Assembly: GCA_963722765.1 (NCBI GenBank) | Contig: CAVROO010000007.1 | Location: forward strand, 159,606 to 223,605 | Reading direction: 5' to 3' | Origin: an uncultured Acidobacteriota bacterium | GTDB lineage: Bacteria > Acidobacteriota > Vicinamibacteria > Marinacidobacterales > DATDRI01 | DNA: 64,000 nt | Shown: positions 1 through 64,000 of the stretch, in pieces | Numbering within the stretch: position 1 is the stretch's first letter | Layout of the letters: each line of letters starts with the position of its first letter | Translations under genes and position numbers: made by a program | The notes under the pieces: generated by a model | What the model saw: only the letters and a program-made list of their open reading frames with translations | What the model was told of the DNA's origin: nothing | The model's database searches: none

Positions 1-511
1 ACTTGACGGGCCGAATCTGAAAAACGTGTTGAGGCCGCGGCGATGGAACCACCCGCCGCCATTTGTCACCGTCCGGCTTTACGACCAACCCTTTTCGGCC
101 GCCAGAAACTTGGCTTCTTTCTCGTCGTAGACGGGTCCGATGGGCTTGGTTGGATTGTCGAAAGCCGGGTCGTCCGGATCGACCTTGACCATCGTGAGGA
201 TGCTCGCGAGCGGCTGTTCGTACGGAAGAAGGTTCCCGAGCTCCTGCTCGATCATGTACCCGATCATCCCCTCGGTTTGCGCCCCGAGCACGTCGAGAGG
301 ATACGGCTCTACGTCCTTGAAAGCGGCAGCCTGCAGAGCGAGCAGTCCCACTTGAGGACCATTGCCGTGGGATATGACGAGCTCGTGTTTTTCTGCCAGA
401 GGGGCCAAAGACTCGGGCCGCAATGCGGACATTGCGCCGCTGGTTTTCCGCGGTCATCGGCTCGCCACGCCTCAAAAGGGCATTACCACCCAAAGCAACG
501 ACGATTCTCAT
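1..511 (-). pseudogene. arcC: carbamate kinase, 5' part, with at least two frameshifts; the 3' end runs off the window
   Basis: N-terminus [32 protein letters not shown] (start codon 511..509), then [19 protein letters not shown] and AEKGW in a second frame, then GDKWRRVVPSPRP in a third frame. Frame switches near 430 and near 80. Confidence 0.7.
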
Positions 512-637
512 CGACTCCACCCCCGAACCATGAAACCCCTTCACGTCAAGATTGCTTCACATAAGAATCGTAACAGCTTTGGAGAACTTTCGATGAGAGA
601 AATCGAGGGGAGGCCCCAGACCGCCCACCGGCCCACT

Positions 638-3196
638 CTATTCGTATCGCAGAGCGGTGATCGGATCGATTCGCGTTGCACGCCACGCCGGAACAGCGCT
701 TGCCAACAGGCCGACTGCCAATAAAAGGGTCGTGACAGCCGTGAATACGATGGGATCGGCGGCGCTGACCCCGTAGAGCAGGCTAGTGGCAACGCGGGCC
801 AAGGCGAAGCCGGCGGCGAGGCCGAGGGTCACGCCGATCAGGATTACTAGGGCTGCTTGTTTAACGACCATCGCGAGGGTGCCTGCTCGTGTCGCCCCGA
901 GAGCCATGCGGAGACCGATCTCTCTCGTGCGATGACTGACGGTGAAGGAAACGATTCCGTAGAGTCCCACAGCAACAAGGGCCAGCCCGACGATTCCGAA
1001 GAGCCCGACGATATGGGCCGCCATCTGCGTCGCCATGAAGGAGCTTTCGACATGTTCGTTCATCGTTCCAATGTCGAAAACGGGCAGGTTCTCATCTATG
1101 GCGCGAACCTCGGCGCGAAGCGTTGCCGCCGGACCGAGAGGATGGACCGTTGTGCGAGTCAACAAAGTCACAGCATTCGTCGCCGGTCTCTGGTAGAGGG
1201 GCAGAAACAAATATCCGACCGGATTTTCATCCAGACTTCGATACTTGCCATCCGCCGCGATGCCTATCACCTCGACCGCGGCTCTCTCTGGATTTCGTTC
1301 CGCCATGGGACCGCTGAGGTGAATGCGTTTATGGAGGGGATCCTCTCCCGGCCAGTAGAGCTCCGCAAATGTCTCGTTGACAATTGCAACGGGCCTCCCC
1401 GTCGAATCATCTTGCTCGGTGAAACTGCGACCTCGTACCACAGCGGTTCCCATCGTCTCGAAGTAGTTTGGACCCACGAGGCTATACAAGGAAACGATCT
1501 CGTCTTCTTCCTCGTTTCGAGTCTCGCGACCTTCGATACGGATACCAACAGATTCAGCGAAAAAGTCGAGAGGAAGAGGGGTGGCGAAAGAGGCCGCTTC
1601 CACCTCGGCGACGGACTCCGCGCGCGCTCGAAGGAGTCGGTAAAACTGCTCGGACCTCGTCTCGTCGTAGCCGTTCAAAGCGGGGTCGACCGACATCAAG
1701 AGCAAGTTGCCGGATTCGAATCCTGGATTGATCTCGGAGGCCTCTTGCAAACTGCGCAGAAACAATCCGGCACCGACCAAAACGACCACGGAGACGGCGA
1801 CTTGGGCGACGACCAGGCCGCCTCTCAGTCGAGAGCGAGTCACGCCCCTTGCCGACCCCGTTCCTTCACCCTTCAACGAGGGAACCAAATCGGGACGCGA
1901 AAGCCGCAGGGCCGGTATCAGACCGAAGACGACTCCGGTCGCGAAAGTGACGACGACGGCAAATCCCAAGAGACGCAGGTCGGCACCGAGATCGAAAAAG
2001 AACGGTATGTCGGTGGGAAGCTCTACGGCGGCCAACAGACGGCTGCCCCAAACGGCGAGCACCAACCCGCCCAGCCCGCCGAGCGTTGCCAGCACCACAC
2101 TCTCGGTGAGCATCTGACGAACCAAGCGCCATCGGCTCGCTCCCAGGGCCTGCCTCATGGCGATCTCCCGGTTCCGCGCCGTCGCTCGCGCCAGAAGCAG
2201 GTTGGCCACATTCGCACAGGCCACCAGAAGAACCATCCCGACAATGGCCATGATGACCGTCATGGCGAGAGTCAACATAGTGGCGGAGCCTGGGGCCGGC
2301 CGAGCTTCGCGTTCCCGGTACACTTGAATTCCGACACTCCGATTGGTGTCCGGGTACTCGAGCTCGAGTCCACGGGCCAGCGTTGTCATGGCTGCCTGCG
2401 TTTGTTCGACGCTCACACCATCGGCGAGCCGACCCACGACACGAAGCCAGCGCCGATTCCTGAGGTGAAGCATCTCCTGCCCGGAGCCCGGTGTGACCTG
2501 GTCGGCCATCATCATCGGCACCCAAGCCGCCGGTGAGAAGCCAACGACGAAAAGCCCGGTGAATCCCTTCGGCGCCACGCCGACCACCGTGAAGCTCACG
2601 CCGTTCAACTGGATCTCGCTACCGACGATCTCGGGATCGGAACCGAACCGGCTCTCCCAAAAAGCGTTGCTGAGCACCGTCACGGGGTTTCGTCCCGGAA
2701 CCTGGTCTTCTTCAGGGAGGAAGGAACGCCCGAGAGCGACCTCGACGCCCAGCACGTCGAAGTAATTGCCGGTGACGATCTCGCCATAAATGCGCTCGTT
2801 CCTGGCGCCGGCACTCAAGTTGAGAGCGCGCGGTTTATAGGCGAGCAAACCGGAAAGGACATCGTTGCCAATGCCGTCTCGATAGTCAACATAGTCCGCG
2901 TAGGAGAGATCGTAAGGATAGGGAGCTTCAGGTACTTCATTATATATACATACGAGATTGTCGGGCTCATCAACTGGTAGAGGCCGAAAAAGAAGCAAGT
3001 TGACGAGGTTGAAGATCACGGAGTTCGCGCCGATGCCGAGCGCCAGTGACAGTACCGCTACCGTCGTAAACCCGGGACTCTTCGCCAACATCCGGAACGC
3101 GAACCGTATATCCCTAATGAACGTCACCAGCGCCCTCCCTCGAGATAAGACCAGTCTCTTCAACCTTCTAACGATGTTACCGCCGCTCAGGTTCAA
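638..3196 (-). CDS. ABC transporter permease, FtsX/MacB-like ADOP family (duplicated FtsX domains), 852 aa
   Basis: Intact 852-aa ORF. N-terminal motif FAFRMLAKSPGFTTVAVLSLALGIGANSVIFNLVN is typical of Acidobacteria duplicated orphan permeases, with two FtsX-like TM bundles. Confidence 0.9.
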   Translation of the reverse strand: MNLSGGNIVRRLKRLVLSRGRALVTFIRDIRFAFRMLAKSPGFTTVAVLSLALGIGANSVIFNLVNLLLFRPLPVDEPDNLVCIYNEVPEAPYPYDLSYADYVDYRDGIGNDVLSGLLAYKPRALNLSAGARNERIYGEIVTGNYFDVLGVEVALGRSFLPEEDQVPGRNPVTVLSNAFWESRFGSDPEIVGSEIQLNGVSFTVVGVAPKGFTGLFVVGFSPAAWVPMMMADQVTPGSGQEMLHLRNRRWLRVVGRLADGVSVEQTQAAMTTLARGLELEYPDTNRSVGIQVYREREARPAPGSATMLTLAMTVIMAIVGMVLLVACANVANLLLARATARNREIAMRQALGASRWRLVRQMLTESVVLATLGGLGGLVLAVWGSRLLAAVELPTDIPFFFDLGADLRLLGFAVVVTFATGVVFGLIPALRLSRPDLVPSLKGEGTGSARGVTRSRLRGGLVVAQVAVSVVVLVGAGLFLRSLQEASEINPGFESGNLLLMSVDPALNGYDETRSEQFYRLLRARAESVAEVEAASFATPLPLDFFAESVGIRIEGRETRNEEEDEIVSLYSLVGPNYFETMGTAVVRGRSFTEQDDSTGRPVAIVNETFAELYWPGEDPLHKRIHLSGPMAERNPERAAVEVIGIAADGKYRSLDENPVGYLFLPLYQRPATNAVTLLTRTTVHPLGPAATLRAEVRAIDENLPVFDIGTMNEHVESSFMATQMAAHIVGLFGIVGLALVAVGLYGIVSFTVSHRTREIGLRMALGATRAGTLAMVVKQAALVILIGVTLGLAAGFALARVATSLLYGVSAADPIVFTAVTTLLLAVGLLASAVPAWRATRIDPITALRYE

Positions 3197-3283
3197 GGTT
3201 CCAGCAGTTTGAGTGAAAAAAGCCTCCTATTGGCGGATTGAGGTCGTCAGGGTATATTGGACATCTACGAAGGAGGGTTTCCT

Positions 3284-3853
3284 ATGACAATTAAGGCGCT
3301 CGGACGGCTGTTCTCGACAGGCTTTCTGGTAGGCGCGGCGCTTTTCGGTTCGAGCGCGACCGTGCTCGCGGCAGAGGTCTACACGGCCACGTTGGTTCGG
3401 CCCATGGGAGTCCGGGCGGACAAGGTCGCCCAACTCACGTTGACCATCGAGTCCTTCGCCACCGAGGAAGATGCGGAAAGATACCAGAAGGTACTCGCGG
3501 AGGAAGGCTCGGACGGCTTAATCAAAGTACTACGGGAAACCAAACGAGGGGTCGCCCAGGTTCAGGGTGACACGCCCCGCACTATCAACCACGTGCGTGT
3601 CTATGAAAGCGCGAATGGGTCGGCCCGCATCATTATCGTCACCGACCGGCCGCTTTTCTTCCCCGACGAAGAGCCCACACCGAGCTCGAGAGCCCATCTC
3701 GGATTCATTCAGCTCGATTTGAACAAAGACAGGGAGGGCGGAGGTAATTTAGCCGAGGTCGTTCAGATTGGCGTCGAGGAAGATGGTGGACTCCGGATCG
3801 GGTCTTCCGGTCGGAAACCCATCCTACTGAAGGACGTCCACCGGGAGCAGTGA
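3284..3853 (+). CDS. hypothetical secreted protein
   Basis: ORF with GGAGG Shine-Dalgarno 8 nt upstream of the ATG at 3284 and an N-terminal signal peptide MTIKALGRLFSTGFLVGAALFGSSATVLAAEV. No recognisable domain. Confidence 0.5.
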   Translation: MTIKALGRLFSTGFLVGAALFGSSATVLAAEVYTATLVRPMGVRADKVAQLTLTIESFATEEDAERYQKVLAEEGSDGLIKVLRETKRGVAQVQGDTPRTINHVRVYESANGSARIIIVTDRPLFFPDEEPTPSSRAHLGFIQLDLNKDREGGGNLAEVVQIGVEEDGGLRIGSSGRKPILLKDVHREQ

Positions 3854-3933
3854 GCCCACCTCCGGACAAGATCCCGTCCGGGACGGTTCTCGGGTACAAT
3901 ATGGAGTACGGTCGCATTCAGGAGGAAAAGTCC

Positions 3934-5262
3934 ATGTCACGCACCGTATGTACCCTTCGTCTACTTTCGAATTCTACGCTCGCTTCCCTTGCCCTTATAG
4001 CGGTCCTTGTTGCTATCGTGCCGCCAGCCGCCGGGCAGACCGAGGATTGCTCGACTCTGGGGAAAAACACGTTCGTTGCCGGTGCCTTGGACGAGTTCTA
4101 CCTCTGGTATCAAGAGATTCCCGACCTCAACCCGGCTCTTTTCGACTCGCCCGAAGCCTATCTCGAAGCGGCCCGTTTTCGGCCGCTCGATGAGAGCTTT
4201 AGCTACATCGCCGGCCGCGCCGCGAGCGAAGCTTATTATTCGGATAGCCAATTCATAGGTATTGGCTTCAGCATGAAACAAACCGGGCCGACCGAGATCC
4301 GGATCTCGCAGGTTTTCCCGGAGAGTCCTGCCTCGGAAGCCGGATTCGTCCGAGGCGACACCCTCATCGCAATCAACGGGAGGCCGGTGCCGGATCTGAT
4401 AGAAAACGGGCAGTTTGGTGTCGAGCTCGGCCCTAACACAGATGGATACTCAATCGAGCTTACTTGGCGCATGCGTCGCGGTGGAGAAAAGACCGCGACG
4501 GTCACCAAGCGACCCGTCACCATACCGACGGTATCCCAGACGGAGGTGTTCGACCTCAACGGTTTGCCCGTCGGCTACATTCACTTCCGGAACTTCGTCG
4601 AGCCCTCGATACCAGCCCTCGACTCCGCCTTCACCGAATTCCGAGCTCGCGGTGTCGTCAACGTGATCCTCGACCTGCGTTATAACGGAGGCGGGCTCAT
4701 CAGCGTTGCCCAACATCTGGGCAGTCTCATCGGCGGTGCAGGTACGTTCAACCGAGTCTTCGTCGAGTTCATCCACAACGACAAGAACACTTCTCGAAAC
4801 CAAAGCATCTTGTTCGAAGATCCACCGTCGGCCCTCGACCTCCGGCGGCTGATCGTCATCACCACTCAGGCCTCGGCGTCGGCCAGTGAGCTCATCATCA
4901 ACGGTCTCAAGCCATTCATTCCGGTGACGGTCGTGGGAGACAGGACCTACGGAAAACCGGTCGGTCAGTACGGTTTCGAGTTCTGCGACAAGGTTCTATT
5001 CCCCGTTTCCTTCCGTAGCGCCAACGCATCGGGGCAAAGTGATTTCTTCAACGGTTTTCCCGCCGACTGCCCGGCGGGGGACGATCTGAACCGGCCGCTG
5101 GGGAATGGTGAAGAGGATTCACTTGCCGAGGCCCTACACGTTCTCCAAACCGGGGCGTGTAGCACTCAATCCGTTGCAGCGGGCCGGCTCTTGGCCCAAC
5201 GCACCTCGGAGAAGCGAGCGATCGAGCGGGATGGTTGGCGCCGGCTCGTCAACGCCTGGTAG
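3934..5262 (+). CDS. S41 family C-terminal processing peptidase with PDZ domain
   Basis: Signal peptide after M at 3934 (SD GGAGG upstream). PDZ-like GFVRGDTLIAINGRPV. S41 motifs LDLRYNGGG and TTQASASASE (catalytic Ser). Confidence 0.85.
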   Translation: MSRTVCTLRLLSNSTLASLALIAVLVAIVPPAAGQTEDCSTLGKNTFVAGALDEFYLWYQEIPDLNPALFDSPEAYLEAARFRPLDESFSYIAGRAASEAYYSDSQFIGIGFSMKQTGPTEIRISQVFPESPASEAGFVRGDTLIAINGRPVPDLIENGQFGVELGPNTDGYSIELTWRMRRGGEKTATVTKRPVTIPTVSQTEVFDLNGLPVGYIHFRNFVEPSIPALDSAFTEFRARGVVNVILDLRYNGGGLISVAQHLGSLIGGAGTFNRVFVEFIHNDKNTSRNQSILFEDPPSALDLRRLIVITTQASASASELIINGLKPFIPVTVVGDRTYGKPVGQYGFEFCDKVLFPVSFRSANASGQSDFFNGFPADCPAGDDLNRPLGNGEEDSLAEALHVLQTGACSTQSVAAGRLLAQRTSEKRAIERDGWRRLVNAW

Positions 5263-5279
5263 ACCTCAGCCCAAGAACC

Positions 5280-7091
5280 CTAAGAAAGCCGTCTCAGACG
5301 CTGGTTCGCTTTGAGGATCTTCTTTCTCAATCGAATCGATCTCGGCGTGACTTCGATCGCCTCGTCGTTCCGTATGAAATCCATCGCCAGTTCCAGGTTC
5401 AGAATCCGGGGAGGAACGAGGCGGATGGCCTCATCCGCCGCCGCGGCTCGGATGTTGGTTTGCTTCTTTTCTTTGACGATGTTGACGTTCAGATCCGCGT
5501 CACGCGAGTTTTCTCCTACAATCATTCCTTCGTAAACCTCGGTGCCGGGAGTCACGAACATCTCCCCGCGCTCTTGAAGGTTGTAGATGGCATAGCCGGT
5601 GGCCTTACCCGGTCGATCTGCGACGAGGGAACCGGTGGGACGCATGGGTATGTCTCCTTGCCAATCGATGTAGCCTTTGAACAAGGAGTTCATGATGGCC
5701 GTGCCCTTTGTATCGATCAGGACCTCGCTACGTAACCCGATCAATCCGCGAGAGGGAACATCGAACCTGAGCCGCACCCGCCCCGAACCGTGATTCACCA
5801 TCTTGGTCATGGTGCCTTTTCGGACTCCGAGCTTCTGCATGATTTCTCCGAGAAACTCCTCGGGACAATCAACGGTCAAGTGCTCGAGGGGTTCTTGAAG
5901 CCTGCCGTTTTTTTCGCGGGTGACGATCTCGGGCTTGCCCACGGTCAACTCGTATCCTTCCCTACGCATCATCTCGATGAGAATCGCCAGTTGCAGCTCT
6001 CCCCGCCCCTTTACCTTGAAGGTTTCGCCACTTCCTGCCTCGACGACGATGGAGACGTTGGTCAGCAGTTCCTTGGCGAGTCGCTCGCGGATGTTGCGGG
6101 AGGTGACGAACGTTCCTTCCCGTCCGGCGAAAGGTGAAGAATTGACGCTGAAGCTCATTGCGATGGTCGGCTGGTCGATGAGGATCGGCTGCATGGGCTC
6201 CGGGGTATCCACAGAGGTCACGGTCTCACCGATGTTGATCCCTTCAACGCCGGCGATGGCAAGGATGTCGCCGGGACCTGCGCATTGCTTCTCGACGCGG
6301 TCGAGGCCCTCGAAAGCGAACATCTTGGTGATCCGGGTCTTTTGGATATCCCCACTCAGCTTACAGATGCCGACTTCATCACCGAGGTTCAGTGTCCCGG
6401 CAAAGACCCGTCCGATGGCCATGCGCCCGAGGTATTCGTTGTAGTCCAGATTGGCCACTTGGAGACGGAGCACCTTTTCCGGGTCACCCTGGGGCGCCGG
6501 TATAGATTCGATAATGGTCTCGAAAAGCGGCCGTAGATCGCGTGAATCGTCTTCCAGGTCCCGCTTGGCGATTCCAGCTTTGGCGTTGGCAAAGAGAATC
6601 GGAAAATCGAGTTGGTCCTCCCCGGCATCGAGATCAATGAAGAGATCGAAGACTTCATTGATGACTTCCTGCGCGCGGGCGTCGGAACGATCGATCTTGT
6701 TGATGACCAGGATCGGCGGAAGCTTGTCCTCGAGCGCTTTGGTGAGAACGTAACGCGTTTGGGGCAACGGGCCCTCGCTAGCATCGACAAGCAGCATGAC
6801 CCCGTCGACGAGCTTGAGCGCCCTTTCGACTTCCCCGCCAAAGTCGGCGTGGCCGGGCGTATCCACGATGTTGATCTTGACGCCCCCATAGCGGATGCCG
6901 GTCAACTTGGAGAGGATGGTGATCCCGCGTTCCCGCTCGAGGTCGATGTTGTCCATGACCCGCTCAGCGACATTTCGATGTTTCCCGAACATACCACTCT
7001 GGTGAAGCATGCCATCCACCAAAGTCGTCTTGCCGTGATCGACGTGCGCGATGATGGCGATATTTCGAATGGAGCTTTGCTTTTCGTCCAT
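5280..7091 (-). CDS. typA: translational GTPase TypA/BipA
   Basis: [20 protein letters not shown]1 motif, [19 protein letters not shown]. Full-length intact ~600 aa ORF. Start chosen at MDEKQSS. Confidence 0.95.
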
Positions 7092-7198
7092 AACTGAATC
7101 CGTCCTAACAGACACTGCATATTAGCACGGAGCTAACAACTGCCAGTTATAGACGATCGACGCGGCGCGGTCGAGGTTACTGTTGAATCCCGGGCCGC

Positions 7199-7855
7199 TT
7201 AGCCGGGCTGGATATCGGTGATGACCCACCGGGATCGAGCGTTGTTGCTCTGTTTGTCCGTCAGATTATAGTTTTTCAACGTGATGCGATAGGGCTTCCC
7301 GTTCACGTTGACTTGCGCTTCTTTGACCGCGACATCACCATCGAGTTGGTCGGTCACCGTAGCGCCCATGAGAGAAATACCGGCCGCCGATTTTTCTCGG
7401 CTCAGCACTCGGTTGGCTACCTCCAGGGCTTTTTCCGCCTCTTCCCCCCTCTTCCGGATGTCGGTGAACTTCTGTTGGAACTCCGCGAGGTCGCCCTCGA
7501 GCTCGGCGTCGGGATCCTTCTCGATGGCGGCTTGGTATCGCTTGTACAGGTGCTGGTTGTCGGAAACGTACAGGTAGTCCTCCTCGGCAATATTCTTCAA
7601 ATCCATCTCGGCCAACCGTTTCGTAAGCGTCATTTCTTTGAGCGCGAACGGAACGACGGATTCGGGACCGATCTCGACGACCTCCCAGGAAGCAACTTTC
7701 TCGGGGAACTCCACCGCCGAAACGGCGGCCATCGCCGGGTTGTCACCGTTTCTACAGGCTTTAAAGTAAGTATTGAGAGCCTGTTGGTCCGGTCCTCCGC
7801 AGGAGACGAGAAAAACGAGGGTCAATAGGAGCAAAAACGTCTTGTGCCTGAGCAT
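7199..7855 (-). CDS. hypothetical lipoprotein
   Basis: Signal peptide with lipobox LVSCGG. Charged coiled-coil-like body. No known domain recognised. Confidence 0.6.
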   Translation of the reverse strand: MLRHKTFLLLLTLVFLVSCGGPDQQALNTYFKACRNGDNPAMAAVSAVEFPEKVASWEVVEIGPESVVPFALKEMTLTKRLAEMDLKNIAEEDYLYVSDNQHLYKRYQAAIEKDPDAELEGDLAEFQQKFTDIRKRGEEAEKALEVANRVLSREKSAAGISLMGATVTDQLDGDVAVKEAQVNVNGKPYRITLKNYNLTDKQSNNARSRWVITDIQPG

Positions 7856-8029
7856 CGTGCACCTCCAAGGATGGATAGGATATGGATGATGTCGTTGCTA
7901 GGTGTCTCGGGATCGCCTTCGAATCGAGGCCGAGGTTAACATGAGACGCTACGGACAGACAAGGGCAACCTCGGCTTCCCGGGAACCTTCCGCCGGTTTT
8001 TTGGCTCTAAATGTAAGAGGAGACGCACA

Positions 8030-8503
8030 ATGACTTCCATGGACGCTACCATCCGAGTTGACCGGCAGGACCGCATACTACGGGCCGCCGTGATGGCCGC
8101 AATCGTGAGTCCGCTCACCGCGCAGATAGCAGCAGGGTTTCTCGCCCGGCTTCAGGACTTTTTTTGTCCGGCCAACTTTCTACCTATTTACGCCGCCAGC
8201 TTCGCCGTGCTTGCACCCGGTTTCTTCATGATTGGACTCGCCGGCGCCGACGCGGCATTTAAGCTCGGCGATCGCGGACTGTCCCGAACACAGTTATTGC
8301 TCGTGCTTGCAGCGGCTGGGGGAATCTTTGGAGCCCTTTATTTCGAGAGTCTGGCTTTCGCCGTTCGATGGCTCTTTGCAGACTACGCACCTTTGATGAC
8401 CCTACCGGGACTGCGGCTTGCCCTTTCCTTGGCGGCAGCGCTCGGTTCGAGTTGGAGCGTCCTCTTCCGTCCTGACGAAACGCCCGCCTTGAGCCTTAGA
8501 TAG
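8030..8503 (+). CDS. hypothetical membrane protein
   Basis: 157-aa ORF with a good SD (AAGAGGAGA) and several hydrophobic helices. No homolog recognised. Confidence 0.4.
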   Translation: MTSMDATIRVDRQDRILRAAVMAAIVSPLTAQIAAGFLARLQDFFCPANFLPIYAASFAVLAPGFFMIGLAGADAAFKLGDRGLSRTQLLLVLAAAGGIFGALYFESLAFAVRWLFADYAPLMTLPGLRLALSLAAALGSSWSVLFRPDETPALSLR

Positions 8504-8627
8504 TCCATCTCGACCAAATTCTCGACAACACCCCCTGGGATTGAGATCAGGATTTCGCGCGCAACGTACTTCAGCTAAACTGAACAAGGCAGCTAAGAAC
8601 AACTCAACAGATTACCTGGAGGAGCCT

Positions 8628-9310
8628 ATGCGCTTCATGTCCACCGTCCTATGCTTGCTATTCGTATCTTCCTACTCACTCGCCGGTGGCAAGAAGGAGA
8701 ACGAGCGCCTGCAAAAGCAGCCACCGTGCTCGAAGAGATTCTCGACATGCCCGACGGTTTGTCCGCCGAGCTTCTCGACAAGGCGGAATGTGTCGTCGTC
8801 TTGCCCTCCGTCAAGAAGTTTGCCCTGGGCATTGGAGGCAAGTACGGACGAGGAGCGATGGTTTGTCGCGAAGGCAAGGATTTCCAAGGTCCTTGGGGAC
8901 CGCCCGTCATGATGGCCTTGGAAGGAGGTAACATCGGATTTCAGATTGGGGGACAAGCCACCGATTTCCTCCTCCTCGTGATGAACGAGAAAGGCGCGAA
9001 CTCGGTCCTCAAGAGCAAGGTCAAGCTCGGAGCCGACGCTTCAGCCGCGGCCGGTCCCAAGGGTCGAACCGCCGAGGCCTCCACCGATGCCTATATGACC
9101 GCCGAGTATCCGCTACTCCCGTTCACGGGGACTCTTCGCCGGGGTCTCATTGGACGGCTCGACACTCCGACCAGATAACGGAGCCAACGAAGATATCTAC
9201 GGTCGTGAGGTCGAAGCGCGGGAAATCGTCATGGAAGGAAAGGTTCCGATTACAGCACCGGGGCGCCACCTCGTGGAGCTGTTACAGCAAGCGTCGCCCA
9301 AGAACTTATC
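8628..9310 (+). CDS. SYLF (Ysc84/DUF500) domain lipid-binding protein, with two frameshifts
   Basis: GGAGGAG SD, then MRFMSTVLCLLFVSSYSLAGG signal peptide. SYLF motifs LLDKAECVVVLPSVKKFALGIGGKYGRGAMVCR, GFQIGGQATDFLLLVMN and LGADASAAAGPKG sit in a second frame. C-terminal YSRSRGLFAGVSLDGSTL sits in a third frame. The first shift is at an A-run near 8716, where adding one A restores the frame. Confidence 0.75.
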
Positions 9311-9351
9311 TAATAATTAGCCTGGGCATTCTTCACAAACGCTATTTGAAC

Positions 9352-10395
9352 CTAATGGCCGAAGTGCACCTCAGCGATAGCGATCCCACTTTCGCCGGCC
9401 ACGGCGTAAAGCAGGAAGGTTCGTCCGTCTTCCTCGTGGACCGCCGGGTCACGTAGTTGGTTGACCTTGCCGAAAGCGGTGCTTCGCACGGACGGCTCGA
9501 GCGGCGCGTTCGCGCCCTCCCAGTCGCGTTCCGGTCGGAGCACTTCGACCGGTTCGGTCTCGGACCAAGTGGTCCACTCGCCCGAGATATCGATGATGCT
9601 CAAAAGGATTCGCTCCGGCGCGTGGCCGACCTGTGTCCAAAAGACATAGAGCGTGTTTCCTCGTTTCAAGAGGGCCGCGTGGCGCATGTCGGAGTTGAAG
9701 AGCAACGGCCCCTCCTCGAATCCAGTCAAACCATCGTTGGACCGGTAAAACTGGCCCGGCATCGACATGGCGTATCGGTATCCCTCATGCTGAAACACTC
9801 GCATGTAAGTCCGGCCGAGCACTTCCGGACGCGCCTCGAACCGGATCCCGTCCCGGGAGATAGCCACCCGTGTCACCTGTCGGTCGACACCATCGAGACC
9901 ATGGAGGTACATGAGGATCCGACGATTTGCTTCGTTCAACATAAACGTCTGGTGACGCGATGTGCGGTGTCGTGATCTCGCTCAACAGGCTGTGGGACAA
10001 AGTCACACCCCTCTTCTCACGCGCAGCGCGGGCCCGCTCGAGCTCTGCAGGCGACACTTCGGGGGCTCCGTCAGGAATTGGGAATCCTCGATCTGCAGAC
10101 TACCCGGCCGGTGGATCGTCCAGGGACCGAGTAGGGCGTCGGCGTAAGCGAGCCGGATATAACGGCCTTTGTGATCGGCGAAGTAAAGGTAATACTTGCC
10201 GAGCGGCGCCTCGATCCAGTCGGGAACCCGGATGAGCGACGGCCCCTGGATGTTCTCCCCAATGCTTGGATGAAGCGCAGGTGTGATGATCGGAGCATCC
10301 GCAAGGCGCTCGATACGCACGGAGGGTTCTTGCGCGTACCCACGAGCTCCTACGATGAGACAGATCGCAACCGCGACACTAACAATGAAATACAT
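9352..10395 (-). CDS. secreted glycoside-hydrolase-like five-bladed beta-propeller protein (GH43/GH32-like), one frameshift
   Basis: N-terminal signal peptide plus GPSLIRVPDW...YYLYFADHKG...LLGPWT in ORF 10003..10395. C-terminal blades LYVFWTQVG...RDPAVHEEDGRTFLLYAV in ORF 9352..9942. The two frames join near 9950-10000. Confidence 0.55.
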
Positions 10396-10745
10396 CGATC
10401 AGATATCACGACCTCTCCTCCTGATTAGTCTGAGCGGATCAATTATAGGAGAAATCGAGATCGAGAAGTTCGCTGGTACTGGAGAGGCATGGCGGGGTCG
10501 CCAAACAGATGGTAGATGCTCAACAGCTCAGGCAACCGACCCGTATCGGCGCAAGCCGCTTGAGCCGCTACGAGTCCCGGAAAGTGCCTTTCGAAGAAGT
10601 CCTCGAAAGCTTCCTCCTCCCCGGCCAGCATTCTCTCGACGAGATGCTTATCGCCCATCTCGGTTTGCCCTTATAGCAATCAGCTCCCCTCCCTTTCGTT
10701 AGTTTTAGAGGGGCGTTCACACGGAAATCTCGGTCAGAGCCCGTT

Positions 10746-11823
10746 CTACTCAAGCTCTTTCAGCACCTCGGACAGGATAGCGAGTGCCTCATCGAAGCCT
10801 TCGTCACAGGCACCGAACCCAAGACGGAAATGCTGGGGAAATCCAAAGCAATCTCCCGGCGCCAGCAGGACGCCTAGCTCGGCGGCGCGTTCGCAAAAGG
10901 GACGGCTGTCGTCATGGGCCACCAAACGGGGAAAAGCCGTAAAGCTTCCAGTGGGACGGATCCACGAGAGGCGATCGCCATGCTCGAAAAGAAGACCTCG
11001 AGGTCGACGCAAGTTGGCTTCCGCGACTTCACGGGCTCTCACGAAAATGGCTTCCCGATTCCGGACGGCCGTTTCCGCCAAGGCCTCGCCGACGTAGGTG
11101 TTCGAGATCGTGAAATAGGATCTCGCGTTCCAGTGCCCCTCGAGTCGGATTTCGTCCCGATCGATAATCCACCCAATGCGCAGCCCGCTGAGGCAAAACG
11201 CTTTGGAGAGATCACCCAACACGATCGCGTGTGGCAACGCCGCAGCCGTCGGGTAGGCCTCGCCGTGGTAGATGGGTCGATAGACTTCATCAACCACCAA
11301 CTGGACGCCGCGCTCGGCGGTGATGTCGTGGAGCTTTCGAAGAATCTCCGGTGCGACGACCGCTCCGCTCGGATTGTGTGGTGTATTGACGAGAAGCAGT
11401 TTCGTGTGGTCGTCGACGAGCGATAAGACAGCGTCCGCATCGAGCGCAAACTCGTCCTCGGCACGAAGCGTATAGGTCCGTGTCTCGATTCCCAGCGATT
11501 CCGGTACGGCGGTGAACGGAGGAAACCCCGGACTCGGTACCACCACGTTGGCGCCCGGCTCCGCGGCGTGGAAGAACAGGCTCAAGAGCGCTTCCGAGGC
11601 TCCAGTGACGATTTGAACCTCGTCTTTGTCGACGCCATACCATTGGGCAACCGCCTGTCGTAGAGTATGCGTTTCCTCGGCTCGGGCAATAGGAGACCTT
11701 ACCTTGGAGGAGCTTTTCCCTCTCCTCATCCGTCATCAGGTCGAGGAGCTCCTGTAGCTTCCAGGTCGGACCGGTGCTCGCAGCAAGGTTGTACTTCGTC
11801 GTCTCTGGATAAGCTCGAGCCAC
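10746..11823 (-). CDS. PLP-dependent aminotransferase, class I/II, one frameshift
   Basis: N-terminus MARAYPETTKYNLAASTGPTWKLQELL in ORF 11290..11823. Body NTPHNPSGAVV and DLSKAFCLSGLRIGW (Lys-PLP region) in ORF 10746..11729. Frames switch near 11700-11730. Confidence 0.8.
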
Positions 11824-11861
11824 TGTTCGAGCGCGAAGGTTTGAGTTTCATAGCGTCGCTA

Positions 11862-12905
11862 TCCCTTCTGATTACCCTTTGATTTCCCGCATCCAGCCGT
11901 GCTCGTCGGGCAAGTCTCCGTACTGGATTCCCGTCAACCTTCTCGTAGAGCGCCGTGCAATGGGGCCCCGGCTTTCCGTCTTTCAAGTAGACAATGGTCC
12001 GGTCCCGGTAGGTGATGCTCTCGATGGGCGTGATAACAGCCGCCGTTCCACAGGCGCCCGTCTCGACGAAAGTCGTCGAGCTCGTCGACGAGACGGGACG
12101 CTCTTCCACACTATAGCCCAGGTCGGCAGCCAGAGTCCGCAGCGACAAGTTGGTGATGGAACGAAGGATCGAAGGAGAGTTCGGCGTGACGTAGGCCTTG
12201 TCCTTGGTGATGCCGAAGAAGTTGGCCGCACCCAGCTCGTCGATGAACTTGTGCTTTTGCGAATCCAAGTAGAGGGCCTCGCCGTAGCCCTTGGATTGGG
12301 CCCTCACCGTGGCTCGCATGCCGGCGGCATAGTTGCCCCCCGCTTTGGCGGTCCCCACGCCGAGGGGCGCCGCACAATCGAACTCCTCTTCCACAACCAG
12401 CTTGGTGGGTGAAAAGCCTTGCTTGAAGTAGGGGCCCACCGGTGTGACCAAGACCAAGAAGAGATACTCGTCGGCAGGCGACACGCCAATCCTGGCGCCG
12501 GAGCCGATGAGGAGAGGTCGGACGTAAAGGGTAGCGCCACTACCGTAGGGCGGCACGAATCGCTTGTTGGCCCGAACAACGCGTTCGACGGCTTCACGAA
12601 CAGTTCCACCGGAGGCGCCTGCATCGAGAGCATCTCCGCCGAGTGCTGCATCCGTTTGGCATTCTCTTCGACGCGGAAGGACAGAATCCGGCCGTCCTTG
12701 GCTTCGTAGACCTTCAGCCCCTCGAACGCCGCCTGACCGTAGTGAAGAGCGAGGCGGCGATGTGAATCGGGAGGAGCTCCGAGTCGGTCTCTTCCCCGTC
12801 ATCCCATTTGCCCTCCCGCCAGCGGTAGCGAAGGTTGACGTCCGTTTTCTGAAAGTCGAAAGGCAGAGTGGCGTAATCCAAGTCGGCTTTTTCGATGGTT
12901 TTCAT
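11862..12905 (-). pseudogene. ilvE: branched-chain amino acid aminotransferase (class IV, type II), at least four frameshifts
   Basis: Pieces in three frames. MKTIEKADLDYATLPF (start 12905, SD GAGGAGG) in one frame. RMQHSAEMLSMQAPPVELFV in a second. EAVERVV...GSGATLYVRPLLIG...EYLFLVLVTPVGPYF...GVGTAKAGGNYAA...ETGACGTAAVITP in a third. C-terminus LTGIQYGDLPDEHGWMREIKG-stop in a fourth. Confidence 0.85.
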
Positions 12906-13078
12906 AGTTCCTCCTCGACGGATTCTGGCCGGCCATACATCGATTGTCTTGCATTTGTGTGGACATCTGATCCATATTGTCATACCATAAAAGAGGTCAA
13001 TCAACATTATACACTCGGACAATCGATGAATAAATATGACAATATAGATTTATTGTCCGACCTCAAAGGGTTATTAAG

Positions 13079-14564
13079 TTGGCTTTGAATCTTCGAATCG
13101 ACAAGCAAGACAAGGGCGGGCCGCTCTATCGACAAATCGCCGAGCAGATTATTCATCGCATCGAGGAGGGTGCTCTCCCCAACGGGAGCAAGCTTCCCAC
13201 GGTTCGCGAGCTCGCCGGCGAGCTCGAAATAACTCGGGTCACCGCGCACAACGCGTATAACGAGCTCAAGTCGAGAGGATGGATCGACGCGACCGTCGGA
13301 CGAGGTACCTATGTCACCGGTCTGAGACCGGATCCGCCCGAACGGATCGAAACGCTGAGCGGCTCGGCGATTACTCCCGACAAGGTCATGGCGGACATCG
13401 CCCGCATGATGCATTTACCGGGAACTCGCTCTCTCGCCATGGCCGAGCCCGACTCGAGGCTCTACCCGGCAAAGGAGTTCATGCGTCTCCTTCGACCGTT
13501 GGAGAGCCAGGCGGAAGATTTATTTCGATACGGACCCTATCAGGGCGAAGCCGATCTCCGACATATGCTTTCCGGACTTCTTATGGAGCGAGGCATTCGC
13601 GCCAACCCGGATGACATCATCGTCACCACCGGAGTGACCCAAGGATTGTCACTGGCCACCGCGGCTCTTTGTGAGCCGGGCGACAAGGTTCTCGTGGAGC
13701 GTCCGACCTATCTTGGATTCCTGAGTCTTCTCGAGTCTATGGACGTCGAGCCCATCGGCATCCCACTTGACGATCAGGGACCCGACCTAGACTATCTAAA
13801 ACGGATTCTCGTGCGAGAACGCCCCCGTTTCTTTTACACCATACCGAGCTTTCAGAATCCAACCGGGCTTTCCATGTCCGAAGACCGTCGGGACCAACTG
13901 CTGGCGCTTGTCGGAGAGTACGGTCTTTCCGTCGTGGAAGACGACATCTACGGGCGCCTGAGCTACGACGGCCCCCCGGCCCGGCCGTTGAAGGCGCGAG
14001 ACCGAGACAACCTCGTTGTGTACCTTGATAGTTTTTCCAAGTCACTTCTTCCGGGATTGCGGGTCGGTTTCGTCGTACCACCGACGGCACTCAAAGAGAA
14101 GCTGCTTTCACTCTTGAGGGCCCGCGAATTGGGTGGCATCCCCAATGATTCAACGTTGCCTGGCGGAGTTCATACGACGGGGGATGCTGCAAGAATATTG
14201 GGAGCGGGCGATTCCCGTTTATCGTCGGCGACGAGACCTCCTGGTCGAAGCGCTCGGACGATCGATGCCGGAAGGGGTCGATTGGACCCATCCTCGCGGC
14301 GGATACTGTTCGTGGATCTCACTTCCCGAGGAAGGCGATTTCAGCCAGCTCTATCGCGCCGCCTTGTCTCGCGGAGTGGCCTATACTCCGGGTGAAGTCT
14401 TCTTGACCGCTCCCGACCGCAGGCGACACCTTCGCCTGTGCTTCAGCTCGGAAGACGACAAGGTCATTCTGGAAGCCGTCTCGATCCTCGGAGAGCTGAT
14501 CAAAAACGAAAGCCGGCAGGTTTCGATTCCCGGTCACCTTCATGGCTCGAAACCCATCGTGTGA
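13079..14564 (+). CDS. MocR/PdxR-like GntR-family transcriptional regulator with aminotransferase domain, one frameshift
   Basis: N-terminal wHTH LPTVRELAGELEITRVTAHNAYNEL. Aminotransferase fold domain. The C-terminal part SPMIQRCLAEFIRRGMLQEYWERAIPVYRRRRDLL continues in ORF 14133..14564. Shift near 14130. Start is TTG or near it. Confidence 0.8.
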
Positions 14565-14680
14565 ATCTCCCAATCGGTCCGAGCCCGTGCCCCCGCCCGA
14601 GAGGTAGAATCTGCGAAAACTGATGGTAATCTTCATGACTACGAAGAGAGTTCTATCCCAATAAATGTTCGGGCTCGGGT

Positions 14681-15115
14681 TCAGGCTCGGCAACGGGCAA
14701 GGGATTGCGCGTCAACACTCTCGGCGCGATTGACCATGGAGATCTGGTCATTCAAGGTCCAGTAGTCGTAGAGATACCCCAACCCCAGCAGGCCGCCCGT
14801 GACGAGATATAGGATTCCGGTGAGCCACTTCCCCATATACATGCGGTGGATACCGAAAACCCCGAGAAAGGTCAGTAGAATCCAGGCAACCGTGTAATCA
14901 ATGGGGCCTGCAGTGAATCGGAGGTCCGCCTGCCGGTCCATCGAGGGGATGAGAAACAGGTCAATCAACCACCCGACCCCCAACAAGCCCAGCGTAAAAA
15001 ACCAGATCGTGCCCGTAACGGGTTTTCCGTAGTAGAAACGGTGGGCGCCCAAGAAGCCGAATATCCAAAGAATATAGCCGATGGATTTGAGATGTGTGTC
15101 GTTTTTCTGTTCCAA
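14681..15115 (-). CDS. TM2 domain-containing membrane protein
   Basis: Two TM2 repeats with the GAHRFYYGK motif and IHRMYMGKWLTG. Confidence 0.8.
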   Translation of the reverse strand: MEQKNDTHLKSIGYILWIFGFLGAHRFYYGKPVTGTIWFFTLGLLGVGWLIDLFLIPSMDRQADLRFTAGPIDYTVAWILLTFLGVFGIHRMYMGKWLTGILYLVTGGLLGLGYLYDYWTLNDQISMVNRAESVDAQSLARCRA

Positions 15116-15132
15116 TGTTCGAGTCCCCTAGT

Positions 15133-16237
15133 TTAGGTTACGAAATCACTCAGGGCTTTGTTCACGTTCCGAAGACCGGTCTCGATCTCGTCTCGGTCGG
15201 CGCCGAAGCCGATCCGGAAGTGACGTTCGTCCATTTCGAAACAACGGCCGGGAAGGACGAAGGTCTTATATTCCTCGGCAAGGCGGCGGTAGAGCGTTTC
15301 CGGCTCGACGTCCACATGCGCTTTGATACGAGGAAAGCAAACGACTCCCGCTTCAGGCTCGATCCACTCGAAATCGTCTTGCTCTCCCATCCACCCGGAA
15401 ACAACTTTCAGGTTCCTCTCGATCCGTCGCTTGGCATCATCGAGATAGCGCTCTTTGTTGCCCAGCACGTGAATGGCGACTTCTTCGCCAATCGCATTAT
15501 TGGTGATGCTTCCTTGCTCCCGAATGGCCAACGTCGCTGCGAGTAGAGAAGGGATCGCGAGTAGCGAGCCAACCGATCCGGATACCGGGAAGACCGTAAC
15601 ATTTCGACATGGTGGAAATACTCACCACCTTCGAGCTCAGCGTTGCGGCAGGCGGTAAAGGATTCTCCCGATCCATGTCGCGGTAGGTCTCGTCGAAAAG
15701 CAAATAAGTATCCAAAGACTCGACCAGCTCAACAACCTGCTGGAGCTCATCTTCGGTGATCTTGGAGCCTGTGGGATTGTTGGGATGAGTCAGACTCACC
15801 AACTTGGTTTGTGGAGTTACCAGCCGTTTGAGCTCATCGAGATCCGGTTTGAAACGGTTCTCGTATCTCAAAGTGAACAAGCTGACATTACCTCCCAGCG
15901 AGCGGGGAACCTCGTAGAGGGAGGGATAGTTCGGGTGCTCGATGACCACGTGGTCGCCCGGTTTGACCAGCGCCGAGACCACACAGAAGTTCGCCTCGCT
16001 CGCACCCGTTGTGGCAATGACCTGTTCCGGAGAGAAGCCCTCGTACTGCTCCGCAATCCGTTCCCTGAGCTCCGGCTTTCCGCGGTGGTGGCCGTAGCGA
16101 AAAACGATATCTTTGAGATCGATGTCGATGTCGCCCAGGGAGAGGCACTTGACCGCGCTTTCTCCGATGTCGTAGTCGACGGCGTATTGATAGGTATCGA
16201 ACCAATCTTCGAGAGCCATACGATGGAACCACATGAT
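15133..16237 (-). CDS. PLP-dependent aminotransferase, class I/II, one frameshift
   Basis: MWFHRMALEDWFDTYQ...THPNNPTGSKI...STMSKCYGLPGIRIGW in ORF 15497..16312. C-terminal domain (FRIGFGAD) in ORF 15133..15531. Frames join near 15500-15530. Confidence 0.8.
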
Positions 16238-16289
16238 GACCACCTTTCTAATCGCACCTATTTGACACGATCGCTTCGAACCCAGCAAC

Positions 16290-16995
16290 TCATTCGAAGG
16301 CCAGCCGGGCAAACCGATCCATCATGTTCGCAGAGGGCGACGGCATCACCGCTCGAATCAATTGATCTGCATCTTGGCCTTGCTTCAAAAGCTCGTCGCG
16401 TTGCCGGTCGATGTAATAGCGGAGCACCCGTTCGGAAAACTCGGGATGAAATTGCACCCCCCACTGCCTCTCACCAAACCGGACGGCGTGGTTGGGATCG
16501 AAAGCGGAGCTCGCCAGTCGGGTGGCCCCCGGCGGCAAGGTCAGAACCGACTGAGTATGCGTCGCGTAGGCCGGAAAGGACGAAGGCATGGCAGACATCA
16601 AGGAATCGTTTCGAGCCTCCGGAAGGCAACGAATCGAGACCGTACCGACCTCACGTCCTTCGGGATGATCTCCAACTTCGCCACCCAGAGCGTGAGCCAA
16701 GAGTTGGTGTCCAAAACAGATTCCGAAGACAGGGACGTTACTTTCAAGAAGCAAGTGGAGCCAGTTCGCCGCCCTTTCAATCCAAGGGTCCCCATCGGTC
16801 ACCATTTCGTGCGCACCGGTAATAATGACCGCTTCCGGGTGCGACGGAAACTCCGCCGTCGATTGAGCATCGACCACAAGAGTGCGTTCCTTTGGAACCG
16901 TAATGCCGCGAGCCACCCAATCCTCGAAATCGCCGTGTTGGCACGCCAGAATCCGCGAAAGTCGAGCCCGTCTTGAGAATAACTAGTCGACTCAT
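16290..16995 (-). CDS. class I glutamine amidotransferase (GATase1-like), one frameshift
   Basis: Start MSRLVILKTGSTFADS in ORF 16777..16995, then GICFGHQLLAHALGG...HPEF in ORF 16290..16916. Shift near 16960. Confidence 0.8.
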
Positions 16996-17119
16996 CTTCT
17001 TTATTCTTTTTGGGGTTTTCTTTTCTGGGTTCTCGAGCTCTCTTTTTCCGTAGCGAGACCAAATCCTATCAAACCGCGAGCCGCCAGCTCGTCACTTTAT
17101 CAGAACGGGCTATCATAGT

Positions 17120-17657
17120 TTGTATAAGGAGGGCGATGTGCCGGCGATCGGTCATTTGGCTGTTGGACTCGCAACGGCTCGAATCGGGGGAAGACCCGAA
17201 AGACGACCGCGCCTCGTGTGGCTCTGTGGTCTCGTCGCCCGTGCCTATCTCCCAGACCTCGACGTCATTGCCTTCAAGTTGGGCATCCCTTACCACGCGC
17301 CTTGGGGTCATCGCGGCGCCGCCCACTCCTTGGGCTTTGCATTGATTCTCGGAGCGCTGTTGGCCGCCGTCGGACGATTGAGCGGATGGTTCCCGGCTTC
17401 GGTCGGCATCCTGGGCGGCCTGGTCATGGCAAGCCACGGAGTCATGGATACTCTAACCGATGGCGGGCTTGGGATCGCGGTCTTTTGGCCTTCTCTCGAA
17501 CGAACGCTATTTTGCTCCTTGGACGCCTATTCCAGTCGCTCCAATCGGTCTCGGCATGTTCTCCTCCCGCGGCCTCTACGTGATCGGACGAGAACTGATT
17601 CTCTTCTCTCCCCTTTTCATGCTCGCCGCGTTGTGGCCAAGGAGGAAATGCCGTTGA
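17120..17657 (+). CDS. membrane-bound metal-dependent hydrolase, YdjM/DUF457 family, one frameshift
   Basis: GHLAVGLA...PDLDVI...HRGAAHSL motifs. C-terminal TM part FAPWTPIPVAPIGLGMFSSRGLYVIGRELILFSPLFMLAAL lies in ORF 17460..17657. Confidence 0.7.
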
Positions 17658-17662
17658 GTTGT

Positions 17663-18082
17663 TTAGACCTCACCAAGGGACAGGTCGCCGTAGATTTTGT
17701 AAACACGCCCGTCCCGTGCCACTTTGAGCTCGCGCTTGGGAAAGACTTTAGGTAGTTCGTCCTGTAGGAGCTTCACCACTTCACTCTCGATGGTCTCCCG
17801 AACATCATCAGGAACCTCGCTCAAAGTTGACATTTGTACCTGAAGAACATAGCCGGGCCCGAGCTCTGAGCCGAAGCCGGCGGTAAAAGCCGCTCCCACG
17901 TTGAAGAGCCCGTCGTCTTCCTTGTTTGAGGTGGTGTTACGTCGGGAACGAACCGGATGGAGAGGGTATTTCTTTCCGTACCGGTTTTCGAGCCGGTCGT
18001 CTATTCGATCGAACACCTTCTTCAGTTTTCTCTCCCACTTGACCGCCGCAGGGTGTCGCGCCATATTCAGGAAATCCTCCAC
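17663..18082 (-). CDS. hypothetical protein
   Basis: 139-aa ORF convergent with the YdjM-like gene. No known domain recognised. Confidence 0.4.
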   Translation of the reverse strand: MEDFLNMARHPAAVKWERKLKKVFDRIDDRLENRYGKKYPLHPVRSRRNTTSNKEDDGLFNVGAAFTAGFGSELGPGYVLQVQMSTLSEVPDDVRETIESEVVKLLQDELPKVFPKRELKVARDGRVYKIYGDLSLGEV

Positions 18083-18385
18083 CTCGCATCGGACCGCACC
18101 GCCCGACCTCTCGTATCGAAGTTAGCACAAAGTGGTGCGATAGCGTCACTCTACTTGGGCCTCTGAGGGATAAACCCTACAATTCCGGCGGGAAAAACCC
18201 AACTCGGCGACCGACCTCGAACTCACCATAAGGTATTGTTTTCCAATAACTTCGGCGCCTATGTGGACCGTTTGGAGGGCCACACTCGAGCTGGTCCAAC
18301 TATTGCATTTAGGTGAGGGACAAAATGATCTCATCACCTCGCCTGGGGTGAATGGACCCGCAGGCAGATTTGAGCAGGTAAACCC

Positions 18386-21169
18386 TTGAGCAGCATGGAT
18401 AGCGCCGTACCAGTCAACGACACGAGCGAATCCCAGAACGATACCGTCAAACTCGCACCCGAGGATTTGGAGAAACTCCAGCAGGCGGTAGCCAAAACTC
18501 TTGGTGACCGCTACGAGGTCTTGTCCCGCTTGTCCTCGGGCTCGCTGGCAGACGTATATCACGCCCGAGATTCGATGCTCGACCGCGAGGTGGCCATCAA
18601 GCGCGTTCGTCTCGACGGATTGACGAATCCGAACAACCGGAACGAGGCCAAAAAGCGCTTTCTCCGGGAAGCCAAGGTCGCAGCGAGGCTCAACCATCCC
18701 AATATCGTCACGATATATGACATCGTTGACTCCAAGACGGTGAGCTTCTTTGTCATGGAGTTCATCGACGGAACGAACCTCGAGAAGTTGCTCGAAGAAA
18801 AGAAGCGGCTGTCGTGGGATGAAACCCTTCACATTCTGACCCAAGCCGCCGATGCACTGGACCACGCACATCAAGGCACGGTCGTTCACCGAGACATCAA
18901 GCCGTCCAACATCATTATCGAGCGTTCCGGGCGGGTTAAAGTTGCGGACTTCGGGATCGCAAAATCCGAGACCTCCGGCAATATCACGACGACGGGAACG
19001 ATCTTGGGAACTCCCAACTACATGTCTCCGGAACAGGCCCGGGGGAACAGGAAGATCGACGGCCGCGCCGACCTCTTTTCGTTGGGATGCATCTTGTACG
19101 AGTGTCTTTCCGGAGACAAGCCGTTTCAAGCCGACAGCACCATCGGCATCTTGATGCGGATCGTCGGTGACGACATGCCCGAGCTCGATTGCGAGAAACT
19201 GGGGTTGGACCCCAAGGTGAGCGAGATACTACACCGAGCCCTTGCCAAGAATCCAGACGAGCGAATCGCAACGGGTGGAGAGCTTTTAGAGGCGCTTCAG
19301 ACGATTACGCATTCGGAACCGGATAGTCGCGAGACGAAGGAAGAGACGAGCGTGCCGGAAGAGCGGATCGAAGCGCCAGAAAAATCTGACGCAGGAGCGG
19401 AGGCAGAAGACAGCCAAGAGACAGAAGACGAACTGAAGGCTAAGGAACAGCAGAAGGCTGAGGAGCAGCAGAAGGCCGAGGAAACGCAGAAGGCCGAGGA
19501 AACGCAAGACGTAGAAGAAGCTGAGGCACCCGCGCCCAAGCCCATCACACGTCGCGACGAGGGCTCCGAGCCCGCATACGACAACACCTTGCAGGGTACG
19601 CTGGGCGAGAAAGACCTCGCGCATGTGATACGCGACGTCTATGTCAACCGCCGTACCGGAATCCTTCATCTAGTCCAAGAAAACGTCAACAAACGCATCT
19701 ACATCAAGAAAGGCTCGATCGTCTTTGCCAATTCCGACCTCAACGACGACCGTTTAGGCGAGTTTCTGATAAAACAAAACGTGATCGACCGCTCGGCCTT
19801 CGATGAAGCGGTCAAGGTCATGAAAGAAACGGGACATCGCCTAGGTGGGGCTCTCGTTGACCTTGGTCATCTGGACGAAGAAAAGCTCAACGAGCAGGTC
19901 ACCGAGCAAATCAAGAGCATCATCTTTTCAGTCTTCGAATGGGAAGCCGGGCAATTTGCCTTCGAGCGACTGGAGACTCCGGTCGAGGAAGACATTATCG
20001 TCGGCCTATCGACCGCCGACACAATCCTCGAGGGCATCCGACGGATGAAAAGCATGGACACCATACGCCAAGCTCTCGGACAGCTCGACCGGGTGCTGGC
20101 CCATCCCGAGAATCCGCTCCTCATGTACCAGAAATTCAGTCTCACGCCTGAGGAGGGTTTCGTGATGTCCCGAGTGGATGGCACGACGACCGTAGCGGAG
20201 GCGGCGGCACTTTCTCCCATGGGCGAAGAGGATACGCTTCGGTGCATCTACGGTCTCGTCTGCGCCGGTGTGCTCACGCTGGAAGAACGAGCACAGGAGC
20301 GTACCGATCGCCTGAAACGACTGACGAAAGCGGACGAGGCCAAGCTGCCCTCGCCCGAAGCCGAGATCAAGGAACAGCCGGCCAGAACCGCCCCCGTCAC
20401 CGACAAAGAAAAGAAGGATTCGAGTCCGACAGCGGAGCAGCAGGCGGTCAAGGACGAGATCGCTGCCAAGCATGCCTCTCTTACCACAGCAAACCACTAC
20501 GAACTACTAGAGGTGGAAACGACGGCGGACGAGGCTCAAATCAAAGAAGCCTACTATGCGATGGTGAAGAAGTATCACCCAGACCGGCATCACTCTCCTC
20601 ACTTCGAGGATTTGCACGGGCTTCTCGAAGATCTAATGGTCAAGGTCACCGCGGCCTACCAGTTGCTGTCCACACCGGTGGATCGTACGCAGTATGACAA
20701 GACACTTCGGTCCAATGAATCTCCTTCTGGGAAATCGCCCTTCGTTGATGATCCGGACGTCACAACCGCGACTCCCGAGGAAGTAGCGGAAAAACATTAT
20801 CGGGAGGGAAACCGTCTCTTCAACGAGATGGCCTATTTCGATGCGATCCAATGTCTCCAAGAGGCAGTGAGGCTAAATCCGAACAAGGCTTCCTTTCACA
20901 AACTACTTGCAAAAAGCTTGAGCAAGAACCCGAACTGGAGAAAGGACGCGGAAAGTCACTTCTTGAAGACCCTCGAGCTCGATCCCTCCGACGCGGAATC
21001 CTACGTGGGCTTGGCGATTATCTACGATGAGCTGGGGCTCTCCACCCGATCCCAAAAAACCTGGCGAAAGATACTCGAGCTCGAGCCCGATAACGATGTC
21101 GCCTACGCGAAGGTTCACGGCAAGAAGAAAAACGGCGGCCTGATGGGCCTTTTGAGAAAAAGGGCTTAA
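18386..21169 (+). CDS. multidomain Ser/Thr protein kinase: kinase + acidic linker + DUF4388 + DnaJ J-domain + TPR repeats
   Basis: Intact 927-aa ORF. Kinase subdomains VAIKRV, HRDIKPSNIII, DFGIAK, GTPNYMSPEQ. EEQQKAEE linker. DUF4388-like block (ILHLVQEN...IYIKKGSIVFA...LGEFLIKQNVI...LGGALVDLG...FEWEAGQFAFE). J-domain with HPD (NHYELLEV...KKYHPDRH). Then TPR repeats. Confidence 0.9.
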   Translation: MSSMDSAVPVNDTSESQNDTVKLAPEDLEKLQQAVAKTLGDRYEVLSRLSSGSLADVYHARDSMLDREVAIKRVRLDGLTNPNNRNEAKKRFLREAKVAARLNHPNIVTIYDIVDSKTVSFFVMEFIDGTNLEKLLEEKKRLSWDETLHILTQAADALDHAHQGTVVHRDIKPSNIIIERSGRVKVADFGIAKSETSGNITTTGTILGTPNYMSPEQARGNRKIDGRADLFSLGCILYECLSGDKPFQADSTIGILMRIVGDDMPELDCEKLGLDPKVSEILHRALAKNPDERIATGGELLEALQTITHSEPDSRETKEETSVPEERIEAPEKSDAGAEAEDSQETEDELKAKEQQKAEEQQKAEETQKAEETQDVEEAEAPAPKPITRRDEGSEPAYDNTLQGTLGEKDLAHVIRDVYVNRRTGILHLVQENVNKRIYIKKGSIVFANSDLNDDRLGEFLIKQNVIDRSAFDEAVKVMKETGHRLGGALVDLGHLDEEKLNEQVTEQIKSIIFSVFEWEAGQFAFERLETPVEEDIIVGLSTADTILEGIRRMKSMDTIRQALGQLDRVLAHPENPLLMYQKFSLTPEEGFVMSRVDGTTTVAEAAALSPMGEEDTLRCIYGLVCAGVLTLEERAQERTDRLKRLTKADEAKLPSPEAEIKEQPARTAPVTDKEKKDSSPTAEQQAVKDEIAAKHASLTTANHYELLEVETTADEAQIKEAYYAMVKKYHPDRHHSPHFEDLHGLLEDLMVKVTAAYQLLSTPVDRTQYDKTLRSNESPSGKSPFVDDPDVTTATPEEVAEKHYREGNRLFNEMAYFDAIQCLQEAVRLNPNKASFHKLLAKSLSKNPNWRKDAESHFLKTLELDPSDAESYVGLAIIYDELGLSTRSQKTWRKILELEPDNDVAYAKVHGKKKNGGLMGLLRKRA

Positions 21170-21170
21170 A

Positions 21171-21188
21171 GGGACAGGTCCCTTTTTT
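21171..21188 (+). terminator. intrinsic terminator of the kinase gene: GGGACAGGTCCC hairpin followed by T6
   Basis: A perfect 5-bp stem with 2-nt loop sits 2 nt after the kinase TAA stop, followed by TTTTTT. Confidence 0.7.
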
Positions 21189-21207
21189 CGTTCCCGCTAC
21201 TTTCCGG

Positions 21208-21225
21208 AAAAAAGGGACCTGTCCC
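21208..21225 (-). terminator. intrinsic terminator of the cytochrome c gene (mirror hairpin GGGACCTGTCCC preceded by A6 on the + strand)
   Basis: Read on the minus strand, it gives hairpin + U6 immediately after the cyt c stop. With the previous feature it forms a bidirectional terminator. Confidence 0.7.
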
Positions 21226-21229
21226 TTTA

Positions 21230-21640
21230 CTATCTTAGTGACTTCAAATAGGTAAATATCGCGGTAGCATCTTCCCGTGTCATTCGAAAAGGGGGCATGG
21301 GCGAGCGTGGAGTCTCGCCCGTCGGGCGAGACCCGGTTTGCATGAGGGTAACGAAGTCTTCCTCCTCCCATCCGGCTAGACCGGCGATTTTGGGAGCGGA
21401 CGACGCCCACTGCTCGTTGGGAAAAGGGGACGCAAAGGGTATACGGGCCCCGGCCAACGGTCGCTGCGCGATGAGCTCTCCTCGAGCGTCTCGCGGGGTG
21501 TGGCACTGAACGCACATGGCGACGCTTTCCACCAAGTACCGGCCTTGTTCCACTTGGCTATCCGTTTCTTCCGATCGGGACTCGCTCTGTAACCAGACCA
21601 AGACGACGGGAAGGGCCAAGATCCAAAAGATAGTTTTCAT
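21230..21640 (-). CDS. class I cytochrome c (monoheme), secreted
   Basis: Signal peptide MKTIFWILALPVVLVWL. Heme-binding CVQCH motif. Distal Met-rich C-terminus PRSPMPPFRM. Confidence 0.8.
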   Translation of the reverse strand: MKTIFWILALPVVLVWLQSESRSEETDSQVEQGRYLVESVAMCVQCHTPRDARGELIAQRPLAGARIPFASPFPNEQWASSAPKIAGLAGWEEEDFVTLMQTGSRPTGETPRSPMPPFRMTREDATAIFTYLKSLR

Positions 21641-21881
21641 CAGATTCTCCTGAGCTCGTGAATCGGCTGCATCGGGCTCCGCTCAATGGAATGAGATGTT
21701 GCTGGGCTCCCACCAACGGGCGTCCCTCCACATAATTCCTCCTGGCTGACGGGCCTTAATGCCCGCCCCTCTAGTGATACAAAAGCGTAAACAAAATTAT
21801 CTGTTTTGACGGCGCTAGAGGCAAGCAATTCTGGCTCAATCTGTCCGAAAGGCCAACTCGATTTTGCCTACTCCACGCTAT

Positions 21882-21897
21882 TGGCATAACGTTTGCT
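21882..21897 (+). promoter_or_regulatory. putative sigma-54 (-24/-12) promoter upstream of the sensor kinase gene
   Basis: TGGCATaacgtTTGCT matches TGGCAC-N5-TTGCW with correct GG/GC spacing, 26 nt upstream of the HK start. Confidence 0.6.
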
Positions 21898-21922
21898 CTA
21901 GAACCGGCGTCATGGAGAACTC

Positions 21923-23655
21923 ATGAAGCTTTTCGACTGGGCGGCACACCGCGGCGGCATGTCTCGAGTACTTTTCTCCAGTGCTTTGCTGGCACTCGGT
22001 CTCGTGCTCGTGGTCTGGGCCGGCAACCGCGCGACGAGGCGCGAGCTTCTGACGTTGCTCCGCGACCAAGCGGCGTCGTTGAGACAGACTCTAGCGGCGG
22101 CGGCACGCTCGAACTACGAAGCGAGCAAGCAAGCGGCCGGCGAGCTCGAGGTGCGCATGCTCGAGAGCGCTCACATGCTGGCCGAGCTCGACCGGCTCGA
22201 TTTACTGAATGAAAATCTACTCAACGAGATGGTTAGCCGAAACCGGTTGTTCCGTGTCACCATTTACGGGCCCAATCGCGAGGAAGAGTACGCCAGTGGA
22301 GGCGCCCGGGGTCCAAGAAGGGGCTTCGGTCCGGGATTCGCTACCGGGTACGGGGGGAGTCTTCTCGATCGATTGTACTCCGACGAAGAGGCCACACGAA
22401 GTTACGGATATACACGTGTCCCGCTGGGGCGATTGGAGGGGGTTCGCCGCCGTCCGGCGCGAATCGGGCGGTGCCATCGTATTGAACGTCGATGCCTCTC
22501 AAGATAAAAAGACTCGAGCGGCAATCTTCCCTCAATTACCTACTCGAAGACATCACCGAGAACGCGAGCGAGGTGGTTTATGTGGTTTTCGAACAGGACG
22601 CCCTCCACATCGCTCACGGCGATATCCCGAGCGACCTGGACATCGAATCCGCCCAGGACGGCACGACCTCAGACGGGAGGTGACCTTCACTCCGAGGAAC
22701 GCGAGACGGAAGTGGGCGGTCACTCCGTCCTCGAGTTCGCCGGCCCCATTGTCTTGGACGAGGAAACGACGGCGTTTCTGCGCCTCGGAATCAAGGCTCG
22801 ACGGACTGCGCCGGGCTGAGCAACGTATGCTGTGGCAACTCAGTCTGTCGCTGGCGGCGAGTCTAGCCTTGGCGTTTCTCGGTGTCGGTACGGTTTGGCT
22901 TCAGCGCAAGTACAGCTTGCTGAGTGAACGACACGATCGCACTCGGGAAGCCCTTCGGCGGAAGGATCGTCTGGCCGCCATGGGAGAGCTTTCCTCGACC
23001 GTGGCCCACGAAATAAGGAATCCACTGAATGCCATCTCCATGAGCGCCACGCGGTCTGCGTCGTGAGTTTTTGGACACCGTACCCGTTTCAGGCGACGAC
23101 CGAGAGGAGGCGGAAGAGCTCCTGGGTGTTCTCGAGGTCGAGTCGCGACGGATGAACGACCGGATTCAGCAGTTTCTGGACTTCGCCCGTCCTCCCCGCC
23201 TGGCGCCGCGTCCGACCGACCTTGGGGAGCTCACACGATCGGTAGAGGAAAGCGCAAGGGCTACAGGCGCTGCGAAAGGGGTGGAGGTCACTTCCGATCG
23301 TCCGGCGCCGGAATGGCCACAGTGGATCCCGAGCAGCTTCGGCAAGTCCTCGAGAACCTCGTCCGAAATGCCGTCGAGGCCACACCCGAAGGCGGCCGTG
23401 TATCCATCGTTGCCCGCCGCCGAGGGAAGTTCCACGAAATCGAGGTGACCGACACCGGGAAAGGGATCGAGGTTGAGCGACCTACCTCGTCTCTTCGATC
23501 TCTATTTCACTACGAAGACGGAGGGTACGGGCGTCGGATTGGCGGTGGCCCAGCAGGTAGTGACCGCTCACGGCGGAACGATCGAGGTGGACTCAACCCC
23601 GGGACGAGGTACTACAATGACCATCAAGCTACCACGTGCGGAAAGCAAATCATGA
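21923..23655 (+). CDS. sensor histidine kinase (membrane, HisKA + HATPase_c), multiple frameshifts
   Basis: N-terminal TM segment. HisKA H-box [23 protein letters not shown] in ORF 22209..23066. N-box and G-box pieces [16 protein letters not shown]...[10 protein letters not shown] and [31 protein letters not shown] in two further frames. Stop overlaps the RR start (ATGA). Confidence 0.8.
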
Positions 23656-25016
23656 GTGAACGGGTGGTTCTCGTCGTCGATGACGAAGCTTCGCAGCGCA
23701 AGGTCCTCTCCGGGTTCCTTCGCAAGCGCGGCTTCGTGACCCTGTCCGCGGAAAGTGTTGATGAAGCCCTCGAGCTCGCCGGTACCAACGTGATCGATCT
23801 CGTGATGACCGATCTCCGCATGCCCGGTCGAGACGGCATCGAGCTGCTTCGAGAGCTTCGGGCGATGAATCCCGAAGTTCCCGTGATTCTGATGACCGCC
23901 TTCGGTACCGTCGAAACCGCCGTTAACGCCATGAAGGAGGGGGCCTCGGACTACCTGACCAAGCCGATCGATCTCGACGAGCTCCTCATACTGGTGAACC
24001 GCAACCTGGAACACCGGGCACTCGAGTCCGAGAACCGGGAGCTTCGACGGCAACTCGAATCCCGTTATCGCCTGAAGGGCCTCCAAACATCGAATCCCAA
24101 AATGGCCCAAGCCATCAACGTTGCGGCTCGAGCGGCTTCGAGCCGCGCAACCATTTTGATCCGCGGCGAGAGCGGAACCGGTAAGGAGCTTCTTGCCCGC
24201 GCCATTCACTACGCGAGTCCTCGCGCCAAACGCCCATTGATCGCGGTCAACGTTGCGGCGCTTCCGGACACTCTTCTCGAGTCGGAGCTTTTCGGACACG
24301 AGCGGGGCGCGTTCACCGGTGCCGACCGGCAACACCGAGGCCGCTTCGAGCTTGCCGATACGGGGACACTTTTCCTGGACGAGATTGGGGATCTTCCTCA
24401 CGGCACACAGGCGAAACTGCTCCGGGCCCTACAAGAAAAATCCTTCGAGAGACTCGGCGGGACACGTTCGTTAAAAGTCGATGTTCGCGTACTCGCCGCC
24501 ACCCATCGTGACCTCGAGGAGATGGTTCGAAAAGGAGAGTTTCGAGAGGATCTCTATTACCGCTTGAACGTGGTCTCCATCGAGATTCCGCCTCTACGAG
24601 AACGCCGGGAGGATATTCCTCACCTCGTCGATCACTTCATTCGACAGTTCGCCGAAGAGAGCGATTCCCACGTAACGGGAATGTCCCGTGAGGCCATGGA
24701 CGGCCTACTCAAACACGATTACCCGGGCAACGTCCGCGAACTGGAGAACATGGTGCACCGTGCTATGGTGCTCGCTCGAGACTCCCTCCTCGCCGTTTCC
24801 GACTTTCCTCTCCATCTTTTAAATATTCAAAATGAAAACATTGCGCCGGACTCGCTCGTCGATCGCATGGCCAATTACGAGAAGGCGCTCCTGACCGAAG
24901 CGCTCGAAAAGGCCGGCGGAGTGAAGACCCGGGCAGCCCGTGCACTGGGTATCAGCGAAAGACATCTCCGTTACCGCCTGAGCAAATACGGCATCGAGCC
25001 CGGCGACAACGACTAG
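23652..25016 (+). CDS. sigma-54-dependent NtrC-family response regulator (REC + AAA+ sigma-54 activator + Fis-type HTH)
   Basis: REC domain (VVDDEAS...[14 protein letters not shown]). Walker [15 protein letters not shown] sigma-54 contact motif. ESELFGHE. C-terminal [18 protein letters not shown]. Intact. Confidence 0.92.
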
Positions 25017-25167
25017 CCGAGCTTCCCGCCGTTCATCGACACATTGGTCGATCGGAGTCGACCATATCGTCGAGCTTTTTGAGCCAACCTCCTACAGCCT
25101 GTCTCACCCGGTAATGCTATCGTCCTATTTTCAATCGTTTACGAAGTAAAGCCTCCTCCTATCGCAA

Positions 25168-25183
25168 TGGCCCTTCCTTTGCT
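25168..25183 (+). promoter_or_regulatory. putative sigma-54 (-24/-12) promoter driving the downstream DUF4405-polyferredoxin operon
   Basis: TGGCCCttcctTTGCT with canonical GG-N10-GC spacing, 23 nt upstream of the ATG at 25206 and directly downstream of the NtrC-like activator gene. Confidence 0.65.
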
Positions 25184-25205
25184 CTAAGAGTGGTCGGGAA
25201 ACGAA

Positions 25206-26120
25206 ATGAAGGAGCAGCTCATGAAAGATAACAGATTCCGATCGACCTTCTACACACGCGGCTTTACGACCTTCGTTCTGGTGATGTCGTTTCTCGTCAT
25301 CGCCGGGACCGGGATTGCCCTGTTCGCAACACCCCGGGGACGGGTGGCTCATTGGACCGACTGGACGCTCCTGGGTCTGGGGAAAGACCAGTGGAGCAGC
25401 ATTCACCTCACCGCTGCCGCCTTGTTTTTGTTCGCCGCCGCACTCCACATCGTCTTCAACTGGAAGGTCCTCAAAGGCTACCTCAAGTTGAGAAGAGTGG
25501 CGGGTCTTCGGCTCAAGCGCGAGCTCTTTGCCGCCGCCACGGTCAGCCTGTTGTTCGTAGCCGGCACTTTGGCTCAGGTTCCTCCGTTCAGCACCCTCGT
25601 CGATCTCCACCACGAGGTTAAGGATTACTGGGAGCAAACCAGCGTTCGGGCACCGGCGCCTCACGCCGAGGAGCACCATCTTTCAGCGCTTGCACAAAGG
25701 ATGGATCTTTCGACGGAGGACGTGGTCGCCACGCTCGAAGCCAGAGGTTTCACAAATCTGGAACCTGATAGGTCCTTGGCCCGAATCGCCAACGCCAACG
25801 CCGTTGCACCCAGCGAGATCTACGAAAGTTTAGAGCTCAACCATGAGCCTAGACGCCCGCAGTCCGAATCGGTCGGGCCGCGAATGGGCCGAATGACGCT
25901 CGGAGACTACTGCCGGGCCAATGGTATTTCTCTAGACCGAGCGATCGCGACTTTGCGGGATGACGGAGCTCGCGCTCACGAATCCTCGACGTTACGAGAC
26001 CTGGCAGGCTCACTCGACCTGAGACCCGGCGAGCTTGCGCGGAGGCTTGGGGGGCAAGGCGGGAATGGAGGGGTCGGAACGGAAGGCGACGACTGCAGCT
26101 CTACCCGTCGTAGTCGTTAG
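25206..26120 (+). CDS. DUF4405-like membrane protein (cytochrome-b-like 4-TM N-domain) with extended C-terminal soluble region
   Basis: N-terminal TM helices with conserved His residues (HWTDW, HLTAAALFLFAAALHIVFNW) typical of DUF4405. A ~170-aa C-terminal extension is unassigned. Confidence 0.6.
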   Translation: MKEQLMKDNRFRSTFYTRGFTTFVLVMSFLVIAGTGIALFATPRGRVAHWTDWTLLGLGKDQWSSIHLTAAALFLFAAALHIVFNWKVLKGYLKLRRVAGLRLKRELFAAATVSLLFVAGTLAQVPPFSTLVDLHHEVKDYWEQTSVRAPAPHAEEHHLSALAQRMDLSTEDVVATLEARGFTNLEPDRSLARIANANAVAPSEIYESLELNHEPRRPQSESVGPRMGRMTLGDYCRANGISLDRAIATLRDDGARAHESSTLRDLAGSLDLRPGELARRLGGQGGNGGVGTEGDDCSSTRRSR

Positions 26121-26128
26121 GTGCGGAA

Positions 26129-26545
26129 ATGAGATTACAGACATCACTCTTGCGGTTTCTCCGAGCCCTCGCCTTTCCGCTCATGATCGCCTTGGTCTCG
26201 ACACCCGACGCGAAGGCCTGTGAGATTGCCGTCAAGGTCAAGAGCGACCCGAAGCCCTCCTATCAGACGGGGGACGTCGTGGTCTTCGAGGTCACGGTTT
26301 TTCTCACCCATCACGACTGCCCGGAGGGAATCAAGGCGACCAAATTCAATGGTGAAGGACTCGAGCTTCTCGGGGCGACGAAGTGGAAAGAGATCAGCAC
26401 GGGAACCTACGTGCGGCTCGTCAAGGCAAAGGTAACGGCCGCCAAGGACGGCGCGGGGGCGCTGCACGCACGGAGGAAGTGTGACAAGGAAGGAGGGTAC
26501 GGTGTTGTGACGCTCGCCGTTCCCGCTTCGGATGATGATGTCTAG
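26129..26545 (+). CDS. hypothetical small secreted protein
   Basis: 138-aa ORF with signal peptide, 9 nt after the previous stop (operonic). Contains Cys/His residues (KACEIAV, HHDCPEG). Confidence 0.45.
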   Translation: MRLQTSLLRFLRALAFPLMIALVSTPDAKACEIAVKVKSDPKPSYQTGDVVVFEVTVFLTHHDCPEGIKATKFNGEGLELLGATKWKEISTGTYVRLVKAKVTAAKDGAGALHARRKCDKEGGYGVVTLAVPASDDDV

Positions 26546-26560
26546 GAACGTTAGCTGAGG

Positions 26561-27570
26561 GTGCTGCACATGAAATTTCATCATCGCTCGACCACCGTTG
26601 CCGCGATTTGCATCGTTCTCCTCTTTGGATTGGCCTCGGCCCCGGGACAAAACTCTGTCGATAAGGATAAGGGCGAAGCGCTTCTGGAAAACGAAGGATT
26701 CGAGAGCTTTGAAGAGTTCGAAACCCTCGATGAATCGGAGCTAGTCGAAGGCTCAGAAGAAGACAAACCCGCTCTCGAGCATCGCGGTTTTCGAATGGCG
26801 CTCATCGCGCTGGGATTCACGGTACTTGCGGGATTCCTAGTCCGATCCCGACGTCTACGGCCAACCCGAGCCGTTTTGCTCCTTGCCTCGCTCGCCGTTC
26901 TCGGTTTCTGGAATGGCGGCTGTCCCTGCCCCATTTCCAGTTTTCAGAACCTCGTTCTTTTTCTCCAAGGGGTTGACGTCAAGACTCATAGCCTGATCTG
27001 GTTCCTGGCCCTCGTTCCCATCACGTATGTCTTCGGACGAGTCTGGTGTGGGTGGATCTGCCATCTCGGGGCACTTCAGGAGTTCGTCCACAAACCGAAT
27101 CGGCTGGCCTTTTTACACGGTGAGGGTGCGCGTAAAGCCATGCGTGTCACGCGCTATGTTTTGTTCTTCTCGCTACTCGCCCAGCTCGCGCTGACGAAAG
27201 AGAACCTCTTCATCCACGTCAACCCCTTCAAGGTCGCGTTCAACATGAGATCTTTTTACTTGAGTGGTTGGATCCTTCTCGGCATCCTTCTTGTAAGCTC
27301 CCTGTACGTTTATCGGCCTTTCTGCCGTTCGGCTTGCCCGGTGGGTTTGATGCTGGGTTGGGTTGGGCGTCTGCCCTTTGCCTCCAAACTCGCTCTCAAC
27401 GACGACTGCCGGACCTGCAAGCTCTGTTCGAAGGCCTGTCCGGCGGAAGCCGTGACCACCGCTCATCAGCAAATCCAAATTAGACATGAAGATTGTTTTG
27501 CCTGTGGCTCTTGTATGGATGCCTGCAGGCGGGACTCAATTTCCTTTGAACGAAAGGGAGGCGTCGATGA
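26561..27570 (+). CDS. NapH/MauN/FixG-type membrane-bound 4Fe-4S ferredoxin; C-terminus uncertain
   Basis: TM helices with the CGWICHLGALQEF motif. Two ferredoxin motifs CRTCKLCSKACP and CFACGSCMDAC. The six-frame ORF runs to 27748, overlapping the next gene by 180 nt. A frameshift near the end would give a TGA overlapping the downstream ATG (ATGA) at 27567-27570. Confidence 0.7.
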
Positions 27571-28901
27571 CGACACGAGCAAACCGCATCACTTGGATCC
27601 TGGTTCTGTCTTTGTTCCTAGTAACAAAGTCAACGGTCGCTCAGGAATGCGACAGCCAAGTGGCGGCGCATCTGGAGCCGGTGAAGGAAGGGTCGGGGCT
27701 TTCGTGGGCGATGGAACTGACCGGCCAACTCGGTTACCTGGGTCATAGCTCACTCGATCGGGGCCTTGCCAGCGGCATGGTGTTTCTCGGTCTGCACTAC
27801 CAGTCCGACTTCGAATCTCCCCATCGCTTCTATTTCGAGGGTGGCTACAAGAACTGGTACAAGACCGACACCGGCCCGGGACTCGGCGGTGACGGGCAAA
27901 CCTTTGGTGATTTTCCAACTCCGGCAAAAGACAACTGGGGACTACGAGAAGCCTACTACGATTTCGACGGCGGCCAGACGAAGGTTACGGGCGGTCTCCA
28001 TACGGCGAGCCTCGGAGAAACGCTTCTTTTGGACGAGCGCGCTGTCGGTTTGAGCTTCCAGAGAGAGCTTGGACCGGTCCAATTTCAGATGACCACAGGC
28101 AGTGTCATGACTCGCTTCGCGAGAATGAAGGACTTCTGCGCCACTCGCCATGTCTATCGCGTCGTGCGCGGAGGACGGATCAATTACGTCGGTGACGGTT
28201 TCGGTGAAACGAATTTCTTGGGTGGCACCGTCTCTTGGTCACCCTCGGGCGGAGCGACATCGGACGACCTTGCCGGCGAGGAAGAGGAAGACGAATTTGG
28301 AGCATTCGAGGAGCTTTCTTCCTTCGAGGAATCCGAGGAAGGTCTCGTGCGCCGTGTGGGCGCCGTCTTCTTCGAAGAGTTCGGGTCTGCTTTTCTCGTC
28401 AACCAGCTTTATTACGGAGGACTCGCCGAGCTCAATCTATGGTCCGACCTCGAGCTCGAGCTCGAGTTGATCCACCAACATGTCGCCGATCATCGCGTGC
28501 TCGGATACATGGTCCAGGGTCAAAAGGACTTCACCTGGAAGTCGGGCGCCTTTACCGCCTTTCGGCTCGGTTACATCGGCAGCGCCGAGGTCGATCCGGA
28601 CGCCCGCTTCCGCCCCACCTTCAGCAATCTTTTTCTCGGAGAGGTCATGCGACTGGATGTCGCCAACATGCCTCTCGTTTTCGGGCGATTGAAACATACG
28701 CTTACTTGGAGAGGTAGGCCCTCTATCGGTTTTTTCGCCGTAGCACAAACCTCCGCAACACGTGCCGAAGAATACGACCTCGAGCTCGACGTCCATCTCA
28801 CCCGGGGTCTTCGTCTCTACGGGGTCGTTGGATTCGTGCGCGCCGAGTCTCTACCGTCGTCAACAACCGTCGCACGGGCGCAGTTCCGCTACGCTTTTTG
28901 A
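27567..28901 (+). CDS. putative outer-membrane beta-barrel protein (porin-like)
   Basis: AAGGGAGG SD 7 nt upstream. Signal peptide MTTRANRITWILVLSLFLVTKSTVAQE. Alternating amphipathic beta-strand pattern. Acidic linker EEEEDEFGAFEELSSFEESEEG. C-terminal RAQFRYAF with terminal aromatic residue. Confidence 0.6.
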   Translation: MTTRANRITWILVLSLFLVTKSTVAQECDSQVAAHLEPVKEGSGLSWAMELTGQLGYLGHSSLDRGLASGMVFLGLHYQSDFESPHRFYFEGGYKNWYKTDTGPGLGGDGQTFGDFPTPAKDNWGLREAYYDFDGGQTKVTGGLHTASLGETLLLDERAVGLSFQRELGPVQFQMTTGSVMTRFARMKDFCATRHVYRVVRGGRINYVGDGFGETNFLGGTVSWSPSGGATSDDLAGEEEEDEFGAFEELSSFEESEEGLVRRVGAVFFEEFGSAFLVNQLYYGGLAELNLWSDLELELELIHQHVADHRVLGYMVQGQKDFTWKSGAFTAFRLGYIGSAEVDPDARFRPTFSNLFLGEVMRLDVANMPLVFGRLKHTLTWRGRPSIGFFAVAQTSATRAEEYDLELDVHLTRGLRLYGVVGFVRAESLPSSTTVARAQFRYAF

Positions 28902-28917
28902 AGAGAGGGACGCGAAC

Positions 28918-29757
28918 ATGGCATGCAATCGAAGAGATTTCATTCGCCGGAGCGGATCGCTCGTGATCGCCGGGGCGACCGGTGGATCTCTCGCCAGTCT
29001 GCTCACGGGCTGCAGTGAGAGCACCTCAACGTCACCTCTTTATGGAATCGAGATCTGCCCCAATACCTGCACGGGTTGTGGAACGTGCATCGACTCCTGC
29101 AGCAGCAGCGCCATCCAGTTGCCGCGAGAATCATCGTTTGCCATCGATTCAGCAAAGTGTGTGGAGTGCGGCGATTGCCAATCGGTTTGTGAGCCGAAGG
29201 CAATCCACGTAGCGGCAAAAAAGATCGAGCTGAACGCCGACCAGTGCGTCGGCTGCGGCGACTGCCTCGAGGTCTGCCGGAACGAGGGCGGGGCAATCCA
29301 GTGGGAACGGGATCACTACCAAGTTGGCAGTAGTTGCCACCCCGGAAGGTGCGGCCGTCCCTGCATAAGCTCTTGCCCGGAGAACGCCATTACGACGGAG
29401 CAAGGGCGAGCTCACATCGACCGCGACCGTTGCACCCGATGCGGCCGATGTCTCGAGGTCTGTCCTTACGGAGCCATTTCTCCTGCTCGGGTTCTTTTCG
29501 ACGAATCAAAGTGCACCCGATGCGGAAAGTGCGCCGATGTGTGCAACCACAACGCGATCACGAGCCAGTTGCCTGCGATCGATTTCGAGCCCAGTATCGC
29601 GCTCGACCTCTGCAATCAATGCGGTTCCTGTGAAACCGCCTGCACGCACGACGCCATTATCGCAGAGCGGTATCAAGCGACGGTTGTGGCGGAACGTTGT
29701 TCGGGGTGTGGTTCTTGCGTTCCGACCTGTCCCTTCGACGCCATTCGGACGCTGTAG
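28918..29757 (+). CDS. Tat-exported periplasmic polyferredoxin with eight [4Fe-4S] binding motifs
   Basis: Twin-arginine signal MACNRRDFIRRSGSLVIAGATGG. Eight CxxCxxCxxxC-type motifs (for example CTGCGTCIDSC, CVECGDCQSVC, CTRCGRCLEVC, CSGCGSCVPTC). Starts 17 nt after the OMP stop. Confidence 0.85.
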   Translation: MACNRRDFIRRSGSLVIAGATGGSLASLLTGCSESTSTSPLYGIEICPNTCTGCGTCIDSCSSSAIQLPRESSFAIDSAKCVECGDCQSVCEPKAIHVAAKKIELNADQCVGCGDCLEVCRNEGGAIQWERDHYQVGSSCHPGRCGRPCISSCPENAITTEQGRAHIDRDRCTRCGRCLEVCPYGAISPARVLFDESKCTRCGKCADVCNHNAITSQLPAIDFEPSIALDLCNQCGSCETACTHDAIIAERYQATVVAERCSGCGSCVPTCPFDAIRTL

Positions 29758-30121
29758 GAGTGGGCCAGTTGTAATAGGTTTACATAACTTTACGCGCGGG
29801 CATCACTTCCGAAATGTACTCCCACGTATTCATGGTTAGGTACGGAACACGATAACCATGACACACAAGACCGCCATCTCATTCGAACAGGACGACGTGA
29901 ACCGGTGGCAGGCGGCCCGCCGCCCCGGAGCAACTCAACAAGTCTCAGACGAACACACACCCGGCCGATCCAATCCGAAAGCAGGTACGGCTCGAGTCGC
30001 GACGATTGTGAAGAGGAGAAGGCCGATCCGGAAAGAGGACGATGAGTTCCCCTGACTGACTCTTTATGACCGGCCATGCAAGTTGTTTGCCCGCATCAAT
30101 ACCGTGTCTTAGAATACAAAC

Positions 30122-30688
30122 ATGATGAGTCTCCTCAAAGACACCGAGGTGCGACGCTTCACGGCGCAGGAATACGACCGTCTCGGTGAAATGGGTTTCA
30201 TCTCGTCTGATGAGCGAGTCGAGCTCATCGAAGGAATCATTTGCAAGATGGGTCCGGAAGGTAAACGTCACGTGGCCGCCATTGAGCTGGTGCTCGACCT
30301 TTTCACTAACCGCCTAAAGGGCCGTCATCGTGTTAGGTCGCAACATCCGCTGACCGTGGCGATGGATTCCCAGCCGGAGCCTGACATCGCGATCGTGGAA
30401 GCCGCAGACCCGCGCGCGTACCTCGAAGCCCACCCGACAGCCGCACTTCTGGTGGTCGAGGTATCGGATAACTCGCTCGACAAAGACCTCACATGGAAGG
30501 CTAACCTCTACGCCCGGGGGAAGATCCCCGAATACTGGGTTCTGAACTTGGTCGAAGACAACCTGATCGTTTTTCGCAAGCCCTCTGAGGAAGGTTACCG
30601 AGAGAAGCGTACTCTCAAAAGAGTTGACACGGTCAGCCCGCTTAGATTCCCTGAAATTGAGGTAACCGTCGACAAGCTGCTACCCTGA
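30122..30688 (+). CDS. Uma2-family (DUF820) putative restriction-endonuclease-like protein
   Basis: Characteristic Uma2 pattern FTAQEYDRLGEMG...ELIEGII...EPDIAIVEA...EVSDNSLDKDLTWKANLYARGKIPEYWVLNL. Confidence 0.8.
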   Translation: MMSLLKDTEVRRFTAQEYDRLGEMGFISSDERVELIEGIICKMGPEGKRHVAAIELVLDLFTNRLKGRHRVRSQHPLTVAMDSQPEPDIAIVEAADPRAYLEAHPTAALLVVEVSDNSLDKDLTWKANLYARGKIPEYWVLNLVEDNLIVFRKPSEEGYREKRTLKRVDTVSPLRFPEIEVTVDKLLP

Positions 30689-30757
30689 AACCTCATCCCC
30701 TGTTTGTTTCATTAGACGACCAACCGGCTTGGTCAAGATTGCACTCCGGCGATGTTT

Positions 30758-32257
30758 TTAGCTTGTGACCCTCCGTGTCAAAGCGTTAACAAACTTGCCG
30801 CCGAAGAGAGAGACCATCAGCAGGATGATGACGGCAATGGCAATGGGTCTTTCTAGCAAGTAGCTCCACTGGCCACCGCTGATTTGGTAAGAATAGATAA
30901 GTGAATCCTCTGCCATCCCGCCCAAGAGAATGCCAACGACAGCCGCGGGCACGGAATAGTCGAACCGTTTGAACATCCAACCCACAATGGCAAACACCAT
31001 CATCGTGATGGGGCCGGCTAGATTTCCGGTCAAACCAAAGGAGCCAAAAATCGCCACGGCCAAAACGGAAGGTATCAGGTAACTCATGGGTACCTTGACG
31101 ACATTCGCCAGCAAGGGTATGAACATCAGTCCCAAGACAATCAGCAAGAAGGCCTGACCAAAATTGGCAAAAATGATTGCATAGACGATATCGGCTTGTT
31201 CCCGAATGAACTGGGGTCCGCCGGTAATATTGTGCATGGCAAAGGCGGCGAGCATCACTGCGGTCGCCCCTCCACCGGGAATACCGAGCGCCAGCAAAGT
31301 CGCCATGGAGCCTGCTTCGGAAGTACTGTTGGCCGATTCTGAAGCGACCACACCGGCCGGATTGCCTTTGCCGAAGGATTCCGGCTCGGGATGTGTCCTC
31401 TTCGTTTCGATGTACGACAGGATGTTGGCGATCGAGGAGCCGACGCCGGGAACCGCACCTACGAAAACACCAATGAGGCAGCCTCGCAAAAGAATCCATG
31501 GAAAAGTTACGGCGCGCCTGAAACCCGCTAGGATCTCCTTCACGCTAACCTTGCGCGCTTCTTTGTCGGTCACGAGATATCGGGTATTGACCAACCTGAA
31601 CAGCTCGGACGCAGCAAACATGCCCATCATCGCCGGAATCGCCGGAACGCCATCGAGCAAGTAGGCGCTCCCCAGGGTTCCCCGCGCGACTCCAGCTTCG
31701 CTGTAACCCACCGTGCCAATCAGCAAACCGATCAAGCCCGATACGATCCCTTTCATCAGGTGCCCACCGCTGAGACTGGCAATCAGCGTAATCCCCCATA
31801 GGATAACGGCGGCCATTTCCGCCGGACCCATCTTCAGAACCGCCACCGAGATCGGCTTGATGAGCAAAAGCAATACGGCGTACCCGACGATGACGCCGAA
31901 ACAGGAGGCGCCCAGAGCAAGCCCGAGCGCGGTGTTGTGTTCGCCCCTTCGAGACATGGGATAACCGTCAAAGGCGGTCGCAATCGCTGAGGACGTGCCC
32001 GGGATGTTCATCAATATCGCAGGAATACTTCCGCCGAATCCGCCACCAGTGAAAATTGCCGTGAGAAACAGCATGGCCTGCATGAAGTCCATGTACAGGG
32101 TAAGCGGCAGGAAGACGGCCATAGCCATGGAGATCTGAAGCCCCGGAACGGCGCCGAAGACGAGGCCGATCAGTATTCCGGGGACAACGACCATCCACGG
32201 CGTAAAGCTCGAAAAGAGCAACGAGAGACCGGACTGAAGCGCGTCGAAGTCAATCAT
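30758..32257 (-). CDS. tctA: tripartite tricarboxylate transporter permease TctA
   Basis: Intact 499-aa polytopic membrane protein with TctA motifs (GAVPGLQ, LGIPGGGATAVMLAA). Confidence 0.92.
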   Translation of the reverse strand: MIDFDALQSGLSLLFSSFTPWMVVVPGILIGLVFGAVPGLQISMAMAVFLPLTLYMDFMQAMLFLTAIFTGGGFGGSIPAILMNIPGTSSAIATAFDGYPMSRRGEHNTALGLALGASCFGVIVGYAVLLLLIKPISVAVLKMGPAEMAAVILWGITLIASLSGGHLMKGIVSGLIGLLIGTVGYSEAGVARGTLGSAYLLDGVPAIPAMMGMFAASELFRLVNTRYLVTDKEARKVSVKEILAGFRRAVTFPWILLRGCLIGVFVGAVPGVGSSIANILSYIETKRTHPEPESFGKGNPAGVVASESANSTSEAGSMATLLALGIPGGGATAVMLAAFAMHNITGGPQFIREQADIVYAIIFANFGQAFLLIVLGLMFIPLLANVVKVPMSYLIPSVLAVAIFGSFGLTGNLAGPITMMVFAIVGWMFKRFDYSVPAAVVGILLGGMAEDSLIYSYQISGGQWSYLLERPIAIAVIILLMVSLFGGKFVNALTRRVTS

Positions 32258-32273
32258 GGATGTCGTTCAATAC

Positions 32274-32743
32274 TCAGAGGGTAGAACCAACATGGGCATG
32301 GGGTAAGGCAGCATCTGCGAAAACAGCAGGGACACGAGCACAGCAAAACAAATGGCGTATCCAATGTTCCAGCGCAGACGGCGCTCCCCATGAAGCCAAA
32401 GAAAAACTAGAGACAAAGAGAGCTGTCCCCACATCGAATCCCAGCCACCTGAGTGTCAACACATAGCCCGTAAAAAGAGAGATGACGGGAACAACGCTTC
32501 TGACAGACTCGAGCTGGCTTGGATTCTTTTTGTGATTGTTTCCCGAAAACCTGTCTCCAAGAACTCGACGAGACAAAGCGCCAGCACGATCAGGGTCACC
32601 GGCAAAACCAGTATGAGGTTCAGAGTATGCGAGGATGCCTTGTAGGTATCCACGAAGTACCAGAGGACAAAAGAGGCCAACCCGACAAGAACCAGCAGAT
32701 CGGCTAGTTGGTGGCCACTGAATGCCTTTTTCCCTATCCGCAT
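32274..32743 (-). CDS. tctB: tripartite tricarboxylate transporter TctB family small membrane subunit, one frameshift
   Basis: N-terminal TM part MRIGKKAFSGHQLADLLVLVGLASFVLWYFV in ORF 32456..32743. Hydrophobic C-terminal half in the overlapping ORF 32274..32753. Lies between tctC and tctA. Confidence 0.6.
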
Positions 32744-32753
32744 CGCGGTGCAA

Positions 32754-33788
32754 CTACCATTTCAGAAGATAGGAGTAGTTTTTGAAGGTTTCGAAGCTGG
32801 ATTTCATGATGTCCTCTGCTCTTTGTGGACCAATCCAACGTCCGCCGATACTGGCTTCGTCCAACATGATCTGCAACGCTTCGTTTTCGAGCGCTTTTTG
32901 AATGGCCGATGAAAGACGTTCGAACCGCTCGGGATAATTGCGCTTGAATTCGGCAGAGGTGGCAAAGCCTCGCACCGACCCGGGCAGAACTGGAGCTTCA
33001 ATCCCCAAAGGTCTCAGCGCTTCGTTGACCGTCGGCACATCCCACAGAGGGCTGCGTTGATCGCTGACAATGGCTAGAGGTCGCAGATACTCACGGATAC
33101 TCTCGGACCCCTCGGCACTGATGACAATGAAGTCAACGACCCCGCCGGCCACCGCCGCTCGTGCCATGCCGCCGCTGTTGTAGGTCACCAGGTTGAGGTT
33201 TTCTTGAGGAATTCCATTCACCTCGAGCAGCAGCTTGGCCATCAGGTGACCGGCCGATCCCCGCACGACCGAAGCTTTGACGGTCTTGGGCTTGGTTCGA
33301 ATCGCTTCCAGCAATTCCGGTAGGCTTTCGAACTCCGAGTCCTTGTTGAGAGCGATCAGGTCCTCATCGAACCATTGAAAGTTCAGATAAGCGAAGTCTT
33401 CAATCCCGTATTCCGCGTTACCTTCGAGAACGGTGTTGATCAGATAGGGAGAGAATGTCGATGCAAATATGGTGTATCCATCGTGGGGCCTGCCCAAAAC
33501 ATAGTTGGCCCCTAGAAGGGTTCCCGCCCCTTTTTTGTTGATGACCCGAACCGGCTGACCGAGCTCTTCGGCCAATTGCCTCGACATGGCCCGAGCCATG
33601 CGGTCGGCGCTGCCACCCACACCGAAACCCACAACGACCGTGACCGGTTGATCAGGGAACTCCTGCGCCTGGGCGACAGACGGCAGACTCCAAAAGGAAA
33701 GCAACAAAACCAGGTTCAGTTTGGCGTATGTTTGCGACAAGCTTTCCACTCGCTCTTTGGCCCGCCGTTTGCTAGGACCGGCGGGCAT
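32754..33788 (-). CDS. tctC: tripartite tricarboxylate transporter substrate-binding protein TctC (Bug family)
   Basis: Signal peptide LVLLLSFWSLPSVAQA. Bug/TctC fold motifs PVTVVVGFGVGGSADRMARA and VTYNSGG. Start at the internal Met is approximate. Confidence 0.85.
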   Translation of the reverse strand: MPAGPSKRRAKERVESLSQTYAKLNLVLLLSFWSLPSVAQAQEFPDQPVTVVVGFGVGGSADRMARAMSRQLAEELGQPVRVINKKGAGTLLGANYVLGRPHDGYTIFASTFSPYLINTVLEGNAEYGIEDFAYLNFQWFDEDLIALNKDSEFESLPELLEAIRTKPKTVKASVVRGSAGHLMAKLLLEVNGIPQENLNLVTYNSGGMARAAVAGGVVDFIVISAEGSESIREYLRPLAIVSDQRSPLWDVPTVNEALRPLGIEAPVLPGSVRGFATSAEFKRNYPERFERLSSAIQKALENEALQIMLDEASIGGRWIGPQRAEDIMKSSFETFKNYSYLLKW

Positions 33789-34086
33789 TCTATGGCAAAA
33801 AACTCTATGCCTACAAAAAGGAGATCCCGTCCAAACCCTCTTCCCCGAAGCCTCGAAGACCGTTGGTTGAGTGCATCGACCCATTTTTCCGTATTTCTGC
33901 TGACTGGCCCAGTTCAGCACGTAACGCTGACATAGCGTGGCGGAGCCGCAACCAAAGTGCCGCCGCGCGCTATCAGCTCTCAGCCATCAGCTATCAGCTA
34001 AAGATTGTGTTTCTAGGCGCTTGCGCGCCTTGAGCGAAAATTTCTTGCCAAAAAAACAAGAAACTACGGATTAGTAGTACAGGGCC

Positions 34087-34395
34087 CTAAGCACAAGCAG
34101 TCTCATCCTTCCGATGGTAGCCGGAGAGAAACGGCGTCGCAGTGAATGCTGCCTCCTCGTCTGCAAAAACGACAATGCGTCGAGTGAGCCCTACCATGGT
34201 GGCTAAAGATGCCACCCGGTCCTGCAAGCCCACGAGTTTAACGGCACCCTTATGCCGAGCCATGTGGTGGGCGATGTCCATGAGGCAACCGAGGGAAGCA
34301 CTGTCGATCGAACGGACCTCGGACAAGTTGATGACCAGCTCTCGAGTGCCCGAGTCGATGAGGGCAGTGGAGCTCGCGTAAAAGGTGCGGAGCAA
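34087..34395 (-). CDS. STAS-domain anti-sigma-factor antagonist (SpoIIAA-like)
   Basis: 102-aa STAS pattern LVINLSEVRSIDSASLGCLMD...VKLVGLQDRVASL. Confidence 0.75.
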   Translation of the reverse strand: MLRTFYASSTALIDSGTRELVINLSEVRSIDSASLGCLMDIAHHMARHKGAVKLVGLQDRVASLATMVGLTRRIVVFADEEAAFTATPFLSGYHRKDETACA

Positions 34396-34478
34396 CGGTA
34401 AGCAGAGCTTTTCTTCCTTATCCGTATGATGCTCGTGTTACCGAACGATTCGATTTCGAGATTCATCACGTCCTCCTA

Positions 34479-35669
34479 CTATTCCGCTCGCAAAGCCTCC
34501 ACGGGATCGAGCTTGGCTGCACGTCGTGCCGGCAAGTATCCGCTCGCAAGACCCACCAAGAGGCTCATTCCGAGAGCGGCGGCGACGGCCGCCGGCGGCG
34601 TGGCGAGGGGCAAGCCCGGGACGAACAGACGGATCAAAGATCCCAATCCAAAGCCCGTCGCCACGCCGGCCAACCCTCCGATGCAGGCAATGAAGACCGC
34701 CTCGAGGAGAAAAAGCATCGACACCGTTGTCGGGGTGAGGCCGAGTGCCCGTAAGAGACCGATTTCGTTCGTGCGTTCGTGCACCGAGATCCACATGACG
34801 GTGAGGATCCCGACGCCGCCCACAAGCAGCGAGATGCCCGCGATGCCGCTCACGGCGACGGTGACCATGTTGATGATGCGGCCAAAGGTATCGAGCATCT
34901 CCTGCTCGGTGGTGATGGTGAAGTCTTCCTGTCCGCGATGCCGTTCGGTGAGCAACCGGCGCATCGCCTCGACGGCGGAAGGAACGGCTTCAGCGCTCCG
35001 GGTCAGCACATCGATTTCGAAGAGCTCGTCAACATTGAAGAGAGCCATGGCGCTGGCCACGGGAATGTAGGCGGAATCATCGAGGTCGAATCCCAGAAGG
35101 ATCCCTTTGGGCGCCATGACACCGACAACCAGGAAGCTCCGGCCGCCAATGCGAACCCGCTCGCCCAAGGGCGAGTCCGCATCAAAGAGCTCACGTTGCC
35201 AACTTGGGACCGAGCACGACATGGGCTCCCTGGCGCCTTGGATCGATGGCGCGGCAGAAACGATCCCTGACCCACCGGGAAAGTTCCAGGTCATGGGCAT
35301 CTCGTGGGTTACCCGAATACGAAGACATGGCGACCCCTTACCCCTCCCTCGACTCGAGCTTGGCCCATGACAAGAGGGAGGAGAGTGCTCGACTCCCGGG
35401 ATTTTCCGTAGTGCCTCGGCATCATCGATGTCGAGCTTGTGAGTGGTGCCTCCGAGCACACCGGGTATTCCTACGGTCTGCGTCTTTCCCGGATTGATGG
35501 CGATGATGTGGGTTCCGAACTGGGTGAACTGCGAGACGATGTAATCGCGGGTGCCCTCCCCGAGAGAGGTCAGTAGGATCACGGTGGCGACGCCAATGGC
35601 GACACCCAATGCCGATAATCCCGAGCGTAAGCGGTGACCCGTCAATGCCGCTAGGACGAACTCGAGCAT
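34479..35669 (-). CDS. ABC transporter permease, FtsX/MacB(LolE)-like, paralog 1
   Basis: N-terminal TM, periplasmic domain, and C-terminal FtsX bundle (ERTNEIGLLRALGLTPTTV, DPVEALRAE). The middle region appears disturbed by compensating indels. Confidence 0.8.
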   Translation of the reverse strand: MLEFVLAALTGHRLRSGLSALGVAIGVATVILLTSLGEGTRDYIVSQFTQFGTHIIAINPGKTQTVGIPGVLGGTTHKLDIDDAEALRKIPGVEHSPPSCHGPSSSRGRGKGSPCLRIRVTHEMPMTWNFPGGSGIVSAAPSIQGAREPMSCSVPSWQRELFDADSPLGERVRIGGRSFLVVGVMAPKGILLGFDLDDSAYIPVASAMALFNVDELFEIDVLTRSAEAVPSAVEAMRRLLTERHRGQEDFTITTEQEMLDTFGRIINMVTVAVSGIAGISLLVGGVGILTVMWISVHERTNEIGLLRALGLTPTTVSMLFLLEAVFIACIGGLAGVATGFGLGSLIRLFVPGLPLATPPAAVAAALGMSLLVGLASGYLPARRAAKLDPVEALRAE

Positions 35670-35676
35670 CGTGACC

Positions 35677-36876
35677 TCACCTTCCCGTCAAAGCTCGGAC
35701 CGGATCCAAGCGGGTGGCCCGTCGCGCCGGCCACACGCCGAAGCCGACGCCTACCAGGAGAGACAAAACCATGGCGGAAACAACCGCCCAAAGAGGGGGT
35801 GCCGCCGGAAAGCTCGGGTAATAGCCGACGAAAGCCGTGACCGCCAGGTAACCGGCGCTCGAGCCCACCAGACCTCCCAAGATGGCCAGAAGAACAGCCT
35901 CCAACATGAAAACGACGAGAATCTGTCGGTTGGCGGCACCCAGCGCTTTGAGGAGACCGATCTCCGCCCGGCGCTCGGTGACGGAAACGAGCATGACGTT
36001 CATGATTCCCACGCCCGCAACAGTGAGCGAGATGGAGGCAATCCCCGCCAGTGCCAGGGTCATGACCTGCATGATGGAAGAGAAAGAAGTCACGACCGCA
36101 TCTTGAGAGATGACCGTGACGTCCTCGGCTCGGTGTCGCTCGGTGAAAAAATCGATGACCCCTCGACGTGTTGCCTCCGTCGTGTCGCTCGATCGAATCT
36201 CGATAAGGATCCGGAAGAGCGAGCTTCGGTTGAACATGGACATGCCGGTCTGAACGGGAACGAGCACGAGGTCGTCCACATCGAAACCGAGCGATCGTCC
36301 GTGCGGGGCGAGCACGCCGACGACTCGGAATCGCCACTCACCGATCCGCACGACCTGGCCCAGGGGGTTATCGGCTCCAAAAAGCTCTTTTGCGATCTTG
36401 ACTCCCAGCACGACCTCCATGCCGCCTTGGTCCAGATCGCCCTCTGAAAGGAAACGGCCGGAGCCCATATCGAGCTGTCGAACGTGCGAGAAATTCCGAC
36501 GTCGTTCCAACGACAGCGCCGGACCGGCCTTTTCCGCGAAAACGCACCGTCTCCGTCCCCATGGAGATGGGAGCCGCACGGCGAACACCGGGCAACGCGG
36601 CTACGGAGGAGCCGGAAGTCTTCCAGAGTCAGGTCGTGGGTGACCCCTCCGAAGGGCATGGCGCCGGTGGTCTCTACTTTGCCCGGGCAGAACGATCAAG
36701 ATGTTGGTGCCAAGGGCGGAGAACTCGCGGGTGACGTAGTTCCTAGCGCCTTCGCCCAATGCGGTCAGAGCGATGACGGCCGAGATCCCGACCGCCACGC
36801 CGGCAACGGAAAGTACCGTCCGGAGACGATGCCCGGCGAGAGCACCGGCAGCGAAGCGGAGCAGATCCAGAGACAT
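35677..36876 (-). CDS. ABC transporter permease, FtsX/MacB-like, paralog 2, with frameshifts
   Basis: Start MSLDLLRFAAGALAGHRLRTVLSVAG in ORF 36601..36999. FtsX C-terminus ERRAEIGLLKALGAANRQI...DPVRALTGR in ORF 35677..36588. Confidence 0.8.
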
Positions 36877-36886
36877 CTCGTTCCCG

Positions 36887-37583
36887 TCAATCTCGATGGA
36901 CGGCCAAGGGCTTGCGTTTCGTTTCAAACATCTCCCCGTCTTCCATTCGAATGACCCGACCGGCTCTTTCGGCGACGGCCATGTCATGGGTAACCACAAT
37001 CAAAGTGAGTCCGTTCGCGTTCATGGATTCGAGAAGCATCATGACCTCTTTGGCCGAAGAGCGGTCGAGGTTGCCGGTAGGCTCGTCGGCGAGCAAGCAT
37101 CTTGGGCCCCATCACCATCGCACGGGCTATCGCCACGCGCTGTCGTTCTCCTCCGGAAAGCTGATCCGGGCGATGATCGAGACGATGGCCGAGGCCGACC
37201 GCTTTCAGTGCCCTTGTCGCAATCTCTCTTCGCTCTTCGCGGTCGATGCCGGCGAACAGCATGGGAACCTCGACGTTCTTGAGCGCAGTCAAACGGGCCA
37301 GCAAGTGAAAGAACTGAAAGACGAAGCCGATGTCGTAGCCACGAATCCGAGAAAGCTCCTCTTCGCCGAGCGCGCTGATCTCGCGCCCGCCGAAACGGAA
37401 AGAGCCCGATGTCGGTCGGTCCAAACAACCCAAGATGTGGAGCAACGTCGATTTTCCCGAGCCAGAGGGACCGACAATGGCGACATGGTCTCCCTCGGCG
37501 ATTTGGAGACTCACACCCTTGAGAGCATGAACGATTTCGCTGCCCATCGGGTAGCTGCGCCGGAGATCGGAAACCTCGATCAT
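36887..37583 (-). CDS. ABC transporter ATP-binding protein (MacB/LolD-type), one frameshift
   Basis: Walker A GPSGSGKST, Q-loop and signature LSGGERQRVAIARAM in ORF 36984..37583. Walker B and H-loop LLADEPTGNLD...VVTHD in ORF 36887..37096. Confidence 0.88.
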
Positions 37584-38854
37584 GATTCCTCCTCGACGAC
37601 GACCGTAACGCCGGCTTTGATGTCTGGAGTGTCCCTCGAGATCACCACCGATTCACCTTCGCGGAGACCTTCCTTGATCTCCGTGGTGCGCCAGTTGCGG
37701 AGACCGGTGACAACAACGCGCTCGTCGAGTCGTCCCTCGACGACCACGAGAACCTTGTCTCCTGGTCCTAAAGCACCGGTCGGAATCTGAAGCACATTTT
37801 CGCGTCGGGAGAGAATCACCTCGATGTCGGCGGAGGTTCCCGGCAAGAAGCTCTCGGCGATAGAGGGATCGTCTAGCTCCGCCTCGATCTCGACGGTTCG
37901 GTTCTGCTCCACAACGTCCAACACGTAAGAAGCGACCCGCACTAAACGTCCCGGAAAGTGCTCGCCTCGCCGGGAGTCCACGCTAATTCGAACCGTCTGC
38001 CCTACGGAGACCCGCTCCGCATCCATTTCGTCGATGGGCGCTTCTATATAGATGGAGGTCCGGTCGATGAGATCCATGATGGGAGGGATAGGTACACCTG
38101 GAGGGGATGGCGTGATCCACTCTCCAAGCTCGGTGCTCATATCGGCAATAACGCCGTCGAAAGGGGCGCGGAGCTCGGTTCTTGCCAGCTCCGCTTGGGC
38201 CAAGCGCTCCTGGGCACGAGCTTGATCCAAAACGGCCCGGGCGGCACTACAGCCGGCCCGACTGCGATCGCGCTCGCTCCTCCGGGCGTCCACGATTTGA
38301 TTGCTGGCGATTCCGCTCTCGCCCAAAGTAATGGCTCGTTCGAGCTCAGTTTGAGCCAACTCCGTCCCGAGACAGGCCTCCTCCGATCGGGCGGTCGCGA
38401 CTCGAATGTCCTCCCGGGTCAGCTCAAGCCGTGCCTGATGAAGGGAGTCGTCCAGCCGGAGCAGAAGATCACCTTTCTTGACGAGCGAGCCCGCCCGGTG
38501 CGGCAGCGCCACGACCCGTCCGCCGTTCTCCGGAGATAGACGGGCGCGAAGCCGCGCTTTGACCGTGCCCGCTCGGGTGTTGGAGATCGTCTGCTCTACC
38601 GCACCTCTTTCCACCCTGGCCACCTCGACGGATAGAGGCTTGGGGACGAGGACGGTGAGGCGCAAGGCCGCGCCGGCAACCACCAAAGCGAGGATGACGA
38701 GAACATGCGAAAGCGCTTTTTCTTCTTCAAGCTCGAATTCGAGTGTTGCAGGTCGCGCAAGTCCGTGAGGGAAGCCTCGGGGCTCACTTGTACTCTCGCT
38801 AAGGTTCTCCTCGACGGCCGGCTGTGTCAGCAACCCGGAGCCCGTTTGTGACAT
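37580..38854 (-). CDS. efflux transporter periplasmic adaptor subunit (HlyD/MacA-like membrane fusion protein)
   Basis: N-terminal TM anchor, long coiled-coil, then beta-barrel and MP domains. The 3' end overlaps the ATPase start (ATGA). Confidence 0.85.
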   Translation of the reverse strand: MSQTGSGLLTQPAVEENLSESTSEPRGFPHGLARPATLEFELEEEKALSHVLVILALVVAGAALRLTVLVPKPLSVEVARVERGAVEQTISNTRAGTVKARLRARLSPENGGRVVALPHRAGSLVKKGDLLLRLDDSLHQARLELTREDIRVATARSEEACLGTELAQTELERAITLGESGIASNQIVDARRSERDRSRAGCSAARAVLDQARAQERLAQAELARTELRAPFDGVIADMSTELGEWITPSPPGVPIPPIMDLIDRTSIYIEAPIDEMDAERVSVGQTVRISVDSRRGEHFPGRLVRVASYVLDVVEQNRTVEIEAELDDPSIAESFLPGTSADIEVILSRRENVLQIPTGALGPGDKVLVVVEGRLDERVVVTGLRNWRTTEIKEGLREGESVVISRDTPDIKAGVTVVVEEES

Positions 38855-38962
38855 GACTTTTCTCCCATTAGTGCCCTCCTCGCTCCTCGCTCGTCGGGCT
38901 CTCGCTCCGCGACTCGCTTCCGCTCGCGCTGCACTCGGGCTGAGGGCTCATCTCTAAATGCT

Positions 38963-40092
38963 CTATTCGGTATCTTTGTCTTCTGGTAAGGCGTTTTTCG
39001 ATGGCTCTTTAGACGCTTCCTCTTTGGATTGCTCCAAAATGCGGTCGAAGGCCGTCAATCCGCCCATCGCGCCCAGACCCATGGTCTCCACCGCCGTACT
39101 CGGAACAATGACCATCGCGCCTTTCTGCTTGAGTCCTTCGAAGACCATATTCATGGCGCGAAGGTGAAGCGCCGCGGGATTGTGCTTGTAGTGCTCGGAA
39201 GCGTCGGAGAATTTCTCGGCGATCTCGGTCTCGGCGTTCGCGAGGATGATCCGGGATTGGCGCTCCCTTTCCGCCTGCGCCTGCCGACTCATGGCATCTT
39301 CGAGAGCCTCGGGTATGATGATGTCCCGAATCTCGACGGACTGTACCGTGATGCCCCAAACGTTGGTCTTGGCGTCGAGGACCTGCTGGATCTCCTTGCC
39401 GAGGCGTTCCCGGTGAGAAAGCATGTCGCGCGAGCTCGTGCTTTCCGATAGCGTCTCTGAGGCCGGTCTGTGCCGAGAGCGTCACCGCATCGATGAAGTC
39501 TTCCACCTCGAGCACGGACTTCTCGGCGTCCCAGACCATCCAAAAGGCGATGGCGTCCACGTTGACGGGAACCGTGTCGCGGGTCAGGGTGGTCTCCGCT
39601 TTGAAATCGGTGACGCGTATTCTTTGGTCGACGTAGTTCGAGACTTTGTCGAAGACCGGCAGGATGAAGAAGATTCCCGAGCCCCGCAAACCGCGGAATC
39701 GGCCGAAGCGAAGGAGCACTGCCTTTTCCCACTGATAGGCCATCTGGATGGCCGGCGAGATCAATCCCCCCAAAACAAGGGTCGTGACGAGGACGGGGCT
39801 CTCGGGGCGGTGGCATAGATAGGCCGTGAGCCCGGCCAGCGTACTCGTAGATGAGCACGGCTTCCCAGATCTGCGTCACGCGCAATGTGACAGCCATTGC
39901 CAGAGCGAGGGCCAAAAGGGTGACCACCACGTCAATGTCGATCGGATAGATCGCAACGTGTATCGCAAGGCCGGCGATGGTCATCGCCAGCAGGATCATG
40001 ATGTTGATCGGACCGAACCGGAAATCGGCTCGAAAGCTGGTGGCAAACCGCTCCAGCGCCCCGAGTCCTAACTGATCCATCTTCTTCTTCAT
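38963..40092 (-). CDS. SPFH/band-7 (stomatin-like) membrane protein, with frameshifts
   Basis: N-terminal TM region in ORF 39289..40092. SPFH core EKAVLLRFGRF...ILPVFDKV...VDAIAFWMV in ORF 39009..39773. C-terminus AQAERERQSRIILANAETEIAEKF in ORF 38963..39424. Confidence 0.75.
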
Positions 40093-40106
40093 CGTTCGTC
40101 CCTTTC

Positions 40107-40478
40107 TCAGCGATTTTTTCGCTGCTGAAGGTTTTCCAGAATGTCGTCGAGGGTGAAGCCGTGGGACGACGCTCGGGAGAGAAACTCCTGGCTGATTTGA
40201 TCCAGGATGCGCCGCCGCTCCACCTCATCCTGCTCGACTCGTTTCTGACCTACGAACGTACCCGAGCCCATGTGGGTCTCCACGAGTCCCGTCAACTCGA
40301 GCTCGGTGTAGGCCCGGCTGACCGTGTTGGGGTTGACGGATAGATCCACCGCCAATTGACGCACCGTGGGCAACCGGTCACCGGCTTCAACCATACCGGT
40401 AGCCATGGCGCTCTTGACCTGGTCGATGATCTGCCGGTAGAACGGCACCCCGCTCTTCAGGTCGAGCTGAATCTTCAT
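40107..40478 (-). CDS. GntR-family transcriptional regulator (wHTH only, YtrA-like)
   Basis: MKIQLDLKSGVPFYRQIIDQV...LPTVRQLAVDLSVNPNTVSRAYTELE is the classic GntR N-terminal HTH. Short effector part. Confidence 0.8.
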   Translation of the reverse strand: MKIQLDLKSGVPFYRQIIDQVKSAMATGMVEAGDRLPTVRQLAVDLSVNPNTVSRAYTELELTGLVETHMGSGTFVGQKRVEQDEVERRRILDQISQEFLSRASSHGFTLDDILENLQQRKNR

Positions 40479-40650
40479 GGACACCCGCGACCTCCTTGCC
40501 AAAATGTCATAGTGTTACGATGAACTATTATCATAGTGTACTATATCAATAGTACAATAAAAACGAGGTACGGTCAAGCGTTTTTCGCAAAAAAGAGTGT
40601 AGATCAGTTAAATGCTGATTTTAAAAGGATTAACAAGTGGGTGGCACTTG

Positions 40651-42900
40651 TTACAAGCGGAACAGGCGTGTAAATTTGACCACTAGGCTGCGGTTTTCTA
40701 GTTGAGGAAAGCCGGTAAGCGTGGTGTCTCGTCCGTCGGTGTAGACCACGAAGAGGTCGCTCCCCGGTCGGTACTCCCATCGGAAGCGGACGTTGGTCGA
40801 GAGGGTGTTGCTGGAAGTGTTGTACTGGACGAGCGCCCCGACAAAGGAACGGGGAGAGAACATGTAGTTGGCGCGGAGCCGGAGGAGCGTCGTGGTAAAC
40901 GAGCCCTCCTCTAGATCGATCCAGTTATGGGACAGGCGGGGCTCGAGGGAAAACTGCCGAGTCAGCTCGACCCGGCCGAAGTACATGATCTCTTTTCGGT
41001 TGCCGCTGTAAAAGCTGCCGTGCCGAAAGCCCACCCAGCCCGATAGGGGTCGCTGGGGTCCGAAGCGATATCCGTAGCGGATGTCCTGGAAGTTGTATCC
41101 CCGCACCGGTAAGAACACGCCGTCGGCAATCTCGAACTCCTCGTCCAGGAACTCATAGTTGCTGCGTGTACTCGACCGTGAAAAAGTCGCCGTTTTCGAG
41201 CTCCGGTTGAATTTCGAACTGGGCTCGACGCGTTTCCAGAACGTTATCCGTGGTCGTAACGTAGTCGAATCTTGCTTCGAAGTCGATCTTGCGGATGGCC
41301 GCGATGGAACGAGGGCCGCGGACTGAAACGAAAGTTGCCGGAAGTTTTGCGGATGTCCTCGCGCCGCAGAAAGCCTACCTCGGGATTGAAGTTTTCTCCG
41401 ATGTACAAGATGCTCGACGTCGAGGCCATAGAGGTCTACCGCCGTACCTTAGCCCGCCGCGATAGCTGGTGTCACCACCCGCGACGTTCGGAGTGGAGGT
41501 CTTGGCCCAGTAGGTATTGATGTCGAGGTTTTGAAGAAATGTGAAGTTTGCGTCGGCACCAAAAAGGGCGTTCGAGCCGTCGGCGTCGAGAGAGTGGGAG
41601 CGGTACGTCCCGATGAAACCAATATTGCTGCGCCGTAGAATGTCACGCTTTATGCGCGCGACGCCGAAATTGGTCCTCGGCACGCCATAGGCATCAGCCG
41701 AGCCGGTCTGCATCGCAATGGTCCCAATGGTGTACTTGCCGGTGCGGCCGGTGAGTCTTCCACCAAAAGTAATGGGGATCGAGGCATCTTCGTCGAATCC
41801 GATTCGGCGGCTGAAAAACATGATGGGCGTGTCCGATTGTCCCCCGCCGCCACCTCCGCGACGCGTGGCTCGACCGCCGAAACTGAAGATGCCTTGTCCT
41901 TCGAGGAAGAACTCCCGCTTTTCGGGAAAGAACAAGCTGAACCGCGTCAGGTTCACCTGCTCTTCATCGTTTTCGACCTGAGCGAAGTCGGTGTTGTAGG
42001 TGACATCCAGGGTGAGGCTCGCGGGTCACGCCATACTTTGCGTCGAACCCGACATCGGCGTCCAGATCGTTTGAAAAAGGGCTCATCGGCGCCCAAGTCC
42101 GTTCGCAATCCCGCCGTCGCATAAGGTTTGAGCTCCAGGTTCATGGAGCGCGGCGGCGGTTCGATGCCGACGAGGGTTGCCGCCTGCGATAGCTTGAGAA
42201 CGCCGCTTCGGCCGAAAGCGGCGGAAATGGGTGACAAGTAGCTCCATTCGTTCTTCCAGCGAACGATCCGCCTGAAGTTGATGCCCCAAATCTGTGAGCT
42301 TCCCGGTTTATACCGAAGGGACTTGAAGGGAAGCACCATCTCGACGGTCCAACCGTCGGGAAAGCGGCCGGTCTTGACGTCCCAAACCGTGTTCCAGTCA
42401 CTGTTGGTGTTCCGTTCGTCGGTGACCTGCGCGTCGAAGAGTGCACCAAGAGGGTTGGTGTGAAACAGGAAGCCGTTCCGTCGATCGTAAAACGTATCGA
42501 GGATAACGGCGAAGTTCTCGTTGTTGAAGATGTTTCGGTTATCCCGCCGCATCTCGTTGGCCACCATGCGCTCGGGGTGGCTGTCCCACATGCGGGCCGA
42601 AACGTAAACGTTGTCGTTGTCGAAAAAGACCCAGACTTCGGTTCGTTCCGTGGCCGGCTCGCCGTCGCTGGGGCTCCTGCTGGAGGAAGCCGTCGATGGA
42701 GGGAATCTGGCGGTAAATGTTCTCCTCGAGCTTCCCGTCAACGTCGAGAGGTTCACGCAGCCGGACCGCTCGCAAGGTCACTCGGCCGTTATCGTCGCGG
42801 GTCACCATCTCGGGTGGTCGCGGTGGTGGCGGGCCGTCGATGACTCCTTCCGGGACCGAGAGCGAGGGGAGCTAAGAGCGGATCGGTAAGGCCTCGCTCG
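40651..42900 (-). pseudogene. DUF5916-family outer-membrane protein (N-terminal CBM9-like domain + C-terminal beta-barrel), heavily frameshifted
   Basis: CBM9-like N-domain (VRLREPLDVDGKLEE, VWVFFDNDNVYVSARMWDSHPERMVANEMRRD...FAVILDTFYDRRNGFLFHTNPLGALFD) in ORFs 42539..42808 and 41953..42756. Beta-barrel C-terminus ending LVVKFTRLFRL in ORF 40651..41118. The intervening region is in several frames. Confidence 0.65.
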
Positions 42901-43259
42901 TCAGTGTCTTGGCCGCGTCACAGGCGCTGCGCACAAAACGGCTACGGAAACGATAAGAGCGTGAATATAGACTGGATGAAACCGTTGTTGCACTAGCGAA
43001 AAAGCTCCCTATCCAGTGACTGGATTCGATGGACCGATCAGGCCAGCCCTAATGCAATATTCGTGCCACTATATGCCTATTCGCCATCAAACAAACTGGT
43101 CCATCGTATCGCTTTGTGAATAAAAGCACTTAAAATTCTAGAATAGCTGGGTGCGATCCGTCAATTCAATATGGTAATTCACATCAATTTAGCAAAGAAA
43201 ATGTACTAGATCAGAGAAAGGCTGTAAAAAACATTAAACGTTTGTTTGATTTGAGATGT

Positions 43260-44531
43260 GGGGATTTGGCGCGGGCGGATGAAGGTCCAAATGCCCCACA
43301 GCGCGGCAGGAACGAGGGTCACAACGGCCATCGCTCAAGCAGGATGCCGGAAACACCCAATGCGGTTTGGTCCAGCATCCACCCTCCCGTTGCGGAGCCG
43401 ATGGCCATGGAGAGGGTCAAAAGGGCGAACTCTGTCGCAAAAATTCGACCTCGAACCTTGCCGGGAACCAGTTGAAGAAGGAGTTGAGTCGAAAAAACCC
43501 AAATCATTCCGCCCCCGACCGAGCGCAAGATGGCTCCGGCAATCACAACAGCAAAACTCGCGAGCGTGGAGGCGATGACGAGTCCCGCCGACATCGCCAG
43601 GTAGGCCAGGAACAAAGCCCACCGCATGGCCCCATCCCGATCGCCGGTAAATCGGCGTGCCAAAATGGGACCGATTCCCGATCCGACTCCGACCGTGGCA
43701 TAGAGCAAGCCCAATCCGATTCCGCCGCCTTCTCCGATAACAAAGAGGTCTTTGGCGATCGAGACTTGAATGACGTCGTACGAACCGGAGACGAACAGAC
43801 ACAATGCGGCCTTGTGAAACGCAATGGCCAAAACGTCTCGGTGTCGCTTCAGGTAAAGCAGGCCGTCGATGTAGTCACCGAAGGCGTCGCGGAGACTTGC
43901 CTGGCCGTCACCGGACTTGGCTCGATAGTGAACCCGGGCGATGAAGATAGGCGGACAGAACGAATGTGAGACGAATCGATCACGAAAGGCAGGATAATTA
44001 CCCCATCCGCCGGCGACCAAACCGCCCATGGCCGCACCCACGGCAAGCATGACGGACCAAGTGGCGGAAGTGAGAGCATTGGCCGCCCCAAGCTCGCGCG
44101 ACGGTGACGATATCGGGCAAGATCGCGTTTCGCGTGGGAAAGAAAACACCGGTCATCGCCAGTTGAACTGCGGTCAAAGCGTAGAGCATCCAAACTTGCT
44201 CGGGCGTTCGAACGAAGAGGAATCCCAGAACGGCAACCGCCCGTAATACATCAGTGAGTATGAGAAGTTTCTTTCGGTTGTAACGGTCGGCGGCGACACC
44301 CGCAAGGGGACTGATCAGGAAAGGCGCCAACATGCGAACTACAAACAGTCCGCCTATGGCCAATCCCGAGCCGGTGAGCTGTCCCACGAGAGATGCCGAG
44401 GCAATGAGGTTGAACCAGTCGCCGAAAAGACTGACGATCTGTCCGTACCAGAGATTTCGGAAATCGGCGTTTCCACGAATGAGCTCGGAATAGCCGGCCG
44501 CTCGATTGTGATTGGATCCGTCGGTGCCCAT
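43260..44531 (-). CDS. MFS transporter, with frameshifts
   Basis: N-half TM helices with LAGVAADRYNRKKLLI (MFS loop 2-3 motif) in ORF 43998..44531. C-half in ORF 43319..44149. The 3' end is approximate. Confidence 0.75.
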
Positions 44532-44595
44532 AAGCGAGGCGCCATTCTAGCGCCGAACCGGAGGAACAACCACTCGAAGGGGAGGACAAAGGTCG

Positions 44596-44933
44596 ATGCA
44601 GAAGTTGATCGCGCAACTTCGCCGATTCACCGAAGAGCGGGACTGGGAACAGTTTCACTCCCCCAAGAACCTCGCCATGGCGCTCAGCGTCGAAGTGGCC
44701 GAGATCGTGGAGCACTTTCAGTGGCTCTCCGAAGACCAGAGTCGGCGCTCGAGTCGGGGAAGCTCGAGGAGCTCAAGGACGAGATCGGTGACGTCATGAT
44801 CTATCTCACGAATCTGGCCGACAAGTTCGGCATCGATCCGATTCGCGCCGCCGAGGAAAAGCTCGAGAAAAACAAGGTGAAGTATCCGGCCGAACGGGTC
44901 AAAGGCAAATCCTGGAAGTACACGGAATACTAA
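44596..44933 (+). CDS. MazG-like nucleotide pyrophosphohydrolase (YpjD type), one frameshift
   Basis: GGAGG SD. RRFTEERDWEQFHSPKNLAMALSVEVAEIVEHFQW, then EELKDEIGDVMIYLTNLADKFGIDP in the second frame (ORF 44508..44933). Shift near 44740. Confidence 0.75.
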
Positions 44934-45055
44934 GTGGCCAAGGGCTCCGCCCTTGGCGGGAGAAGTCAGGAGTCAGAATTCAGAAGTCAGTAGATTTGGT
45001 GGCGGCGTCTCTCCTGCGTAGGCCGCCGCGTCATCAGATCAAATAGGAACTAAAC

Positions 45056-46615
45056 GTGGTCCAAGAAACGGTATCGAGAGCGTCCATTGGTGTGAAAATC
45101 GGTCTCACCGTTGCGTTACTGGTGCTTATCCATTATTTCCCTCAGTACTTCGGCGTACCCTACATGGACTCCCACCAGCAGATTCACATCATGACACCGG
45201 GCGACCTCGACGTCCGGTTTCCATTCGGTCTGTTCAAACTATGGTTGGTGGTCTCGATTTGGCTCAATGTCGTCCTGTGGACGGAAAGACGATGGGATCA
45301 GAGAACTCGATGGGTCGAGCTTGGGCTTGGGACTCGGTGGGGCCTACATTCTCTGGCGGATCTTCCAGCGTGCCTCGGCGGCTTTCCGACACGACGGAAT
45401 ACCCCTTCCGGGGATCCACAATCCCAGTCTCCAAGTCTTTCTCGGTCATGCGTGTCTGGTCGCCCTCGCTATTGCCATCGTTTTGACGCTCATCACTTCC
45501 GGTAAACGCTTTTATCGCCTACGCGGCGCTCTTTCCGTCGAGAGTCTCTGGCGGAGACGCAGGGCGACGGCAACAGAAATGGATCAGCGACAGGGAGGTT
45601 TCGAACGAACGCTGCGCCGCGACCTCCGGGACGTTTACCACTTCTATCTCGACGACAAAGCTCGGGAAGAGCTCGCCACGATGGGTGCCGTGGGAAAAGC
45701 CTTCCATCTGGTCTTCTGGGTCATGAAGAGCATGATTCAGAAACTCACTCCCGCCCGGCGCATTCTGCTCGTGGCCGGTTTGATTACCCCCACCATCGGC
45801 GTCGAGATCGGTGATACCGGTTTACGCTTTGGAGGGATCGGATTCGTGCTCATTCTTCTCGTCCTGTTGCTCGAGCTCAAGGACAAGCTCACGGCGCTCG
45901 ACGAGCTCGCCGTGGGCCGGGCCGTTCAAAACGCTCTGCTGCCGAGCGCGAATCCCGTCGTCGCGGGATGGGAGGTCTGGCTCCACACACAACCTGCCAA
46001 TGAAGTCGGTGGCGACCTCGTGGACTATCTCGAGGTTCGAGAAAAAGGCTGGGGCGTGGCTCTCGGGGACGTGGCCGGCAAGGGATTGGGTGCAGCGCTG
46101 TTGATGGCCAAGGTCCAGGCCACCTTGCGTGCTCTGGCCCCAAGCTATACCTCTCTTGCCGATCTCGCACGAGAGCTCAATCACATCATTTATCGCGATG
46201 GACTCCGTAATCGCTTCGTTTCTTCGTCTATCTCGAGCTCGAGTCAGGCTCTGGTGGAGTTCGCTTCGTCAACGCCGGACACTTACCGCCCATCCTCGTG
46301 CGCGGCGATGTGCTCCAGTCCATGCCCAGGGGCGCGCCGGCCTTGGGTATCCTGCCCGAAGCGACCTACAACGAAGAAGAAATTGAGCTCGACCCGGGAG
46401 ACCTCTTTGCCATCTTCTCGGACGGTGTCACGGAAGCCATGAACGAGAAAGGGCAATTCTTCGGCGAAGCTCGGTTAATGAGCCTCCTCGAGAAACATCA
46501 AGGTTTTTCCGCCAAGGCACTAGGCGAGCAAATCTTGTCGGAGGTCAAAGCGTTCATCGGCGAGGAACCTCCGAGCGACAATCTATCACTCGCACTGCTC
46601 AAGCGAGTGACTTGA
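45056..46615 (+). CDS. membrane-anchored PP2C-family Ser/Thr phosphatase (SpoIIE/RsbU-like), with frameshifts
   Basis: N-terminal TM helices. PP2C core GWEVWLHTQPANEVGGDLVDYLEV...ALGDVAGKGLGAALLMA and a C-terminus with DGVTEAMNEKGQFFGEARL. Pieces lie in three frames (45056.., 45267.., 46298..). Confidence 0.8.
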
Positions 46616-47149
46616 TCACTGCGACTCGTACGGGCCGTGAACCGATTCGACTTCAAAGGTCTCGGCCAAGTCGTCGAGAACGAACACTCGGTACCTCTCC
46701 CCGCCGGATTCGACACGCACTACGACATGTCCCCCGTCACTTTGGACCCGTTCGGCGCGAGGTCCAATAGCCGCCTTGGTGGGCTCGCGGAACTGGATGA
46801 TGAAGACATCGCGGGGCCCCGGATAAGCCCTTTCGGACAAGAGACGCTTCAGTACGCTCGGGGCCGGATGAGTGGGCGCCCAAGCTGGAACGATGTGAAC
46901 GCGGGGACGTAGTGCGGCAAGAAAGAAGGGACTCGCGGGATCGATGGAGCCGTGATGGTTGACGACGTGAACTTCCACCGGCCCAATGGCCTTGGCCCTC
47001 GCCTGAAGGCGAGGGAATCTGCGCGCCTGCTCGGCTGAAGCCGACCGAACCGGCGCGCTACCGATAGCCAACATCCGGGTCGTCCGCAGAGGCCGCCCGC
47101 CTTTAGGCGGCGGTCGTTCACAACATGATGCCGAACCCCCCGTATTCAT
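46616..47149 (-). CDS. hypothetical protein with MBL-fold/ComEC-like C-terminal region; N-terminus unresolved
   Basis: VVNHHGSIDPASPFFLAALRPRVHIVPAWAPTHPAPSVLKRLL resembles the C-terminal part of MBL-fold hydrolases. The HxHxDH N-terminal part was not found. It may be truncated or frameshifted. Confidence 0.3.
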   Translation of the reverse strand: MNTGGSASCCERPPPKGGRPLRTTRMLAIGSAPVRSASAEQARRFPRLQARAKAIGPVEVHVVNHHGSIDPASPFFLAALRPRVHIVPAWAPTHPAPSVLKRLLSERAYPGPRDVFIIQFREPTKAAIGPRAERVQSDGGHVVVRVESGGERYRVFVLDDLAETFEVESVHGPYESQ

Positions 47150-48336
47150 GCGGGGGAGCTTCCGCTTTCCGGCCTTCGGCCCCCTGAAGGCTTCGCCTAA
47201 AGGCGAAGGGTTTCACCCATCCCCGAGAGGAAACTAAACGGAAAAGGTTTCGAATCTTCGCGGTGGTCTTGGTGACCGCGCAGCCCTGGCAGATGGGCTC
47301 GCCGTCGGGGACCAAACGATCCCATGTGCGGTCCCGATGGGACGCACGAAGCCGATCGAAGTTCGCGCTTGCCCAGACTTCTTTGAGACTGAGCGCCGGC
47401 TCCGACTCACTCTCCACGACAGCGCCGCCGTCAATCTGAAGCGTGAATCCCTGACAACAAGGCAAGGTGTGCTTACCGTCCCACGAGACGACCATGCGAC
47501 GGAAGGGATCGGGGCACTGGAACTCTTCCGCGGACATTTGGCGCCAAACAGCGGCTTTCCATTGGTGGGAGCTACCGGCGGGAAAGTAGCACTCGCTGAC
47601 AGACATCCAATCCACGCCCATCCGACCCCGCCAAAACTCTTCCATGCGCCCGCTGTCGACGTCTTCGGCGTTCACGCTCGTACGAACCACCGAGGCTCGA
47701 ATGCGGCAATCGGGTGCGCCTTTGCCCTGAGCGCGTGTCTCGACGGCCGAGCGTACGGAGCGCAGGAGGATATCCCACTCGCCGCCGACTCTCTGGCGGC
47801 TATAGGTTTCCGGATCGCAAGCATCCACCGAGAACATGAGATCGGTGATTCCCGCATCGACGATCTGTGCGAACAGATCGGGATTTTTTCGAGCCCCGCC
47901 GTTTCCGTTGGTGTTCATCATGATATCTGGGAACTCGAGCTCGGAAGCGGTCCGGATGAAGTCAACGATCTTGGGGTGAAGCGAAGGCTCGCCCCGGTAG
48001 TTGAGCTTGATGGAACTGACGCCGATATCGGCGCACTCGCGGATGAGCCGGTCGTAGAGCGTAGGATCCATATAACCGCGTATATAAGTGCTGTCGCTGA
48101 AGCCCAACTTGCGAATGTGCTCGTGCGTCCAGATCTGGCAAAAGCCTTCGGGGTCCTCTTCGGTACTTCCGCAGTGAAGGTCGCAAACCGCCGCCGACTT
48201 CGAGGTCGACGTGGACGGGGTGGTCGGCAGGATCGAGCTCCTCGTTACGCCGATCCCACTCCCGGCGATAGGCCTCGTACCGCGCACTCCGAGTGGGGGC
48301 CTCGCCAATGATTCTAAAAGTCGGATCCTTAGACAT
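47118..48336 (-). CDS. radical SAM / SPASM-domain protein (peptide-modifying maturase-like), one frameshift
   Basis: Start MSKDPTFRIIGEAP...HPVHVDLEV, then the CDLHCGST cluster motif (CxxxCxxC region), NYRGEPSLHP, FSVDACDPETY and a Cys-rich SPASM-like C-terminus (CCQG...CQGC). Frames join near 48190. Confidence 0.8.
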
Positions 48337-48388
48337 AAAAACGCAGTTTAACACTTTATAGGGATAGGCGTTGTGTTTATGCCCCAAT

Positions 48389-48466
48389 CTACGCACTGCA
48401 GAAATACAAGGCCTGTCCCTCCGCCAAAAGGGCCACGTAGCAGAAATACAAGGCCTGTCCCTCCAT
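48389..48466 (-). CDS. candidate 25-aa tandem-repeat micro-ORF MEGQALYFCYVALLAEGQALYFCSA (possible RiPP precursor); speculative
   Basis: Not in the ORF track (too short). ATG at 48466..48464. Encoded by two perfect 25-bp direct repeats with a 42-bp (in-frame) period, immediately upstream on the same strand as the radical SAM/SPASM gene. Confidence 0.25.
   Translation of the reverse strand: MEGQALYFCYVALLAEGQALYFCSA
48398..48464. repeat. two perfect 25-bp direct repeats GCAGAAATACAAGGCCTGTCCCTCC separated by 17 bp
   Basis: Exact match read directly (48398..48422 and 48440..48464), in the 150-bp gap between the esterase stop and the radical SAM start. Confidence 0.9.
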
Positions 48467-48484
48467 TGACTCGGACCATTAAAA

Positions 48485-50097
48485 TTACCGCCACCACGAA
48501 GTGGTGGCCGTCTCAGGTTTGTTCCTCAAAATATATTCCGCCCACTGGTAAATTCTTCTCGACTCCGTACCCGCCTCCCGGCCGTACCGGTGGCCGATGC
48601 CGTCGCCGTAGACGAAGTAACCGGGATAGTGTGGGTTGGCCGTGGTCTTCATCCACTTTTCGAGCTCTTTGACCGGAACGTTGAGGTAATAGTTATCCAT
48701 GTCGCCGCAATAGACGTGGAGCTTGCCGACAAGCTTTGGACCAAGGGTGGCCCAGTTGGTCTTGAGATGGTGAAGGAGGTCGAAGTTTTCCTTCCAGTAC
48801 TGGGCGACCGAACGATCGATAGCGCCCGAGCGCTTGTCGAAAAGGGGTTTGAAGTAACCGTCTTCCCCAATGGGGCCGTGAACGGCCGACCATATGTCGA
48901 GCTGCTGTCCGGAACGGCCCTTGGTACCGCTAACGAGCTCGAAATGGTTCCTTTGCTTGGACGTCAGTCGAATCTCCCCGTTGGCTTCCCTCGTGTTGGG
49001 AGTGGGAACTCGACGCCACTCGTGCTGCTTGTAAAAGGCGTTCACGTCTTCGTAGATGTTGATACCCTCGACATTGGTGAAGGTGACCGGGTCGGGACTG
49101 TAAGAAAAGGTGCCGCCGAAAAATTCGGGCCAGAAGATCTGCATGGCGAGGGACTCCCACCCGCCGGTCGAACCACCGGTGAGTATGCGCGCGTAAGGTT
49201 GCTTGATGATCCGAAACCTTTTTTCCACTTCCGGTATCAACTCCTCCATCATGGCGTCGCCGTATGGACCCACATTGACGGAGTTCACCGAGTAGGACGT
49301 GTCGAAGTAAGGTGTCGGATCCTGAAACGTCACCACGATCATGCGTGGGAAGTCGTCGCCGACCCACTCCTGGTAGAACTCGCCTCCTTCTTCGAACCGC
49401 ATCGGATTGCTGAGCGAGAAGTGACCCTGGTAGTAGACAACCGGGTATTCCATGGTCTCCCGGTCATAGTCCCGCGGAAGGAGGACCGTGGCTCCGAGAT
49501 AAATAGGCCGGCCCCAGAAAGCGGGTCAGGATCTCGCTTTGAAATTTGAAGCGTTTTACCCACTGCGTATCTTGTGGAATCTCGATGGGAGGTATCACCT
49601 TCGTCGCTTCGAGTGAAATTTTGAATCCGTTTTTCGGATCGAGATGGACCCGCTCGACCTCGCTGTGGAGATTCCCCGGAGAACGATTGAAGTGCTGCCC
49701 CTCCCATTGATCGTCGTGCATCCACACCACGTGACCATCGGAGCGCCGGAACTCGGAATAAATGTTGACGAAAGCCTGAACGAAGTAATCACCGGCGGGG
49801 ATCTCATCGAGCGAGGCGACGGGACTCCCGAGGTCCGTTTCATCGATCACAGCCGACTTGCCCGGCGCGAGCTTCTCGATATCCCTTCCGAAGAAGGGTA
49901 CACCGGTTCGGCCGATCTGTAGCCGAGGCTCCTGCTCATTGGACCGCGAGATCATGACGTAGGCGCGACCTGTGACGGGCTCGGACCGGACCGACGCAGG
50001 AACACTGATCTCGAAACGCAACTTGGATTCGGCCCGAGCTTCGAGCAACGTTGACAGAATTGCGAGCAGACACAACAAAACCGTTCTCATCCGTGTC
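48485..50097 (-). CDS. secreted esterase-family protein (alpha/beta hydrolase, PF00756-like) with N-terminal beta-sandwich domain, one frameshift
   Basis: Signal peptide MTRMRTVLLCLLAILSTLLEARA and N-domain in ORF 49464..50171. Catalytic domain with GGSTGGW (GxSxG) in ORF 48485..49453. Confidence 0.75.
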
Positions 50098-50251
50098 ATC
50101 AAAGCGTTCCTTTCCGGTCTGGGACTCGGCTCCCCTGGAAAATCCAATCGGATATGATACAGATAGACCATCTATGAAACCAATCCGATGGTTTCGCCGT
50201 AGACTCTAATCGGGGCCGAATATTCCATGGTTTTTGAAGAAAGATGCTCGA

Positions 50252-50300
50252 GCATGTATAATTTGTGAATCTGACGTCATTTTGTGAAATTTGACGTCAA
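50252..50300. promoter_or_regulatory. near-palindromic operator GTGAATCTGACGTCAttttGTGAAATTTGACGTCAAATTCAC in the divergent tetR promoter region
   Basis: Two TGACGTCA cores. The second half site is an almost perfect 23-bp palindrome, 35 nt upstream of the tetR start. One A/T homopolymer asymmetry. Confidence 0.5.
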
Positions 50301-50334
50301 ATTCACATCTCGGCAAAGTCCCTGTCACAATTCG

Positions 50335-51000
50335 ATGGAAGAAGGAGACATGGAAGGAAAGGAAAAACTCTCCCGGCGCGAAAGAGAAAAGCTCTGGCAG
50401 AGACGCCAGATGCTCGAAGCCGCCATCGAGCTTTTTTCCGAAAAGGGCTACCACAATATCTCGATGCACCAGATTGCCGAGCGATCGGAATTTGCCATCG
50501 GGACCCTCTATAAGTTCTTCAAAAATAAAGAATACTTGTACCGCGCTCTGGTCACGGAAAAGTCATCAGAGATTTTCGGTTCTCTCGCCGAGCCTCTTTC
50601 CAAGGAGGGAGATACCTTGACGATCCTCGGGAACTATCTCGAGAACCGCGCCAAAATCGTTACCGAGGTCGCCCCTCTCATCCGCATGCACATGGCCGTG
50701 GCGCAGGGAATGAGCTTCAACATCAACGCCGAGGTCGAAAAGGAGCACCGCCGGTTCCATGAAAAACATATAGCGCAACTCGCGGCGGTAATGAACGAAG
50801 GCATTCGTAGAAAAGTATTGCGTTGCTTGGAGCCCGAATCCATGGCCGTGGCGCTCGACGGATTGGCGAGGGCGTTTTTTCAACAGGCTGTGAAGAATCC
50901 GAAACAGTTCGACAAGGAAGCAATCGCTCCCTTCGTGCTCGATCTCTTTCTGAAAGGAGGGCAGGCGTCCCGAAAAGGCCGGCTCTCTAACGCGTCCTGA
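50335..51000 (+). CDS. TetR/AcrR-family transcriptional regulator
   Basis: HTH LEAAIELFSEKGYHNISMHQIAERSEFAIGTLYKFFKNKEYLY. Upstream of and co-directional with the TolC-MFP-RND genes. Confidence 0.85.
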   Translation: MEEGDMEGKEKLSRREREKLWQRRQMLEAAIELFSEKGYHNISMHQIAERSEFAIGTLYKFFKNKEYLYRALVTEKSSEIFGSLAEPLSKEGDTLTILGNYLENRAKIVTEVAPLIRMHMAVAQGMSFNINAEVEKEHRRFHEKHIAQLAAVMNEGIRRKVLRCLEPESMAVALDGLARAFFQQAVKNPKQFDKEAIAPFVLDLFLKGGQASRKGRLSNAS

Positions 51001-51010
51001 GGCAGATATC

Positions 51011-52432
51011 GTGAAGAACAAAATGACCCTTGTAACTCTGCTGGCATCCATGGTTCTTTGTTTCCCTTTGGGAGCAAGCGAAGGACCGCAGGAAATTACC
51101 CAAGACATACCCAAGGAAATGCTCAACCTCACCACCGCCGTGGAGTACGCTCTTGCAGCCAATCCGAAGGTCAAGCGGGCGAGGGAAAAGGTCGCCGAGT
51201 TCGAGCAGTTGAAACGTCAGGCCAGAAGCGAAGCCCTTCCCAAGGTTGACGCGTTCCTCTCTTTGAATCAGACCCGCGATCCGGGTCTTCGGAACAGCCC
51301 GTTCTTTTCAAAGATCATCGAAGGGGGAGAAATTCCACCGGAAGCGCTCTTGCCCTTCAAATTCACGAACTACATTTGGCAGTTCGACATCGAACAACCC
51401 ATCTACACCTTTGGACGCGTGAGCAGTGCTTTGCGGGGGGCACGGGACGAATTGAACGGCGTCTATTTGGATGTCCGAGAGGCGGAAAACGAGCTGTCAC
51501 GTGATGTCGCGCGCGCTTGTTACGGCTACCTACTAGCTAAGGCACAGCTCCGAGTGCTCGAGTCGGAAAAGGCCGCGCGAGAGCGCCAGCTCGAGCACGT
51601 CCAGGTTCGATTCGAGCTCGAGGACGCAACCCGTCTCGACCTACTTCAAGCTCAGGTCACTCTGGCAAATCTGCGACCGGAGATCCTGGCCGCCGAGAAC
51701 AATCTCCAGATCGCAGTTGCGGTGGTCAACGACGCACTGGGAAGACCCGTCGATACGCCTTTCGACATCACAGTGCCGCTGGTGCTTCCGGAGAGAATCC
51801 CGGAGGTGGCAGGACCGCGGGAGCTCTTGCTTGCGGCCGATGACAACCGTCCCGAGCTCTTGAGGTTTCAAATCGACCGCAAAGTTCTGGACGCACAGGT
51901 CGGAATTACTCAGTCCAACGTGTTGCCTCAAATCAGTGCAAACGCCTCGTTCGGTGTCACCACATTCGCTCCCGAGAACCTGGCCAAGATAGGCTTTCGA
52001 ACCTGGGCGGCCGGTATCGTCATGCGGTGGACCCTCTTTGACGGACTGAAGACCAACGCGGAAGTCAAGGCGATCCGTTCGCGGATCTCTCAGAATCAGC
52101 TACAAGAAGACAGTTTCAGGTCAGAGCTTGCCATGGAGCTCGAGCGAAGTACGGGAACCTGGGTACGGGCGCTCGAGGCCATCGAAGTGGCGCAGTTCGC
52201 CGTCGAGCAGGCCACCGAAGCGCAACGGGTTGCCGAGGAGACGTACCAGTATGGAGCGGCAACGACCCTCGATTTGCTCGAAGCTCAACGAGCGCTTCGT
52301 GAATCGGAGTTCAATCTGGCATCGGCGGCGCACGCGGCACTGGTGGCGCTGTCCGAGCTCAAATATCTCGTAGGATTTCGGGCCGACGTTCCGGTGTCGG
52401 GATTGGAAGGAGCGGGCTCGAGTGTACAGTAA
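51011..52432 (+). CDS. TolC-family outer-membrane efflux protein
   Basis: Signal peptide. Two OEP repeats with coiled-coil motifs (LTLANLRPEILAAENNLQIA..., LDLLEAQRALRESEFNLASAAH). Confidence 0.9.
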   Translation: MKNKMTLVTLLASMVLCFPLGASEGPQEITQDIPKEMLNLTTAVEYALAANPKVKRAREKVAEFEQLKRQARSEALPKVDAFLSLNQTRDPGLRNSPFFSKIIEGGEIPPEALLPFKFTNYIWQFDIEQPIYTFGRVSSALRGARDELNGVYLDVREAENELSRDVARACYGYLLAKAQLRVLESEKAARERQLEHVQVRFELEDATRLDLLQAQVTLANLRPEILAAENNLQIAVAVVNDALGRPVDTPFDITVPLVLPERIPEVAGPRELLLAADDNRPELLRFQIDRKVLDAQVGITQSNVLPQISANASFGVTTFAPENLAKIGFRTWAAGIVMRWTLFDGLKTNAEVKAIRSRISQNQLQEDSFRSELAMELERSTGTWVRALEAIEVAQFAVEQATEAQRVAEETYQYGAATTLDLLEAQRALRESEFNLASAAHAALVALSELKYLVGFRADVPVSGLEGAGSSVQ

Positions 52433-53531
52433 ACTGCAAGTGGGAGCTTCCATGAGTACAAGATGGAATCAACGATTATCCGGTGCCGGTTTAGTATGGA
52501 TCATCCTTTTTGTTGGGGTCTGGGCCGTTGGCTGCAGTCAACAGGCTCCTGAGGAGGAACCGGCCGGAAACGGCTCGTTCGAGCCACCACCGATCAATGT
52601 CTCCGTGGTGGAGCTCGAACCCTCTGAGCTGACCGAGACCGTCGTCTTGACCGGTCGGGTCGAGCCCTGGCTCGAGCTCGAGGTATCCGCCGAGCTCGGC
52701 GGCACGGTCCTGGAGATCAACTTCGACAAGGGGCAGCGCGTGAAGAAGGGCCAGGTCTTGGCGCGTGTAGGTACGGACATTCTTACCATTTCCCTCAACG
52801 AGGCGGAGGCGGCCCTCGTGGAAGCCGAAGCCAACTACAATAAGACCAAGGAGCTTTTCGCGCGCCAGGCGGTTCCACGCCAGGAGCTCATTGCCTTCAC
52901 GTCCCGTTATGAGGCGGCCAAAGCCCGCGTCGCCCTCGCCAATCTACGCGTCGAACGTTCCATCATCGACGCGCCGGCGTCTGGTATAGCCATCACCCGT
53001 GAAGTCGAACTCGGCGAAGTCGTTCCGCCCGGCGCATTGATCACCACGATCCACCAAACCAACCGACTCAAGATTAATGTCGGCATTCCAGAGAACGAAA
53101 TCTCCTATTTCCGTCGCGGGAGCGATGCCACCATGCAGGCGGACGCCTATCCGGACCATGCATTCGCGGGAAAGATCCACTTTCTCGGGTCCGCCGCCAG
53201 CGGAAAAAACAGAACCTTCCCCGCGGAGGTGGCCGTGGACAATGCGGATGAAAATCTTCGGCCGGGAATGATCGTCAGGGTCTCTTTGGTGAAGCATCAC
53301 TACGAAAGCGCGTTGGTCGTACCCCGCGACGCGTTGCTGGAACGTGATCAAGGCAGTGTCGCCTTCGTCGACGTCAACGGCCGAGCTCAGGAACGACCCA
53401 TCGTTCTAGGACCGAGCGAGGGCAACCGGGTCATCATCCAGGAAGGCCTGACCGAGGGTGAGTCCCTCATCGTCAGCGGACACCGCAACCTCGTCGACGG
53501 ACAGTCCGTCCGGGTCGTCAAGCAGGACTAG
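52422..53531 (+). CDS. efflux RND transporter periplasmic adaptor subunit (AcrA-like)
   Basis: Lipoprotein-like N-terminus (VGCSQQ). Biotinyl/lipoyl-like, beta-barrel and MP domains with GQVLARV...RVERSIIDAPASGI pattern. Confidence 0.9.
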   Translation: MYSKLQVGASMSTRWNQRLSGAGLVWIILFVGVWAVGCSQQAPEEEPAGNGSFEPPPINVSVVELEPSELTETVVLTGRVEPWLELEVSAELGGTVLEINFDKGQRVKKGQVLARVGTDILTISLNEAEAALVEAEANYNKTKELFARQAVPRQELIAFTSRYEAAKARVALANLRVERSIIDAPASGIAITREVELGEVVPPGALITTIHQTNRLKINVGIPENEISYFRRGSDATMQADAYPDHAFAGKIHFLGSAASGKNRTFPAEVAVDNADENLRPGMIVRVSLVKHHYESALVVPRDALLERDQGSVAFVDVNGRAQERPIVLGPSEGNRVIIQEGLTEGESLIVSGHRNLVDGQSVRVVKQD

Positions 53532-53535
53532 AACC

Positions 53536-56500
53536 GTGCGTATTACCGAATACAGTATTCGCCATCGCCTGACCATCTACGTTCTCATGGCGCTCATCGT
53601 TGTCGCGGGAGCGGGTGCCTACGTCTCGTTACCCCTGGAGTCCTTCCCGGAGATCAAGATCCCTCTGATCCTGGTCACAACGGCCTACAGCGGCGTGAGT
53701 CCCGAGGACATCGAAACTATCATCACTCGACCCATCGAGACCGAGCTCAAAGGCATCACCGGGGTCAAGGAGATCCGATCCAGCAGCAGCGAGGGTATGT
53801 CGGTCATCGAGGTCGAGTTCAATCCGGAGGTCGATCTCGATACGGCTTTGCAGAAAGTCCGTGACGAGGTCGACATCGCCAAAACGGAGATTCCGGAGGA
53901 AGTGGACGATCCTCGTATCCAGGACATCGATCTCTCGCAGATTCCCATCCTCCTCGTGAGCCTCTCGGGCGATATCGGACTCGTAAAGCTCAAAGAGATT
54001 GCCGAGGACCTCAAGGACGATCTCGAAGCCATCCAGGGAGTCAATCGTGTCCAGGTCATCGGGGGCCGAGAGCGGGAAGTTCACATTTTCGCCGATCCTC
54101 GACGCCTGAGCTTCTATGAGTTGAGCCTCACCGACCTGATCATTGCCGTGACCCGGGAGAACTTGAACGTTCCCGGTGGGGACATCGATATCGGACATCT
54201 CAAGTATCTCGTCCGCTTGCCGGCGGAGATAGACGACCCGCGGGAAATCGAAGACTTCGTCGTCGAGGTCCGAAACGGCCAACCCATCTACGTTCGTGAC
54301 GTGGCCCGCGTGGTCTATGGCTTCGAGGACGAAGCCACGCGCTCGCGTCTCGATCGCAAGCCTTCGGTGACACTCACCGTCGAAAAGAGAACCGGCGCCA
54401 ACATCATCGAGGTGTCCGACTGGGTCAAGGAAGAGCTCGAGCGTCAGCAACAGGCTCTGCCGTCCGGTACGAACGTGACCCTCGTGGCCGACATGTCGAA
54501 AGACATCCGCACCACCGTTTCGGAGCTCGAGAACAACATCCTTTCCGGATTGATTCTAGTTGTGGTCGTGTTGATGGCATTCCTCGGATTCCGCAACTCG
54601 GTTTTCGTGGCCGTCGCTATTCCGCTCTCCATGCTCCTTTCGTTCATCGTGATCCAACTCATGGGATACACGTTGAACATGGTGGTTCTCTTCAGTCTCA
54701 TTCTCGTGCTTGGAATGCTCGTGGATAACGCCGTGGTGATCGTGGAGAACATTTACCGCCACCGGGAATTGGGATCGGACGGACCGACGGCGGCTCTCGA
54801 AGCCACCAAAGAGGTGGCGGTTCCCGTTATTGCTTCGACCATCACCACCCTTTGCGCCTTCACGCCGCTTCTCCTCTGGCCGGGGATCATCGGCGATTTC
54901 ATGTCCTATCTTCCCGTAACGCTCATTATCGGACTGACCGCTTCTCTCGTGGTGGCGTTGGTATTCAATCCAACTCTATGCGCCTACTTCATGAAGGCGC
55001 CCTCCGAAGGACAGAAGCGAAGTCAAGACGAGGGTGCGGTTTTGAAACGGTACCGTCGGCTGCTGGCTTGGACACTCGAACCCGGTTCCGATCACGGGAC
55101 ACGAGGCTGGTTTTGGCGAAATTGGTCGCTCCTGGTTGCATTTGTAACATTCTTCTCCGGCGGCGTCGGCCTCATTCTCGTTGCCTTTTTTCTGGAGGGG
55201 CGGGTTCCCGTTTTATTTACCCTGGCCGGAGCGCTCATGGGCCTCGGAGGGGCGGCTTTTGGTCTGCAAGGGTTCCTGTGGCTCAACTGGTCCTGGTTGC
55301 GGCGCCTTCAGGGGTGGTCACCCTACGTGACCGACCGGCGGTCTGGAGTCATCTACACGATGGGCGCCATTCTGGCAATGACTATGTATGCCTATTCCCT
55401 GTGGGGCCAAGGCGTCGAGTTGTTTCCCGAAATGGATCCCCGTCAAATCTTCGTGGATGTGGAAGCTCCCAGCGGTGCAACCCTCGAGACCTCGAACGAT
55501 CTCGTCGATCGCATCGAGGGCCTGACGACCCAGACCAAGGATCGTCGCTACACGCTCGCCAACGTCGGCTCGAGCGGGATGAGCCTCGAGGACATCGGAG
55601 GCGGAGGCTCATCGGTCTCCAACAAGAGCCGGGTGACACTGGATCTCCGCGATCGAATCGAACGCGAGCAAAAAAACACGCTGACCACCATGGAAGAAGT
55701 ACGAAAGTCGGTGGGCGACGTGGAAGGCGCCGAAATCAAGGTCAACAAACCGAACCATGGGCCTCCCACCGGGAAACCCGTCTCGATTCGCGTCTCGGGG
55801 GATGACTTTCACGTTCTCGAGCGATTGAGTCGGGAAGTCCAGGAACGCATTCGGAGTGTTCCCGGCCTGGTCAATCTGGACGACGATTTGAACCAAGGAA
55901 AACCGGAGATCCGGGTGAAGGTGGACAGAATCGAGGCCGCTCTGACCGGTATTCACACCCGCGACATCGCCAACACGATTCAAACGGCGGTTCGGGGAAG
56001 CGACGTTTCCGAGTACCGGATCGGCGAGGACGAGTACGATATCGTGGTGCGCCTCGACCCGGAGTACCGAGCCACGCTGGAGGACCTCACGGACCTGACC
56101 GTACCCGACGAAGATGGGCTCCCCATACCTATCCGCGCCGTAGCATCGCTCGAGCCGGGACTCGGTCCCTCCTCCATCCGCCGTGTCGACTTGAGACGGG
56201 TCGTGACCATCGACGGAGACGTCGTGCGGGCGAGAGGGCGCACCGAGGATTCCGTTCGGCAAGAAGTGGCGGGCCGTCTCGAGCTCATCGATTGGCCGGA
56301 GGGATACCGTTGGGAGTTTGCCGGTTCCAACCAGGACGAGGCGGAAACGACCGCCTTCGTCGAGCGGGCCTTCGTCATCGCGGTCATGCTCATCATGCTG
56401 GTCCTAGTCACGCAGTTCGACAGCTTGATCTTGCCGATAACCATCATGGTCTCGGTCGTGTTGTCGCTCATCGGCGTTCTGTGGGGACTCATCCTCACGC

Positions 56501-56979
56501 AGACCCCCTTCGGGATCATCATGACGGGAATCGGCGTCATCTCCCTCGCCGGTGTCGTCGTGAACAACGCCATCGTGTTGTGCGACTTCATCCGACAGCT
56601 TCGAGAACGGGGCTATGAAAAAACAAAAGCGGTGATCGAGGCGGGAGTCATTCGTCTCCGGCCGGTCTTCCTGACCGCAGTGACGACCGTGCTCGGTCTG
56701 ATTCCCCTGACGATAGGTCTCAACATCGACTTTTTCGAGGGCGTCATCCAGACGGGAGTGGAGTCTTCTCAATGGTGGGGTCCCATGGGAGTGGCTGTGA
56801 TCTTCGGACTGACGGTGGCGACGGTGCTGACGCTGGTCGTCGTCCCGGTGACCTATCACAGTCTGGACGAGATGACCGGGTCACTGCAGTCCGTTACTGA
56901 GAGATTTCGTTCAAGGCGCCGAAGAGAGGAAGTGGCGGCAGAGACCGAGGGCGCGACGAGCCTCCGATCGAGCTCGTAA
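53536..56979 (+). CDS. efflux RND transporter permease (HAE1/AcrB family), ~1147 aa with an extra hydrophobic insertion after TM6
   Basis: Intact. GTG start at VRITEYSIRHRL. AcrB signature regions throughout. About 70 extra residues with a hydrophobic hairpin (VLFTLAGALMGLGGAAFGLQGFLWL) between TM6 and TM7. Confidence 0.95.
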   Translation: MRITEYSIRHRLTIYVLMALIVVAGAGAYVSLPLESFPEIKIPLILVTTAYSGVSPEDIETIITRPIETELKGITGVKEIRSSSSEGMSVIEVEFNPEVDLDTALQKVRDEVDIAKTEIPEEVDDPRIQDIDLSQIPILLVSLSGDIGLVKLKEIAEDLKDDLEAIQGVNRVQVIGGREREVHIFADPRRLSFYELSLTDLIIAVTRENLNVPGGDIDIGHLKYLVRLPAEIDDPREIEDFVVEVRNGQPIYVRDVARVVYGFEDEATRSRLDRKPSVTLTVEKRTGANIIEVSDWVKEELERQQQALPSGTNVTLVADMSKDIRTTVSELENNILSGLILVVVVLMAFLGFRNSVFVAVAIPLSMLLSFIVIQLMGYTLNMVVLFSLILVLGMLVDNAVVIVENIYRHRELGSDGPTAALEATKEVAVPVIASTITTLCAFTPLLLWPGIIGDFMSYLPVTLIIGLTASLVVALVFNPTLCAYFMKAPSEGQKRSQDEGAVLKRYRRLLAWTLEPGSDHGTRGWFWRNWSLLVAFVTFFSGGVGLILVAFFLEGRVPVLFTLAGALMGLGGAAFGLQGFLWLNWSWLRRLQGWSPYVTDRRSGVIYTMGAILAMTMYAYSLWGQGVELFPEMDPRQIFVDVEAPSGATLETSNDLVDRIEGLTTQTKDRRYTLANVGSSGMSLEDIGGGGSSVSNKSRVTLDLRDRIEREQKNTLTTMEEVRKSVGDVEGAEIKVNKPNHGPPTGKPVSIRVSGDDFHVLERLSREVQERIRSVPGLVNLDDDLNQGKPEIRVKVDRIEAALTGIHTRDIANTIQTAVRGSDVSEYRIGEDEYDIVVRLDPEYRATLEDLTDLTVPDEDGLPIPIRAVASLEPGLGPSSIRRVDLRRVVTIDGDVVRARGRTEDSVRQEVAGRLELIDWPEGYRWEFAGSNQDEAETTAFVERAFVIAVMLIMLVLVTQFDSLILPITIMVSVVLSLIGVLWGLILTQTPFGIIMTGIGVISLAGVVVNNAIVLCDFIRQLRERGYEKTKAVIEAGVIRLRPVFLTAVTTVLGLIPLTIGLNIDFFEGVIQTGVESSQWWGPMGVAVIFGLTVATVLTLVVVPVTYHSLDEMTGSLQSVTERFRSRRRREEVAAETEGATSLRSSS

Positions 56980-57135
56980 CACCCTAAAAGCACGGCCGAG
57001 CCTCCGACACAAGTTGATACGACCCGATGGCCTAGCTATAATACTTTCTTTCGACGAGTTCCCGGGCCCACTGTTGGTATAACGAAAGTGGTGCTTGTTC
57101 CAGCCTTTGTCCGGGAGAGACCCGAGTGGAGGGGT

Positions 57136-57225
57136 GCAAGAGTGGCTTATCTGGCGAGCCCGGAAAGCTCGTGTAGGGGCAACCCTACCGTGGGTTCGAA
57201 TCCCACCCCCTCCGCCACGAGGCCG
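57136..57225 (+). tRNA. tRNA-Ser (anticodon GGA), type II with long variable arm, 90 nt
   Basis: 7-bp acceptor GGAGGGG/CCCCTCC + G + CCA. T-arm GTGGG-TTCGAAT-CCCAC. Variable arm TAGGG-GCAA-CCCTA. Anticodon stem CGAGC/GCTCG with loop CCGGAAA. Position 33 is C instead of U, possibly a base error. Confidence 0.75.
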
Positions 57226-57254
57226 CGTCGGGCGGCCACGTAGGAACCGGACGA

Positions 57255-57372
57255 CGAGTTGTCCTGTGGTTCAGGTCCTGTGCGAGTCGAGCCTGTGAAC
57301 CCCGTCAGACCCGGAAGGGAGCAGCGGTAAGCGGATCCTCGATTGTGCCGCAGGAGCTCTGGGCCACAGGGC
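57255..57372 (+). ncRNA. ffs: signal recognition particle RNA (4.5S RNA, ffs)
   Basis: Conserved domain IV sequence GTCAGACCCGGAAGGGAGCAGC (compare GUCAGGUCCGGAAGGAAGCAGC). Long terminal helix CCTGTGG...CCACAGG followed by a T-rich tract. Sits at the canonical position upstream of dnaX-ybaB-recR. Confidence 0.75.
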
Positions 57373-57414
57373 ATCCTTTTGTTTTGAGACACCGTCGAAA
57401 TCGAAAACCGAGCA

Positions 57415-59035
57415 ATGTCCTATCAGGTACTGGCACTCAGATGGCGACCACAAGTCTTCGACGACTTGATCGGGCAGGAGTCCGTCACGCGTACGCTCAA
57501 AAACGCCATCGAGCAAGGTCGCATTGCTCATGCCTTCCTGTTTTCCGGCGTGCGCGGAGTGGGCAAGACCACCACGGCCCGCCTATTGGCCAAGGCGCTC
57601 AACTGTTCGAATGCCGATGAGCCCACAGTAAATCCCTGCGGCGAGTGCGCCTCGTGTAAGGAGATTGCCGCCAGCCGAAGCATCGACGTTCTCGAGATCG
57701 ACGGCGCCTCACACACCAAGGTGGATGAGATCCGAGAGGTACTCGATTCGTCGCAATACGCACCTTCGAGAGATCGTTACAAGATCTACGTTATCGACGA
57801 AGTTCACATGTTGAGCATCCATTCGTTCAATGCGCTGCTCAAAACTCTCGAGGAGCCGCCGCCACATCTCAAGTTCATATTCGCCACGACCGAGTATCAC
57901 AAGATTCCCGACACCATCGTCTCGCGCTGTCAGAACTTTGAGTTCCGCACCGTTTCCAGCAAGGAAATCACCGGTCGGTTGCGACACATCGCCGAGGCCG
58001 ACGAAATCGAGATCTCGGATGAGGCCCTGTCGCAAATTGCCCGGGCCGCCGAGGGCAGCATGCGCGACGGCCTATCGGCGATGGATCAAGTGGTCGCGGC
58101 AACGAGCTCGCGCATCGAAGAAAGCGACGTTGCCGATCTGCTCGGCCTCATTGCCGGTGACGTTTTGAGTCGAACGGTGCGGGCCATCGTAGAACGGGAC
58201 ACGGCCGAGATTTTGAAAGTGGTGGATCAGCTCGTCACGGGCGGAAAGGATCTCCAAAGCTTCGCCCGCGGTTTGATGCAGCTTTTCAGGGACATCCTGG
58301 TCATTCGAGTCGCACCCGACTCGCCGGAGCTGGTTGAGATAACGGGGGAGCGTGACGCTCTCGTTGAATTGTCTCAGCGCGTAACGGATGAGGATTTGAT
58401 CCGAGGCTTGGAAGTCTTGACCCGCACTCGAAGGATCGCTACGGTGGTCTCCCGAGCCGCGGTTTCACCTCGAGGTCGCCTTGCTCAAGATTGCCGCGCT
58501 ACGTCGCTTGGCGTCTTTCGAAGAGCTCCTCGCCAGGTTCGAGTCCCTGGAATCGGGCCGGGCTTCGAACGTACCGGGAAAAGGGAGTCCACCGACTTCA
58601 GGGCGGTCGAGCTCGTCATCGAGTGGTACCAAGCCCGGAAGGACAACCAGCCGGGAGTCGATTCGAAAGCGGGAAGTATCCGCCGAGGCCGAGCTCGTCG
58701 GCGAAGAACCCCCTCTGCCAACGGAGGAGCCCGGGCCGGTCGCGACGAGCCCGCAGGCGATCGTCGAACGGGTTCTGGAACGTCTTCGCTCCGCCAAGCC
58801 CAAGCTCGCCGCCCTCTTTTCGCATCACGACGGAGCTCATCTGGAAGGAGATTGTCTCCGCTTGGGCTTCGAGGTGGCGCCGGGATTTCTGCGTGAACAG
58901 ATTCAACAGGAAGAAGTCCGCGAGCTTCTCGAAAAGGAGGCTTCGGACGCGGCGGGTCGAAAGCTCCGCATCGAAATCGCGTTTTCCGACGCGGAAGAAC
59001 CGGCCGAGGAAACCCGACCCAGAATCGACAAATGA
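57415..59035 (+). CDS. dnaX: DNA polymerase III subunit gamma/tau, frameshifted in the C-terminal half
   Basis: RWRPQVFDDLIGQE, Walker A GVRGVGKTTTARLLAKALNC, Zn module CGECASC, DEVHMLS. C-terminal domains continue in ORF 58481..59035 (EVALLKIAALRRL...). Shift near 58450-58490 with no slippery A-run. Confidence 0.92.
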
Positions 59036-59196
59036 AACCAACGGCGAGCTTTATAAGCGTGCCGCTCGCGATCCCATGGTTCAGGGATTCGTCGAGACCT
59101 TCAAGGGAGAAATTGAGACGGTTCGCCTGCGTGAGCCAAATCCCGGACCAGAGGCAGACCGAACCGCCAAGCGTTGATTCGCCAAGAGGTAAAGCT

Positions 59197-59502
59197 ATGT
59201 TCAAGAACATGAATCAAATCATGAAACAGGCGCAAGCGCTTCAAGAGAAATTCAAGCAACAGCTCGATGAGCTCGAAGTCGAAGCCGCCTCCGGCGGCGG
59301 TATGGTGACGGTGCGCATGAGCGGCAACAAGCTCGTCTCAGCGGTGACCCTCGATCCCGAGGTGGTAGACAAGGACGATGTTGAAATGCTGCAAGATCTC
59401 ATTGTGGCGGCGGTGAACGAAGCGGCCCGAAAAGTCGATGAAGAAGCGCAGAGCCAGCTCGGCGGTATGGCCGGTAACATGAAGATCCCGGGGCTGTTCT
59501 GA
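59197..59502 (+). CDS. ybaB: nucleoid-associated protein YbaB/EbfC
   Basis: AAGAGG SD. MFKNMNQIMKQAQALQEKF...GGGMVTV...GNMKIPGLF is the hallmark YbaB sequence. Confidence 0.9.
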   Translation: MFKNMNQIMKQAQALQEKFKQQLDELEVEAASGGGMVTVRMSGNKLVSAVTLDPEVVDKDDVEMLQDLIVAAVNEAARKVDEEAQSQLGGMAGNMKIPGLF

Positions 59503-59617
59503 TTCGTGAAAACGCAGACGGCAATTAAATCTACCCCTAGAGGCGATTTCCGGCTACAATCAAAGGTTCAATATATTCGGCGCCCGAGCGCCATAAAAAA
59601 TTGAGATTCGAGCAAAG

Positions 59618-60217
59618 TTGAAAGATTATCCCGAACCCGTTTCCCGGCTGATACAGGAGCTGAAACGGCTCCCCGGAATCGGTCCCAAATCGGCCCAACG
59701 TGTCGCCTTTTACATTCTTCGTGGAACCCGCGACGACGCCGATGCCCTGTCTGCCGCTATCATCGAAGTCAAAAACAAGATTACGACCTGCAGTATTTGT
59801 AACAATGTCACCGATATCGATCCTTGTAGCTACTGCACGAGTCCGGAGCGTAGTTCGAGCGTCGTTTGTGTGGTCGAAGAGCCTCCCAATGTGGTGGCCA
59901 TCGAAAAGAGCCACGAGTACAAGGGTCGCTACCATGTGTTGATGGGAGCCTTGTCCCCACTTCAAGGGATCGGACCGGAGCAGCTCAAGGTTTCGGGCCT
60001 GCTGGAACGAATTCAAGGCGGCGATGTCACGGAAGTCATTTTGGCGACGAATCCCAATTTTGAGGGCGAAGCGACTGCTACGTACATTTCGAAACTCATC
60101 AAACCGCTCGGAATCAAGGTCACTCGAATTGCTATGGGTGTCCCCGTAGGAAGCGAGCTCGACTACGCGGACGAAGTGACCATGGGGAAGGCCTTGGAAG
60201 GACGCCGAGAGTTTTGA
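59618..60217 (+). CDS. recR: recombination protein RecR
   Basis: [18 protein letters not shown] HhH. C4 zinc finger [16 protein letters not shown]. Toprim. Intact 199 aa. Confidence 0.95.
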
Positions 60218-60353
60218 TCTTTAGAGTCTTTTGTGCTCGGGGAAGCGCGGGTGCGCGGTTGCACGATCCGATTCTTTTCGGTATAAGTATTAGAGCCCGC
60301 ATTTTTCAATCCCCTAGCGTGCGATAGGTCTGACGACGGAGGGTAACGGAGTC

Positions 60354-60854
60354 ATGGCGACCACCGACGTGGTGATGTATGACGAGGAGTTTAACCAGAT
60401 CAAAGGGATCATAAGCAAGCTCCGCGTCGACGCCAACGCCAAGTTAGTTTTTCTAGTAGACAAAAACGGACAGCAAATCGCGGCGCACGGCAACATCGAA
60501 AACCTGGACACGACCTCGCTGGCGTCTCTGACCGCCGGCAACGTAGCCGCGACCGACGCCCTGGCGAAGCTGATTGGCGAGAAAGAATTCTCAATTCTTT
60601 TTCACGAGGGGCAACGCGACAACATCCACATTTCCATCGTAGGGCTTCGAGTCATTCTGGTGGTCATCTTCGACGAACGTTCGTCCCTGGGATTGGTCCG
60701 ACTGCGCGTCAAAAAGGCCTCCCAAGAGCTTTCCCAAGTCTTCGAAAGCATCATGCAGAAGGTCGAGAAGGAAAAGGAATCCATCGGTGGGGACTTCGAG
60801 TCGCCTTTTGCCGAGATCACGGACGAGGACATCGACAGCCTCTTTAGCGAGTAA
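60354..60854 (+). CDS. mglB: Roadblock/LC7-domain protein, MglB-like GTPase-activating protein
   Basis: Roadblock fold pattern (LVFLVDKNGQQIAAHG...LASLTAGNVAATDALAKLIGEKEFSILFHEGQRDNIHIS). Immediately upstream of mglA. Acidic C-terminus. Confidence 0.8.
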   Translation: MATTDVVMYDEEFNQIKGIISKLRVDANAKLVFLVDKNGQQIAAHGNIENLDTTSLASLTAGNVAATDALAKLIGEKEFSILFHEGQRDNIHISIVGLRVILVVIFDERSSLGLVRLRVKKASQELSQVFESIMQKVEKEKESIGGDFESPFAEITDEDIDSLFSE

Positions 60855-60885
60855 GTAACAATAATTTGGTGCTGAGTACGAGCGC

Positions 60886-61480
60886 ATGACGTTCATTAAC
60901 TACGCTTCTCGAGAAATTAACTGCAAGATCGTTTACTACGGTCCCGGTCTTTGTGGAAAGACCACGAACCTGCAGTTCATCTACGAGAAGACGAATCCCA
61001 ACGCAAAAGGCAAGCTCATTTCGCTGGCCACCGAGACCGACCGGACCCTGTTCTTCGACTTCCTCCCGCTCGAGTTGGGCAACGTTCGAGGTTTCAAGAC
61101 TCGGTTTCACCTCTATACGGTGCCGGGGCAGGTTTTCTATGACGCTTCGAGAAAGCTCATCTTCAAGGGAGTGGACGGCGTCATCTTCGTCGCCGACTCA
61201 CAGGTTGAGCGCATGGACGCCAACGTCGAGAGCCTACGCAACCTGGAACAGAACTTGAAAACCCAGGGCTACGACTTGATGGCGCATCCCCTACGTACTT
61301 CAACTCAACAAGCGCGACCTTCCCAACGTCGTACCCGTCGACGAGATGAAGGAAAAACTGCAGGTCAAAGGCGAACCGGTGCTCGAGGCCATCGCGACTT
61401 CGGGCAACGGTGTGGGGGTCTTCGACACCCTGAAAGCCGTGGCCAAGCTGGTTCTGCAGGATTTGACGAAGTCGTCATAA
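60886..61480 (+). CDS. mglA: Ras-like small GTPase MglA (mutual gliding-motility protein A family), one frameshift
   Basis: [36 protein letters not shown]...[54 protein letters not shown] is near-identical to Myxococcus MglA. The C-terminus [15 protein letters not shown]...[19 protein letters not shown] continues in another frame, ending TAA at 61478-61480. Confidence 0.9.
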
Positions 61481-61728
61481 TTAGTTCCTCGTTCGCTCCG
61501 CGCTCACTCGGCGCCACTCGCTCTTCAGCTCGGCGCTCTTCGGCCCATTCGGGCCGGGCTCGCTCCGCTCGCGCAGGCCTCGTCCGAAAGCTTACGTCGG
61601 CCTGCCCATGGTCAGCTCCTGAGTGGCTTTTTCGCTGTCGTCTTCTCCTGCTCTTCATTCTTGAGTACTCGGTTCTTGAGTTCACAAGACCTTGAGTATC
61701 GTGCTATACTTCTGGGCTCGGTTTTCGT

Positions 61729-61804
61729 TCCCCGGTAGCTCAATTGGTCGAGCGGCGGACTGTTAATCCGTAGGTTGTTGGTTCGAGTCCAACCCGGGGA
61801 GCCA
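61729..61804 (+). tRNA. tRNA-Asn (anticodon GTT), 76 nt
   Basis: Acceptor TCCCCGG/CCGGGGA + G + CCA. D-arm GTAGCTCAATTGGTCGAGC. Anticodon loop CTGTTAA. T-arm GGTTCGAGTCC. Resembles E. coli tRNA-Asn. Confidence 0.9.
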
Positions 61805-61815
61805 AATCTCGCCTG

Positions 61816-62838
61816 CTAGCCGCCGTCAAACATCCCCCCGATGCCGCCGAGTTGACCCAAGATGGATCCTTCGCCTTTGGTGCGACCGCCGGTTTGAGGT
61901 GCAGCGCTCCAAATCCGCCCCGCCAGTCGACTGAATGGGAGTGATTGAAGCCAGATTCGGCCCGGCCCGGTGACGCTGGCGAAGAAGAATCCCTCCCCGC
62001 CAAAGAGGGCGGACTTCACTTTGCCCACGAACTGAACGTCATAGTGGACGCTGGGCTCGAGGGCGACGATACATCCCGTGTCCACCCGGAGGTTCTCGCC
62101 GGCGTTGAGCGTTCTTTCGATGATGGTTCCTCCTGCGTGGAGAAAGGCCATACCGTCTCCTTCGAGCTTCTGCATGATGAAGCCCTCTCCGCCGAATAAA
62201 CCCACGCCGATTTTTTTCTGAAAGGCGATGCCGATGCTGACACCCTTGGCGGCGCAGAGAAAGGCGTCTTTCTGGCACACCAAGGCGCGGCCCGTCTCGG
62301 ATAGGTTCACGGGAACGATTTTGCCGGGATAGGGAGCGGCGAAGGCCACGCGCTTTTTCTCCGAGCTCTGGTTGGCAAAGACGGTCATGAACAGGCTTTC
62401 CCCGGTGAGAATGCGTTTGCCGGCGCCCATCAGCTTGTCCATGAATCCACCGGTCTGCCGGCCATCCCCGAAGATAGTCTCCATCTCAATTCCGTTCGGC
62501 ATATACATCATGGCGCCCGCCTCGGCCACCGCCGCCTCGCCGGGATCGAGCTCCACTTCCACGAACTGCATTTCCTCACCGAAGACCTCGTAGTCGACTT
62601 CGTGCATGTCGACGGGCGCACCGGCTGTGGGAACCGAGGGTGCAGGTGCCGGTGGAGATCCGGCCGGGCGCGCAAGCTCTGCCACCTGACCGGCGGCGGT
62701 CCAGTCCGCCATGCCCTGCTTGTAAACGAGAGTTTGGGCGTTGAATCGACCCGAGCTGAGTCCCTGCAATACATCCGCTGCGCTCATGGGCCCTAAACTT
62801 TGGCCACCTTCAGCCACGTACCATACTTTGTCCGTCAT
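61816..62838 (-). CDS. TIGR00266/AIM24-family protein with N-terminal GYF-like (DUF4339) domain
   Basis: N-terminus [20 protein letters not shown]...[16 protein letters not shown] (DUF4339), Pro/Ala linker, then AIM24 beta-rich repeats (FGGEGF motifs). Start at MTDKVWY with AGAGGA SD. Confidence 0.8.
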
Positions 62839-63041
62839 GGCTCGTATCCTCTTATTTGTTTTGGATTGGATGGAGCTTCTACCCCGCGAAGCTCCGAGAC
62901 AAAAGTATATCAAATTCCGTGGAATCCCAAGTGCACTCTTCATTCTGGGGTTCTTGAGTTCTGGAGTTCTCGAGTTCTGTCTTTTGTGTTGCACTGCTAT
63001 ACTGTTCCGCTTCAATTGCCCAGGAGAGGGAGCTGTTTTAA

Positions 63042-64000
63042 ATGACCCCAAAAAGCAAGTATCTAGGTGGGCCGGCGATCGAGCCGCAGCCTGTCAATCC
63101 CAGTTGGACGGTCGCCGAGCTCATCGACGACTGCTTCAACGCTTACAACGCGGCTCGCCTCCGGGAAGCGTGCCAACTGTTCACACAGGAGATTCTCGAG
63201 AAAAACGTCACGATCGGTTTATCCCTGACCGGCGCTCTCACGCCGGCGGGACTTGCCCGTAGCTGCTTGATTCCTCTGATGGAGGCCGGCTTCGTGGACT
63301 GGGTCGTGACTACGGGCGCTAATCTCTACCACGACGCCCACTTCGGCATCGGTCACAAGATGCATCGAGGAACTCCCTTTGTGAATGACGTGGCGCTCCA
63401 CGAGGACAACGTCGTTCGTATCTACGACGTTTTCTTCGAGTTCGAGGCGCTCATTGACACGGACCAATTCTTCCAGAAGGTCGTTACCTCGGAGGAGTTT
63501 CAGCGGGACATGTCCTCCGCCGAGTTCCACAACAGGATCGGAAAGTATATGGCGGAACGGGAGGAGGCACTCGGAACCGGAAAGCAAACGATCCTCGCTG
63601 CGGCACACCGAGCGGGTATTCCCCTCTACACCTCCTCGCCGGGAGACAGCGCGATTGGAATGAACATCGCATCCATGGCTCTCAACGGAAACCGACTCAA
63701 AATCGACGTATCCGCCGATGTCAATGAGACGGCGGCCATCGTCCTCGACGCAAAGCGGCGCAGCGGAAAAGCGGCGGCCGTCATGCTCGGTGGGGGGTCG
63801 CCTAAAAACTTCGTCCTACAAACGGAGCCCCAAATCCAGGAAGTGCTCGGCATCGAAGAGAAGGGTTTCGACTTCTTCATCCAAATGACCGACGCACGTC
63901 CCGACACCGGGGGCCTTTCCGGCGCCACACCGAGCGAGGCAGTGAGCTGGGGCAAGGTCGACCCCGAAATGCTACCCGCCGCGGTCGTGGTCTATATGGA
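63042..64000 (+). CDS. deoxyhypusine synthase-like protein (homospermidine/deoxyhypusine synthase family), partial, continuing past the window end
   Basis: ATG at 63042. Open to the window end. Motifs [35 protein letters not shown]. Not in the ORF track because no stop lies within the window. Confidence 0.85.

Follow-up and report, generated by a model that had tools for sequence, protein, structure and literature searches.

What might a bacterial protein do that carries a Hanks-type Ser/Thr kinase, a DUF4388 (PATAN) domain, a J-domain and TPR repeats on one chain, and is such a chain the product of a single gene? Within the 64-kb window, by which we mean the whole stretch of DNA analyzed, the reading frame at 18386..21169 on the + strand, the strand of all features of this gene given below, is open for 927 codons counted from a TTG, with no interruption. 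The ATG at 18395 is the likely start, giving a gene (18395..21169) of 924 aa plus stop that is colinear with full-length homologues; the TTG at 18386 is the alternative. Directly 3' of the stop codon lies a terminator-like hairpin with a T-run (21168-21185), a consensus match only. Both the domains listed in the first-pass annotation and their assignment to one gene were borne out by this uninterrupted ORF and by Pfam scores above cutoff for every listed domain, and the linkers for which a frameshift or missed stop had been considered (19300-19700 and 20450-20500) are situated in a protein colinear with 30 or more full-length homologues taken from independent assemblies. A fusion of two genes by frameshift or mis-assembly is barely conceivable and was rejected: frameshifted genes do occur in the same window (mglA near 61.28 kb; a sensor kinase, 23.06-23.33 kb), but the artefact is refuted by the identical domain order of these homologues, by the in-step divergence of kinase and C-terminal module, and by the relative L001, in which the acidic linker is kept in frame from aa 337 onward. 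The best explanation is a genuine, monocistronic gene encoding a cytoplasmic signaling protein of an Acidobacteriota family.

The kinase domain (aa 40-292, 18512..19270) was assigned by PF00069 (E 1.9e-52, 178.7 bits against a gathering cutoff of 31.7, profile positions 1-253 of 263) and by the positions of its motifs. All catalytic residues are intact, namely K69 (the VAIK lysine), E92 (the alphaC glutamate), H165-R166-D167 (HRD) and N172, as are D185-F-G, S211-P-E (APE-like), D226 (subdomain IX) and R290 (subdomain XI), and the kinase is apparently catalytically competent as judged from its residues. The canonical GxGxxG glycine-rich loop was not found in the query kinase, which reads L46-SSGSLADVY and retains the middle glycine alone, two of the three being lost; the consensus among family homologues is LGxGxFGxVY. 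A pseudokinase, or a scaffold heading for loss, would fit SSGSLA in place of GxGxFG and would also fit the closest relative L001 (module 73% identical), whose kinase is a remnant with an ~340-bp deletion and frame changes. With the catalytic and further residues listed above in place, and with a kinase identity to homologues that does not fall below that of the module, we consider it very doubtful.

The kinase is followed by an acidic, probably disordered linker (aa ~305-394, 19307..19576) with 31 D/E in 90 aa. An 18-bp tandem repeat (x3.7, 19435-19501) within it encodes (K)AEEQQ/AEETQ repeats, in agreement with the EEQQKAEE-repeat linker described at first reading, and the C-terminal end is a conserved TRR(D/E)xG motif (aa 385-390), written TRR(E/D)PG too. 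In homologues the linker between kinase and module is ~35 aa long and of the Pro/Ala type, the acidic form being common to the query and L001.

The combination of a kinase with a J-domain had been framed as a rarity, which needs correction, as it is not a one-off but belongs to a recurrent Acidobacteriota family: a kinase was present in 30 of the best 120 90%-identity clusters, and additional 50%-identity representatives also bear one. These 30 clusters form essentially a single clade in the module tree. Stand-alone PATAN-J-TPR proteins of ~545 aa make up about two thirds of the matches, and in other members a REC domain (P0190, P0200) or a second PATAN takes the place of the kinase. The family comprises hundreds of 50%-identity clusters, and all of its named members are Acidobacteriota; a scan of genome contigs was dominated by generic J-domain matches and recovered ~10 true family loci. 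Between the query and a homologue, the kinases were 56% and the modules 51% identical, a ratio equal to that of other pairs, and kinase and module therefore co-evolve. Comparison of these sequences indicates that the conserved core of the family is the PATAN-J-TPR module, that the kinase is an attachment in a subfamily, and that the kinase-PATAN-J-TPR fusion is ancient and conserved in Acidobacteriota. The literature yielded nothing on DUF4388/PATAN with DnaJ, nothing on MshEN in Acidobacteria and no experimental work on family members.

The co-divergence of kinase and module, the conserved TRR motif joining them, and the FHA-domain genes (typical Ser/Thr kinase partners) that adjoin one homologue could also be read with the kinase as the business end, the C-terminal module merely localizing or autoregulating it and the J-domain bringing DnaK so that the kinase itself, and not a separate client, is folded or activated. 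This reading is unlikely, given that most members are kinase-less yet keep all features of the module, including the HPD and R-x-G motifs described below, that the kinase is replaceable by REC, and that the nearest relative has a decayed kinase and an intact module.

The module opens with the PATAN/DUF4388 domain (aa 400-552, 19592..20050), in which an insert of four helices splits a beta-rich core (model pLDDT 92). PF14332 matched with an E-value of 1.2e-21 over profile positions 1-119 of 122, and the score of 77.4 bits is three times the gathering cutoff of 25; the original DUF4388 assignment therefore stands, but it overlooked an MshEN-type c-di-GMP motif in the insert. The insert corresponds to the alpha-clip of PATAN domains: 153 residues span 119 profile positions, and in the model four helices (module residues 64-124) lie between strands. 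The PATAN core alone had no significant solved homologue in Foldseek, with weak GATOR1/longin-like and actin-fold matches at a probability of at most 0.5.

The 53-residue MshEN_N-type motif (aa 453-505, 19751..19909), a putative c-di-GMP site, was recovered by NF053729, phmmer, Foldseek and conservation. It consists of motif I (R453-M476), the spacer KETGH (477-481) and motif II (R482-Q505), the motifs lying 29 residues apart. The NCBIfam model NF053729 matched the query over its full length (profile 1-53 of 53; 40.7/41.5 bits against a cutoff of 38) and matched 18 of 18 family members, while phmmer aligned the insert with residues 8-64 of MshE 5HTL (8e-6) and with the c-di-GMP domain of PilF 6F8L (2.5e-8). 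The best Foldseek match of the AF2 model (pLDDT 92, pTM 0.83), which contains the four-helix-bundle fold of MshEN_N, was 5HTL, the c-di-GMP-bound MshE (53 columns, rmsd 0.7 A, probability 1.00, E 0.02, 34% identity); 8PFA matched the insert with an rmsd of 1.5 A and 43% identity. Both R-x-G triplets and V21/Q24 of motif II are invariant among 116 homologues, and their equivalents in MshE are ligand-contacting positions (PMC5013675).

The two halves of the motif differ in how closely they follow the canonical pattern. Motif II reads R, L, G, L, V, Q and fits the relaxed motif of Wang et al. 2016 except for H at position 11; motif I reads R, L, G, F, V, M, with N for the turn glycine, and its positions 10 and 24 fall outside that relaxed motif. 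Relative to MshE, Q32 is replaced in motif I by M, L25 by F, L29 by V (S in the family) and G18 by N. Family-wide, its position 21 is S instead of a hydrophobic residue, which makes one guanine half-site non-canonical, and its position 24 is M rather than Q. By sequence, one half-site is thus canonical and the other divergent throughout the family (Q to M, L to S/V). MshEN homologues that do not bind c-di-GMP exist, XpsE being an example. From residues and predicted fold, the insert is probably a c-di-GMP binding site. Since an MshEN-type motif lies in the DUF4388 insert, a second messenger, and not MglA, is the likeliest input of the protein.

The known MshEN domains of V. cholerae MshE (5HTL) and T. 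thermophilus PilF GSPII-B (8PFA/8PDK) share with the query two tandem 24-residue motifs, a 5-residue spacer, a four-helix bundle and R-L-G twice, and the L/V/Q positions of motif II are identical or conservative in the query. In contrast to these ATPases, the query has the MshEN_N subdomain alone, inserted in PATAN and not N-terminal to a T2SSE ATPase. With PatA-type PATAN-REC regulators (PatA, PixG, PixE, LsiR) the protein shares a PATAN/DUF4388 with alpha-clip insertion, but it has a kinase, J-domain and TPRs instead of REC; no Response_reg (REC) Pfam match was found in the query protein. PATAN-REC regulators bind PilB1/PilC, and their alpha-clip is similar to the N1 domain of PilB (preprint 10.1101/2021.06.11.447907).

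That precedent raises the possibility, which we hold to be a minority prospect, that PATAN and its alpha-clip are a protein dock and not a nucleotide sensor. Like the cyanobacterial PatA-type regulators, they would then bind either the PilC platform or a PilB/GspE-type ATPase at its N-terminal domain; the J-domain would deliver DnaK to a pilus, secretion or polar machine whose components would be substrates of the kinase. Several observations are in line with docking: genes for a T2SSE ATPase, a ComEA-like HHH protein, another PATAN protein and an M23 peptidase are syntenic at the loci of stand-alone members; Flp/Tad genes adjoin one fused homologue; motif I is non-canonical; and in M. xanthus the Hsp70-like StkA acts between T4P and EPS signaling (PMC4319316). 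However, conservation within the insert is highest at the MshE ligand contacts (R-x-G twice, and Q505) and not over a surface patch, the T2SSE gene of the stand-alone loci is ~9 kb from the family gene, and no pilus or secretion ATPase was found near the query gene in the window. A docking and a sensor function are not mutually exclusive.

Downstream of PATAN, a conserved helix/strand domain (aa ~554-630, 20054..20284; pLDDT >90, invariant columns) was delimited from secondary structure. It has a winged-helix-like look in the model and a near-invariant ENPLL(L/M)YQK, and gave no Pfam match. A linker whose length varies in the alignment (aa ~631-679, 20285..20431; pLDDT 46-68) leads to the J-domain (aa 700-768, 20492..20698; PF00226, E 1.9e-14, 53.9 bits against a gathering cutoff of 27.8). 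As originally proposed, its HPD is intact (aa 728-730, nt 20576-20584); it is invariant in 121 of 121 aligned family members and begins a family-invariant, His-rich HPDRHHSPH. DnaJ_bact matched only at 2-76 of 354, from which it follows that there is no G/F region, Zn-finger or DnaJ C-terminal domain, and no DnaJ_C or DnaJ_CXXCXGXG Pfam match was obtained; by domain content this is a class III (type C) J-protein. Since the HPD is invariant, it is reasonable to infer that the protein recruits DnaK. The C-terminal TPRs likewise proved correct: three repeats and a capping helix (aa 798-906, 20786..21112) were matched by Pfam TPR_17/TPR_11/TPR_2, all above cutoff, and in Foldseek by 3-TPR domains with a TM(target) of 0.8-0.9. 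Conservation of EEVD-type carboxylate-clamp residues in these TPRs was not evident by eye, and a Foldseek search of the PDB with the whole PATAN-J-TPR module returned nothing beyond generic TPR matches. The chain ends in a basic/amphipathic tail (21113..21166, last residues GLMGLLRKRA; family form LKxxFGRKK) of low pLDDT.

These features lead us to a reading to which we assign a probability of roughly 45%: a second-messenger-responsive class III J-protein with a kinase attached, the module acting as a specialized, ligand-switched DnaK co-chaperone. The J-domain would stimulate the DnaK ATPase via its HPD, the choice of partner or client would fall to the TPR and winged-helix surfaces, and the PATAN-J-TPR module would be switched when its MshEN pocket is filled, most likely by c-di-GMP. 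In the kinase-fused subfamily the N-terminal Hanks kinase would be held by a flexible linker, and Ser/Thr phosphorylation of the partner, DnaK or the protein itself may lie under the same ligand-dependent switch, or may in turn act on that switch. More tentatively, the module could be the first second-messenger-gated J-protein, in which c-di-GMP or a related dinucleotide fitting the altered half-site times the recruitment of DnaK to a specific client, coupled to Ser/Thr phosphorylation in the kinase-fused subfamily. If so, a single Acidobacteriota protein would directly integrate c-di-GMP, Hsp70 and Hanks-kinase signaling.

While the component domains are known, the architecture is new, and partial parallels are found elsewhere. 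In eukaryotic DNAJC3/p58IPK and DNAJC7 the J-domain is a targeting module beside TPRs, and GAK/auxilin-2 has a J-domain and a Ser/Thr kinase on one chain; their domain order and origin are unrelated to those of the query, and the likeness is an analogy only. Myxococcales possess Pkinase-MshEN-UNK-REC proteins such as Stigmatella aurantiaca PKN11 (Wang et al. 2016, Supplementary Table 4). In PKN11, as in the query, a single polypeptide carries a Hanks kinase and after it an MshEN-type motif, but PKN11 belongs to a different phylum and ends in REC, with neither J-domain nor TPR; the likeness considered here is one of shared domains. In Myxococcus xanthus, receptor domains for c-di-GMP are coupled to Hsp70 in the PilZ-DnaK chaperones CsdK1/CsdK2 (PMC10313047), and motility/EPS signaling is coupled to the Hsp70 system through the Hsp70-like StkA/SglK (PMC4319316, PMC8265645). 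In CsdK1/CsdK2 the receptor is a PilZ domain on the Hsp70 itself, whereas the putative receptor of the query is of the MshEN type and located on the J-protein.

Acidobacteriota are abundant soil bacteria whose signaling is almost unstudied. To our knowledge, the c-di-GMP receptors identified across bacteria are few, and the way in which Hsp70 is directed to particular clients in bacteria is poorly understood. The conserved family described here, a J-protein bearing an MshEN-type pocket and, in some members, a kinase or receiver, offers a concrete hypothesis of second-messenger-controlled chaperone targeting, and signaling by second messenger, by phosphorylation and by chaperone may be joined in the query protein. 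The alpha-clip of at least the query's PATAN lineage retains the ligand-contacting residues of MshEN, which bears on how cyanobacterial and myxobacterial PATAN regulators might work.

The link to MglA and myxobacterial polarity that had been drawn from the presence of mglBA was not supported by gene neighborhoods. In the window, mglB (60354-60854) and mglA (from 60886) lie ~40 kb from the kinase-PATAN gene, and mglA is frameshifted; the sensor kinase gene at 23.06-23.33 kb is likewise frameshifted. Homologues of mglA or mglB were absent from 11 family loci (+/-8-10 kb), and no Roadblock Pfam match was found in 7 further related loci (+/-8-10 kb). A functional link to mglBA was rejected on account of this distance and of the 18 related loci devoid of Roadblock/MglA. 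No GGDEF, EAL or PilZ gene was found in the 64-kb window and no dnaK near the query gene, nor did the kinase-fused subfamily show conserved operon partners, its neighborhoods differing between loci. Near kinase-fused homologues we observed three PilZ genes (L083), a GGDEF and PilZ pair (L086), PilZ plus Flp/Tad (L082), ClpB/DnaK/GroESL (L085) and two FHA proteins (L087); these PilZ/GGDEF, chaperone, FHA and Flp/Tad neighbors are thematic recurrences, given as bare occurrences, and serve as hints only. The large divergent neighbor in L082 and L087 is a GAF-PAS histidine kinase and no c-di-GMP enzyme.

The reading frame at 18386..21169 (+) is uninterrupted and, from an in-frame ATG at 18395, encodes a protein of 924 aa. 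The kinase, acidic linker, DUF4388 (PATAN) domain, J-domain with HPD and TPRs described in the first-pass annotation were accurately placed, as judged by Pfam and translation: Pkinase at aa 40-292 (E 1.9e-52, above gathering score), DUF4388 at aa 400-552 (77.4 bits against a gathering score of 25, so that this assignment, for which an HMM threshold had been proposed as a test, passes), DnaJ at aa 700-768 (53.9 bits against 27.8; HPD at aa 728-730), and TPR models above their gathering scores within aa 798-906. The kinase-PATAN-J-TPR architecture itself is near certain. A terminator-like hairpin lies directly 3' of the stop codon and, since the flanking genes (YdjM-like upstream, convergent cytochrome c downstream) are unrelated, the gene looks monocistronic.

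Because broken genes exist in the same window, the earlier concern that a missed stop or frameshift had joined two genes was legitimate. A homologue search restricted to aa 391-924, the part without the kinase, yielded more than 232 relatives. DUF4388 and DnaJ occur in every one of the top 120, of which 30 also have an N-terminal Pkinase; these 30 are 830-920 aa long and stem from independent JGI, ENA, NCBI and Logan assemblies. A neighbour-joining tree built on the PATAN-J-TPR module groups the kinase-bearing proteins, the query among them, into what is essentially a single clade, with the stand-alone proteins of ~545 aa as the other. Query and homologue are 56% identical over the kinase and 51% over the module, and the same ratio in other fused pairs indicates that both halves travelled together. 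From aa 337 on, the acidic linker is in frame and conserved in the nearest relative (P0002, at locus L001; 70% identity). Fusion by frameshift or mis-assembly was dismissed on these grounds (independent assemblies, co-diverging halves, in-frame linker), the 30 full-length kinase-bearing relatives speaking directly against it, and the query is a real gene of a conserved, uncharacterised family. A search with the module profile through 1.84 billion 50%-identity representatives gave 2,676 proteins at E<=1e-30; of the top 150, the majority span most of the module. Among ten long representatives, the N-terminal partner was one Pkinase in seven and two kinase domains in one; partners without a kinase were REC plus a second PATAN (two) and PATAN twice (one). 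Named members all belong to the Acidobacteriota (Vicinamibacteria, Blastocatellia, 'Ca. Marinacidobacterales'), and one locus with 29% identity was binned as Clostridia. An acidobacterial rather than myxobacterial origin of the window is therefore most likely.

The first-pass annotation missed an MshEN-type c-di-GMP motif inside its DUF4388 domain. NF053729 ('c-di-GMP motif, MshE-related', NCBIfam, 53 residues) maps to aa 453-505, scoring 40.7-41.5 bits (cutoff 38) over the whole profile, and was matched by all 18 family members scanned. The segment, RLGEFLIKQNVIDRSAFDEAVKVM-KETGH-RLGGALVDLGHLDEEKLNEQVTEQ, comprises two 24-residue motifs and a 5-residue spacer, as in the definition of MshEN (PMC5013675). 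When aa 395-645 were compared with PDB sequences by phmmer, matches were confined to this segment (PilF of T. thermophilus, 2.5e-8; residues 8-64 of V. cholerae MshE, 8.2e-6; M. xanthus PilB; and the 'c-di-GMP binding domain' entries for PilF). In Foldseek, a separate model of the same region (mf5a9d09f0e30, pLDDT 92.2) matched c-di-GMP-bound MshE best (5HTL; 53 columns, rmsd 0.7 A, 34% identity), followed by c-di-GMP-bound PilF GSPII-B; the search returned no solved structure clearly like PATAN. No variation occurs among 116 homologues in either R-x-G triplet or at V21 and Q24 of motif II, and in MshE the ligand is contacted by R-x-G and by these motif II positions (PMC5013675). The second half of motif I differs family-wide (F17, S21, with V in the query, and M24, against L, L, Q), so that one guanine half-site is canonical and the other is not; the turn glycine of motif I is N in the query. 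Not all MshEN homologues bind c-di-GMP (PMC5013675), and on balance we lean somewhat towards the putative pocket binding c-di-GMP or a close relative. The protein joins known domains in a new way and carries an embedded MshEN pocket that is probably functional.

A module model built with a 121-sequence alignment was confident (pLDDT 88.5, pTM 0.83). It starts with the PATAN core, which is rich in beta structure and broken up by four helices; then come a small helix/strand domain that lacks a Pfam match and has a near-invariant ENPLLxYQK, a disordered spacer, the J-domain, three TPRs capped by a helix, and a basic tail. Outside the MshEN insert, the PATAN core and next domain gave only weak Foldseek matches (prob 0.05-0.5) to actin-fold proteins and to GATOR1/SEA-complex subunits, which we take to contain longin/roadblock-type domains. 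The match to the DnaJ model is confined to its first 76 positions, making this a class-III J-protein; among eukaryotic analogies, GAK combines kinase and J, and DNAJC3/DNAJC7 combine TPR and J. A His-rich stretch, HPDRHHSPH(L/F)xD(V/L)HG (20576-20620, aa 728-742; five His in 15 residues), includes and follows the HPD; it is invariant in the family alignments (A1/A2), unusual for J-domains, and might serve metal binding or pH sensing. The basic/amphipathic tail GLMGLLRKRA (21137-21166, aa 915-924; family form LKxxFGRKK) could be a targeting helix for a membrane or partner.

We propose, with a probability of roughly 0.45, that the module core is a ligand-responsive J-protein. Invariance of the HPD implies DnaK stimulation; the MshEN pocket inside PATAN would act as the switch, TPR and winged-helix-like surfaces would provide specificity, and the kinase, or REC in other members, would add phosphorylation input or output. 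Ligand gating of the J-protein is a tentative idea, rated less probable than not. The nearest described architecture is Pkinase-MshEN-UNK-REC, e.g. Stigmatella PKN11 (Wang et al. 2016, Supplementary Table 4), a table that lists no J-domain combinations; full-text literature searches gave no paper that treats PATAN/DUF4388 together with DnaJ, or MshEN from Acidobacteria. A c-di-GMP receptor domain and Hsp70 are already coupled in the PilZ-DnaK chaperones CsdK1/2 (PMC10313047), although there on the Hsp70 side, and M. xanthus T4P/EPS signalling involves Hsp70-like proteins (PMC4319316, PMC8265645).

In the main rival, doubtful but worth considering, PilB/GspE-type ATPases would dock on the helical insertion in PATAN (alpha-clip), in the manner of the PatA-type regulators of cyanobacteria. 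This rival is supported by the synteny of stand-alone loci (L002-L005, L007, L009), which encode, in this order, a T2SSE ATPase, a ComEA-like HHH protein, a second DUF4388/PATAN protein (590-660 aa, ~4 kb upstream), a TPR-peptidase (TPR+Peptidase_MA), an M23 peptidase, a NAD-epimerase, the module gene and, on the opposite strand, a sigma54 activator; this cluster may be related to pilus/secretion or envelope. No conserved neighbours were found among the fused loci examined. Genes nearby include three for PilZ (L083/84), a GGDEF+PilZ pair (L086), PilZ and Flp/Tad (L082), ClpB, DnaK fragments and GroES/EL (L085) and two FHA proteins (L087), recurrences that are hints only; neighbourhood scans of L088 and the 64-kb window revealed nothing relevant near the gene. 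The suggested link to mglBA found no support, no mglA or mglB homologue lying near any of 18 related loci. A docking surface and the ligand switch can coexist.

Kinase-centred autoregulation is an unlikely alternative to the ligand-responsive J-protein. In L001, the kinase is a remnant of aa 116-271 in two frames (9460-10020 of contig_18352, ERZ25039600; 38-54% identity, ~340-bp deletion) and the PATAN-J-TPR part is intact (70% identity); L001 is a natural kinase-loss variant, and the kinase is therefore an accessory that can be lost. That the domain is a pseudokinase is less probable still. The Gly-rich loop, which would favour this reading, is SSGSLA where homologues show GxGxFG; against it, all catalytic residues are kept (K69, E92, HRD 165-167, N172, DFG 185-187, SPE 211-213, D226, R290). 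The homologue linker is ~35 aa, Pro/Ala, ending in VTRR(E/D)PG, and in the query lineage it has expanded to ~90 acidic residues (31/90 acidic at aa ~305-394), with an 18-bp tandem repeat (x3.7) at 19435-19501. A SpoIIE/PP2C-type phosphatase-domain protein at 45267-46442 (+), 24 kb from the kinase, is a possible partner, though unlinked.

Elsewhere in the window, an mglB-like Roadblock gene (60354-60854, +) precedes mglA (region 60354-61480), just downstream of dnaX-ybaB-recR. MglA follows the frame of ORF 60886 for its N-terminal two thirds, as far as '…KTQGYDL' (~61278), and the +1 frame for its C-terminal part; one frameshift, at a C-run near 61283-61290 (~61.28 kb), makes the listed 269-aa ORF end in Arg-rich junk, reflecting either a pseudogene or an assembly indel. 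The frame of a sensor histidine kinase (22209-25016, +) changes at least twice between ~23060 and ~23330: its H-box is followed by a stop, and its N and G1 boxes share the frame that continues into the downstream NtrC/AtoC-like sigma54 activator (23313-25016), which consequently bears an HATPase_c fragment at its N-terminus. Housekeeping and efflux genes occupy 638-3196, 34479-38854, 50284-56979 and 57415-60217; they comprise several MacB/FtsX-type ABC permeases with an HlyD adaptor, a TetR-OEP-HlyD-AcrB RND efflux operon and the dnaX-ybaB-recR genes mentioned above.

Follow-up and report, generated by a model that had tools for sequence, protein, structure and literature searches.

In the 64,000-nucleotide stretch of uncultured Acidobacteriota DNA analyzed here (the window), the open reading frame at 27567-28901 encodes a protein whose modelled fold is that of an outer-membrane beta-barrel, and its gene is tied to that of a NapH-like inner-membrane Fe-S protein by synteny, overlap and natural fusion. 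We favor, with confidence poised near the midpoint, the reading that a NapH-driven redox module of the periplasm, working without cytochrome c, has this barrel as its outer-membrane partner, either a channel or a docking site. The features of the operon are collected in Table 1.

Table 1. Features of the barrel operon, in window coordinates; a slash marks a predicted cleavage site.
Feature	Coordinates	Strand	Remarks
Sigma54-type -24/-12 promoter-like element, TGGCCCTTCCTTTGCT	25168..25183	+	23 nt upstream of the operon's first gene; one mismatch to TGGCAC-N5-TTGCW
DUF4405 membrane protein, putative heme-b transmembrane electron carrier	25206..26120	+	operon's first gene; Pfam PF14358, E=6.5e-16
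Small secreted Cys/His protein	26129..26545	+	138 aa; predicted signal peptide ends AxA/C; mature N-terminus Cys31
NapH-like inner-membrane Fe-S protein	26561..27748	+	395 aa; Pfam Fer4_5 (1.3e-15) and Fer4 families
Acidic N-terminal region of the NapH-like protein, …ENEGFESFEEFETLDESELVEGSEEDK…	26648..26773	+	predicted periplasmic; abbreviated form of the (D/E)EF repeats of the family
Shine-Dalgarno sequence of the barrel gene, AAGGGAGG	27554..27561	+	read from sequence; within the NapH-like coding sequence
Overlap of NapH-like 3' end and barrel 5' end	27567..27748	+	182 nt, out of frame (-1 register)
Barrel gene	27567..28901	+	444 aa; predicted signal peptide, residues 1-26; undescribed 18-stranded outer-membrane beta-barrel family
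Acidic disordered segment of the barrel, residues 225-260, SPSGGATSDDLAGEEEEDEFGAFEELSSFEESEEGL	28239..28346	+	between strands 8 and 9; predicted periplasmic turn T4
Tat-exported lipoprotein polyferredoxin	28918..29757	+	279 aa; Tat motif NRRDFIR, lipobox LLTGC; Pfam Fer4 in 7 stretches, E=6e-40

The barrel gene and its product

Several elements of the original prediction can be read directly from the gene. The strong Shine-Dalgarno sequence assigned to it is present and ends 5 nt before the ATG. The expected signal peptide is likewise predicted here, since the N-terminus, MTTRANRITWILVLSLFLVTKSTVAQ followed by EC, has the n/h/c layout of such a peptide with cleavage at VAQ/E, residues 2-18 are modelled as a helix by AlphaFold2, and full-length homologs align across the N-terminus. 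An alternative in-frame ATG lies at 27486; the start at 27567 is preferred because of the homolog N-termini and the Shine-Dalgarno site. The public record of the identical protein (P0001) is 396 aa long and starts 48 codons later, and its signal peptide is therefore lost. The proposed C-terminal aromatic residue of RYAF holds across the family: the protein ends in FRYAF, where among 42 homologs F444 never varies and R441 and A443 reach at least 90% conservation, with R437 also conserved. The amphipathic strand pattern is present but modest, with a mean phase difference of 1.87 against 1.43 +/- 0.25 in shuffles (about 1.8 SD higher), and taken alone is weak evidence for a barrel.

The barrel class itself was supported by structure prediction. 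Two AlphaFold2 models each form a barrel of 18 strands; the model built with 42 sequences reached a pLDDT of 77.4 and a pTM of 0.76, and the five models of the deeper run spanned pLDDT 76.4-77.4. In the predicted closed barrel the strands are antiparallel and even in number, with long loops outside and short turns on the periplasmic side. Foldseek comparison with the PDB returned MOMP (5ldt, E=1.4e-11), AlgE (TM 0.57-0.60) and OprD/Occ; every top match is an 18-stranded outer-membrane protein, and the resembling folds include the substrate-specific channels OprD/Occ, ChiP and MOMP.

Sequence searches against Pfam, NCBIfam and the PDB, with the single sequence and with a profile, gave no match for the barrel: nothing in Pfam at E<=1, no family in common among the 42 homologs at E<=10, and a best PDB sequence match of only E=0.58. 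Membership in the OprD/Occ, Alginate_exp (AlgE) or MOMP sequence families was rejected, as none yields a significant profile HMM match. The family amounts to 163 cluster representatives in 1.84 billion proteins, all annotated as "hypothetical" and all from metagenome-assembled genomes (MAGs) or metagenomes, and a literature search returned no published description of the gene cluster. Across 42 sequences, C191 and H195 do not vary, and conservation is at least 90% for C28 and H35; C28 and C191 are the only cysteines of the window barrel. About 100 conserved residues lie outside the strands, in loops, in addition to the N-terminal segment, and the long conserved loops are L2, L4 (with FARMKDFCATRHVY) and L7 (with FSNLFLGEVMRLD). 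Model confidence is low at residues 18-29 and 187-194 and in the acidic and loop segments.

Linkage, overlap and fusion with the NapH-like gene

The redox context from which the barrel's role was first argued is a property of the family. A NapH-like gene lies directly upstream of the barrel gene in 34 of 36 loci, so homologs are not confined to settings outside redox metabolism, and the linked loci span at least five phylum-level labels, including MAGs of Acidobacteriota, Bacteroidota, Neomarinimicrobiota and Proteobacteria. Among the carriers are Draconibacterium and Prolixibacteraceae MAGs. Of the 32 loci with enough sequence, 30 have the small Cys/His gene upstream of the NapH-like gene. 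The polyferredoxin gene is directly downstream of the barrel in 15/38 loci and absent in 23/38, and its presence follows the NapH subtype (12/13 for CPC/His versus 0/10 for PG/Tyr). On one contig, seen as both L013 and L025, the barrel gene occurs with a polyferredoxin gene but without an adjacent NapH-like gene.

No catalytic enzyme was detected in the operon or among 150 flanking ORFs, and no cytochrome c was found among the operon proteins or as a family among the top neighbors. Recurrent neighbors within these 150 ORFs are TetR, ArsP_1, DUF2202/ferritin, T9SS-tailed proteins, ECF sigma factors and cupins. DUF2202 or ferritin neighbors occur in only about 7 of about 40 loci, and T9SS-secreted DUF2202 and DUF2271-like proteins lie near the module in some Bacteroidota loci. 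The 25 commonest families of the flanking ORFs do not include ApbE; families occurring once are not listed.

The NapH-like ORF had been seen to read 180 nt into the barrel gene unless a late frameshift created an ATGA stop-start at the junction. The overlap is real, at 182 nt and covering the last ~60 codons of the NapH-like gene; the frameshift is not. The TGA of the ATGA at the barrel start lies outside the NapH frame, and an artefact at 27500-27580 is rejected because two independent assemblies, L003 and L022, which are ~62% identical, have the same overlap, register and stop position. Most loci have an overlap, which measures ~10-70 nt in relatives from other phyla. Substitutions within the overlap number 18/14/32 by barrel-frame codon position, and the barrel frame is therefore the frame under selection. 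A selected, functional C-terminal extension of the NapH-like protein is unsupported, as it is the barrel frame that the substitutions follow, with the least variation at the NapH wobble position.

In three independent lineages the two genes are fused in frame. The fusions retain an internal signal-like helix and an A-x-A/QW[ED]C site, which reads ASA/QWEC in the fusion P0080, an arrangement that would fit a cytoplasmic NapH C-terminus. A natural NapH-NapG fusion (the MLMS-1 polyferredoxin, PMC5449189) is a precedent for a NapH C-terminus joined to an exported partner.

Other components of the operon

The sigma54-type element upstream of the operon carries weight only because of its position and its conservation in the relative L003, where a homologous element (TGGCCCGCCTCTTGC) occupies the same place; a promoter scan gave 18 matches against 19.7 expected, a count not above chance. 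A sigma54-dependent response regulator is encoded just upstream (ORF 23313-25016), and a Sigma54_activat domain is found in the P0006 contig. Apparent kinase frameshifts lie at 21923-23655. For DUF4405 proteins, heme b binding has been demonstrated and transmembrane electron carriage proposed (PMC11334425); only 4 related loci carry the gene. The small Cys/His protein has no Pfam, NCBIfam or PDB match by single sequence or profile, and in the alignment H61, C64 and C118 are invariant, within the motifs THxxCP and RxC[DE]K[DE]GG.

The NapH-like protein comprises, in order, a signal peptide, the acidic EF-motif region, ~5 TM helices, GGCPCP, two CX3C(H/P) motifs and a C-terminal 2x[4Fe-4S] domain. 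Its NapH membrane module is present, with Fer4_5 in two stretches, CGWICH and CRSACP, and two CxxCxxCxxxC motifs. We call it NapH-like rather than NapH because its scores fall below the NCBIfam cut-offs (NapH/MauN TIGR02163, 82.7 bits against 213; NF007013, 77.8 against 234) and napA and napB are not in the operon. The topology assumed here would follow from its hydrophobic segments, the known topology of NapH (PMC5449189, PMC5928378) and the fusions. The CPC motif was considered as a universal metal site and rejected, since half of the family has GG-PG instead; it is a mark of the polyferredoxin-linked subtype. The window polyferredoxin has seven CxxCxxCxxxC motifs, corresponding to ~8 [4Fe-4S] clusters, and its gene begins 16 nt from the barrel gene. 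All 15 polyferredoxin homologs keep the Tat motif and the lipobox Cys, with 7-10 cluster motifs.

An acidic EF motif common to both membrane proteins

The unusual acidic segment noted in the original prediction is real and conserved: its D242-E243-F244..F247 core is at least 90% conserved over 42 homologs. A location inside the barrel did not hold up, as strand parity and the pattern of long loops and short turns would place the segment on the periplasmic side, and the model is disordered there (pLDDT <50 at residues 229-256). An acidic N-terminal region is also present in 33/33 NapH-like proteins of the family. At the level of sequence, the barrel turn and the NapH-like N-terminus share an EF motif: Glu precedes 92 of 152 Phe in the barrel acidic regions (24.3 +/- 4.2 in shuffles) and 132 of 237 Phe in those of the NapH-like proteins (38.8 +/- 5.2). 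Most lineages have a basic small Cys/His protein (median pI 9.2), whose charge correlates with the number of NapH EF motifs at a rho of 0.59 that is not phylogenetically corrected. In the window clade the small protein has a net charge of 0 and the NapH tail a single EF motif.

Proposed role of the barrel and alternative readings

In the favored account, the module would consist of the small Cys/His protein, the NapH-like protein and the 18-stranded barrel, with the polyferredoxin added in one subtype, to which the window belongs. NapH-like and DUF4405 proteins are modular parts of extracytosolic electron transfer (PMC8238504, PMC11334425). The mature N-terminus of the NapH-like protein would form a disordered, acidic (D/E)EF-repeat tail in the periplasm, and the protein would supply the periplasmic face with electrons drawn from the quinol pool or from the cytoplasmic side, which the ~8-cluster polyferredoxin of the CPC/His subtype would take onward. 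Because the operon has no catalytic reductase, we propose that a simple substrate, bound by the Cys/His protein, the barrel or both, may be the direct target of the chemistry; metal cations, iron first, are weakly favored as the likeliest class, the hint of iron coming from the DUF2202 or ferritin neighbors. The barrel would be a substrate or product channel and an outer-membrane docking point rather than an open sheath, and it can be conjectured from the model that loops L2, L4 and L7 and the N-terminal Cys28 segment fill most of the lumen and that C28 contacts C191. The acidic EF-motif tethers, one per membrane, may bind one shared partner in the periplasm, for which the basic small protein is a plausible candidate in most lineages. 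This docking idea is weakened in the window clade because the small protein there is uncharged and the NapH tail has one EF motif.

The position of the gene within an electron-transfer operon had suggested a conduit sheath, in which the polyferredoxin lies partly inside the barrel, as MtrA does in MtrB, and electrons cross the outer membrane to an external acceptor. The close spacing of the two genes in the window and their adjacency in 15 loci speak for this, a Tat-exported lipoprotein with 7-10 cluster motifs would be a plausible Fe-S wire, the module has no cytochrome or other terminal enzyme, and T9SS-secreted DUF2202 and DUF2271-like proteins are close by in some Bacteroidota loci. The comparative data nevertheless run the other way: the barrel is kept where the polyferredoxin is absent (23 of 38 loci, including the entire PG/Tyr subtype), and the closest coupling, by overlap and fusion, is to the NapH-like gene and not to the polyferredoxin. 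Standard barrel geometry would give 18 strands a C-alpha radius of ~16.5 A, against ~23.5 A for a 26-stranded barrel of the MtrB type, and the ~100 conserved non-strand residues need room too. We consider the sheath quite unlikely because the barrel would be too narrow for a folded 2x[4Fe-4S] domain and the polyferredoxin, found in 15 of 38 loci and in one NapH subtype only, is optional.

The conserved C28/H35 pair of the N-terminal segment and C191/H195 of L4 could instead form an in-barrel metal site or a redox-active disulfide, which, by analogy with Cyc2 and flavinylated DUF3570, might be supplied with electrons or metal by the small Cys/His carrier or by the polyferredoxin. The conservation of these four residues, in a barrel with only two cysteines, fits such a site, as do the invariant Cys3/His set of the small protein and the like gene logic of clusters with DsbD, a Trx-like protein, the CXC protein DUF4266 and DUF3570 (PMC8238504). 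We regard this reading as unlikely on balance, given that no cofactor motif is seen in the barrel (CxxCH is missing, and SGAFT differs from the [S/T]GA[S/T] flavinylation site), ApbE is not among the listed neighbor families, C28 and C191 could form a mere structural disulfide, and the model is of low confidence at residues 18-29 and 187-194. Flavinylation of the barrel, on the DUF3570/DUF2271 analogy, was set aside as the motifs are inexact and ApbE was not seen; it is retained as an analogy only. That the barrel is an ordinary nutrient or general-diffusion porin lying by chance beside redox genes would agree with its likeness to the OprD/Occ, ChiP and MOMP channels. Such a porin is highly improbable in view of the synteny with the NapH-like and small-protein genes kept across phyla, the gene overlap, the in-frame fusions in three lineages, the EF motif common to the barrel and the NapH-like protein, and the rarity of the family.

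A more far-reaching proposal, to which we assign a rather poor chance, is a cytochrome-free Fe-S route from the inner membrane to the cell surface. Electrons would run from the NapH-like protein through the lipid-anchored ~8-cluster polyferredoxin "wire" to a Cys/His redox or metal site in the barrel, and from there to external acceptors or to T9SS-secreted ferritin-like (DUF2202) or DUF2271-like proteins, with the EF-repeat tethers of both membranes assembling the chain.

Implications

To our knowledge, the known routes for electrons across the outer membrane use either multiheme cytochromes housed in large porins, as in Mtr and Pcc, or a porin-fused heme, as in Cyc2. With no cytochrome c and no recognizable terminal enzyme, the module described here may mark a cytochrome-free, envelope-spanning redox system, and it occurs in several poorly cultured anaerobic and sediment lineages. 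Should electrons or reduced metal cross the envelope by way of this module, cytochrome counts in metagenomic surveys would give too low an estimate of redox exchange with minerals and metals; if the Fe-S surface route is true, Acidobacteriota, Bacteroidota and Neomarinimicrobiota would have a new class of extracellular electron transfer or of reductive metal acquisition. On the conservative reading, too, the module adds three protein families that lack annotation, namely the barrel, the small Cys/His protein and the EF-repeat NapH variant, and the short linear motif common to both membranes is directly testable. An inner-membrane protein naturally fused to an outer-membrane barrel, with an internal signal peptide retained, bears on membrane-protein biogenesis. 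The public annotation, whose start site drops the barrel's signal peptide, is corrected.

Comparison with known systems

In architecture the window barrel resembles AlgE, OprD/Occ and Campylobacter MOMP, all of them monomeric barrels in which 18 antiparallel strands are joined by long loops outside and short turns in the periplasm. AlgE has an unusually long periplasmic turn, like the one predicted for the window barrel. Foldseek E values with these proteins are 1e-10 to 1e-11, but sequence identity is ~10%; their genomic context is unlike that of the window, and the DEF..F periplasmic insertion and the N-terminal Cys segment are the window barrel's own.

Porin-cytochrome conduits (MtrAB/MtrCAB, PioAB and Geobacter Pcc/OmbB-OmaB-OmcB; PMC4282303) likewise combine a barrel gene, a periplasmic multi-center carrier and a lipoprotein redox protein in an operon. 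Their carrier is a c-type cytochrome, whereas that of the window is an optional Fe-S polyferredoxin; their barrels have ~20-28 strands rather than 18 in 444 aa; and, unlike theirs, the window barrel is translationally coupled to an inner-membrane protein. For the MtrB/PioB type (~26-28 strands, 650-700 aa) in particular, the barrel has no Pfam MtrB_PioB match, and a multiheme c-type cytochrome partner was not found in the operon or the top neighbor families. Cyc2, the fused cytochrome-porin of Fe(II) oxidation, is also a small barrel with a conserved, possibly luminal N-terminal segment and an outer-membrane redox role. It has an N-terminal CxxCH heme motif, while the window barrel has no CxxCH and two Cys only.

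The clusters of DsbD, Trx-like protein, DUF4266 (CXC) and DUF3570 (PMC8238504) follow the same gene logic, that is, an inner-membrane transporter, a small secreted Cys protein and a ~420-aa protein without a known enzymatic domain. They serve extracytosolic redox and at times have iron-transport neighbors (PMC8238504). Their inner-membrane protein is DsbD, whereas that of the window is NapH-type, and the barrel has no PF12094 (DUF3570) match, its nearest motif being W324-x-S-G-A-x-T330 (SGAFT), with one extra residue.

The NapH module, with its two CX3C motifs (Fer4_5) and C-terminal 2x[4Fe-4S] domain, is shared with NapGH and NosR/PceC (PMC5928378). NosR and PceC have an extracytoplasmic N-terminal region between their first and second hydrophobic segments, as does the NapH-like protein, where the acidic EF-repeat tail replaces the FMN-binding periplasmic domain. 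NapG is likewise a Tat-exported polyferredoxin, unlike that of the window in that the latter has ~8 clusters and a lipobox. In contrast to NapGH systems, the window operon is without napA/napB or another reductase, and the natural fusion partner of its NapH-like family is not NapG but an outer-membrane barrel.

Overlap and fusion of the barrel and NapH-like genes

The primary partner of the outer-membrane barrel is the NapH-like protein and not the polyferredoxin, because of the overlap between the two genes and the occurrence of their fusions. The 3' end of the NapH-like ORF covers the first 182 nt of the barrel gene, read in the -1 register. A frameshift or error, suspected in the original prediction, is ruled out: the closest relatives with DNA, the Acidobacteriota MAG L003 and L022, a contig from a JGI metagenome, are each ~62% identical and share both the 182-nt length of the overlap and the place of the NapH-frame stop. 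Across 39 loci of other lineages, this stop is usually 10-70 nt past the barrel start, and the relative register is mostly retained. When the window and L003 are compared by barrel-frame codon position 1/2/3, 18/14/32 differences fall within the overlap, so that the barrel frame is the one under purifying selection; the following 150 nt give 12/8/28. The ~60-residue NapH tail, rich in Gly, Arg, Pro and Ser, has no constraint of its own between window and L003, and homology to NapH-like relatives from other phyla stops at residues 327-344, exactly at the barrel gene start.

The barrel ORF is present and is preceded by the predicted Shine-Dalgarno sequence. A second open in-frame ATG lies upstream; the start served by the Shine-Dalgarno sequence matches where full-length homologs begin (alignment A1). 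The N-terminus, MTTRANRITWILVLSLFLVTKSTVAQ↓EC, resembles a Sec signal peptide, and the protein ends in FRYAF. The identical protein is deposited publicly as P0001 (396 aa, starting at Met49), without the signal peptide. That start also removes the conserved Cys28 segment, and was apparently chosen to make the overlap shorter.

In-frame NapH-barrel fusions are found in three cluster representatives (P0080, P0084 and P0089; 856-904 aa), ordered as an EF-repeat N-terminal region, NapH-like module, basic stretch, hydrophobic signal-like segment terminating in A-x-A↓QW[ED]C, and barrel. At the P0080 locus, the fusion is confirmed as a single uninterrupted ORF, with the small-protein gene ahead of it. 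An inner-membrane protein is thereby joined to an outer-membrane barrel with an internal signal-peptide-like segment and its AxA cleavage site retained. The C-terminal Fe-S domain of NapH is cytoplasmic in the accepted topology, and only with that orientation is the fusion topologically sensible. A natural NapH-NapG fusion that has been studied provides a precedent (PMC5449189).

Features of the window and of related loci
Feature	Location	Remarks
Sensor histidine-kinase gene	Window 21923-23655	Frame 2 to 22390, frame 3 to 23054, frame 1 to 23298, two more switches before HATPase end
Response-regulator part	Window, to 25016	Intact
Sigma54-type -24/-12 element	Window 25168-25183; L003 7566-7580	TGGCCC-N6-TTGC; upstream of DUF4405 gene
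DUF4405 gene		First in window operon
NapH-like gene	Window 26561-27748
NapH-like subtype region	Window 26900-27050	Residues ~115-165
Second in-frame ATG	Window 27486
Shine-Dalgarno sequence	Window 27554-27561	AAGGGAGG; ATG 5 nt downstream
Barrel gene	Window 27567-28901 (+)	444 aa
Part removed by P0001 start	Window 27567-27710
Invariant W324 motif	Window 28531-28551	Barrel residues 322-328
Polyferredoxin gene	Window 28918-29757
DUF2202 genes	L002 2680-4171
Barrel and polyferredoxin only	L013/L025 8219-12196	Same contig
NapH-barrel fusion (P0080)	L050 1040-3754
Four genes 3' of fusion	L050 3793-6337

The four genes 3' of this fusion encode a small 2x[4Fe-4S] lipoprotein-like ferredoxin, a Cys-less paralog of the small protein, an ArsP_1 permease and, last, a T9SS-tailed protein with a weak match to DUF2271, a domain that is flavinylated elsewhere.

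Barrel fold and a shared acidic motif

The proposed outer-membrane beta-barrel is supported by two AlphaFold2 runs that each gave 18 strands, with 10 sequences (pLDDT 63.5) and with 42 (alignment A3; pLDDT 77.4, pTM 0.76, all five models 76.4-77.4), and by Foldseek matches in the PDB exclusively to outer-membrane barrels. The best E-value was to Campylobacter MOMP (1.4e-11) and the top TM-score to AlgE (0.57-0.60), followed by many OprD/Occ channels, at ~10% sequence identity. The barrel and its homologs have no sequence match in Pfam, NCBIfam or PDB.

Placing the N-terminus in the periplasm, as is standard for outer-membrane proteins, would make the odd connections external loops and the even ones periplasmic turns. 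By this parity, L2 (24 aa), L4 (36 aa) and L7 (28 aa) are long loops and the turns span 2-7 aa, except for the acidic segment T4 (residues 225-260, 36 aa), modelled as disordered (pLDDT <50); the long loops and short turns support the assignment. Conservation is highest in L4 (FARMKDFCATRHVY) and L7 (FSNLFLGEVMRLD); C191 and H195 are invariant, with at least 90% conservation at C28 and H35. These conserved elements may fill the lumen. An invariant W324-x-S326-G327-A328-x-T330 motif in a predicted periplasmic turn resembles, and does not match, the [S/T]GA[S/T] flavinylation motif.

The NapH-like protein combines Fer4_5 motifs with a dicluster domain at its C-terminus, and scores far below NapH cut-offs. 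NosR and PceC carry an extracytoplasmic FMN-binding domain (PMC5928378, PMC8238504), which in every member of the NapH-like family is replaced by a strongly acidic (D/E)EF-repeat stretch after the signal peptide. Phe follows Glu in 132/237 cases in these stretches, versus 38.8 +/- 5.2 in composition-preserving shuffles, and in 92/152 cases in barrel T4 segments, versus 24.3 +/- 4.2. The unusual acidic segment first noticed in the barrel thus constitutes one half of a motif that the barrel and the NapH-like protein have in common, each half with a predicted periplasmic orientation. Some Bacteroidales barrels have a His-containing T4 variant (...DDEFHENHDFNEF...), which could be a metal-binding elaboration of the EF motif.

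Distribution and gene neighborhood

The barrel family is rare but real, with 10 close matches among 5.8 billion proteins, 45 with a profile and 163 in an exhaustive search of 1.84 billion representatives, all unnamed or "hypothetical" and all from MAGs or metagenomes. Nineteen genome loci are labelled Acidobacteriota, Bacteroidota (Bacteroidales, Prolixibacteraceae, Draconibacterium), Neomarinimicrobiota, Deltaproteobacteria and Gammaproteobacteria; another 28 come from metagenomes. Among loci with enough flanking sequence, the NapH-like gene lies directly upstream of the barrel in 34/36 (the exception being one contig seen twice), the gene for the small secreted Cys/His protein (~132 aa) upstream of the NapH-like gene in 30/32, and a polyferredoxin gene directly downstream in 15/38. 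L013/L025 is the sole locus with barrel and polyferredoxin lacking adjacent NapH-like and small-protein genes; its upstream gene is unrelated and divergently transcribed.

Two co-varying NapH-like subtypes occur among loci L001-L043: GGCPC with CGWxCH, the form in the window, has a polyferredoxin downstream in 12/13, and GG-PG with CGWxCY in 0/10; both retain the barrel and small protein. Each of the 15 polyferredoxins carries 7-10 CxxCxxCxxxC motifs together with a Tat motif and a lipobox Cys. The small protein has no match in Pfam or PDB; cleavage at its AxA↓C site leaves Cys at the N-terminus, and H61, C64 and C118 are invariant. Most lineages have a basic version (median pI 9.2) and the window's clade a neutral one; the charge correlates with NapH-like EF-motif number (rho 0.59, p 0.008, without phylogenetic correction).

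The DUF4405 family binds heme b (PMC11334425). The sigma54-type element is conserved between the window and L003, which are ~62% identical, and a sigma54-dependent response regulator/activator is encoded beside it, upstream of the operon. The upstream histidine-kinase gene has at least four reading-frame changes, with one break in L003 too, reflecting either a pseudogene or assembly indel errors.

Recurrent families among 150 flanking ORFs were TetR (11), ArsP_1 permease (7), DUF2202 ferritin-like (6), T9SS sorting domains (5), ECF sigma (4), cupin (4) and ferritin (2); the families listed include no reductase, cytochrome c or ApbE. DUF2202 genes recur beside the module in L002, L004, L007, L014, L016 and L019, and one in L002 has a T9SS sorting domain, which suggests that the ferritin-like protein is extracellular.

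Functional interpretation and relation to known systems

We interpret the barrel as the outer-membrane member of an envelope module centred on NapH, and give roughly an even chance to the general model in which NapH drives a periplasmic redox module and the barrel serves it as channel or docking partner in the outer membrane. The original proposal of a conduit sheath around the polyferredoxin is disfavored, as the polyferredoxin is optional and the geometry is unfavorable. A 2x[4Fe-4S] ferredoxin domain is ~25-30 Å across, and the Cα radius of an 18-stranded barrel is ~16.5 Å (~23.5 Å for 26 strands), as inferred from the established relation R = b/(2 sin(π/n) cos a) with n = 18 and S = 20 and not measured on the model. 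A true Fe-S conduit is improbable, and a barrel that is itself redox- or metal-active about equally so; an incidental porin is very improbable indeed.

For the channel or docking partner, the module encodes no catalytic subunit, and redox chemistry would most likely have as its direct target something simple that the Cys/His protein, the barrel or both bind. NapH-family proteins have roles in reductive metal handling; these roles, the ferritin-like neighbors and the carboxylate-rich tethers point weakly to a metal substrate, iron first.

No description of the barrel/NapH-like cluster was found in the searchable literature. Porin-cytochrome conduits, Cyc2, DsbD/DUF4266/DUF3570 clusters and NapGH come closest; the module has some logic in common with each, but by their defining tests belongs to none. 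We regard the barrel as the outer-membrane part of a module for extracytosolic electron transfer, with a modest chance that this module represents a new class of electron transfer across the envelope that is cytochrome-free.

Follow-up and report, generated by a model that had tools for sequence, protein, structure and literature searches.

The 64-kb stretch of DNA that we analyzed, hereafter the window, encodes on its forward strand a conserved, uncharacterized operon whose last gene specifies a polyferredoxin (Table 1). The gene is real, as first observed, and its reading frame is uninterrupted in translation. The operon genes are tightly packed, with gaps of 8-16 nt or overlaps between them; the gap in front of the polyferredoxin gene, given as 17 nt in the preliminary description of this locus, is 16 nt long and holds the Shine-Dalgarno-like GAGAGGGA.

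Table 1. Features of the operon and its upstream region, as nucleotide positions in the window or, where marked aa, residues of the polyferredoxin.
Feature	Position	Strand	Description
Sensor histidine kinase, split over several reading frames	21923..23655	+	HisKA and HATPase_c in different frames
Sigma-54-dependent response regulator	23652..25016	+	Response_reg, Sigma54_activat, HTH_8
Palindrome TCGACCATATCGTCGA	25058..25073	+	Candidate upstream activator site
Candidate sigma-54 -24/-12 promoter TGGCCCTTCCTTTGC	25168..25182	+	24 nt before DUF4405 ATG; consensus match
DUF4405 membrane protein	25206..26120	+	304 aa; PF14358, E = 6.5e-16
Small secreted or lipid-anchored protein, unnamed family	26129..26545	+	138 aa; signal peptide ends ...A-C31
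NapH-like polytopic membrane iron-sulfur protein	26561..27748	+	Fer4_5; TIGR02163; E. coli NapH match
Predicted outer-membrane beta-barrel, unnamed family	27567..28901	+	444 aa counted from signal-peptide start
Predicted Tat-signal lipoprotein polyferredoxin	28918..29757	+	279 aa; eight four-Cys motifs; only generic Fer4 Pfam families match
Polyferredoxin cluster motifs	aa 51-61, 81-91, 110-120, 140-153, 172-182, 199-209, 232-242, 261-271		Eight

The DUF4405 gene opens the operon in the Acidobacteriota-type loci and is also found in the P0003 contig and in locus L011. The same TGGCCC-N5-TTGC stands in L011, 26 nt upstream of the start codon of the DUF4405 homologue, and is the sole match in that 13-kb locus; in the whole window, matches to the sigma-54 pattern are no commoner than chance. 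L011 also carries TCGACCATTTCGTCGA at an upstream distance comparable to that of the palindrome, which might instead form the stem of a terminator for the regulator gene. The kinase is intact in the P0003 contig (564 aa), and the kinase/regulator pair flanks the module there too. In this genome, the adjacent sigma-54 two-component system appears to switch on the operon.

The polyferredoxin and its relatives

The polyferredoxin begins MACNRRDFIRR, so that the twin-arginine signal seen previously (RRDFIRR) lies at aa 5-11, and an alignment of 19 homologues shows almost no variation at R5 and R6. The signal peptide ends in a lipobox, LLTG-C32, which the preliminary description overlooked, as it did the NapH-like Fer4_5 protein encoded in the same operon. 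The lipobox has the lipoprotein pattern [LVI][ASTVI][GAS]C, and Cys32 is invariant among the 19 homologues. Nineteen of the 20 homologue ORFs from the loci that we fetched keep both RRxF and the lipobox Cys, preceded by G, A or S, the exception in each respect being a short fragment in L046. From the lipobox and its invariant cysteine we predict a Tat lipoprotein, which would sit at a membrane face and not be free in the periplasm.

The count of eight four-Cys motifs stands, but only seven have the canonical spacing CxxCxxCxxxC; the fourth is Cx4Cx3Cx3C, so describing all eight as CxxCxxCxxxC was a slight overstatement. All 32 motif cysteines are invariant in the 19 homologues (33 invariant Cys including Cys32), successive motifs start every 27-33 aa, the spacing of tandem 2x[4Fe-4S] ferredoxin modules, and Pfam Fer4 matches six separate stretches at E = 6e-40, far above chance. 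By its sequence the protein is composed of tandem clostridial-type ferredoxin modules, and the exported chain that had been proposed, with eight [4Fe-4S]-type sites and thus twice the number in NrfC/DmsB-type subunits, agrees with these features, from which we predict export by Tat, lipidation and cluster content alike. An AlphaFold model built from the 19-sequence alignment was poor (pLDDT 53.9), so we left it out of the geometry and the fold search.

Close relatives of the polyferredoxin are rare, with about 20 full-length sequences in 5.8 billion clusters. The number of motifs in homologues is 8, 10, 12, 14, 16 or about 20 (34-82 Cys), and homologues of differing motif number share the signal, the anchor and the genomic position.

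The closest solved relatives of the polyferredoxin profile are MvhB (3.5e-39) and FwdF (4.8e-28), each matched over several stretches. MvhB/VhuB and FwdF consist of the same tandem clostridial-type 2x[4Fe-4S] modules, and FwdF likewise carries eight clusters. However, these archaeal proteins work in the cytoplasm as subunits of hydrogenase/heterodisulfide reductase or of formylmethanofuran dehydrogenase, whereas the polyferredoxin here is bacterial and has a Tat signal and a lipobox. Its NCBIfam scores fall far under the cut-offs (NF045874, 73.7 vs 600; NF042909, 70.4 vs 375), and we found no hydrogenase or formylmethanofuran dehydrogenase genes near its gene.

CISM subunits (NrfC, DmsB, HmcB, DsrO, PsrB) resemble the polyferredoxin in being Tat-dependent periplasmic iron-sulfur electron-transfer proteins, but they have four clusters where the polyferredoxin has eight conserved Cys groups, and they go with a molybdopterin and/or NrfD-type subunit, of which we found none among the window ORFs or in the related loci. 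Fer4_11 (PF13247) is absent among the 14 Pfam families that match the polyferredoxin at E <= 0.01, and NrfC (2vpw_B) matches at only 3.9e-7, covering part of the profile. On these two grounds we ruled out an NrfC/DmsB-type subunit, and the protein falls outside the known CISM electron-transfer families, its NrfC match being far weaker than that to MvhB. The search for catalytic partners bore out the previously reported lack of molybdopterin and NrfD-type partners and took in cytochromes as well: among window ORFs of at least 150 aa there is no molybdopterin, NrfD-type or c-type cytochrome gene, and these ORFs, those of the operon included, contain zero CxxCH motifs. The window also encodes MacB/FtsX-type duplicated permeases.

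A second family that we considered is NapG/MauM. E. coli NapG matches the polyferredoxin weakly and generically (26% over 146 aa, 33.5 bits), the NapG/MauM model is absent from the best 25 of 85 NCBIfam matches, and the family has four motifs in about 230 aa as against eight here, which together rule out membership by sequence. We retain NapG as a functional analogy. In NapG/NapH, as in MauM/MauN and NosG/NosH, a Tat-signal protein with several [4Fe-4S] clusters is encoded with a NapH-type polytopic membrane protein, although NapG has four cluster motifs and the polyferredoxin eight together with a predicted lipid anchor. Unlike in the periplasmic nitrate reductase system, NapA, NapB and NapC are absent here, and the constant neighbors are instead the outer-membrane barrel and the small Cys/His protein.

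The upstream genes and the conservation of the module

The preliminary description implied that the polyferredoxin is an orphan, an implication for which we find no support given the NapH-type membrane iron-sulfur protein encoded two genes upstream. Besides CX3CH and CX3CP, this protein carries CxxCxxCxxxC twice in its C-terminal part and a CPC motif specific to its family; at the N-terminus an acidic stretch comes after a signal-like helix, and the codons for its C-terminal ~60 aa overlap the barrel gene. It scores 82.7 bits against TIGR02163 (cut-off 213; E = 2.9e-23) and is 28% identical to E. coli NapH over 183 aa (E = 9e-14), and in the alignment with E. coli NapH it retains both cluster motifs at the C-terminus as well as the pair of CX3C(P/H) motifs. 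E. coli NapH differs in having no CPC motif and in lacking the extra N-terminal helix and acidic stretch. NapH and the Tat-exported NapG together make up a quinol dehydrogenase, and the two also occur in nature as a single fused protein (PMC5449189); more generally, NapH-like proteins serve as modular units for electron transfer across membranes (PMC8238504).

The gene next upstream of the polyferredoxin had been taken to encode an outer-membrane beta-barrel, and our analysis agrees: the protein has a signal peptide, ends in ...RYAF, and is modeled by AlphaFold with 18 strands at moderate confidence (pLDDT 61, pTM 0.59). The Foldseek neighbors of the model are the 18-strand OprD/Occ, MOMP and AlgE barrels (E 7e-10 and weaker). 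Taken together, these signs show the fold class of the barrel. Cys28 and Cys191 are invariant, FARMxDFCxTRHVY and FSNLFLGEVMRLD are conserved motifs, and there is an acidic insert at aa 228-257. We obtained no match for the barrel in Pfam (up to E <= 10) or NCBIfam, and nothing meaningful in a PDB sequence profile search. The family has 136 representatives in 1.84 billion proteins, the best match being in an Acidobacteriota MAG at 63% identity; with the duplicated permeases, this makes Acidobacteriota the probable source of the window. Three metagenomic proteins, less than 50% identical to one another, are NapH-like::barrel fusions. The public gene call P0034 begins the barrel at a later Met (396 aa) and thereby loses the signal peptide; our corrected call restores it.

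The small protein has invariant Cys31, Cys64 and Cys118 and an invariant RxCxKxGG, and His61 is present in 27 of 28 sequences. Its family comprises at least 135 clusters, every one of them stand-alone and annotated as hypothetical. Searches of Pfam (up to E <= 10) and NCBIfam gave no match and a PDB profile search nothing meaningful, and a relationship to DUF2271 was ruled out by an hhalign probability of 0.1.

The gene order small protein, NapH-like protein, barrel, polyferredoxin is found in L001, L005, L006, L008, L010 and the P0003 contig. Because this order recurs across phyla, the barrel is not a chance neighbor of the polyferredoxin, and nearly all close relatives of the polyferredoxin are encoded directly 3' of the same barrel gene. 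A scan of genome contigs with the barrel alignment located its gene in 39 species-level genomes, among them those of Bacteroidales, Acidobacteriota, KSB1 and Zixibacteria. The small protein, the NapH-like protein and the barrel occur together in about 30 loci, and a polyferredoxin follows the barrel immediately in about 19 distinct loci. At least five loci (L019, L023, L024, L026, L032) have the first three genes and no polyferredoxin after the barrel, which makes the polyferredoxin an accessory of this core and not an essential part of it. In these loci the downstream genes encode an MMPL transporter, a peroxiredoxin or something unrelated, and we found no multihaem cytochrome replacing the polyferredoxin. 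A full-text literature search found no description of a module of these four genes.

Several loci carry further genes of interest. In a distant Bacteroidales subgroup, the pair of small protein and barrel adjoins a DUF2271 protein that has TGAT as its flavinylation motif and a C-terminal domain for type IX secretion, and small lipoprotein ferredoxins are encoded nearby; DUF2271 is a proven ApbE flavinylation substrate tied to extracytosolic iron reduction (PMC8238504). ApbE and DUF2271 are also found in L005. In seven loci, an ArsP_1-type permease with a CSC motif and a second copy of the small protein lie downstream. In one case, P0019 (L003/L004), a polyferredoxin homologue has no barrel nearby and adjoins an Rrf2 regulator and a hybrid-cluster protein.

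The occurrence of P0019 without a barrel would be expected if the polyferredoxin were a generic NapG/NosG-like periplasmic ferredoxin working for a respiratory reductase whose gene lies elsewhere in the genome, and if its proximity to the barrel and small protein were mechanistically meaningless. NapGH-type modules do feed enzymes that are encoded separately (PMC5449189, PMC8238504), and the preliminary description had allowed for partners elsewhere in the genome. We nevertheless think this very improbable: the neighborhood is kept across phyla with tight gene spacing, NapH-like and barrel proteins are naturally fused, the polyferredoxin family, rare as it is, is almost confined to the barrel context, and in no locus that we saw did a catalytic oxidoreductase take the barrel's place.

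A possible electron path across the envelope

Gene order and conservation are observed, and we infer from there the flow of electrons between the parts of the module, its direction and its substrate. Our best explanation, to which we would give about an even chance, is that the four genes encode an envelope module in which the polyferredoxin is a NapG-like periplasmic electron wire linking the NapH-type membrane module to a site at the outer membrane. The polyferredoxin would fold and take up eight [4Fe-4S]-type clusters in the cytoplasm, after which the Tat pathway would export it and it would be lipid-anchored at Cys32, probably in the inner leaflet of the outer membrane. The partner of the NapH-like protein in electron exchange would be the quinone pool or a donor in the cytoplasm, and in this clade the DUF4405 protein may also participate at the inner membrane. 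Doing the job of NapG, but at twice the length and on a tether, the polyferredoxin would carry the electrons across the periplasm and deliver them at the 18-strand barrel and its small Cys/His partner, where a substrate passing through or binding at the barrel, probably a metal or chalcogen species, would be reduced, or oxidized if the flow is inward.

We favor the periplasmic wire because the Tat signal and lipobox Cys are conserved in the polyferredoxin homologues, because none of the ligand cysteines varies and MvhB and FwdF match the profile, and because the NapH-like partner keeps the motifs of E. coli NapH. The dedicated order of the module, its tight packing and the NapH-like::barrel fusions argue in the same direction, as do the redox theme introduced by DUF2271 beside the small protein and barrel pair in the Bacteroidales subgroup and the lack of a known catalytic subunit in the window. 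That the motif number varies from 8 to about 20 while signal, anchor and position stay the same suggests wire-like behavior in particular. Every functional link among the parts of the module comes from gene neighborhood. As for the preliminary interpretation as a whole, we regard it as partly supported.

Several points count against the wire. The clusters of NapH face the cytoplasm (PMC5449189), and how electrons cross the membrane is unsettled even for NapGH. The cysteines of the small protein (three) and the barrel (two) and the CPC of the NapH-like protein could equally form a thiol/metal relay to which an iron-sulfur wire is a side input. We also counted against it the core loci without a polyferredoxin, P0019 without a barrel, the low pLDDT of the polyferredoxin model and the chance-level frequency of the sigma-54 pattern.

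The conserved extracytoplasmic cysteines raise the possibility of a metal or metalloid module, in which the barrel would be a channel, the small protein a periplasmic chaperone or binding protein for a thiophilic species (for instance Cu, Fe, Se, Te or As), and the NapH-like protein a metal reductase like CcoG, the polyferredoxin, when present, supplying only reducing power. CcoG is a cupric reductase of the NapH family. In addition to the three cysteines and the histidine of the small protein, the two cysteines of the barrel and the CPC, such a module would account for the (D/E)(D/E)F-rich acidic stretches in the N-terminal segment of the NapH-like protein and in the barrel insert, the permease and second small-protein copy downstream in seven loci, the presence in L005 of ApbE and DUF2271, which are tied to iron reduction and assimilation, and the occurrence of the core without a polyferredoxin. 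We still judge it quite unlikely, given that the operon in the window has no metal-transport or metal-sensing gene, that the ligand pattern matches no known metal-site family in Pfam or PDB, and that a wire of eight to twenty clusters is costly for a housekeeping metal reductase.

A more far-reaching possibility is a haem-free outer-membrane conduit. The barrel would form a sheath around a portion of the polyferredoxin or the small protein, and partners that are insoluble or lie outside the cell, for example Fe(III)/Mn(IV) minerals, sulfur, electrodes and other cells, would receive or donate electrons through the outer membrane, in an iron-sulfur analogue of MtrAB, PioAB, Pcc and Ext. In the porin-cytochrome systems (MtrAB, PioAB/MtoAB, Geobacter Pcc, ExtHIJKL), a barrel gene adjoins a gene for a periplasmic or lipoprotein multi-center redox protein, and the barrel gene followed by a lipoprotein gene here is the layout of those clusters (ExtI, PioAB). 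ExtJ is a small periplasmic protein, like the small protein here. Whereas those systems use c-type haems, here there would be iron-sulfur clusters, and no CxxCH motif occurs in the window ORFs of at least 150 aa. A conduit would also suit the range of redox centers, the nature of the carriers, mostly anaerobes from sediment or soil that are known only as MAGs, and the DUF2271 neighbor in the distant subgroup, whose flavinylation motif and type IX sorting domain point to a cell-surface redox protein.

We consider the conduit unlikely. The 18-strand model of the barrel is of moderate confidence, its structural neighbors OprD/Occ and AlgE are substrate channels narrower than the 26-strand MtrB, and MtrB-type porins have no sequence relation to it (no Pfam match). 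A two-cluster ferredoxin module (~55 aa) is roughly as wide as the lumen of an 18-strand barrel. Moreover, [4Fe-4S] clusters outside the cell would be fragile, and no acidic surface-export signal is obvious in the residues that follow the lipid-anchor Cys of the Bacteroidales homologues.

Another comparison is with the flavinylated NapH-like extracytosolic systems of Meheust et al. (2021), in which a NapH-like module works with an electron carrier that is secreted or lipidated; a further likeness is that the distant barrel/small-protein subgroup adjoins a DUF2271 flavinylation substrate. In contrast to those systems, the NapH-like protein here is without an FMN-binding domain, the window is without ApbE, and the carrier is a polyferredoxin.

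Somewhat more broadly, the products of the four genes may together form a path that takes electrons, without haem, from the inner membrane as far as the outer membrane or across it, a proposal that we hold tentatively and consider rather doubtful. If true, this path would be the iron-sulfur counterpart of the porin-cytochrome conduits, and Bacteroidales, Acidobacteriota, KSB1 and Zixibacteria, anaerobes not previously known for extracellular electron transfer, would have a means of electron exchange with metals or sulfur outside the cell or with partner cells. Gram-positive bacteria and some periplasmic systems rely on flavinylated proteins; a tethered periplasmic polyferredoxin of 8 to about 20 clusters, coupled to a NapH-type protein and genetically tied to an outer-membrane barrel of an unnamed family, would be a third solution. 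The carriers are abundant anaerobes of sediments, soils and gut-related habitats, and little is understood of how they interact through redox chemistry with minerals and metals. Even on a conservative view, two unannotated families, the barrel and the small Cys/His protein, gain a testable redox context. Cultured and genetically approachable carriers include Mangrovibacterium lignilyticum BM_7, Plebeiibacterium marinum D04 and Draconibacterium spp.

The polyferredoxin, predicted to be exported, and its family

The gene under study encodes a 279-aa protein, N-terminal sequence MACNRRDFIRRSGSLVIAGATGGSLASLLTGCSES..., with eight four-Cys motifs that start at residues 51, 81, 110, 140, 172, 199, 232 and 261. 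The preliminary description had given all eight as CxxCxxCxxxC; the count stands, but seven are canonical and the fourth, CHPGRCGRPCISSC, is Cx4Cx3Cx3C. When we aligned the protein with 18 homologues (37-85% identity), all 32 motif cysteines and also Cys32 were invariant and Arg5/Arg6, of the proposed twin-arginine signal, nearly so; what had been reported is thus real, and selection acts on it. Cys32 ends a lipobox (L-L-T-G-C32) that closes the signal peptide and was absent from the earlier account; Ser occupies position +2. Iron-sulfur proteins with RR signals pass through Tat already folded and loaded with their cofactors, the Cys of a lipobox gets acylated, and outer-membrane sorting is favoured in E. 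coli when the +2 residue is not Asp. We predict that the polyferredoxin is a Tat-exported lipoprotein.

The spacing between motif starts, 27-33 residues, matches that within clostridial 2x[4Fe-4S] ferredoxins, and we therefore read the protein as a tandem array of four modules, each with two clusters, over ~235 residues. In Pfam it is matched by Fer4 (E = 6e-40, six separate stretches) and by Fer4_6, Fer4_7, Fer4_21 and more, all generic 4Fe-4S families, and Fer4_11, the NrfC/DmsB type, was not found. Searched against all solved structures, the family profile had its top matches in archaeal MvhB (3.5e-39) and FwdF (4.8e-28), then RnfB; the match to NrfC was partial (3.9e-7). An HMM comparison with CISM-type families had been suggested, and on these results we rejected a CISM four-cluster subunit. 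A NapG orthologue was rejected because the alignment to E. coli NapG is weak (26% over 146 aa, 33.5 bits), and an archaeal polyferredoxin orthologue because all polyferredoxin-specific NCBIfam models score far below their cut-offs (VhuB 73.7 vs 600, FwdF 70.4 vs 375). Judged by its sequence, the protein is a bacterial relative of MvhB and FwdF that shares their module type but, unlike them, is predicted to be exported and lipid-anchored. Its AlphaFold model is poor (pLDDT 53.9).

The operon and its products

The polyferredoxin gene is the last of a tightly packed run that begins with a DUF4405 gene, and a 364-nt gap follows it. The gap to the upstream barrel gene is 16 nt, not 17 as first reported, and holds a Shine-Dalgarno-like GAGAGGGA.

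Coordinates of features in the window and at related loci
Feature	Sequence	Coordinates	Strand	Remark
MacB/FtsX-type permease genes	window	638-3091, 34479-36588		several; one duplicated, 817 aa
Sensor histidine kinase	window	21923-23655		broken; upstream of operon
Sigma-54-dependent response regulator	window	23652-25016		upstream of operon
Palindrome	window	25058-25073
Palindrome	L011	about 3458-3473
-24/-12-like element	window	25168-25182
-24/-12-like element	L011	about 3566-3580
DUF4405 membrane protein	window	25206-26120	+
Small secreted protein	window	26129-26545	+	138 aa
NapH-like Fer4_5 membrane protein	window	26561-27748	+
Acidic stretch, NapH-like	window	26660-26780		aa 33-72
NapH-like/barrel overlap	window	27567-27748		182 nt, different frames
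Barrel	window	27567-28901	+	start chosen to include signal peptide
Acidic stretch, barrel	window	28255-28340		aa 228-257
Polyferredoxin	window	28918-29757	+
CSGC-x-H-x4-CSGC small secreted protein	L001	6936-7262		precedes module
CSGC-x-H-x4-CSGC small secreted protein	L006	6934-7248		precedes module
CSGC-x-H-x4-CSGC small secreted protein	L010	6550-6891		precedes module
Na+-NQR-like ORFs	L034	19-4147		directly 5' of module
ArsP_1 permease	L005	13944-14918
ArsP_1 permease	L029	4155-5165
ArsP_1 permease	L034	8300-9723
ArsP_1 permease	L035	9151-10535
DUF2271 subgroup loci	L037-L044, L048, L049	e.g. L044 4415-7230
DUF2271 subgroup locus	L035	7299-9151

The gene had been described as lacking a catalytic, molybdopterin or NrfD-type partner nearby, which implies an orphan. 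Neither haem motifs nor catalytic subunits were found among the window's ORFs of at least 150 aa, so the lack of a catalytic partner holds there; but two genes away, in a conserved four-gene module, lies the gene of a NapH-like protein, and Tat ferredoxins canonically have a membrane partner of this type. The orphan reading is therefore only partly right. This protein is 28% identical to E. coli NapH over 183 aa (E = 9e-14) and retains both CX3C(P/H) motifs and two C-terminal CxxCxxCxxxC motifs, and it scores below the cut-off of the NapH/MauN model (82.7 vs 213 bits). Specific to its family are a signal-like helix at the N-terminus, an acidic stretch rich in (D/E)(D/E)F, one additional helix, and a loop with a CPC motif at the place where E. 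coli NapH has VPL. The last ~60 aa of its ORF, which overlaps the barrel ORF, are not conserved among homologues. In the public record the barrel starts at a later Met (396 aa, P0034), so its signal peptide is lost.

NapH works together with NapG to oxidise quinol. NapH with Tat-exported NapG forms a quinol dehydrogenase in which the NapH clusters lie on the cytoplasmic side, and NapH-NapG fusions occur naturally (PMC5449189); NapH-like proteins are modular units that pass electrons to extracytosolic partners (PMC8238504). Read conservatively, what we describe is a novel form of the NapGH-type electron-transfer pair, differing from it in having twice the clusters, a polyferredoxin of MvhB/FwdF-like modules that is predicted to be lipid-anchored, and a setting in a module that is itself uncharacterised and includes two protein families without a name. 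A literature search found no description of this module.

The first of the unnamed families is the barrel, which carries a signal peptide, has ...RYAF as its last residues and finds no match in Pfam, NCBIfam or PDB sequences; its best match is from an Acidobacteriota MAG. Taken with the several MacB/FtsX-type permease genes, this match points to an Acidobacteriota origin of the window. The AlphaFold model (pLDDT 61, pTM 0.59) has 18 long strands and resembles the 18-strand channels OprD/Occ, Campylobacter MOMP and AlgE, bearing out the earlier identification as an outer-membrane beta-barrel. Its two most conserved motifs, FARMxDFCxTRHVY and FSNLFLGEVMRLD, fall in long stretches between strands that are modelled with low confidence (aa 180-215 and 340-369), and all 37 barrels compared share Cys28, close to the start of the mature protein, and Cys191. 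By strand parity in this moderate-confidence model, the acidic insert (aa 228-257) would lie in a periplasmic turn. Acidic (D/E)(D/E)F-rich stretches occur in both the barrel and the NapH-like protein and recur in homologues from other phyla; they could be a cation-binding or docking site.

The second is the small Cys/His protein, without matches in Pfam or the PDB. The 28 species-level members show no variation at Cys31 (directly past the signal peptide), Cys64, Cys118 or the motif RxCxKxGG, and 27 of them conserve His61. There are at least 135 sequence clusters, all of ~125 aa, stand-alone and annotated as hypothetical. Kinship with DUF2271 was rejected (hhalign probability 0.1).

A -24/-12-like element, TGGCCCTTCCTTTGC, lies 24 nt 5' of the first ATG of the operon. 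In L011, an Acidobacteriota MAG and the closest species-level relative, TGGCCCGCCTCTTGC stands at the equivalent place as the sole TGGC-N7-TTGC match in 13 kb, so the position of the TGGCCC-N5-TTGC element is conserved between the two; the entire window shows no enrichment of the pattern. A palindrome, TCGACCAT(A/T)TCGTCGA, lies ~100 nt further upstream in both. These candidate sites are suggestive of a sigma-54 promoter with an activator site. The histidine kinase is broken across four or more reading frames, its HisKA and HATPase_c pieces being out of frame with each other, and is either a pseudogene or the product of assembly indel errors; its homologue on the P0003 contig is intact (564 aa).

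Conservation and variants of the module

Polyferredoxins of this family are rare, with ~20 full-length members among 5.8 billion clusters, and an exhaustive search of 1.84 billion representatives returned 136 barrels. When a single genome of each GTDB species was scanned with the barrel alignment, 39 loci were found, in Bacteroidales/Prolixibacteraceae, Acidobacteriota, KSB1, Zixibacteria, Myxococcota, Neomarinimicrobiota, Kapaibacterium and Gammaproteobacteria. The most useful outcome is a conserved four-gene module together with cultured organisms in which it is testable, Mangrovibacterium lignilyticum BM_7 and Plebeiibacterium marinum D04 (Bacteroidales/Prolixibacteraceae). In loci with readable context, the order small protein, NapH-like protein, barrel, polyferredoxin recurs: it is kept in L001 (a 410-kb contig), L006, L010 and the KSB1 locus L008, and the P0003 contig has the module with the kinase, sigma-54 regulator and DUF4405 gene, as in the window. 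The Bacteroidales MAG locus L005 has the module with the barrel split in two, and ApbE, DUF2271 and the ArsP_1 permease downstream. By HMM searches, the small protein, NapH-like protein and barrel co-occur in ~30 fetched loci, and a polyferredoxin with RRxF and lipobox is directly 3' of the barrel in ~19 distinct loci and missing there in at least five. The homologue P0019 adjoins an Rrf2 regulator and a hybrid-cluster protein instead. Homologues have 34-82 Cys, corresponding to 8, 10, 12, 14, 16 or ~20 motifs, and every size variant examined keeps the Tat signal and lipid anchor.

Three of the 136 barrels (P0218, P0238 and P0251, metagenomic representatives of 856-904 aa) are fused to a NapH-like protein. 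They are mutually <50% identical, each with an internal signal peptide, and are independent evidence that the inner- and outer-membrane components work together. The polyferredoxin might instead be a generic NapG-like ferredoxin serving an enzyme encoded elsewhere, which the conserved synteny and the fusions make very improbable. Joining an inner-membrane to an outer-membrane protein is odd, and internal cleavage would be needed.

L001, L006 and L010 have an extra small secreted protein (CSGC-x-H-x4-CSGC) ahead of the module; the DUF4405 protein takes that place in the window. In Mangrovibacterium lignilyticum (L034), the ORFs 5' of the module look, by sequence and order, like a Na+-NQR (nqrB-F) operon.

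Proposed electron relay and the redox and metal-related neighbours

We propose that the polyferredoxin would be the NapG-equivalent of the NapH-like protein and, tethered near the barrel, may relay electrons between the inner-membrane module and a site that the barrel and small protein would form. That the number of clusters varies suits a spacer or wire more than it suits a protein whose catalytic site is defined, and the loci lacking the polyferredoxin mark it as an accessory of a core formed by the other three proteins.

In a distant Bacteroidales subgroup without the NapH-like protein, the small protein and barrel adjoin a DUF2271 protein with a TGAT flavinylation motif (7/9) and a type IX secretion C-terminal domain, and small lipoprotein ferredoxins are nearby. 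DUF2271 has been shown experimentally to be an ApbE substrate and is associated with extracytosolic iron reduction. This surface-directed neighbour and the gene layout lend appeal to a conduit right across the outer membrane, which would be a haem-free counterpart of porin-cytochrome complexes and, if true, a new kind of envelope-spanning electron path; but the barrel, modelled with 18 strands, resembles a substrate channel, and we consider a conduit unlikely.

The many invariant or conserved extracytoplasmic cysteines (CPC included), the recurrent ArsP_1 permease, the acidic stretches and the DUF2271/ApbE neighbours hint that the substrate of the proposed relay may be a metal or chalcogen species of thiophilic character, or that there may be a thiol relay instead. 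That the module serves metal or metalloid uptake or detoxification, with the wire merely supplying reductant, seems to us rather doubtful.

The signal peptides of the ferredoxins in the DUF2271 subgroup are rich in lysine and lack a twin arginine, contrary to expectation for iron-sulfur proteins that are exported. The ArsP_1-family permease, with a CSC motif, lies downstream of the module in 7 loci; at three of them, L029, L034 and L035, a divergent second small-protein gene stands ahead of it.
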